DNA of 35,043 nucleotides from Neoechinorhynchus agilis (taxonomy: Eukaryota; Animalia; Acanthocephala), in contig JBMGUZ010000025.1 in the NCBI GenBank assembly GCA_051530055.1, positions 1-35,043 of the forward strand. Reading direction: 5' to 3'. The notes beneath the pieces were generated by a model. That model did not search any database, was not told where the DNA came from, and worked only from the letters and a program-made list of their open reading frames with translations. The first letter of the stretch is position 1. Each line of letters begins with the position of its first letter. This document shows, one piece after another, positions 1 to 35,043 of this stretch. The position numbers were made by a program, and so were the translations under genes.

Positions 1-1100
1 TTTTGCTTGATCCCAAATTGCGCAGAACATGCTTTCTTCATTGAGAGAAAGTTAAAGGCATTTTGAAAATCACACTTAAGAATCAAGCACGGCTCTGAGC
101 TTCTCATAGCAAAGTTTCGGAGCGAGTGGACAATAACTTCCGCCCCGCAGGATGTGCAGCAACCCAGTTGAACCGGGCGAAGTTGCTGCCCGGTTTTCTC
201 TATGATACGTTTACAGAGAATTTTTCCTGCAAGTCGGCGTCGAAGATACAGCGAAGGGACGAATCTCAACTTCTTCTATTTTGTGGGGGTCGGAGGATGA
301 CAATAACCGAACAGCCCGCCGAACATCTCAAATCGCAAGCTTCGAAGAAACACGTTCAGTCAGTGATCGATTTGAAAAACGGCAACGAAACTCTTCGTGC
401 GTCGCCTACGAACCACGAGAAATATCATTTCGAAATTGTTAAATGTCTGTTCGAAGGAGACCACCCTTTTCTTCGATTGTTGATGTTAAAGAAACCCCAT
501 AATCATCCCTGGTGCAAAGGACTAAGCGCGGGAAAGCGAAGAGCCGTGTCCCTTGATGGCGCACAGTTCGTTTGCAGGAAATCGTTGAGCAATCCCGTAA
601 ATGCTTTGGCGACCTGATATCGTGCGCCCTTTGGGATCCGTTTCAGGACGATCCTGAGCAGGACCCGCGCAATATCGGTTATCGAAATAGAATCAGTGGT
701 GATCTGAGAGGTCCCAGGCATAAACTGATTGGTTGATTGTAAAAGAGAACGAGGCCCGCAATAGCGGCGGGGACCGTGGGCAAACGAAAGCTCCAAATTA
801 GTTAATTTAAAAGACTTAACGCAAACCGAAAACACACCAATAGAGAAGCGTGGGACCCCGGCAGCGTTGGTCTACTCAGGTTGAGCGCGATCGATAAGTG
901 GCGTATTCAAGGTGTCTGCGCCAGTGATTTGATGAACAAAAATTAAGCCTGGTGTCCCGGTAGCGCTGGGCGTTTCCTCGGTCTTTTCAGTTGGCTCATT
1001 TTGGGCGGGCAATCTGTGGGAACTCTTCTCCCCGATGAGGTAACGAGGATCGCAGTGTCCTTAAGACTTGGTTTCCCGATGGTCCACGTTGAGATGGATC
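1..1100 (-). mobile_element. Decayed CRE-clade-like (R2 superfamily) non-LTR retrotransposon ORF fragment, running off the window start
   Basis: Manual minus-strand translation gives VLKRIPKGARYQVAKAF (~620-650), FGGLLL..EIRPFAVS / LRRRLAGKIL (~215-290, frameshifted), QLRPVQLG..GAEVIVHSLR and LILKCDFQNAFN (~55-175). These match the typical CRE-type RT signature (RPIAVG..LRRL; QLGVG..GGEA.VH; LKLDF.NAFN). Stops and frameshifts are present. Confidence 0.75.
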
Positions 1101-1149
1101 AGGTCTGTATTTTATAAGGTGGTATTGGATGATATCATAAGCAAACTCT

Positions 1150-2340
1150 CTTTTGGAGCAACAAATGATTTACCGTCTGATAATTGGTTGACCCTCCCAT
1201 TCAAGATTTACGTGAGGAGGATATTTTAGAAGCCTGGGGGAATACGACAAAGTTATCATCGAATAACGCAAGATCGCCTAGTAAATATCTAAGGTTTATA
1301 GAACCTTCAATTCGTCCTTTAATCGCTTCTTGCATGCTTAAAGCATCAAGGGAAGATTGGTTGCTTATTAATCTCGCACGAAGAATTCTCGTTAAAGCGA
1401 AAAAGAAGGTGGTCAATTCCTAATCAGATCTTAGACCAATTTCAATTCAAAACGCCTTAGTATCTCTTTACGAGAAGGCTATTGCCACCCGTTTAATGGA
1501 CTTCTGTATTAAAAAGGATATTATCAACCATAACTGTCATGGGTTTTACCAAGGGAGATCTGTTACCTCAGCAACCAGAGATATATAATTCCCTCAGGAA
1601 CGAAAATTTTAGGTATCGATGCCTTATTTCATTTGATTTTACTGCAGCATATGACAATATTGATCTGCAATTTATACTAAGCTGTATGGTCCTTCTAAAT
1701 ATTCCACAAAATATCATAGTACGCATCCATACTATTTTAGCGACCAAGTCCTTTTATTTCGACGACGACGATGATGGCAAAAAATTCTACCCGAAAAAAG
1801 GCCTACCTCAAGGTTCTCCACTATCCCCAATTTTATTTCTGATTGCCATGCAACTAATGGCATATTTTAATGAGGATGGTGTTAAGATTTTTATATACGC
1901 TGACGATATAAGTACAGTATTTTATACCAACAACTCATGGGAATTACCTATTTTACTAAACGAGCTTGTTATTTTTATCAATAAAAATGCATCAGTAATG
2001 GGTCTTAAACTGAACCCGGATAAAACTAAAATCATTGCTGTAGCAGGTAGCAATTACGTAAACAAAAAAGCTAAATTCAATAATCAGAACTAGATTTTTT
2101 CACATACTCTAGATCAAAACAACATTGTCGGTCATTTACGTTTTAATAAAATCAAAATTTTGGGCTACAATTTTAACTCAAAATTAAACGAAAAATTAGA
2201 CCTGACCCAATTTAAAAAGATCTTAAAAATTGCCAAACGTTTTTGTACAAGAGCGTTGAGGCTTCAACTGAGTTATAAAAGACAATATTGTATTTGGAAA
2301 ACATGGGCAATTGCGGCCTTAACCTTTTTTTTGTTGCGGT
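1150..2340 (+). mobile_element. Decayed non-LTR retrotransposon reverse transcriptase (AT-rich family, fragment 1)
   Basis: Colinear RT motifs across frames: DLRPISIQNALVSLYEK, CHGF, LISFDFTAAYDNID, GLPQGSPLSPILF, IYADD (1896-1907), GLKLNPDKT, ILGYNF. In-frame stop at ~1421 and frameshifts. Confidence 0.85.
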
Positions 2341-2392
2341 CGTCCACTCGAACAGCGGCCTATATTCGGCGAGGCCCTTCTACAAAATGCGT
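2341..2392 (+). repeat. 52-nt junction segment repeated at 14314-14365 (1 mismatch)
   Basis: cgtccac(t/c)cgaacagcggcctatattcggcgaggcccttctacaaaatgcgt occurs at both sites. Its last 15 nt also occur inverted at 16812-16826. Confidence 0.9.
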
Positions 2393-3170
2393 AGCCGGTG
2401 GAGATGTTCGTCCAATATCCATTCAGAACTCACTGGTTTCAATCTACGAACGGGCACTAATTGCATCGACCACGGATGCCACGGTTTTTTACCCCATAAA
2501 TCCGTTCAGACGGCTTTGTCTGAAATTATCACCAATTTTAATTCGAATCAGGAGTCAATGAACATTTTAATTTCCTTCGATATCTCTAAGGCTTTTGATA
2601 GCATTGATATCGCTTTTATAATAAAGATCCTTTGTTATTTTCAGTCTAAGCAATTTTTTTATCAAGATGACACATCTCTCAAGATTTATCATCAAACTAA
2701 AGGAGTTCCGCAAGGGTCCCCTCTCTCACTCATCCTCTTCTAATTTGCTTCCCAATTTCTGCTTAAGAACTGCCGAGTCTGCAATGAATTAACCCTATAT
2801 GCAGACGATTTCAATGCGGTGATCAAGGAAGCGAACTACCTAGCCGCTATAAGGAAACTCTCAGATTTACTGTCATGTCTTAATTCTATTCTCCTTCAGA
2901 CCCTTTAAAGACGAAATTTATTTTAAAATCTTAGTCGGTTTTTGATAAACAACGTGTTCGCGAATTTTATAAACAATTTTTTAATCTGACCTCGTCGTCA
3001 GTTTCTAATAAGATCACAATCTTGGGAAACACCCTACGACCTCCGCAAATTCAAAAAACTTAAGTGTCGCTAAGCTTAAATGCAGAAGATCTTTTAAACT
3101 TGGACTCTGCTCTCATGATACCAGAAGCATTTGGAACTCTTGAGCAATCTCGGGCCTAGTTTTTTACTCT
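2393..3170 (+). mobile_element. Decayed non-LTR RT (AT-rich family, fragment 2); inverted copy at ~16030-16811
   Basis: GGDVRPISIQNSLVSIYE, GCHGF, ILISFDISKAFDSID, GVPQGSPLSLILF*, LYADDF (2798-2809), ITILG. Frameshifts and stops. Confidence 0.85.
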
Positions 3171-3959
3171 AGAGGAATACCCCCGAATAATGATTAAAGT
3201 ACATTATCACTTTCCTAGAGGCTCTGGGCAAACTCCCTTACTCCTGGAAACAAGCGCTTAAATGGACAGCGATGATATAACTTTATTACTATCGAATTAT
3301 AATTATTCCTACACATAAATTATGTCGGTTAATCATCCAATGTCTTCCTTCGAATAAATCTTGAGCCTCGTGTTAGGATAATTCATCAATTCGTTCACAC
3401 AGCACCGAAACTTGCAGTTGAAGATTGGCAATCTCTTTTTCCACATTTGAGTCAAAAATAGAGCTTCCTAGAAGATGTAACAGGCGTAGAGTGATCTCGC
3501 AGAATTCAGTTCAATGTCAATTTTCGTAACTAAGTATTCAAGCTATTGCAATTATAAATTTTATTAGCAACGTTAGACGTCTAAAATTTAATTCGTTAGG
3601 ACGCAACGTAGTGACCAAAGTTTAAGTTTTGATAAAATCCGATTTAAATCGGTTATAAAATTTGCTAGTTAGAAATCTCGTAGACTACTGGGATTTGGAA
3701 TTAACTTTATTTCTCGTGAAAAATACTGAAGCCAATCCCCTGCACATATCTTTTGCTTTTTTAATTAAAACAGCGCTTTAGAAAGGCCAACTAATTCTTT
3801 GGGTTCACTCGAATACGGACGTTTGCTGATAAATACCGTGATTTGCCGGAAAGCAAATCGAGTTGTTTACAAAACATTTCAATGTTGCGCTCTAATTATT
3901 TGTTTATGTTCCGCCAATTTTCCCGATTGATGGGTTCTTAGACTCACAATCTCTCGCCG

Positions 3960-4475
3960 ATGCATTTTTGTGATCCTTATTTGGTGCTATATCCGCCTTC
4001 AATGACAAACGTTACGATGCTGGAGGTCCTTACTCATCCGAGATCATACTTCCATCCTTGTGATCAACAATATTCATTTCAAGCGATGCCACAATTTAAT
4101 TACAAAATCCAAGCGAATCAGCAAAACAATTTTGAGCCAAGAGTCTTCAATGGGTTCGTGAATTCCAGTCTCATTGGACTTTGTTTGCAGTTTTATAAGG
4201 GTGTATTCGTCGATCTTTTGAAAAAGGAGGAACTTTGCATGCATTATCTCCTTGAAGTTGCTCACAATTCTCGAATACTCGGTACGGCGGAAGGCAATAA
4301 AAATGCCGATATTATTACAAAATACATTAATGACTACTGCGATCGGAGCGCAAATCGCTTCAATGAAATTAATGACGAGCAACCAAGACGAAAAAAGCAC
4401 CACAGTAGAAGACGCAATAGACAAGGACGGTCGACCGAGAGTGGAAAAGGACGGTCGACCGAGAGTGGAAATTGA
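3960..4475 (+). CDS. Hypothetical 171-aa protein with basic C-terminal tract (RRKKHHSRRRNR)
   Basis: ATG-initiated ORF, open in both A and A' copies. No family recognised. Confidence 0.35.
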   Translation: MHFCDPYLVLYPPSMTNVTMLEVLTHPRSYFHPCDQQYSFQAMPQFNYKIQANQQNNFEPRVFNGFVNSSLIGLCLQFYKGVFVDLLKKEELCMHYLLEVAHNSRILGTAEGNKNADIITKYINDYCDRSANRFNEINDEQPRRKKHHSRRRNRQGRSTESGKGRSTESGN

Positions 4476-5003
4476 ACGTAATACAGTAATCGATAGGCGT
4501 GATAGTTTCATAATTTTTTCTAAAATAAAGCATAGTCGCAATTTGAGTTTTTATGGCGGTACCATGTTGAAACATTTATTTCGCGGACGACTCTCGGATC
4601 CTCGAATCAAGTAAGCATTGCACATGAGTATCTCGGCTCATCAAGTAAGATAAAAATTGAAATCGGTAAGCGTTAACTAGGAAAAATGACACAGACAAAA
4701 ATCAAAGGTTAATATATCCTCAGCCAATTTCTTGTTCATGACTGTTGTGCCGATGACTAGGCGAATCGTGCTCGCTATTTTATCGTCGTCAAAGTTAAAA
4801 ATTGCAACCCTTTTCGTTGTTTTTAAGAGAACTGTATCGACTTTAATGACACTTACGACTAATCGATCACTTTTTGTCTCGTTTATGATGTCGGATCTTT
4901 TTTGATTTCCTTATTGTTCTAAACAGTTTAGGCTTTCGCTTCAAAACTCGTTTGTCGTTTTTACTCAGTGCATCAATTGCTCTCAATGCATCCTTCGTAC
5001 TTC

Positions 5004-5551
5004 TCATTTGAACAATTCTTCTAATATGTTTAAACAACAGAACATCCCGACAACCAAATCACGACTAATGGCACCTTTTCGCATGGGTAACCCGTCCTTC
5101 TTCATTTTTTCGAGTAGTTCCATTTTGGACATGTCACCGGACGACGGTCCTTGCTCATCACTAGAGTCCTTATCGGCCTGGCCTCGTTGTTGGCACTTTA
5201 TGCATCGGACATCCCTGATTTGTATGTCAAACGGTTGGTCTTTTACTTTATCATTGGGTTTGGCCCATTGCTCACGTGGAGCTCCTCGCCACCGTCTTTT
5301 CCACCATCGTCGGCTGTCATACCAATCGGAGGATTGTACATGAATGAAAGTCCCAAACGAGCTTTCTCATCACCCAGCAACCACCGATTCGCAAACATCT
5401 CCTTTTCCTTGTCATGCTGCTCTTTTAAAAGTTGCTGCTGTAGCCGTTCAGCTTCGGCCTTTTGCTCAGCCTTCCAGAGGCGTTTCATGTTCCCCAAATT
5501 GCTGGGATGAAACCACTTCTTGGACATGTAATTCTCGTAGCCTTTCCCCAT
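5004..5551 (-). pseudogene. CIR1: CIR1 (Cir_N domain splicing factor/corepressor) homolog, frameshifted near 5285
   Basis: MGKGYENYMSKKWFHP..N..RLWKAEQK...NRWLLGDEKARLGLSFMYNPP, then in another frame GAPREQWAK..KDQPFDIQIRDVRCIKC. This parallels CIR1 (MGKSFANFMCKKDFHP..GLNFMY..GAPRE..DQPFGIQVRNVRCIKC) better than CWC25. A sequence error rather than a true pseudogene is possible. Confidence 0.75.
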
Positions 5552-5936
5552 GTCGAATCGAAGCTCTTAATAAAAAATCAATTAGAAATTCTTTAAATCT
5601 TGGTTTCAAAAAGAGCTCGTTACAGCACACAAAAACAGCATGTCCATTTAAGAGCTGGCTTTCAAGTTCGATCGAAATCGGGGCCTTCGAGCAAGATTGG
5701 CCCGAGTTTGAGGCGCTACTTGAGTCTGATAGTGGAAAATTTTAAAGAAAGTCTGATTTTAAAGAATTTTTCGACTTCTAAATTGATATTTGGAATCTTT
5801 TCTTGGGATTCGTTGATCAATTTACGAAAAAATAGCACCCTAATATCGCTTATTTCGATATGTGAGTGCATGTTATGTTTTTGGAGGAGAAAGGATGTCT
5901 TTGCGAGGGACAACATTTTAGAATCAAAGATCGGAA

Positions 5937-6983
5937 ATGCCAAGTTCGACGGAATTGATCACTATATTGCTTTTTTCTCTTCTATTTGTTTATCTTCTCT
6001 TCAAAGTCTTCTCAAATGTGAGGTTGCTCAGTTCGTGCGGTCGAACATGCTTAATAATTGGACCGAGTGGCAGTGGAAAGACAAAGCTTTTTCTCGTGCT
6101 GAATGATCAGACAGCAAGATCTTCGGTGACTTCACTGACCGCGAATGTCTCGGAGTATTCAGAATTGGTTCAATTAGTCGATCTACCTTCTCATCCTCGT
6201 TTGTGGAACAAAAGTCGAACCTCGATTAAGTCTTATGACATTGGAAAAATTATTATGGTAATAAAACCCTTCGAAGATTCAGCAGGACTTTCCAAACATG
6301 AACATTTCCTACATGCTGCTGAGTTATTTCGGGATACTCTTTCGGAAATAAGCCACCGCCAAGATCCACTAGGACATGGATATTGCCATTCGTAGTAAAA
6401 TCTTCATCGTTTTAGAAAAAGAACACAAATTCGGTCTGAGAAAAATCGAAGGCGAAAGTTACGATCCCATTGGATTTAGGGATCATCGTTTTTTAATTCG
6501 AATGTATACTTTGACTTTGGTTAACGAACTCTGCCAAAAACAACTCACATATTTTTAGGTTATAATATTGAGGTCGGCCCTCCAGTTCTGACAGGGAAGT
6601 CAAATTTTATCGTTATCAGATCTAAAAAAAGAGTACTTTTAATTGGTAATCACTGATAACGATTTTTGTAAGGTTTCGAGGGCCGACTGCAAAATAATAA
6701 CATATCTAACCGCCCGCCTACTTTTTATGAATGTGCAAAAATTCATGTCGCAAAATTGCCTGCTCTCGTAGTGTGGAATGATTGGCGCGAGGACGCTAAA
6801 CAATTATTCGAAAACGGAAGGAGTGAATTAAACAAGCAAATTGTTGATACTGTGAGTAAATGCGAGGAAATACGTTCGAGTAGTTCAGTGGAGCAGTACG
6901 TGGAATCGTTTAATTGGCTAAAAGGCGATTTAAGTAAAGATGAATTCGTAAAAGAGGTCGGTGATTGGATTAAACAAAGCTAA
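5937..6983 (+). pseudogene. SRPRB: Signal recognition particle receptor beta subunit (Arf-like GTPase), split into 5937-~6360 and ~6720-6983
   Basis: N-terminal TM helix, GPSGSGKT P-loop, SVTS, LVDLPSH (DxPGH-like), AAELFRD. The downstream piece LPALVVWND...GDWIKQS* resembles the C-terminal half. About 360-400 nt intervene, and I found no clear splice sites. Confidence 0.7.
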
Positions 6984-7587
6984 TTTTTGAGTTGAGTTTT
7001 TGGACTCAAAAATAATTCCATAGGATTTTCAATTGAATAATTTGGATTTCTGAATCACGAAGGACGTATACTCTTTTGAAATAGTGATTTTTCCGATCTT
7101 TATTAAAAAAACTTGTTGAAACTAATTAAATGAACTTCAAAAAAAAAGAGTTTCACGTAATGTTGGTGATTTGATATAACATACAAAACTTTTTAGATAC
7201 CCAATCCGCATCCGTATAAGTTGGAGTTTACGAACTACCAAATATTTTTCTATAGACACATTTGTCTGAGACAATAATCCATTTTTGAAGAAGGGCAACC
7301 AACATTCTAGATCTGACTGAAGAAGGCCAACGAAAAGGCCGAAAATTTTCAATATAAATCAATTTTCTGAGTGAATATCGCTAGGTGAAATTAAAACTAT
7401 TCTTAAACGTTCAATATAGAGAAAGCATTGAGACTTGAAGTCCTACACTTGTAAAACGCTGACTGAGAAGAACTTTTTTCCACGAGATTGGCCATCAAAG
7501 TTCTTCGATCGGAAAAGGATCATGGACGCGCCGTTAAAGTACAAAGCGATTACTGTTGATCGACCTGCCTCGATTGTTATTTTTTAG

Positions 7588-7960
7588 AATAATCAATGCA
7601 GCCATTAGAAAAGTCTGCGAGATTCATGACAAAGAGTTCTCTTTAACTGGTAAAGACGGTTTAGTGGTTTTTGTTACCGGCAAACGGGAAGTTTTTACTA
7701 TCTGTGGAGAATTAAAGAAAATCTATAGCAGCAAACGGAGGAAGCGGTATAAAGAGGAGAGGGAGGGTATTCGGTCTAAGAAGAAATGGAAGCAAGTTAA
7801 TGATGTTGTTTCAAACCTCATCAATGAAAATGATCCAAATTTACTTGATGAAGACGATGCTTTACAGAAGGTTTTACAAGACACCGAAACCAATCGGTCT
7901 TCGAGGCCTTTATACCTGGTACCACTATACGCTGCCTTGCCAAAAGAAATTAAATTATCT
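7588..7960 (+). pseudogene. DHX37: DEAH-box helicase fragment, DHX37/Dhr1-like (RecA2 region)
   Basis: RKVCEIH...GLVVFVTGKREVFTICGELKK...PLYLVPLYAALP matches the DHX37 pattern RKVCKIH..GILVFLTGQ.EV..LC..L.K..PL.VLPLYS.L. Preceded by an acceptor-like ttttttag. Homology is lost after ~7955. Confidence 0.65.
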
Positions 7961-8187
7961 AAGCTTTTAAAAGTACACAAATTTCAATCTCTGTTAACTC
8001 ATTGCTGTAACAGTGATTTATTTTTCTTCAATATTCTTTTAAGCAGATTAAATCAGTCGATTAATTTCTTTACTTAAAAGTCTAAAGCGGGATTATTTTA
8101 TCTTTACGGCTAACAAATCTATCGTATTGATATCAAATACAATCTGTGAAATTTTATAAATGTTGAACTTAAATCGCAAAATACGTG

Positions 8188-8303
8188 TTATTGTTAAGCT
8201 CTTCATCCGGTGAATGATTTTTTATTAAAGAAGATGAACCTGACGAGGTTCGAAACATCTATAATAAAAAAATCATTTACCGGATAAAGAATTAAACAAT
8301 AAT
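8188..8303. repeat. Small fold-back element with ~40-bp imperfect inverted arms (copy at ~29125-29240)
   Basis: atccggtgaatgattttttatta (8205-8227) versus taataaaaaaatcatttaccggat (8262-8285), with imperfect extension to ttattgtt/aacaataa. No clear TSD. Confidence 0.6.
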
Positions 8304-8950
8304 TCCAATCATTGTCCCCGGTACCTCAATTATCAACATTTTGCAAATGACGTGTTCTTTGCCTTTTAAGTTTTAATAAATCTTTTTTTCTTAGAAATTT
8401 ATTTTGAACATTCATTGAACTTTGACATTTCAAACTTATTTGTTTAAGTGCTATCAGCCAAGGCGTTAATAAATTCGGCTTATAGAAATTCACTCAGGCA
8501 TTTTTTCATTTAGAATATCTTAAAAACATTTTTGGTCATAGAGTGATTTTTTCTTTGCAATTTGATTTCAGACTCATTAAAAGTTGCCGATGATAACTAT
8601 GAATCCTGTGAGTTTTGATAGCTTTTATTTTCATGCGATATTGTCAAACTCCAAATCACATTCCCCAATGATATTTGCAAACAAATAACTGACAAGCAGC
8701 GTCGAAAAAATATACATCATGGATGTGAAAAATTATATTTTTAAATTATATTTATCGTGTAGAATTCATCAAGAATTTTCGAAATGAAAGGCTTTCCGAA
8801 ACACAAATTTATTCATTCTCTGAACTATGATAATGATTTATTCTTATTCATCATGGGAACGACTAAAAGCTCCTTGAATATCATGAACAATATTTTATCC
8901 TTGGTCAATCGTCTCTTAAACATGGGTAAAATCAGCGATGATTGATAATA

Positions 8951-10872
8951 TCAGCCGCCATTTATTTTCTTCAGCAATTTTTCAAGCAGTCCCTTGTGCC
9001 GAATATTTAAATGATTCGAACGAACTTGACTTAGGATGTTGACCAAATTGTTATTCCGAATTTCACTCAGCGCTATTTCACGTTCAATCATCGCGCTGAG
9101 TATCCGCTTTAGCATCGCGTGGTTCCGAACTGTGAACTTCTCGTCCAAGATGCTTTTTAAACGATCGCAGAGTTCCTTGATGCTCAAGTTCATTTCAATT
9201 GAAGGCTTTGATTTTCTTTTTGAAATCGATTCATTGAGTGGTTTGTCCTTCAATTGTGACCCTGATTTATTTTCGATCGAAATATTGGACATTTCCGTAG
9301 GTTGCCGATTGTAGATTCCCACCATCTTTTTTCCGATTTTATCGATTATGTCGATTAACGGTTCGTTTTCCCCGTTGCTGGCCATCTTATGGAGAATATT
9401 TATAAGATCGGAATCTTTGATTTCATCCACAGTCATCTCTAATTCTGAAATCTCGGAAAGGACATCGTCCACCAGTTCTAGGCTTTTGGTTGCGTATTGT
9501 GAATCCAATAAAAATTTTAGTAATTTAATCTTCTTGGTTAAACAAGAAGGCGGCATCAATTGTTTGGATTCTGAAATCTGTTGACTGTGAACGTTTTCGA
9601 CATTGTGAAGTCCAGTTTCTATTTCTTCATCGCTATTGATTCTCTTCGGCGATTTTGTTCTCTTGTCCGAAATTGCGTTAGAATCCCGATCACTAGAATC
9701 AGTATTTGATATTTCGGGTTCTACTTCTTTTGGTTTATTCAATTTGGGTTTGGCCGCTGGTCTTTCTTTAGATCGATTTTGATTGAAAGCCTCCTTGACC
9801 TTCATAGCAACTTGGATTAAGAGTTTCTTGAGTGGAGCATTATCCTTGTTGTCGAGCATCTCTCCAAGGACATCTATCAATCCGGATTGACGAATTTCAC
9901 TCAGGCTAACTTCGCCCTTCAGAATTTCATCAACGATGCTCCTTAATAAATCAGAATTCACAATTTTGTGCTCAGAGTTCATAGTCATCAAGATTCTTTG
10001 ACGGAGATGTGTTGAATCTGTCCGCTGAATTTTTGTTTTCTCTTCACCTTGAATGGTTGATGACAGTCTCTTCCTTGAAATTTCGTCTTCAAAACTGGAT
10101 TTAGATTTCGTTTCTATCGGACACTGCTCTTCAATCTCAACATCAAACTTTGAGTGGATACCGGACATCGTATGAGATTTATCATCGGCATTTTTACCTT
10201 TCTCCATGCCGAGCACTACTTTAATTTTTGCTGCTACTTCTTTAATCAAATAATCAAGTTCTCCGTTTTCTTTGTTTTGATTCATTTGGTGGAGAATCTT
10301 TATCAGGCCGGACTTACCAATCTGAGAGATGGTCATTTCTTGTTTGAGAATCTCAGAAAAGACACTGGTTACTAAGCTCTTGTTTGTAACCTTAAACTGT
10401 GAGTCCAATCCAATTTTAACTTTTTTAACTAGCATATTTAATGATTTGGACGTTGCCATTTCATAATGGATTCGTCCTTTATCGCTTGAATCTGTCATCT
10501 CCTTTTTCGCCATTACTTCATCTTTATTTGCCCGTTTTCGAGTTGAGGTCGTACTGACCAATGTCTTCGTCGTTTTCATCCTTGGACAATATTTTTCGCC
10601 GACAATCTTTTTGAATTTGCTCTTTAATTTACTTAGGAACCAACTTGTACTTTTGCAATCTTTGTCTACGGCCATTTCGTCTACCATCTCAAGCATCCCA
10701 AAGTTTAAAATTTCTTCGGCTGTAATCGATCGCGTTAACAATTCTCGCAGGTTTCGTTTGGCCAAAGATTGGTTGATTGTACAAGAATCACCGTCGAGAT
10801 TATTCTCAATTCATCACATATTTGAGCGAGTGATTTATCTCTTAGTACTTGATGTTTCCGCTTGATCGCCAT
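8951..10872 (-). pseudogene. Five-repeat TFIIS-N-like protein, left copy; 1-nt frameshift near 10805 separates the ATG (10872) from the 604-codon body
   Basis: Paralog of 26584-28515. ttgagaataatc here versus ttgagagataatc in the right copy, plus a 12-nt in-frame deletion (ASCK). Confidence 0.6.
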
Positions 10873-11229
10873 TTTTGATTCGTTCTCTTGCACTTAAAGA
10901 TAATTGCAAGTATGGTTTTAGTTTTACTGCACCGAAATTGAACGACGTCAATTCGACCTCAATTGGCGTCTTTCAAATGTACAAACATCTGAGATATTGT
11001 CAAACGTGAAATGGAAGCTTTATTTTCATTGTTTTGATGAACTAGTAATCAAAATTAGTACTGAAGAAGAGCTGACAAAAATAATAGCAGCCCAGTAAAA
11101 TGATTTATTGTTCGTAGTAAGAATCTTCATTTGTATGGTAGTTATTTGTCTATATCTTGAGTCTGATTATCATTTTACTTCCTTCTTGACGTCCATAAGG
11201 CTGATATCCGAACCGAGAGATCAGGAAAG

Positions 11230-11445
11230 ATTAGGGAGAATGCGAGATTAAACGTTAAGCTTAATGCTGGAAAGTGTGAGCTCACTGCGGCCCAGGACCT
11301 GGTCTAGGAATTGTCTAAGAGATTGAGACGAATCACTGGCGATCCGAGATCAGGAGCATTCCTCCTACAAAAATCTGCTCTGAAAACGAGAGGGAATGCT
11401 TCATCCGTCCTTTCGACCGTTACACCAAAACGGCATCTCAGGGAT
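11230..11445 (+). mobile_element. Internally deleted CRE-like retrotransposon remnant (inverted copy ~26009-26224)
   Basis: Translation VKLNAGKCEL..*ELSKRLRRITGDPRSGAFLLQK..RGNASSVLST. The RT thumb motif (L.LN..KCE) is fused to the CRE C-terminal motif (RL...TGDPR...FL.QR.S...QRGNAASVLGT). Confidence 0.65.
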
Positions 11446-12428
11446 CCAGAGCGATTGTGTGAATGATTTGATGTCTCAAAAAAATGAGTATGTTTAACAA
11501 AATGTTATCGATACAGAAATCGCTTCTCAATTAACAATTAAATGTTGTCTATGGACTAATTTTAAGATTTTTTCGCTAAGCAAAAAAGGATAAAAATGTC
11601 AAAAAATCAGCATTAATACAAAGTAGCCTTTATCCTGCGAATCAGAAATGCTTTAATGATTTCAATGTAAGTTTTCATTCTTTTACTATTGAGAGACATC
11701 TTCACCAAACTCAGCCATCTTTATTTTCACGATCTCAACATTTCCTCTTACTGATTCGAATCTTCAAATCCAAGTATTTAAGCACAATGGAAAACGTACC
11801 GCCATAATCGTTCAATGGTCAAATGAACCACAATCCTGAAGTGGACTCGTACTCATCGATTCGATGAAAAGCCACGTTCAATACAACGTTCAATCATTTC
11901 ATCTTCAACCGAATCAGCAGTCATTTCTTTTACTCGAGAACAGAATCAAGCAATGAACCTTGCAAAACCACGAGAAAAACATTCGGACTACGCATGATCA
12001 GCACCAAGCAATACAACATACAGTGAAGTCGCCGATGAACTTGTTGGAATCTACTTCGATCATGAAAATCAGGGGATTTTCCATGGTGTGGTTTTGAGAA
12101 TAGCTTAAAAGGTGGCAGATTATAAGAATATAAGAAGATACGTCTATGATGCCATAAATGTTTAAATGGCACTCAATGTAATCACAAAACAGCGAAGGGA
12201 AATTCATTCGTTAGATTTATATCAAATGCCGGAACATAAATGTCCTTTACTAATGGAGGATTTGAGTTGTATAAGAACGAGAATTGAGGCAAAAAGTAAA
12301 AGAATTGAAGAAAATGATCACAAGGCTTTGAATGATAGAGATTTAAAAAATAAAATATTGAAAGCTTTAACGTTACTATTTTCAAAAATATAAGTAGAAT
12401 AGAAATTTTTAAATTAATTTGATGGCCG

Positions 12429-13153
12429 ATGAGCGACGCGATTTCAATTAATGCAGATGGGAAGTTTGAGAATTATTATTCACTGTCAAATAAAACAATT
12501 CCCTGTCCTAACGGCTACATCCACCCGCTTACCGACGACAGATCGCTGGTATTCACTTTTGATCTATATTGCGATCGGAAATTCTTAAAGGATATTCCAC
12601 AGCCAGCCTTTTTCATAGGATCAGTAATTGGGGCAGCCGTTTTGTCAATGTTTGGCGACAACTTTGGTAAGAATCCAATTGCTCTTCTCGGGACTTGGAT
12701 CAATATCATATTCGGAATCGGCTGTGCACTTTCAAACACCATCTAAATCGGATGCACCCGTTCAGTTAAAATCATTATATCTTGTTTATTGATCGGAATC
12801 ATCTTGATATTTTTTATAGTATTCCGTTTTTTTATTTGGAATTTGCTGGCAGATTGGTGAACTTTCTTGTTACATTCTCAGGATTGAAGTTTTTGCGGCA
12901 GAATACCGAGGCACCCGTGTATAATGGCTAATTTCATTTGGGGTATAGGAATGTTGATGTTGGATTTAGTCGCTTATTTTGTTAGAGGATGGCGGAATCT
13001 TTATTTGGCAGTTTATGTTCCAGTCGCAATCACTGTACTCTATTATTGGATTATGAGAGAAAGTTTATTTTGGCTTGCAGTTCATTAACGACAAGCTGAT
13101 GTAAATAAAATATAAACCGAAGCATACAAAATGAATTCAACCAAACAACAAGA
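12429..13153 (+). pseudogene. SLC22/organic cation transporter-like MFS pseudogene, copy 1
   Basis: FDLYCDR..PQPAFFIGSVIGA..SMFGDNFGK, then after a probable 60-nt intron (GT 12760-AG 12819) LFRFF/IG..GELSCYILRIEVFAAEYRG..AYFVRGWRNL..RESLFWL..AYKMN. In-frame TAA stops are shared by all three copies. Confidence 0.8.
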
Positions 13154-13470
13154 GTGCCATTCGCCGTGCTCGTTTGGCCCAGGAACGATGGGTACAAGGT
13201 CGAGTACTTCAAACCGATTTTTTGCTTAGAGGATGAATTCGGCAGATAATACCAGTTCGAAATTTGATTAAGTCGAAGGATATCAATAAGAAACCAACAG
13301 ACTTTACAAAGGATTGTTAAAGCTACGATTTTATATCATTGAAGTTAGGGTTGTAAGCCAAAGACAAAGAACGACTATTAGCGATGTTGAAGAAACCGCT
13401 AGGAACTCACGACCTCGACAGGCGGCGAGCTGGGATGTTGAGCTTTGCAATAAAAAACTTGATGAAGTCA

Positions 13471-13725
13471 GAAAATCCCGCACGTATTCGGTACAAGAAT
13501 CGCGCAAGAGACTGTTAGGAAATAGAGAAATATCAGAAGATTTGGTTCGATGGCGCTATTGTTCCATAGCAATCAAGTGAGCAGGAATCAAGAAAAAGCC
13601 AACTAGTGAATTGAAATCTAAAGTAAATTCCATTGAGTTGGAAAATCCAAAACGTATTCGGTACAGGAATCACGCAAGAGACTGTTAGGAAATAGAGAAA
13701 TATCAGAAGATTTGGTTCGATGGCG
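13471..13725 (+). repeat. 170-bp tandem repeat, 1.5 units
   Basis: acgtattcggtac at 13482 and 13652. The same unit is present as 2.5 copies in B'. Confidence 0.9.
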
Positions 13726-13752
13726 TTAAAAAACTAACAATTTCAACTTATA

Positions 13753-13983
13753 ATGGAGAGTCCTGAAGCCTTTATTGATGCCTTTATTGACAAATTGGTG
13801 GAAACAAGGCAAACTGAAATTAGTGTCGCGAATCTCACTCCTTCGGACGTTGATCCTTCAACAATGCTCCTCGATATGTACAAACTCAGTTTAACTCACC
13901 GATTTCTAAGTTTATTGTCGGACGAAAACAACACAAAATTCATTCTGGCTTTGAATAAAAAAATCATGAGATGTAGGTTTTAA
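13753..13983 (+). CDS. Hypothetical 76-aa ORF (inverted copy 17591-17821)
   Basis: ATG ORF with protein-like composition, open in both arms. No family recognised; probably a gene fragment. Confidence 0.25.
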   Translation: MESPEAFIDAFIDKLVETRQTEISVANLTPSDVDPSTMLLDMYKLSLTHRFLSLLSDENNTKFILALNKKIMRCRF

Positions 13984-14683
13984 CCATCACGCAATGAGGA
14001 TTGCAAATATATTCATGGATGTAAATACTTTTTAACAACTCTCAAAGGAAGCTCTACAAAAGGCCGAAAATGTGCATTTGACCACGATCTCAAGTCGGAA
14101 CACAATCTCCAGGCAGCAAAGTTCCATGGTGCCGATAAAGTAAAAATCCGAACCCTCAAAAAGATCTTATTTATAACGGATTTCGAGACTGGTCGTATGC
14201 TTAGATTGTGTGACGGTTTTGTGATGGATAAAGAGTGCCAGAAGGTTCATGCTTGTTTTTATTTTGTGGCAAGCAATAGTTGCCGATTCGGCCCGAACTG
14301 CCATAGTCGCGGTCGTCCACCCGAACAGCGGCCTATATTCGGCGAGGCCCTTCTACAAAATGCGTCCTTTTTAAGACAAAAAGAGAAGATGGAACTGGTC
14401 AGGAGGTGACAACGACAATGCATGTAGATGAGAAACAAAACGAATAATATAATTATGTGATATAAATTAACTGCCTCTACGATCGCTAAAAATATGGTCA
14501 TGTTCACGACGAAATTGCTCAAATGAATTTCAGCTGGTGCAGTACAACGATTCAATGCTGCCAGCGTGATGGCGACGGTCGAGGAAGGACAAAAGCTGGA
14601 ATTTGGTGGGAGGTGGTGAATGTAAAGAAAAGTAATTTCGAGAATAGTTTTGTTTACTCAAAAAAAAATATGCGTTTAAAAAA

Positions 14684-16826
14684 AAATTGCGACTATGCTT
14701 TATTTTAGAAAAAATTATGAAACTATCACGCCTATCGATTACTGTATTACGTTCAATTTCCACTCTCGGTCGACCGTCCTTGTCTATTGCGTCTTCTACT
14801 GTGGTGCTTTTTTCGTCTTGGTTGCTCGTCATTAATTTCATTGAAGCGATTTGCGCTCCGATCGCAGTAGTCATTAATGTATTTTGTAATAATATCGGCA
14901 TTTTTATTGCCTTCCGCCGTACCGAGTATTCGAGAATTGTGAGCAACTTCAAGGAGATAATGCATGCAAAGTTCCTCCTTTTTCAAAAGATCGACGAATA
15001 CACCCTTATAAAACTGCAAACAAAGTCCAATGAGACTGGAATTCACGAACCCATTGAAGACTCTTGGCTCAAAATTGTTTTGTTGATTCGCTTGGATTTT
15101 GTAATTAAATTGTGGCATCGCTTGAAATGAATATTGTTGATCACAAGGATGGAAGTATGATCTCGGATGAGTAAGGACCTCCAGCATCGTAACGTTTGTC
15201 ATTGAAGGCGGATATAGCACCAAATAAGGATCACAAAAATGCATCGGCGAGAGATTGTGAGTCTAAGAACCCATCAATCGGGAAAATTGGCGGAACATAA
15301 ACAAATAATTAGAGCGTAACATTGAAATGTTTTGTAAACAACTCGATTTGCTTTCCGGCAAATCACGGTATTTATCAGCAAACGTCCGTATTCGAGTGAA
15401 CCCAAAGAATTAGTTGGCCTTTCTAAAGCGCTGTTTTAATTAAAAAAGCAAAAGATATGTGCAGGGGATTGGCTTCAGTATTTTTCACGAGAAATAAAGT
15501 TAATTCCAAATCCCAGTAGTCTACGAGATTTCTAACTAGCAAATTCTATAACCGATTTAAATCGGATTTTATCAAAACTTAAACTTTGGTCACTACGTTG
15601 CGTCCTAACGAATTGGATTTTAGACGTCTAACGTTGCTAATAAAATTTATAATTGCAATAGCTTGAATACTTAGTTACGAAAATTGACATTGAACTGAAT
15701 CCTGCGAGATCACTCTACGCCTGTTACATCTTCTAGGAAGCTCTATTTTTGACTCAAATGTGGAAAAAGAGATTGCCAATCTTCAACTGCAAGTTTCGGT
15801 GCTGTGTGAACGAATTGATGAATTATCCTAACACGAGGCTCAAGATTTATTCGAAGGAAGACATTGGATGATTAACCGACATAATTTATGTGTAGGAATA
15901 ATTATAATTCGATAGTAATAAAGTTATATCATCGCTGTCCATTTAAGCGCTTGTTTCCAGGAGTAAGGGAGTTTGCCCAGAGCCTCTAGGAAAGTGATAA
16001 TGTACTTTAATCATTATTCGGGGGTATTCCTCTAGAGTAAAAAACTAGGCCCGAGATTGCTCAAGAGTTCCAAATGCTTCTGGTATCATGAGAGCAGAGT
16101 CCAAGTTTAAAAGATCTTCTGCATTTAAGCTTAGCGACACTTAAGTTTTTTGAATTTGCGGAGGTCGTAGGGTGTTTCCCAAGATTGTGATCTTATTAGA
16201 AACTGACGACGAGGTCAGATTAAAAAATTGTTTATAAAATTCGCGAACACGTTGTTTATCAAAAACCGACTAAGATTTTAAAATAAATTTCGTCTTTAAA
16301 GGGTCTGAAGGAGAATAGAATTAAGACATGACAGTAAATCTGAGAGTTTCCTTACAGCGGCTAGGTAGTTCGCTTCCTTGATCACCGCATTGAAATCGTC
16401 TGCATATAGGGTTAATTCATTGCAGACTCGGCAGTTCTTAAGCAGAAATTGGGAAGCAAATTAGAAGAGGATGAGTGAGAGAGGGGACCCTTGCGGAACT
16501 CCTTTAGTTTGATGATAAATCTTGAGAGATGTGTCATCTTGATAAAAAAATTGCTTAGACTGAAAATAACAAAGGATCTTTATTATAAAAGCGATATCAA
16601 TGCTATCAAAAGCCTTAGAGATATCGAAGGAAATTAAAATGTTCATTGACTCCTGATTCGAATTAAAATTGGTGATAATTTCAGACAAAGCCGTCTGAAC
16701 GGATTTATGGGGTAAAAAACCGTGGCATCCGTGGTCGATGCAATTAGTGCCCGTTCGTAGATTGAAACCAGTGAGTTCTGAATGGATATTGGACGAACAT
16801 CTCCACCGGCTACGCATTTTGTAGAA
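14684..16826 (-). repeat. Inverted duplication A' lying in the spacer between B and B'
   Basis: Reverse complement of 2378-4544. Includes the 163-aa copy of the orphan ORF (14753-15244) and RT fragment 2. Confidence 0.95.
14753..15244 (-). CDS. Hypothetical 163-aa protein, copy of 3960-4475
   Basis: Identical translation except for the 8-aa GRSTESGK duplication. Confidence 0.35.
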   Translation of the reverse strand: MHFCDPYLVLYPPSMTNVTMLEVLTHPRSYFHPCDQQYSFQAMPQFNYKIQANQQNNFEPRVFNGFVNSSLIGLCLQFYKGVFVDLLKKEELCMHYLLEVAHNSRILGTAEGNKNADIITKYINDYCDRSANRFNEINDEQPRRKKHHSRRRNRQGRSTESGN

Positions 16827-17121
16827 AATGACAACGATTTCAAATTGTTTTCTAGGCTAAAGTCCTTAGAACAGTTCAAATGATCCGAGTGAGCACAATC
16901 TCGTGTTTTTTTGTTAAATTCTCTGACGCATCGGAGACTCCGAGAAGGTCACAGCGACCAGTTCATCATAACCTTAATGCACCACGTTACATATGCGATC
17001 TTTGAGGAAATTTTCTCATGCGATTAAGAAAAGGAAGGCAACAGAGAATAAAAATGTTTCACCTTTCACTAAAACAAATTGGTTTTTTACTTCTAATTGT
17101 TCATGCCGGTTATGCTCCAAA

Positions 17122-17277
17122 AAAGAAGAAGTTTACAAACCGTCTGGACTTGAATTGGTGAATTTAGCGGTTCGGGTGGACGACCGCGACTATGCCAGTA
17201 AAGAAGAAGTTTACAAACCTTCTGGACTTGAATTGGTGAATTTAGCTGTTCGGGTGGACGACCGCGACTATGGCAGT
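17122..17277 (+). repeat. 78-bp tandem duplication (2 units) straddling the inner end of arm B'
   Basis: aaagaagaagtttacaaacc at 17122 and 17200. Encodes KEEVYKPSGLELVNLAVRVDDRDY(A/G)S twice. Confidence 0.9.
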
Positions 17278-17849
17278 TCGGGCCGAATCGGCAACTATTG
17301 CTTGCCACAAAATAAAAGCAAGTATGAACCTTCTGGCACTCTTTATCCATCACAAAACCGTCACACAATCTAAGCATACGACCAGTCTCGAAATCCGTTA
17401 TAAATAAGATCTTTTTGAGGGTTCGGATTTTTACTTTATCGGCACCATGGAACTTTGCTGCCTGGAGATTGTGTTCCGACTTGAGATCGTGGTCAAATGC
17501 ACATTTTCGGCCTTTTGTAGAGCTTCCTTTGAGAGTTGTTAAAAAGTATTTACATCCATGAATATATTTGCAATCCTCATTGCGTGATGGTTAAAACCTA
17601 CATCTCATGATTTTTGTATTCAAAGCCAGAATGAATTTTGTGTTGTTTTCGTCCGACAATAAACTTAGAAATCGGTGAGTTAAACTGAGTTTGTACATAT
17701 CGAGGAGCATTGTTGAAGGATCAACGTCCGTAGGAGTGAGATTCGCGACACTAATTTTAGTTTGCTTTGTTTCCACCAATTTGTCAATAAAGGCATCATT
17801 AAAGGCTTCAGGACTCTCCATTATAAGTTGAAATTGTTAGTTTTTTCAA

Positions 17850-18274
17850 CGCCATCGAACCAAATCTTCTGATATTTCTCTATTTCCTAACAGTCTCTTG
17901 CGTGATTCCTGTACCGAATACGTTTTGGATTTTCCAACTCAATGGAATTTACTTTAGATTTCAATTCACTAGTTGGCTTTTTCTTGATTCCTGCTCACTT
18001 GATTGCTATGGAACAATAGCGCCATCGAACCAAATCTTCTGATATTTCTCTATTTCCTAACAGTCTCTTGCGTGATTCCTGTACCGAATACGTTTTGGAT
18101 TTTCCAACTCAATGGAATTTACTTTAGATTTCAATTCACTAGTTGGCTTTTTCTTGATTCCTGCTCACTTGATTGCTATGGAACAATAGCGCCATCGAAC
18201 CAAATCTTCTGATATTTCTCTATTTCCTAACAGTCTCTTGCGCGATTCTTGTACCGAATACGTGCGGGATTTTC
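17850..18274 (-). repeat. 170-bp tandem repeat, 2.5 units
   Basis: gccatcgaaccaaatc at 17851, 18021 and 18191. Confidence 0.9.
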
Positions 18275-18591
18275 TGACTTCATCAAGTTTTTTATTGCAA
18301 AGCTCAACATCCCAGCTCGCCGCCGGTGGAGGTCGTGAGTTCCTAGCGGTTTCTTCAACATCGCTAATAGTCGTTCTTTGTCTTTGGCTTACAACCCTAA
18401 CTTCAATGATATAAAATCGTAGCTTTAACAATCCTTTGTAAAGTCTGTTGGTTTCTTATTGATATCCTTCGACTTAATCAAATTTCGAACTGGTATTATC
18501 TGCCGAATTCATCCTCTAAGCAAAAAATCGGTTTGAAGTACTCGACCTTGTACCCATCGTTCCTGGGCCAAACGAGCACGGCGAATGGCAC

Positions 18592-19437
18592 TCTTGTTGT
18601 TTGGTTGAATTCATTTTGTATGCTTCGGTTAATATTTTATTTACATCAGCTTGTCGTTAATGAACTGCAAGCCAAAATAAACTTTCTCTCATAATCCAAT
18701 AATAGAGTACAGTGATTGCGACTGGAAGATAAACTGCCAAATAAAGATTCCGCCATCCTCTAACAAAATAAGCGACTAAATCCAACATCAACATTCCTAC
18801 ACCCCAAATGAAATTAGCCATTATACACGGGTGCCTCGGTATTCTGCCGCAAAAACTTCAATCCTGAGAATGTAACAAGAAAGTTGACCAATCTGCCAGC
18901 AAATTCCAAATAAAAAAACGGAATACTATAAAAAATATCAAGATGATTCCGATCAATAAACAAGATATAATGATTTTAACTGAACGGATGCATCCGATTT
19001 AGATGGTGTTTGAAAGTGCACAGCCGATTCCGAATATGATATTGATCCAAGTCCCGAGAAGAGCAATTGGATTCTTACCAAAGTTGTCGCCAAACATTGA
19101 CAAAACGGCTGCCCCAATTACTGATCCTATGAAAAAGGCTGGCTGTGGAATATCCTTTAAGAATTTCCGATCGCAATATAGATCAAAAGTGAATACCAGC
19201 GATCTGTCGTCGGGAAGCGGGTGGATGTAGCCGTTAGGACAGGGAATTGTTTTATTTGACAGTGAATAATAATTCTCAAACTTTCCATCTGCATTAATTG
19301 AAATCGCGTCGCTCATCGGCCATCAAATTAATTTAAAAATTTCTATTCTACTTATATTTTTGAAAATAGTAACGTTAAAGCTTTCAATATTTTATTTTTT
19401 GAAGCTCTATCATTCAAAGCCTTGTGATCATTTTCTT
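18592..19437 (-). repeat. ~845-bp direct repeat left of the insert (partner 24307-25149); contains SLC22 pseudogene copy 2 (18592-19316)
   Basis: Begins tcttgttgtttggttgaattc and ends gtgatcattttctt in both copies; ~98-99% identical by eye. Confidence 0.95.
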
Positions 19438-19470
19438 TTCTTGATTCCTGCTCACTTGATTGCTATGGAA
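19436..19470 (+). repeat. 35-nt templated insertion copied from the 170-bp repeat (17979-18013 or 18149-18183)
   Basis: Exact match ttttcttgattcctgctcacttgattgctatggaa, with a 2-nt overlap with the end of the direct repeat. Confidence 0.9.
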
Positions 19471-22400
19471 AACTTGCTACGTTAGCCAAAGAGAATCGAA
19501 GGCGGATATGAGCGTTTATCTTCACTTGGATTGCAAAGAGAGGTCCTATCGTGATGACATCATACTGGCCCCTACAGCTTCTAGGATGAAAAGCTCCTCG
19601 AAAAGTGACATCTGATCGGACCCCGTCGACGAACCCTTTCAACGTGACGAGAGGCATAAGCTCCGGAGTGCATGGCTCATTAAGTCCTACCATAAAGGGT
19701 TCGAGATTATCCGTTTGGACGATAGACCAAACTGAATTATTCAGGAAAAACTTAGAAGTAAGTTCATCTTCCGTGGTATGGGAGGAGAGCCACCAGGACA
19801 CTCCGAGCGAAGTCCTGCCATTGTTCTCAGAATATGTTGTAGGCCCCGTGCCAATAGAAACCCCAAGTAATTTGGAAACCATAACCCAATGAAGAATAGT
19901 CCTTTCATATACGACGGTGACATTTGGGTCTTGAGCCCATGCAGCAAAGGCTCTGGCTAGAGGGACGCCCATATAAGCGTTTATAATACCTAGAATAGTC
20001 CTGTCGCTTTTTGGAAGTAGATCGGAAGGCGAGCCTAGGGTCCAAGAGGATTCGGGTACTATAGTCTTGACTGAAACCTGCATCGTATCAAGACGCATGC
20101 TTAATTTGTGGATGGCAAGTCTGAGACGAGGCAAAATGTTCGGCGCTGAGTAATACTTCAATTCATTTTCCGGGATAGTTCTTGTTCGAGTAGCCGGTAA
20201 ATCAGACACCCTCAGAAGACCGAGTTGGACCAAGGGGTAGAAGTAGAAACCGGGATCGTAGTCCCAAGCTATTCTGATACCCGAAGTATAGGGGACTTCT
20301 AATCTACCCATAAACTGGAAGTTAAGAGTATTGTTCGATAGCGCCAAATAAGACAGGAGTTCCTCCTGACAAGGGATCTCGTCAAGAGGTTCGTTTGGGA
20401 AAGAACCGTTCAGAATAGACAAACCGAGACTATCATATGGGAAGGGGCCAAGCCCGTTGGAGCGGGGATAGTAAAACCTTTGAACCCGAGTCTCCATCTC
20501 CTCCAAAGTGACAGTCACTACAATAAAGATTTTACCGGGTTGTTTAGCGAAGGCATCCATCAAGGCGAAGAAATGTTCTTCTGTTCCGGAGACATTCATA
20601 TAAATCTCATCAGTAAGAACCGGGTTCCAGACGGTAGCAACTAATCGAAAGAGTTGTTCCGCCGGAGCCGGAAAGTACTGTTCCATAAGAGCGAGGGTCC
20701 GGCCATCAAACGCTGAACTGTGGACGTCAGGTCCTTCATTCCATAAGAGATTGTTAACCGCCACACTCTTAAAAAACTCAACTACGGACACACGTAACCA
20801 CACTACCTCGAATGGTTGGCACACCCACATACGAGTGATGGTGCCGTCTAAACGAGTATTTCCATTAGGTGGTGGGGCGGTCACTTCCGGATAATTGTCT
20901 GTGGATAAGATAGCTCGCATCCGAGCAAATGTCGCAGGAGATCCATCGCGGTAATGATCGAGAGCCGACGATCCATACAATGTCAGGTAGGCCATCTTCT
21001 CGTTCCGACGACGGAGCAAGGGCGCTACGTGGCTAACGGTGTTTAGAAGACGGGTGAAGTCCATCCGTGCTGATGTGTCCAAATCGTCGGACAAGATTAA
21101 ACTGAATATTCTGTCATGACACGGACCGCTTGAGACTGTAGCCGGAGGATTCATAGGTTGCGGTGATAGAGTGTAGAGCACGTTAGCGTCGCAGTTGGTA
21201 CCAGCTCTTAGAACGGTTTCTTGTTCACGCCACAGCTCATTGTGTTCAGCACCAATCACACCAGAAGTAGAGTAGGAAAGCCCCAAGGAGAAGCAAAGAG
21301 GCCCGTAGCATTCAGCCAGGTGGGGCAAAACTCCGAGATAGTAGTCTAGGGTTTGCCTCTCTTCCTGATCTTTATCCTTATAAAAGGAAATATTGTTCTC
21401 TGCTATCTTCTTGGCAGTATCACTAAGAAAGGCGTCATCATCCATACAGGTAAGACCTATCGTATGAAGGAATCTGGGTTCTTGAGCAGCAATGATACCC
21501 AATTTGGTGGTAGGTAAAGTGCGAAAGAGGGAATAGTTCCCGGCCAATGCAGTGGTGACTTTGAAGACATGGCTAGACGATTGCACAGATTCGACAGTCA
21601 TCCGATATCCAATTGGGACATAGGGCCCGGAAACAGGATTGCCGTTGATAGCGTGCATAAGGCGGTTCCACTCGTCAGCAAGCCTCTTAGCGTAGCCATC
21701 ACCACCAGCCAGAACGGAGGAGATGTAAGAACTAGTAAAAGTGCTCACACCGTTTCCAGCTCTATGGATGATATCATCCGACGAAAGCCAACCTGACGTG
21801 TAGAATTGCCTGAAATGTCCATTTCTAAGCGACGAAAGTAGAGCAATGCGCCTAGAGGCGCGCCATTCTAGATTTTCAATCAATTCGCTCTGGCCGTTCA
21901 GGGTATCTAACTCTTTGCAGAATGCAGCACACAAGCGTTGATTACGAGAGTTGAGTCCGTGCGCTAGAGCACGCAACATAGGCTGGTTATTTCTGTGGGC
22001 GAAGCAAAGACCCATAAGACGCTTCTTCGAGGTGCCAATCTTGTTGAGAAGGAAGTGGGCACGAACTCGAACGTCATTACGGATTTTGTGATCAATTCCC
22101 TCAGATTTTTCGGTTATGGTCGTAGCCCCAACGAACGCACTTTCATGCTTAAAGTTTCGTATGGCGGCCTCCATATCCCGAGTAAAGGATCCATTCTTAT
22201 CAGTGGGGACGAAAGTGTTGAACTTCTTATAGCCATCGCGTTTCTCTCTTTTGTCCACTCGGACGTATTCCATCTGACCTAGAGTAGCCCTGCTTATGTA
22301 AGCTAGAAAAGCAGTTCCTAAGTCGACAGGACTACTAGGCAAAGAATCCAGATCCAGGTCGTCACAGTATGTAGTCATGATTGGGAGATCATCTAGATAT

Positions 22401-22957
22401 GCCAAAGCCTGAATTTCCTCCACAACCTTTTCTATCAATGTAAGGCTCGAATCAATCTTAAGTTGTGCTTCCCTCAAATCATCTAGAATCTTCAGAAGGA
22501 CGGGATCACGTGGACGTTTGACTAGAGCCTCTCGTGTTGACTCCACTTGTTTCTTATTTTGTGACAGAAGCTCTTTGAAATCGATCCTCTTCTTAGCCAA
22601 GACTTTCTCGATGGTTGCTCGAAGTTTAGCCCGTGTTTTCGTAGGATTAGCACTGTGTAGCAGATCAGCTGGGGAAGCTTCGAGAATCCGAGCGATAGCG
22701 GAGAGCTCACCCTGCGGCACTAAAGTTTCTTCGGGCTGAGCAGAACGGCTAAAACTAATGTCTTCTGAAGGCCTAACCAGAACGGTGTCAACTTGTTTCT
22801 TTTGGTCCATAAGAGGAGTCGAGAGCTGCGGCCCAATGGCTGACTGGACACAGCCCGGGAAGGCGGAAGCTAGAGCTGCTCTACTTCTAGTGAGCAAAGT
22901 TCTTGTCATCATCTCGACACGAGCGTGTGTAGTTGGTAGGGCATCGAAGGTGGGCAT
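19463..22957 (-). CDS. 1164-aa uninterrupted ORF of unknown, probably viral, origin (N-terminal coiled-coil; possible capping/methyltransferase-type or structural protein)
   Basis: A 3.5-kb open frame cannot arise by chance. Heptad-like region at aa ~105-185. Motifs LYGSSALDH (G662), NPVLTDEIY (E784), VSIGTGP (G1036), GFVDGVRSD (G1108). The last two codons and the stop come from host sequence. Confidence 0.8.
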   Translation of the reverse strand: MPTFDALPTTHARVEMMTRTLLTRSRAALASAFPGCVQSAIGPQLSTPLMDQKKQVDTVLVRPSEDISFSRSAQPEETLVPQGELSAIARILEASPADLLHSANPTKTRAKLRATIEKVLAKKRIDFKELLSQNKKQVESTREALVKRPRDPVLLKILDDLREAQLKIDSSLTLIEKVVEEIQALAYLDDLPIMTTYCDDLDLDSLPSSPVDLGTAFLAYISRATLGQMEYVRVDKREKRDGYKKFNTFVPTDKNGSFTRDMEAAIRNFKHESAFVGATTITEKSEGIDHKIRNDVRVRAHFLLNKIGTSKKRLMGLCFAHRNNQPMLRALAHGLNSRNQRLCAAFCKELDTLNGQSELIENLEWRASRRIALLSSLRNGHFRQFYTSGWLSSDDIIHRAGNGVSTFTSSYISSVLAGGDGYAKRLADEWNRLMHAINGNPVSGPYVPIGYRMTVESVQSSSHVFKVTTALAGNYSLFRTLPTTKLGIIAAQEPRFLHTIGLTCMDDDAFLSDTAKKIAENNISFYKDKDQEERQTLDYYLGVLPHLAECYGPLCFSLGLSYSTSGVIGAEHNELWREQETVLRAGTNCDANVLYTLSPQPMNPPATVSSGPCHDRIFSLILSDDLDTSARMDFTRLLNTVSHVAPLLRRRNEKMAYLTLYGSSALDHYRDGSPATFARMRAILSTDNYPEVTAPPPNGNTRLDGTITRMWVCQPFEVVWLRVSVVEFFKSVAVNNLLWNEGPDVHSSAFDGRTLALMEQYFPAPAEQLFRLVATVWNPVLTDEIYMNVSGTEEHFFALMDAFAKQPGKIFIVVTVTLEEMETRVQRFYYPRSNGLGPFPYDSLGLSILNGSFPNEPLDEIPCQEELLSYLALSNNTLNFQFMGRLEVPYTSGIRIAWDYDPGFYFYPLVQLGLLRVSDLPATRTRTIPENELKYYSAPNILPRLRLAIHKLSMRLDTMQVSVKTIVPESSWTLGSPSDLLPKSDRTILGIINAYMGVPLARAFAAWAQDPNVTVVYERTILHWVMVSKLLGVSIGTGPTTYSENNGRTSLGVSWWLSSHTTEDELTSKFFLNNSVWSIVQTDNLEPFMVGLNEPCTPELMPLVTLKGFVDGVRSDVTFRGAFHPRSCRGQYDVITIGPLFAIQVKINAHIRLRFSLANVASFP

Positions 22958-24306
22958 GAAAACGCAGTGACAAGCGCGCCTTTTTCGAGTTCGCAGTCCG
23001 ACAGAAGTTTGAGTCTAAAAAGTTGAACGGCAAAAAGAGAGCGGATTAGGAGAAGATTGGATGAATCCCTTTTTATCTTGATAGTATGATATGATTTGGT
23101 AGTTTCAAAGATTTCTCGAATCGAGAGTTCATTATTCATGTCTAGGTTTAGAAAAGCCCGATTAAACAAGTAATGGGCCCAGGCGTGGATATTCTTTTTC
23201 GAAGATGCCGCTAACGCAATTTTCTTCCGACAGTTCGCGCAGGTCTTACGTTGGTGGTTAACGTAGACGGCATAATAATCGGAAGGACTGAGCGTTGTTC
23301 CAGAAGGAAGGTCCACCTCGTAATCACTGATTTGTTCTGGCTTTAAGCAGCATGGCTGCGCGATGTCCTTGTAGAATGCGAGGAATGCATCTAAGAATAT
23401 CTTCTGCTCGTTATGGGGCGTATCGAGAGGTACAGCTGCTAATTCAAAACCCCCGTTTGTCTAGAAGCAGTTCCGTGCAAGGAGCAGGTAGCCTGGAAAA
23501 GTTCGTCCGGACGACGGGAAAATACTGCTAAAGCAAATCCAACCAGATCTTTTAAATGACCAGTAGCCAAACGACAGATACCAAGAGTTTTCCAGTTAGC
23601 AGGATCACCGGTAGAGAGTGGCACGACGGCCTCGGACACAGAAGACCCGGCAACAAAGGTCTGCGGTAATGAAGTAGTTGCCTCATACCAAAGGTCGGAG
23701 CAAGCGCAACGGATGATATGTTACAAGTGTTCGCGCTTGAACTCAGAACTGAGGTGGAAGGTGAATATTGCGGCAGTGGTCTCTGCCTTCAGCGTCGCCT
23801 GGGCGGTGGGTATCTCTCTCATCTACACACTTGGCGCTAGAAGCGTCCACAGATACACCCTGACCGCCTCGCGGCTCGTACCTAGCGATGATTTGGGCAA
23901 CGAGCCGATCCTTCGAAAAACTACCGGCATTGCGGAGCCCAAGAGTTGGATTTGGGGCTTCACGCATATATCCAATAGGTTTATCCGCACACGGGGCCTG
24001 GGGGGGGGGAAAGACTTTCCCGACAGCGGCACACCTTTCTTCACACATTCACTACTTTCTACACTCACACCACGAGGCAGATTGATAGTACAGCAATCGA
24101 CATCTCGACCAGAGACGATGGGAACGCTAAGGTATAGGGCGATTCCCAGCTCGCTCGATCGGGATGAAGACGCCAGTACTAATCAATCGCTCGAGTTCAC
24201 TAACATGCGCTTCTTTCATTGAGTTGGTTTGGTTCATTACGCGAGTTTGGGCCTCTGAATCATCGGCTATTAGTTCTATATCGTCGTCAAGTGAAAAAAT
24301 ATTTGA
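19471..24306 (-). mobile_element. Foreign insert, candidate endogenous non-retroviral viral element (~4.8 kb)
   Basis: Absent from arm B. GC ~45-50% versus ~30% in the flanks. No introns. Coding-like frames run up to both junctions (truncated at each end). No transposase, RT, integrase or terminal repeats of its own. Confidence 0.6.
22958..24306 (-). pseudogene. Broken upstream continuation of the insert ORF (several frames, in-frame stops)
   Basis: Overlapping coding-like frames: IFSLDDDIELIADD..ELERLIS; ..APSV*(23823-25)MREIPTAQ..EHL*(23721-23)HIIRCAC..HGTASR; TNGGFELAAVP..KTCANC..HAWAH..AVQLFR. Adjacent frames can be joined by 1-nt indels in homopolymers. Confidence 0.55.
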
Positions 24307-25149
24307 TCTTGTTGTTTGGTTGAATTCATTTTGTATGCTTCGGTTTATATTTTATTTACATCAGCTTGTCGTTAATGAACTGCAAGCCAAAATAAACTTT
24401 CTCTCATAATCCAATAATAGAGTACAGTTATTGCGACTGGAACATAAACTGCCAAATAAAGATTCCGCCATCCTCTAACAAAATAAGCGACTAAATCCAA
24501 CATCAACATTCCTATACCTCAAATGAAATTAGCCATTATACACGGGGTGCCTCGGTATTCTGCCGCAAAAACTTCAATCCTGAGAATGTAACAAGAAAGT
24601 TGACCAATCTGCCAGCAAATTCCAAATAAAAAAACGGAATACTATAAAAAATATCAAGATGATTCCGATCAATAACAAGATATAATGATTTAACTGAACG
24701 GATGCATCCGATTTAGATGGTGTTTGAAAGTGCACAGCCGATTCCGAATATGATATTGATCCAAGTCCCGAGAAGAGCAATTGGATTCTTACCAAAGTTG
24801 TCGCCAAACATTGACAAAACGGCTGCCCCAATTACTGATCCTATGAAAAAGGCTGGCTGCGGAATATCCTTTAAGAATCCGATCGCAATATAGATCAAAA
24901 GTGAATACCAGCGATCTGTCGTCGGGAAGCGGGTGGATGTAGCCGTTAGGACAGGGAATTGTTTTATTTGACAGTGAATAATAATTCTCAAACTTCCCAT
25001 CTGCATTAATTGAAATCGCGTCGCTCATCATCCATCAAATTAATTTAAAAATTTCTATTCTACTTATATTTTTGAAAATAGTAACGTTAAAGCTTTCAAT
25101 ATTTTATTTTTTGAAGCTCTATCATTCAAAGCCTTGTGATCATTTTCTT
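24307..25149 (-). repeat. ~845-bp direct repeat right of the insert; contains SLC22 pseudogene copy 3 (24307-25031)
   Basis: Direct copy of 18592-19437 and inverted copy of 12308-13153. Confidence 0.95.
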
Positions 25150-26583
25150 CAATTCTTTTACTTTTCGCCCCAATTCTCGTTCTTATACAACTCAAATCCT
25201 CCATTAGTAAAGGACATTTATGTTCCGGCATTTGATATAAATCTAACGAATGAATTTCCCTTCGCTGTTTTGTGATTACATTGAGTGCCATTTAAACATT
25301 TATGGCATTATAGACGTATCTTCTTATATTCTTATAATCTGCCACCTTTTCAGCTATTCTCAAATCCACACCATGGAAAATCCCCTGATTTTCATGATCG
25401 AAGTGGATTCCAACAAGTTAATCGGCGACTTCACTGTATGTTGTATTGCTTGGTGCTGATCATGCGTAGTCCGAATGTTTTTCTCGTGGTTTTGCAAGGT
25501 TCATTGCTTGATTCTGTTCTCGAGTAGAAATGACTGCTGATTCGGTTGAAGATGAAATGATTGAACGTTGTATTGAACGTGGCTTTTCATCGAATCGATG
25601 AGTACGAGTCCACTTCAGGATTGTGGTTCATTTGACCATTGAACGATTATGGCGGTACGTTTTCCATTGTGCTTAAATACTTGGATTTGAAGATTCGAAT
25701 CAGTAAGAGGAAATGTTGAGATCGTGAAAATAAAGATGGCTGAGTTTGGTGAAGATGTCTCTCAATAGTAAAAGAATGAAAACTTACATTGAAATCATTA
25801 AAGCATTTCTGATTCGCAGGATAAAGGCTACTTTGTATTAATGCTGATTTTTTGACATTTTTATCCTTTTTTGCTTAGCGAAAAAATCTTAAAATTAGTC
25901 CATAGACAACATTTAATTGTTAATTGAGAAGCGATTTCTGTATCGATAACATTTTGTTAAACATACTCATTTTTTTGAGACATCAAATCATTCACACAAT
26001 CGCTCTGGATCCCTGAGATGCCGTTTTGGTGTAACGGTCGAAAGGACGGATGAAGCATTCCCTCTCGTTTTCAGAGCAGATTTTTGTAGGAGGAATGCTC
26101 CTGATCTCGGATCGCCAGTGATTCGTCTCAATCTCTTAGACAATTCCTAGACCAGGTCCTGGGCCGCAGTGAGCTCACACTTTCCAGCATTAAGCTTAAC
26201 GTTTAATCTCGCATTCTCCCTAATCTTTCCTGATCTCTCGGTTCGGATATCAGCCTTATGGACGTCAAGAAGGAAGTAAAATGATAATCAGACTCAAGAT
26301 ATAGACAAATAACTACCATACAAATGAAGATTCTTACTACGAACAATAAATCATTTTACTGGGCTGCTATTATTTTTGTCAGCTCTTCTTCAGTACTAAT
26401 TTTGATTACTAATTCATCAAAACAATGAAAATAAAGCTTCCATTTCACGTTTGACAATATCTCAGATGTTTGTACATTTGAAAGACGCCAATTGAGGTCG
26501 AATTGACGTCGTTCAATTTCGGTGCAGTAAAACTAAAACCATACTTTAGTATTGTCTTTAAAGTGCAAGAGAACGAATCAAAA

Positions 26584-28515
26584 ATGACGATCAAGCGAAC
26601 ATCAAATGCTAAGGATAAATCACTCGCTCAAATATGTGATGAATTGAGAGATAATCTCGACGGTGATTCTTGTACAATCAACCAATCTTTGGCCAAACGA
26701 AACCTGCGAGAATTGTTAACGCGATCGATTACAGCCGAAGAAATCTTAAACTTTGGGATGCTTGAGATGGTAGACGAAATGGCCGTAGACAAAGATTGCA
26801 AAAGTACAAGTTGGTTCCTAAGTAAATTAAAGAGCAAATTCAAAAAGATTGTCGGCGAAAAATATTGTCCAAGGATGAAAACGACGAAGACATTGGTCAG
26901 TACGACCTCAACTCGAAAACGGGCAAATAAAGATGAAGTAATGGCGAAAAAGGAGATGACAGATTCAAGCGATAAAGGACGAATCCATTATGAAATGGCA
27001 ACGTCCAAATCATTAAATATGCTAGTTAAAAAAGTTAAAATTGGATTGGACTCACAGTTTAAGGTTACAAACAAGATCTTAGTAACCAGTGTCTTTTCTG
27101 AGATTCTCAAACAAGAAATGGCCATCTCTCAGATTGGTAAGTCCGGCCTGATAAAGATTCTCCACCAAATGATTCAAAACAAAGAAAACGGAGAACTTGA
27201 TTATTTGATTAAAGAAGTAGCAGCAAAAATTAAAGTAGTGCTCGGCATGGAGAAAGGTAAAAATGCCGATGATAAATCTCATACGATGTCCGGTATCCAC
27301 TCAAAGTTTGATGTTGAGATTGAAGAGCAGTGTCCGATAGAAACGAAATCTAAATCCAGTTTTGAAGACGCGAGCTGTAAAGAAATTTCAAGGAAGAGGC
27401 TGTCATCAACCATTCAAGGTGAAGAGAAAACAAAAATTCAGCGGACAGATTCAACACATCTCCGTCAAAGAATCTTGATGACTATGAACTCTGAGCACAA
27501 AATTGTGAATTTTGATTTATTAAGGAGCATCGTTGATGAAATTCTGAAGGGCGAAGTTAGCCTGAGTGAAATTCGTCAATCCGGATTGATAGATGTCCTT
27601 GGAGAGATGCTCGACAACAAGGATAATGCTCCACTCAAGAAACTCTTAATCCAAGTTGCTATGAAGGTCAAGGAGGCTTTCAATCAAAATCGATCTAAAG
27701 AAAGACCAGCGACCAAACCCAAATTGAATAAACCAAAAGAAGTAGAACCCGAAATATCAAATACTGATTCTAGTGATCGGGATTCTAACGCAATTTCGGA
27801 CAAGAGAACAAAATCGCCGAAGAGAATCAATAGCGATGAAGAAATAGAAACGGGACTTCACAATGTCGAAAACGTTCACAGTCAACAGATTTCAGAATCC
27901 AAACAATTGATGCCGCCTTCTCGTTTAACCAAGAAGATTAAATTACTAAAGTTTTTATTGGATTCGCAATACGCAACCAAAAGCCTAGAACTGGTGGACG
28001 ATGTCCTTTGCGAGATTTCAGAATTAGAGATGACTGTGGATGAAATCAAAGATTCCGATCTTATAAATATTCTCCATAAGATGGCCAGCAACGGGGAAAA
28101 CGAACCGTTAATCGACATAATCGATAAAATCGGAAAAAAGATGGTGGGAATCTATAATCGGCAACCTACGGAAATGTCCAATATTTCGATCGAAAATAAA
28201 TCAGGGTCACAATTGAAGGACAAACCACTCAATGAATCGATTTCAAAAAGAAAATCAAAGCCTTCAATTGAAATGAACTTGAGCATCAAGGAACTCTGCG
28301 ATCGTTTAAAAAGCATCTTGGACGAGAAGTTCACAGTTCGGAACCACGCGATGCTAAAGCGGATACTCAGCGCGATGATTGAACGTGAAATAGCGCTGAG
28401 TGAAATTCGGAATAACAGTTTGGTCAACATCCTAAGTCAAGTTCGTTCGAATCATTTAAATATTCGGCACAAGGGACTGCTTGAAAAATTGCTGAAGAAA
28501 ATAAATGGCGGCTGA
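26584..28515 (+). CDS. 643-aa protein with five divergent ~75-aa helical repeats resembling the TFIIS N-terminal domain (TND/LW), separated by low-complexity charged linkers
   Basis: Intact ORF; ATG at 26584 in aaaATG context. Repeats such as VDDVLCEISELEMTVDEIKDSDLINILHKMASNGENEPLIDIIDKIGKK pattern-align to TFIIS [50 protein letters not shown]. The repeats are seen directly; the domain identity is inferred. Confidence 0.7.
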   Translation: MTIKRTSNAKDKSLAQICDELRDNLDGDSCTINQSLAKRNLRELLTRSITAEEILNFGMLEMVDEMAVDKDCKSTSWFLSKLKSKFKKIVGEKYCPRMKTTKTLVSTTSTRKRANKDEVMAKKEMTDSSDKGRIHYEMATSKSLNMLVKKVKIGLDSQFKVTNKILVTSVFSEILKQEMAISQIGKSGLIKILHQMIQNKENGELDYLIKEVAAKIKVVLGMEKGKNADDKSHTMSGIHSKFDVEIEEQCPIETKSKSSFEDASCKEISRKRLSSTIQGEEKTKIQRTDSTHLRQRILMTMNSEHKIVNFDLLRSIVDEILKGEVSLSEIRQSGLIDVLGEMLDNKDNAPLKKLLIQVAMKVKEAFNQNRSKERPATKPKLNKPKEVEPEISNTDSSDRDSNAISDKRTKSPKRINSDEEIETGLHNVENVHSQQISESKQLMPPSRLTKKIKLLKFLLDSQYATKSLELVDDVLCEISELEMTVDEIKDSDLINILHKMASNGENEPLIDIIDKIGKKMVGIYNRQPTEMSNISIENKSGSQLKDKPLNESISKRKSKPSIEMNLSIKELCDRLKSILDEKFTVRNHAMLKRILSAMIEREIALSEIRNNSLVNILSQVRSNHLNIRHKGLLEKLLKKINGG

Positions 28516-29942
28516 TATTATCAATCATCGCTGATTTACCCATGTTTAAGAGACGATTGACCAAGGATAAAATATTGTTCATGATATTCAAGGAGCTTTT
28601 ATTCGTAGTCGCAACTATCTATGCATTCTGTTCAAAGAATGAATAAATTTGTGTTTCGGAAAGCCTTTCATTTCGAAAATTCTTGATGAATTCTACACGA
28701 TAAATATAATTTAAAAATATAATTTTTCACATCCATGATGTATATTTTTTCGACGCTATTGGGGAATGTGATTTGGAGTTTGACAATATCGCATGGAAAT
28801 AAAAGCTATCGAAACTCACAGGATTCATAGTTATCATCGGCAAGTTTTAATGAGTCTGAAATCAAATTGCAAAGAAAAAATCACTCTATGACCAAAAATG
28901 TTTTTAAGATTTTCTAAATGAAAAAATGCCTGAGTGAATTTCTATAAGCCGAATTTATTAACGCCTTGGCTGACAGCACTTAAACAAATAAGTTTGAAAT
29001 GTCAAAGGAGAATGAATGTTCAAAAGAAATTTCCAAGAAAAAAAGATTTATTAAAACTTAAAAGGCAAAGAACACGTCATTTGCAAAATGTTGATAATTG
29101 AGGTACCGGGGACAATGATTGGAATTATTGTTTAATTCTTTATCCGGTAAATGATTTTTTTATTATAGATGTTTCGAACCTCGTCAAGTTCATCTTCTTT
29201 AATAAAAAATCATTCACCGGATGAAGAGCTTAACAATAATACGTATTTTGCGATTTAAGTTCAACATTTATAAAATTTCACAGATTGTATTTGATATCAA
29301 TACGATAGATTGTAATTTCGTTCAAATAACAAAAATAATTTGAGGGAAAATGACAGAAAATAATGAAAGTACGAATTTTGATATTACTAGAAAGTACTGA
29401 ATATTTTTGCGGAAATAAAAAGGATTTCTTGGAAACACTTTTATAAGCATCACTGATTTTGAAAATCGAAATGAAGTCTTATTATTAAGTTCAGTAAACG
29501 CATCGACAGCCGTAAGGATAAAATACTCCCGCTTTAGATTTTTAAGTAAAGAAATTAATCGACTAATTGAATCTGCTTAAAAGAATATTGACGAAAAATA
29601 AATCACTGTTACATCAATAAGTTGATAGACGAGATTGAAATTTGGGAACTTTAAAAAGCTTAGATAATTTCTTTCAAATTAAAAAAGAGTAGAGACAAAA
29701 ACCTTTTTATTTGATACAACAAATAAGACATTGAACGGGATTATTGTTCAAATTCTTTGAGTGATTGCTAAATGGCGAAGTTCACTTCGTCCCTTAGAAC
29801 ATTCGATGGACATTCGTCTTATGATTTCGGTCAATTCCTAGTATTATTGTTGTCCAGCAAAATAAGCCAAGCATAGCTCATAATTTTCTAACTGATTTGC
29901 GAAGTGTAGTTGGGTAACCATGAAACGTTAAACAATTTATAA

Positions 29943-30203
29943 TTTCTAAAAAAAGAGAACCTGAAAGATTTGGAATCTCTCGATGCATCACATAATCGCA
30001 TAACAAGTGGATTATTTTCATTGCAAGACTTGTCGAAGCTTAATCCTGTGGATCTTTCTTACAATAACATTCGTGATGAGCAAGAGCTAAAGTATTTGAA
30101 TGAGATAGATGATTTGAGTATCGTGGATTTAAAGGAAAACGAATGCCGAAACCGAATGGTTGACTATATACGCCGATTAATTCCCGATATGGTTAGATTT
30201 TAA
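29943..30203 (+). pseudogene. Leucine-rich repeat fragment (SDS22-like repeats plus LRR-cap-like end)
   Basis: LKDLESLDASHNRIT, LSKLNPVDLSYNNIR, LSIVDLKENEC..YIRRLIP fit LxxLxxLxLxxNxI. No ATG; upstream stop at 29940. Confidence 0.65.
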
Positions 30204-30899
30204 ATGGTTTCGCCAATTTCGAGGTTATTTATATTTAGAAAAATCTTCGTTTCTCCACGGATATCCGGCCTCTGAAAGAGAACGGCGGATCACTGAGGTT
30301 TGGTGCAACAGCGACACGGAGGCTGAAGGTGAAATGAGAAAATTGATAAATTTGAAAACATAAAACGAACAAAGGACACTGGTAGATTATGTAATGAATC
30401 TACAGAAAAGCAGAGATTTCCTCCACAGGATCATTTCTAGGTTTTTAAATCTCTAATTTTTGTGTGTTTGCTTGAAATTTATGTTTTAATAGTTTTGTTG
30501 CATGTGAAAATGGACGTTTGATTCTAATTTAGTAGTGCATTGTATTTTTCCTCGCAATTTAAACTGCAATCCGACGTGTTACCATCATTTTTGTACTTGG
30601 AAACCACCTCAATTCGCCCATAGCCGCAGAGATAAATAAAATCTCGCCGAACTTTCACTTATTTCTACAAATGATCATACGCATAAAATCTAAACGAACA
30701 TTTGTATTATCGATAATATTAACCCGTGGATATATATTGTGAAATTCAAAACTCGTATTGATCAATCATTTTAAGGCTAAGCTCGTTAGAAAATATTTCG
30801 TTGCGAAAATTCTGCATAGTTCTCGAATAAATGAGTATCGATAACACCGGGGACAGGATTCGCCAAGGTACAATTAATTTTTTATTGTGTATTAAAAAG

Positions 30900-31640
30900 A
30901 ATCGGTCGTTTGCGTAGGCCCAATATTTACAATTCTTTTTATTAACAAGTTTTAAATCTTTTTATGATTCCTATGAGCAATAAAGTGGGTGACAGTGGGA
31001 AGCACTGAGTCACTCCGTTTCTCAAAATGAAAGCATGTTTTGTTTGGATCAACGTCCATAAAATAGGATTTGGATTCAAATAAAAAATTGCGTTTTTTAT
31101 TTAAATTTCCTTGGGATTCTTAAATCATTCATTACTTCATAAATAAAAATTGGTTTGATAGCATCAAAAGCTATGTTAATGTCAAGTTATTGCAAGACTT
31201 TATTGACCCCAGTAATTTCATTATTGAAGTCCTGCAAATCATATATTAACGAGTTTACTCCTTTACCTAAGAGTGAATCCATGGAAGTTTTGTGGTATGA
31301 TTTTTTCTTTAGAATATAGTTCTTTGAATTTTTATTTACAACTTTTTCTATAATTGAGATAAGAAGGTTCTGAATGGCGATAAGTCTTATGTCACCAGGG
31401 TTTTAAATTATTTTTTTACTATTTTCCGGGCCTTATCAATAATAAGTCTTGGAAAGATAGTTTTCCACTCCAAAGTTATAATAAAAGTTCTCTGCTGTAA
31501 TTAATGTCGACATTAAATTTACCATCCCATAACGACAGGATATCTTCTTTGGATAGTTTTATTAAATTGCTATTATTAGAAGGTAGAAAATGTTGGCGAA
31601 GGAGTAACTCCGAAAAGATTCCTAAATAAAATTTAGCCAA
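30900..31640 (-). mobile_element. Decayed non-LTR RT (AT-rich family, fragment 3)
   Basis: EDILSLW (cf. EEDILEAW in fragment 1), PGDIRLIAIQNLLISIIEK, LDINIAFDAI, GVTQCFPLSPTLL, AYAND. Many stops and frameshifts. Confidence 0.7.
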
Positions 31641-32632
31641 TTACCTCTGGGTATAAAATTGTGCCTATCCAATTGGAAGTTTTGTGTTTGAAATCTATCC
31701 ATTTTTTTATTTAAAAGTGCATTCTAACAATTTGAAGAGAGATTTTTTAATGTTCGTATTTTTATTCTATCTCTTTCTAGATTTTCATTTGCGAGATATT
31801 TGAAAAATTCTTCTTAAATAATATTTACTTAAGGTCCTATTTCCCTGCAATTCGCAAATTAATGAAATCTCATAATCGAATTTGTAAATTCTGAGGTTCT
31901 CCGTTTTCTTAGATGTGAAAAAGTGACTAGGTTATCATTGGTGGCCTTGGAGATCGTATCATTCATTTCAGTTTATTTTAGATTTTATTTGATGATTAAA
32001 ACATTTTATGTTCGCTTCATAAATTTTACCAGCGATTCAGATGTTCCTGGGTTTCTGATTTGCTTTTGAAATATTATACGTAATTCTTATTTGTTTTTTA
32101 ACCCCTTTTCTCCTACGGAGCGAATTATTTCCTTCTATACAAAAGTTATTTAAACTCTTTTCTATCATGATGATCCTCTTAACTTTTCCTTTTTTTGCCA
32201 GTTCTAAACTTTCATTATTATCCTTGTTCTTATTCAAATCTTCATTCTAAGTAGCGATTTCATGTTTTGATTTTGCAAATTCGAAATTGTATTTATTTTA
32301 TATGTGATTTCTTATCTTAAGATTTCCATTTTGTAATTTTAATTCTCTTATGTCCTTTGAGAAAAACAGAAATTGATTATTTCCATTATAATTATCATTT
32401 AAGCAAGGACGATTTATTCGCGAAGAGAGGATGGTGGATTGAGAGAAGATCGAGTTTCATCAATAAGTTAGATCGGTGATTTTTTACGTGGCAATTTTTT
32501 TACAATCCAATCCATGAATCGATCTTTTTGGTCCAGTTTTCTGTATGTGCCCAAGGGTAGGGGAGTTAAATTAGTGCTTCGGAAAAAGCGCTCGTTAATG
32601 GGTTTCGCTGTTGAGGTGGTCGACTAAACTGT

Positions 32633-32974
32633 CTATATCACTTTGCTATTTTGCGAGTTTGTCCGCTCTGCGGCCTTACTTTTGGCGATTTTTAAAATTT
32701 TCTTGAGTTTAGCTTTATTTGTTGTATAATTATATTTTGCTGTGAACGTGAATCCAAAGATACTTAGTTTTTTGTTATTGGCCATGGACTCTTGATGAAA
32801 AAATTCTTTAAAAAATTCTCTACGTCTGTCACATACAGATCTCGATTTTATAATAAATTGGCTTTTCTTAACATTCAAAGATAGCCCCATTGTTGGGAGA
32901 GCGTTATCGAGAAAATCGAGCAGTTCCGAGTTTTTTCGAGCGGATATGAAATTCGGGAGCTCCTGATGCATCAC
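32633..32974 (-). mobile_element. RT thumb-region fragment of the same AT-rich family (fragment 4)
   Basis: MGLSLNVKKSQ...LSIFGFTF..KLKKILKIAK parallels MGLKLNPDKT...ILGYNF..FKKILKIAK at ~2000-2240. Confidence 0.6.
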
Positions 32975-33379
32975 AGATTCTGAACTACGTTTTCCAGACC
33001 GAAGCCCTTGGTTAATTTTTTACGGGACACGACTTTCCACCAATCTGAGGATTGTGGTAATAATTCCTTAATGTACTTTCCATCACTATCATATTGCAAA
33101 CGAACTCTACATGGCCGGTACGGAGATGCCGAAAACTTGACCAGTTCAGGATCCCAATAGTTTTGCGGAATGCAATTCATGTCCGTAAAACGATAGTAGC
33201 CGTGACTTTTAAACTTCGCAACTTTAGCCTGTTCCTCGCGTCTATAAGAGGTTCCTTGCTATCGGCAAAGGACTGTCAAATGACGCTAAAGTATTAACAG
33301 CCCGGCCACCACAGCGGTCATCGCAAACTACGATGACCCTGGGAGCTATGCTGAACACTTTGATTTATCCTCCGATGTT

Positions 33380-33610
33380 ATTCTCCAATTTCAATCAAAT
33401 CTGAAATGGGATTCAAACTTTAAAATTTGTCTCCTCAGACGCCTCCGACATTTAGGAATCCCTTTACCTGATCTCTTCAAATTTTACTTCGCCTTTATTT
33501 TACTCTCCATCACCTACGATTATCCCGTCTTCTGCAACCTTTCAAAATCTCAAATCTTTCGTCTTGAAATTCTTCGTAAAAGAGCATCTAAAATTTGCAC
33601 AGCTGACTTT
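33380..33610 (+). mobile_element. CR1/L2-group LINE C-terminal (thumb) fragment
   Basis: SNLKWD..LRRLRHLGIPLPDLFKFYFAFILLSITYDYPVFCNLSKSQIFRLEILRKRASKI matches the L2/Crack/Daphne-type pattern DLKW..LR.LK..G....L..Y...IRP.LEY..PVW..L...Q...LE..QKRA..I. Confidence 0.7.
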
Positions 33611-34367
33611 CCCCCACCGAATGCATTGATGTTATTTTCATTAAACAATCAAAACGCCTCTCAACCCTTGAAACACAATTTCGACCACATATCGATCATT
33701 TTTCTCATGAGCACAACAATCGTAATCCTAATTCGTTTCATCCTCCTTTACCTCGCACCTCTCTCGACCTCTGCTTCTTTTTCCTTACCGCCAAATCTTC
33801 TCGGATATCATAACCTGAAATGAACCTGAGAAAAGACAAAACCTCACAAGCTCTCTTGTAAACAATAACCACCAATTCCCACAAGAACGGACATCCCCGG
33901 ATCGGACATTCCCACCCGACCAAAACAATAATACACTAAATAATCAACAACCGCATTCTTTGAACAACTCTGAACTCGAGTGTTTACGAGGACCCAAAGG
34001 TACATGGGTCCTGTTTTTTGGGCATCAACAAATAAAAGTGTTATTATTGCCTTAAGCACGATAATCAAACCGATGTTGTCTACCATTTTACCGTTTATTT
34101 TTATCATACGAAATGAAGCACACAAAATGTCATCACTTTTTCACGAATTTCAATCGTATTCAATCTGTAAAATATGGACTCGCAAAATATCTCGTGGCTT
34201 TTTATAACCCTCTCGAAACTTAATTGACCATTCGTTCGAATAGATTCGATCCTCACTGAATAAAAAGCCATTGCTTACGCAGATTTAAGTTTCCTTGTGC
34301 TGAGATTAGAGCTAATGCTGATACAAGTTTCGATTTCTGAGCTCATTGAGGGAAATGCGTAATTATT

Positions 34368-34640
34368 CTAAAAGATGTTTTTAATGTAATCTGTTAGCAA
34401 CTTTCTACGAAGCGTAGCGTCCGGTTTCTCAGTTTTGACTATGAAGTTGACGCGATCAATAAATAAACTATCCAAAGCGTTCGATTCGAGGTTGGATGTA
34501 CTCAACAGAATAACATTATTAGTTCTTTTAATTTCTTGGAGGTAGCGAAGCATTGTATTTACGTTGCGGTTGTTGTCTGAAACTTACTCAGAATTTATGC
34601 GGGTAGATTGTGCAATTAATATGGAAAGGTTGCAGCCAAT
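34368..34640 (-). pseudogene. AAA+ ATPase fragment, PCH2/TRIP13-like
   Basis: SE*VSDNNRNVNTMLRYLQEIKRTNNVILLSTSNL..LDSLFIDRVNF resembles TRIP13 [43 protein letters not shown]. In-frame TAA present and Walker B degraded. Confidence 0.55.
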
Positions 34641-35043
34641 CGAAAGCTTTCGTTAACAAAAATTATTCTGATTGGCTACAGATGGCACACTTTTACATTT
34701 AGCACCGGCGATATAGGTCATTAAAGCAACACAATCAACCTGATGTAAGCCCATCTACCCCTTAAATGACAAGGAATAAAAATTTGGATCTTTGTGGGTT
34801 TTTGTATAAACTCATTTTCGCCTTTTTCCTTCGATTTCTTGTCAAAATCCCAATATTGACCCCCTGTTTTCTGTAGACAATGGGTTGTGACTCCATTAAA
34901 TACCATCCGTATTTTCTCAGAAGTTTCGCCAATTTAAGAAGAAGAAAACATTTCTTGATTGATTCTGATGAGATAAAAATCCATTTTGATCCTGGAAGCT
35001 CGAATACTTAATTTCTGGGCAAGGGCTTCTATTAGGGAAGTTT

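Follow-up and report, generated by a model that had tools for sequence, protein, structure and literature searches.

A truncated DNA copy of a probable capsid-polyprotein gene from a toti-like virus in the acanthocephalan Neoechinorhynchus agilis

The window analyzed here is an entire unplaced contig of the N. agilis assembly (35,043 bp). It contains a block, 19463-24306, with a GC content of 0.479, compared with 0.379 in the left flank and 0.351 in the right; other, shorter GC-rich patches lie at 1-1000 and 5001-5500. An earlier note, made from the letters alone, described the block as a foreign insert with a sharp GC step, present in one arm of an inverted duplication, and read it as captured cDNA of an RNA virus gene. 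The GC step (~0.48 versus 0.35-0.38) was borne out, as was the restriction to one arm: the left arm (7952-14329) corresponds, in inverted orientation, to 17245-19437 joined to 24307-29670, with no insert between them. The features of the locus are as follows.

12308..13153, plus strand: single copy of the 847-bp segment in the insert-free inverted arm (sequence comparison)
18592..19437, minus strand: left repeat copy, a degenerate piece of a sugar/MFS transporter gene (Sugar_tr E 0.0023, which misses the curated cut-off)
19436..19470, no strand assigned: left junction, 35 bp derived from a 170-bp tandem repeat of the host and holding the stop codon of the ORF
19463..23014, minus strand: open frame, 1183 codons from stop to stop, the downstream part of a viral ORF1, C-terminally truncated
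19471..21637, minus strand: predicted major capsid protein, ~722 residues as against 778-785 in three fuller copies (from sequence)
21638..21667, minus strand: NRLMHAINGN, residues 450-459, predicted capsid-releasing cleavage motif of the NKxMHxxNGN type (from sequence)
21668..22957, minus strand: precursor part upstream of the motif, predicted to be largely helical (low-confidence model)
22958..24207, minus strand: broken upstream part of ORF1 (tblastn with P0007, P0016, P0017 and P0018)
24208..24306, minus strand: right junction zone (translation; host transporter frame up to ~24270)
24307..25149, minus strand: right repeat copy, 98.3% identical to the left (Sugar_tr E 0.0039, below the curated cut-off)

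The 847-bp direct repeat on both sides of the insert (18592-19437 and 24307-25149) had been overlooked. With 98.3% identity between its copies, and a solo-LTR-like single copy in the other arm, the insert could be taken for the interior of an LTR-type element. However, the repeat is a fragment of a transporter gene whose reading frame continues beyond the repeat end on the right side, TG...CA ends were absent on both strands, and no gag or pol domain was found inside the insert. This reading has next to no probability; judged by their sequence, the repeats are host transporter-gene DNA and not LTRs. Identity as an LTR retrotransposon was rejected on the absence of both TG...CA terminal repeats and internal gag/pol. 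The insert as a block stood, but its right boundary did not: because the host transporter frame extends to ~24270 and virus homology begins at 24207, the boundary was moved from 24306 to ~24210-24265. Neither junction carries a reverse transcriptase (RT), poly(A) or a short target duplication, and a reading of the junctions as short target-site duplications was rejected. The several RT families thought to surround the insert were reduced, among the selected ORFs of the window that were scanned, to RT fragments at 1497-2093 and 2279-2743, ~17 kb away; the frame at 33290-33823 gave no Pfam match.

Within the insert, the frame starting from the ATG at 22957 runs for 1164 codons on the minus strand of 19463-23014, the length first reported, and the probability of an open frame this long at this composition is ~1e-25. 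To call it intact was too strong, since it represents the downstream portion of a longer ORF that carries frameshifts. Upstream homology, followed by tblastn, switches frame near 23815, 23452, and 22960 and meets a stop at 23723; two further switches, near 24130 and 24005, are probable from the sequence. At the other end, the protein is ~60 residues short relative to P0002, P0004, and P0005, and its stop codon is supplied by the 35-bp host repeat piece. The insert is thus cut off at both ends, as had been proposed, having lost the 5' portion of its reading frame and the C terminus of the capsid, and its frameshifts, stop and C-terminal loss represent the truncation and decay of an endogenous copy. 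Virus-like sequence from 24207 to 19471 amounts to ~1580 codons by tblastn, close to the ~1600 estimated earlier. The frame is annotated at NCBI as ACOME3_010569 (P0008); that model begins with an 8-residue exon taken from the broken sequence upstream, probably an artefact of annotation. No RNA-dependent RNA polymerase (RdRp) was found in the window, and without it, the 5' part of the frame and the capsid C terminus, this copy is unable to encode a virus.

The ORF belongs to a family. Besides the window's own, 25 N. agilis gene models are 26-99% identical to it, spread over three scaffolds (7.8-19.4 Mb) and six small contigs, so that what the earlier note had taken for a single capture is one of many (~25 related pieces elsewhere in the genome). 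Of 21 matches among 1.84 billion representatives, 20 were N. agilis gene models, and the sole match outside the named genome was P0028 (Logan, E 6e-6). No cellular or transposon homologue was found among those representatives, and neither a cellular gene nor a known transposon ORF was the best match. Pfam gave nothing at cut-off for the ORF and no cellular family, a PDB sequence search and the ESM Atlas returned nothing for the ORF alone, and P0032 and P0028, used to scan viral contigs, likewise found no match. One sister copy, P0003, is 99% identical, and its frame breaks down past residue 774. Had identity fallen to 73% or 55% through neutral decay, ~14-17 or 23-27 stops, respectively, would be expected. 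P0002 and P0005 nonetheless align with the ORF over ~1160 residues, which suggests that divergence arose mostly in viruses, before separate integrations; both are gene models, which may skip stops as introns. In P0006, the family ORF is joined to a different RdRp-like tail (RdRP_4 E 0.065) that gave no match to Schistocephalus solidus toti-like virus 3 (SsTV3), and in P0017, a zinc knuckle is joined to the family ORF (zf-CCHC E 0.008). Clusters of viral pieces can place unrelated fragments side by side.

Two sister loci connect the family to a viral polymerase. In P0010, an RdRp (RdRP_1 E 1.9e-7; RdRP_4 E 2.8e-5) comes after the family ORF, which is 76% identical to the query across 1114 aa. 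At the second locus, the gene model after P0005 (ACOME3_000485, 55% identical to the query) is P0011 (ACOME3_000486, RdRP_4 E 5.5e-10), which is 61% identical to the P0010 RdRp; ORF and RdRp therefore diverge in step. A further model, P0012, is the N-terminal half of an RdRp, and its contig, like those of P0002 and P0004, is 59 kb long. A capsid ORF1 upstream of an RdRp ORF2 is a trait of the Ghabrivirales, and this order is seen at gene-model level in P0010 and P0005/P0011; we infer the link between ORF1 and RdRp from these gene models and their locus tags. The only two RdRp matches from outside the worm were Molossus totiviridae 1 (34%, E 3e-72) and SsTV3 (33%, E 2e-67). In a midpoint-rooted tree of 39 RdRps, the P0010 RdRp, P0011 (which covers the C-terminal half only), SsTV3, and the Molossus virus formed one clade with a bootstrap of 100. 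This tree retained 35 of 62 loci, those with an RdRp ORF <450 aa or too little sequence around motif B having been set aside. In the ESM Atlas, the first match of the RdRp was an RdRP_4-bearing viral cluster (0.96); an RdRp profile had no match in PDB, and scans of viral contigs with P0011 and the RdRp alignment returned distant toti-like loci only, mostly at 21-33% over long matches. Pfam, the nearest matches and the tree agree on an RdRP_4-type polymerase that groups with toti-like viruses. The lineage that could not previously be placed is therefore, by the RdRp of sister copies, that of a toti-like dsRNA virus in the SsTV3/Molossus clade. The named ORF1 of SsTV3 or of the Molossus virus was not among the matches in the query search.

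A second line of evidence comes from the NRLMHAINGN/P motif, which differs from NKxMHxxNGN by R in place of K. The latter motif is reported to release the major capsid protein in infectious myonecrosis virus (IMNV) and Omono River virus (PMC7968656). In PDB, the family profile matched a single entry, ORF1 of Omono River virus, and the match falls at the two cleavage motifs of that protein (E 0.63, not significant alone). Ten family proteins extend across the site, counting the one from the window a single time; 8 of them have the strict motif and the other two a degenerate form. A relaxed form was found in 7 of 21 large non-RdRp ORFs from toti-like contigs picked by RdRp alone, placed 876-977 aa before the ORF ends, and in 0 of 245 other ORFs and 1 of 20000 shuffles. 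When the family profile was compared with 266 ORFs of 62 toti-like loci, matches fell at the motif only (best E 0.0014, L006). Because its occurrences are scattered over different parts of the RdRp tree, the motif is not exclusive to artiviruses. For the T=1 totivirus/BTV-like capsid fold of the Ghabrivirales there was no comparable signal: AlphaFold models of 912 and 722 aa had low pLDDT (31.6 and 34.3), Foldseek searches with them returned nothing meaningful, the putative capsid did not match a profile of seven motif-bearing capsids (hhalign probability 0.2%), and an alignment of those seven matched no PDB capsid. Taken with the family-linked totivirus-type RdRp, the NKxMHxxNGN-type motif indicates that the ORF is most likely a truncated ORF1 capsid polyprotein; its capsid identity is a prediction from sequence.

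These results also bear on the alternative that the ORF represents a gene family private to the worm, or some unknown transposon, and lies beside viral RdRp fragments by accident, through repeat clusters. Nearly all homologues come from one genome, the models lend the capsid fold no support, and the ORF is joined to a zinc knuckle in P0017 and to another RdRp-like tail in P0006. An accident would, however, have to yield the order ORF then RdRp twice, at loci whose divergence matches (55% and 61%), and a viral cleavage motif at the expected distance from the end. Moreover, the GC of the insert is foreign, Pfam found no transposase, integrase, or RT domains, and one homologue, P0028, lies beyond the named genome. 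We regard an origin as a worm gene or transposon as very improbable, and the capture of an RNA virus gene is supported by a family that is tied to a viral RdRp and has no cellular or transposon homologue among the 1.84 billion representatives.

Reads and contigs were used to examine the insert as part of the worm genome. In run X1, which may be the sample behind the assembly itself, contigs match the window without a difference along 19464-20747 and also through the right junction (24013-24330). Run X8, from another study, supplied raw WGS reads that covered 21121-23656 at ~3-13x, but depth over 19536-20486 was almost nil (0-0.7x), and the exact copy is thus without confirmation in an independent sample. 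The left junction was crossed in X3 by only 30 host letters, short of the 31-letter rule, and a loose end in X2 at 24296 resembles the right junction zone with scattered changes. An assembly chimera or contaminant, not at this place in a worm chromosome, would fit a whole unplaced contig made up of inverted and direct duplications, the lack of strict bridging at the left junction and the part missing from X8. It fits poorly with paralogues on three multi-megabase scaffolds, frameshifts and stops that reflect decay as DNA, the X1 contig spanning the right junction and the related copies among X8 DNA reads; an RNA virus would in any case be absent from a DNA assembly unless copied to DNA. A chimera or contaminant is accordingly a highly improbable source, and the 25 paralogous models, some on multi-megabase scaffolds, together with X8 reads and X1 contigs, place virus-derived sequence in host DNA.

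The open frame itself raises the question of host selection. With the same viral origin, the frame might have been kept open and expressed as protein, for example as a capsid decoy restricting live virus. The clear breaks, at least four, are all confined to the most upstream 26% of the insert, leaving the 3.5-kb ORF free of them (0.26^4 ~0.005, calculated by hand and post hoc). Contigs of X2 and X3, which are RNA by guess only and may contain DNA, cover most of 19441-23014 at depth 5-18 and drop to zero at 23023-23339, and the co-opted planthopper toti-like element ToEVE14 offers a reported precedent (PMC10636211). Nevertheless, P0003, at 99% identity, is out of frame after residue 774, the stop is repeat-derived with the C terminus gone, and the 3' part is missing from X8. 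The contigs tell neither strand, start, nor level, and a mosaic of older and younger copies or assembly errors upstream would produce the same skew of breaks. Selection for a host protein is therefore unlikely, and for the window copy either no role or service as a template for antiviral small RNAs is likeliest; N. agilis is reported to have piRNAs and PIWI (10.1101/2024.08.01.605096).

Collectively, these results make it very probable that the insert is a truncated DNA copy of the likely ORF1, encoding a capsid polyprotein, of a toti-like dsRNA virus likely infecting Neoechinorhynchus. In such a virus, ORF1 would encode at least ~1640 residues; cleavage behind the NGN of the motif would free a major capsid protein ~780 residues long, and the RdRp seen beside sister copies would be the product of ORF2. 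A host retroelement likely copied the viral RNA into cDNA, which would have joined a repeat-rich, rearranging region; capture likely occurred many times, from several virus strains, giving ~25 pieces. The cleavage, the capture route (a retrotransposon RT) and any function are inferred.

Toti-like endogenous elements are well known as a kind, and we found no earlier report of them in Acanthocephala. The nearest RdRps, at 33-34%, are those of SsTV3 (QJD26160) and Molossus totivirus 1 (WNK88928) in an unclassified toti-like clade; both are exogenous, whereas the N. agilis copies are endogenous. SsTV3 is described as a vertically transmitted virus of a fish-parasitic worm and as absent from its own host's genome (PMC7305300); that host is a platyhelminth, in contrast to the acanthocephalan here. 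The artiviruses IMNV and Omono River virus likewise encode, within a long ORF1 polyprotein, an NKxMHxxNGN-type motif ahead of a C-terminal capsid protein (PMC7968656), but capsid similarity is confined to the motif, the predicted capsid is shorter (~780 versus ~900 aa) and the N-terminal ORF1 traits of artiviruses, 2A-like motifs and a dsRNA-binding domain, were not found. The insert has no 2A-like NPG in any of its three minus-strand frames, NPGP is absent from all family proteins, and the preserved part gave no dsRBM Pfam match; the upstream portion is interrupted and perhaps not complete. The nearest named relatives of the RdRp are SsTV3 and Molossus totivirus 1 rather than artiviruses, in a tree without a named artivirus, and we do not assign the family to the artiviruses. 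Planthoppers and other arthropods are reported to carry many toti-like fragments per genome, polymorphic and partly transcribed (PMC10636211); the present family differs in its acanthocephalan host and in an ORF without a named viral homologue in our searches. Rhabdovirus-like RdRp elements reported from the acanthocephalan Pomphorhynchus laevis assembly are similarly multi-copy, divergent (mean 60%), and fragmented, but derive from the polymerase gene of a negative-strand virus in another species and all lie on unplaced contigs (PMC12548735).

A bolder proposal, that acanthocephalans carry a persistent, uncatalogued dsRNA virus family with capsid processing like that of the artiviruses, which pass from cell to cell, that the worm has repeatedly archived this family, and that the capsid-precursor frame at this locus is held open and expressed as a domesticated antiviral protein, seems to us doubtful. 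Endogenous copies are good evidence for a true host, and a clade known so far from fish tapeworm and bat liver samples is now tied to a second phylum of parasitic worms. The NxxMHxxNGN capsid-cleavage motif is extended to the SsTV3/Molossus-type lineage, ~25 "hypothetical proteins" of a small parasite genome gain an identity, and the family sequences can serve as probes for finding live virus. Because N. agilis retains a piRNA pathway, the production of antiviral piRNAs from such archives is testable in small-RNA data. The insert and its related pieces likely record repeated infection of these parasites by a toti-like virus group.

One long open frame lies in the window, on the minus strand at 19463-23014 (1183 codons between stops, or 1164 when counted from the ATG at 22957); the probability of such a frame at local composition is ~1e-25. 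GC content across 19463-24306 is 0.479, against 0.379 and 0.351 in the two flanks, and the insert interrupts only one arm of an inverted duplication, the left arm being without it, so the long ORF and GC-rich, one-arm block described in the earlier note were borne out. The block is real, but the limits assigned to it had to be corrected, as virus-like sequence spans ~24207 to 19471 rather than 19463-24306. The ORF corresponds to the NCBI model ACOME3_010569 (Neoechinorhynchus agilis), on a 35,043-bp unplaced contig that is the entire window. Beyond 22957, homology continues to P0007 (residues 209-636) and to P0016-P0018 (related N. agilis gene models), but the frame is disrupted: it shifts near 23815, 23452 and 22960, probably also near 24130 and 24005, and meets a stop at 23723. 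Compared with fuller copies, the 3' end falls ~60 residues short. This copy cannot encode a virus.

Repeats bordering the insert, and the copy in the insert-free arm
18592-19437 and 24307-25149: 847-bp direct repeat flanking the insert, copies 98.3% identical
12308-13153: single copy of the 847-bp repeat in the insert-free arm
19436-19470: 35 bp derived from a 170-bp host tandem repeat, giving the ORF's last letters and stop codon

An initial search returned six N. agilis proteins 55-99% identical to the ORF, and 21 proteins (20 N. agilis models and one Logan protein) matched when 1.84 billion representatives were searched exhaustively. Altogether, 25 models besides the window's own matched the ORF at 26-99% identity; three of the sequences that carry them are scaffolds (19.4, 16.4 and 7.8 Mb) and six are contigs of 20-69 kb. 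Model P0010 (2578 aa) carries the ORF family through its C-terminal end and then an RdRp (RdRP_1 E 1.9e-7, RdRP_4 E 2.8e-5). P0005, 55% identical to the window ORF, and the RdRp P0011, 61% identical to that of P0010, have adjoining locus tags (000485, 000486). Outside the worm, the worm RdRp profile matched only Molossus totiviridae 1 (34%, E 2.7e-72) and Schistocephalus solidus toti-like virus 3 (SsTV3; 33%, E 2.2e-67). In a tree with 35 toti-like RdRps of fetched loci, the two worm RdRps, Molossus and SsTV3 formed a long-stemmed clade (bootstrap 100), whose tentative sister group had a bootstrap of only 61. SsTV3 is reported to infect a tapeworm, to be passed on vertically and to belong to an undescribed taxon (PMC7305300), and bat-liver viruses were placed in a clade that the authors of PMC10819564 call Platyhelminthes. 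No RdRp was found in the window; the link between ORF and RdRp is drawn from gene models, and against it stands P0006, which joins unrelated fragments within such clusters. A captured viral gene of a lineage that could not be placed had been proposed; viral capture is supported, but placement is possible, as the RdRps of the sister copies group with SsTV3 and Molossus. P0006 (ACOME3_009941) also has, at residues 417-777, a different, second RdRp-like tail with SGDD (RdRP_4 E 0.065) that did not match SsTV3; it probably stems from a further dsRNA virus lineage endogenized in N. agilis.

The family profile matched one PDB entry, ORF1 of Omono River virus (OmRV; E 0.63), aligned at its two cleavage motifs. 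In IMNV and OmRV, both artiviruses, cleavage after NKxMHxxNGN frees the major capsid protein (PMC7968656), and the window ORF has NRLMHAINGN/P at residues 450-460. The strict motif occurs in 8 of the 10 family proteins that span the site (P0001 and P0008, both the window's own protein, counted as one) and is degenerate in P0015 and P0025; in three full-length copies it precedes the final 778-785 residues. A relaxed motif was sought, as a control, in toti-like contigs chosen by RdRp alone; it was present in 7/21 large non-RdRp ORFs, 876-977 residues from their ends, in 0/245 other ORFs and in 1/20000 shuffles. Location ahead of an RdRp, size and motif together make an ORF1 capsid polyprotein the likeliest predicted identity. 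Structure models of parts of the ORF were both unusable (pLDDT 31.6 and 34.3), Foldseek with these models gave no meaningful match, and a profile comparison of the putative capsid with seven motif-bearing capsids was negative. The ORF shares the cleavage-type motif with IMNV and OmRV, but neither a 2A-like motif nor a dsRNA-binding domain was found in it, so it was not classed as an artivirus. The insert is read, with high confidence, as a fragment of a toti-like dsRNA virus capsid polyprotein. Among the fetched viral loci, NxxM/QHxxNGN was present in L006 (twice), L007, L008, L011, L014, L016 and L023, scattered across the RdRp tree, and may help more generally to recognize capsids that cannot otherwise be aligned. 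The sole homologue of the predicted capsid outside the N. agilis assembly, P0028 from a 2124-nt Logan contig (27% over ~140-170 aa, E 6e-6), may be part of a related virus's capsid.

Four sequencing runs were compared over 17000-26500: X1 (DNA by guess, possibly the assembly's source sample), X2 and X3 (RNA by guess) and X8 (raw WGS from a separate study, ~12% of reads read). Contigs of X1 were identical to the window over 19464-20747 and 24013-24330, the latter spanning the right junction; the left junction was spanned by only 30 host letters (X3, 19441-20347), below the 31-letter rule. X8 depth was ~3-13x over 21121-23656 and 0-0.7x over 19536-20486, a pattern indicating that the family is present as DNA in an independent sample, where the window's exact copy is absent or >10% diverged. 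The ORF was mostly covered (depth 5-18) by contigs of X2 and X3, which had nothing at 23023-23339; expression is only hinted at, as these contigs are uninformative on strand and level. In X8, 5424 of 11123 reads over 17000-26500 were merely 90-95% alike and many host-flank positions differed under the same species label, reflecting divergent paralogues, a divergent population or cryptic species.

Weak Sugar_tr matches mark the 847-bp repeat as a piece of a decayed transporter gene. At the right-hand copy the transporter frame extends beyond the repeat to ~24270, and a loose end in X2 agrees with this continuation, with scattered changes. The repeats were rejected as LTRs because they are transporter-gene DNA without TG...CA ends whose frame runs past the right end, and as a target-site duplication on the same evidence. 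The insert-free arm has the outer junctions of both the right and left copies; it may have arisen when recombination between the repeats deleted the insert, or it may be the site where a circle recombined in, and the sequence is equally compatible with both. Nested inverted duplications make up the contig (7952-14329 versus 17245-29670; 2378-4544 versus 14684-16826; 97-99% identical, with indels). Flank read depth far exceeds that of the insert, which suggests a multi-copy, rearranging region, or possibly partial misassembly. A short, very high-copy repeat at 26020-26170 (X8 depth ~1140x versus 30-240x on neighboring flanks) is probably a small mobile element. The contig also holds a duplicated intronless ORF (26482-28515, plus strand, and 8951-10810, minus strand; 677 and 619 aa between stops) that contains internal helical repeats, had no Pfam match at cut-off and may resemble TFIIS N-terminal repeats, and an ordinary host gene fragment, SRP receptor beta (5922-6395, plus strand; SRPRB E 3.9e-11). 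About 2 kb from the insert is a PARP12-like tandem CCCH zinc-finger fragment (17093-17590, minus strand, and 13984-14409, plus strand; E 1.3e-5, narrowly under cut-off), with depth 59-100 in X2 and X3. PARP12/ZAP-type fingers are antiviral RNA binders.

What the window holds is a truncated, partly frameshifted virus-like gene lying amid host repeats. It has many relatives, and in two a toti-like RdRp follows. Viral sequence may enter genomes via retroelement-made viral DNA, and here viral RNA would have been copied by a host reverse transcriptase and then joined into this region. The earlier note had named retrotransposon RT as the agent that captured an RNA-virus cDNA; the viral gene is supported, and the RT step is conjectural, as no RT, poly(A) or short duplication was found at the insert junctions. 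The RT fragments that were found lie ~17 kb from the insert. In the P0017 model the viral ORF runs into a zinc knuckle (E 0.008), which hints weakly at retroelement chimeras; the P0016 tail had no Pfam match and may resemble a non-LTR endonuclease, and in P0015 and P0018 the viral ORF is joined to a segment that these two models share. All four are possible virus-retroelement chimeras.

The at least four clear breaks all fall in the upstream quarter of the insert (by hand ~0.005, post hoc) and putative RNA coverage tracks the ORF, as might suit co-option by the host; yet the 99% identical sister copy P0003 is broken and the ORF's stop codon is borrowed from a host repeat, and co-option appears improbable. 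The insert copy would most likely be inert or a template for small RNAs; N. agilis retains piRNAs with a ping-pong signature (10.1101/2024.08.01.605096).

Arthropods are well known to carry toti-like endogenous elements (PMC10636211), and rhabdovirus-like elements were reported from the acanthocephalan P. laevis (PMC12548735). A literature search, with subscription journals mostly outside its scope, found neither toti-like viruses nor toti-like elements reported from Acanthocephala; acanthocephalans go unmentioned in a flatworm virome preprint, and the main text of two N. agilis papers (including PMC12690905) names viruses only in references, while their supplements may annotate these genes. 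A single capture had been envisaged; the captured piece of an RNA-virus gene is supported, but the 25 related models make it one of many copies. Under neutral decay, ~14-17 stops are expected at the divergence of P0002 and 23-27 at that of P0005. Since both still align with the ORF across ~1160 residues, the simplest reading, given that gene models may skip stops as introns, is that a diverse and persistent virus population integrated several times.
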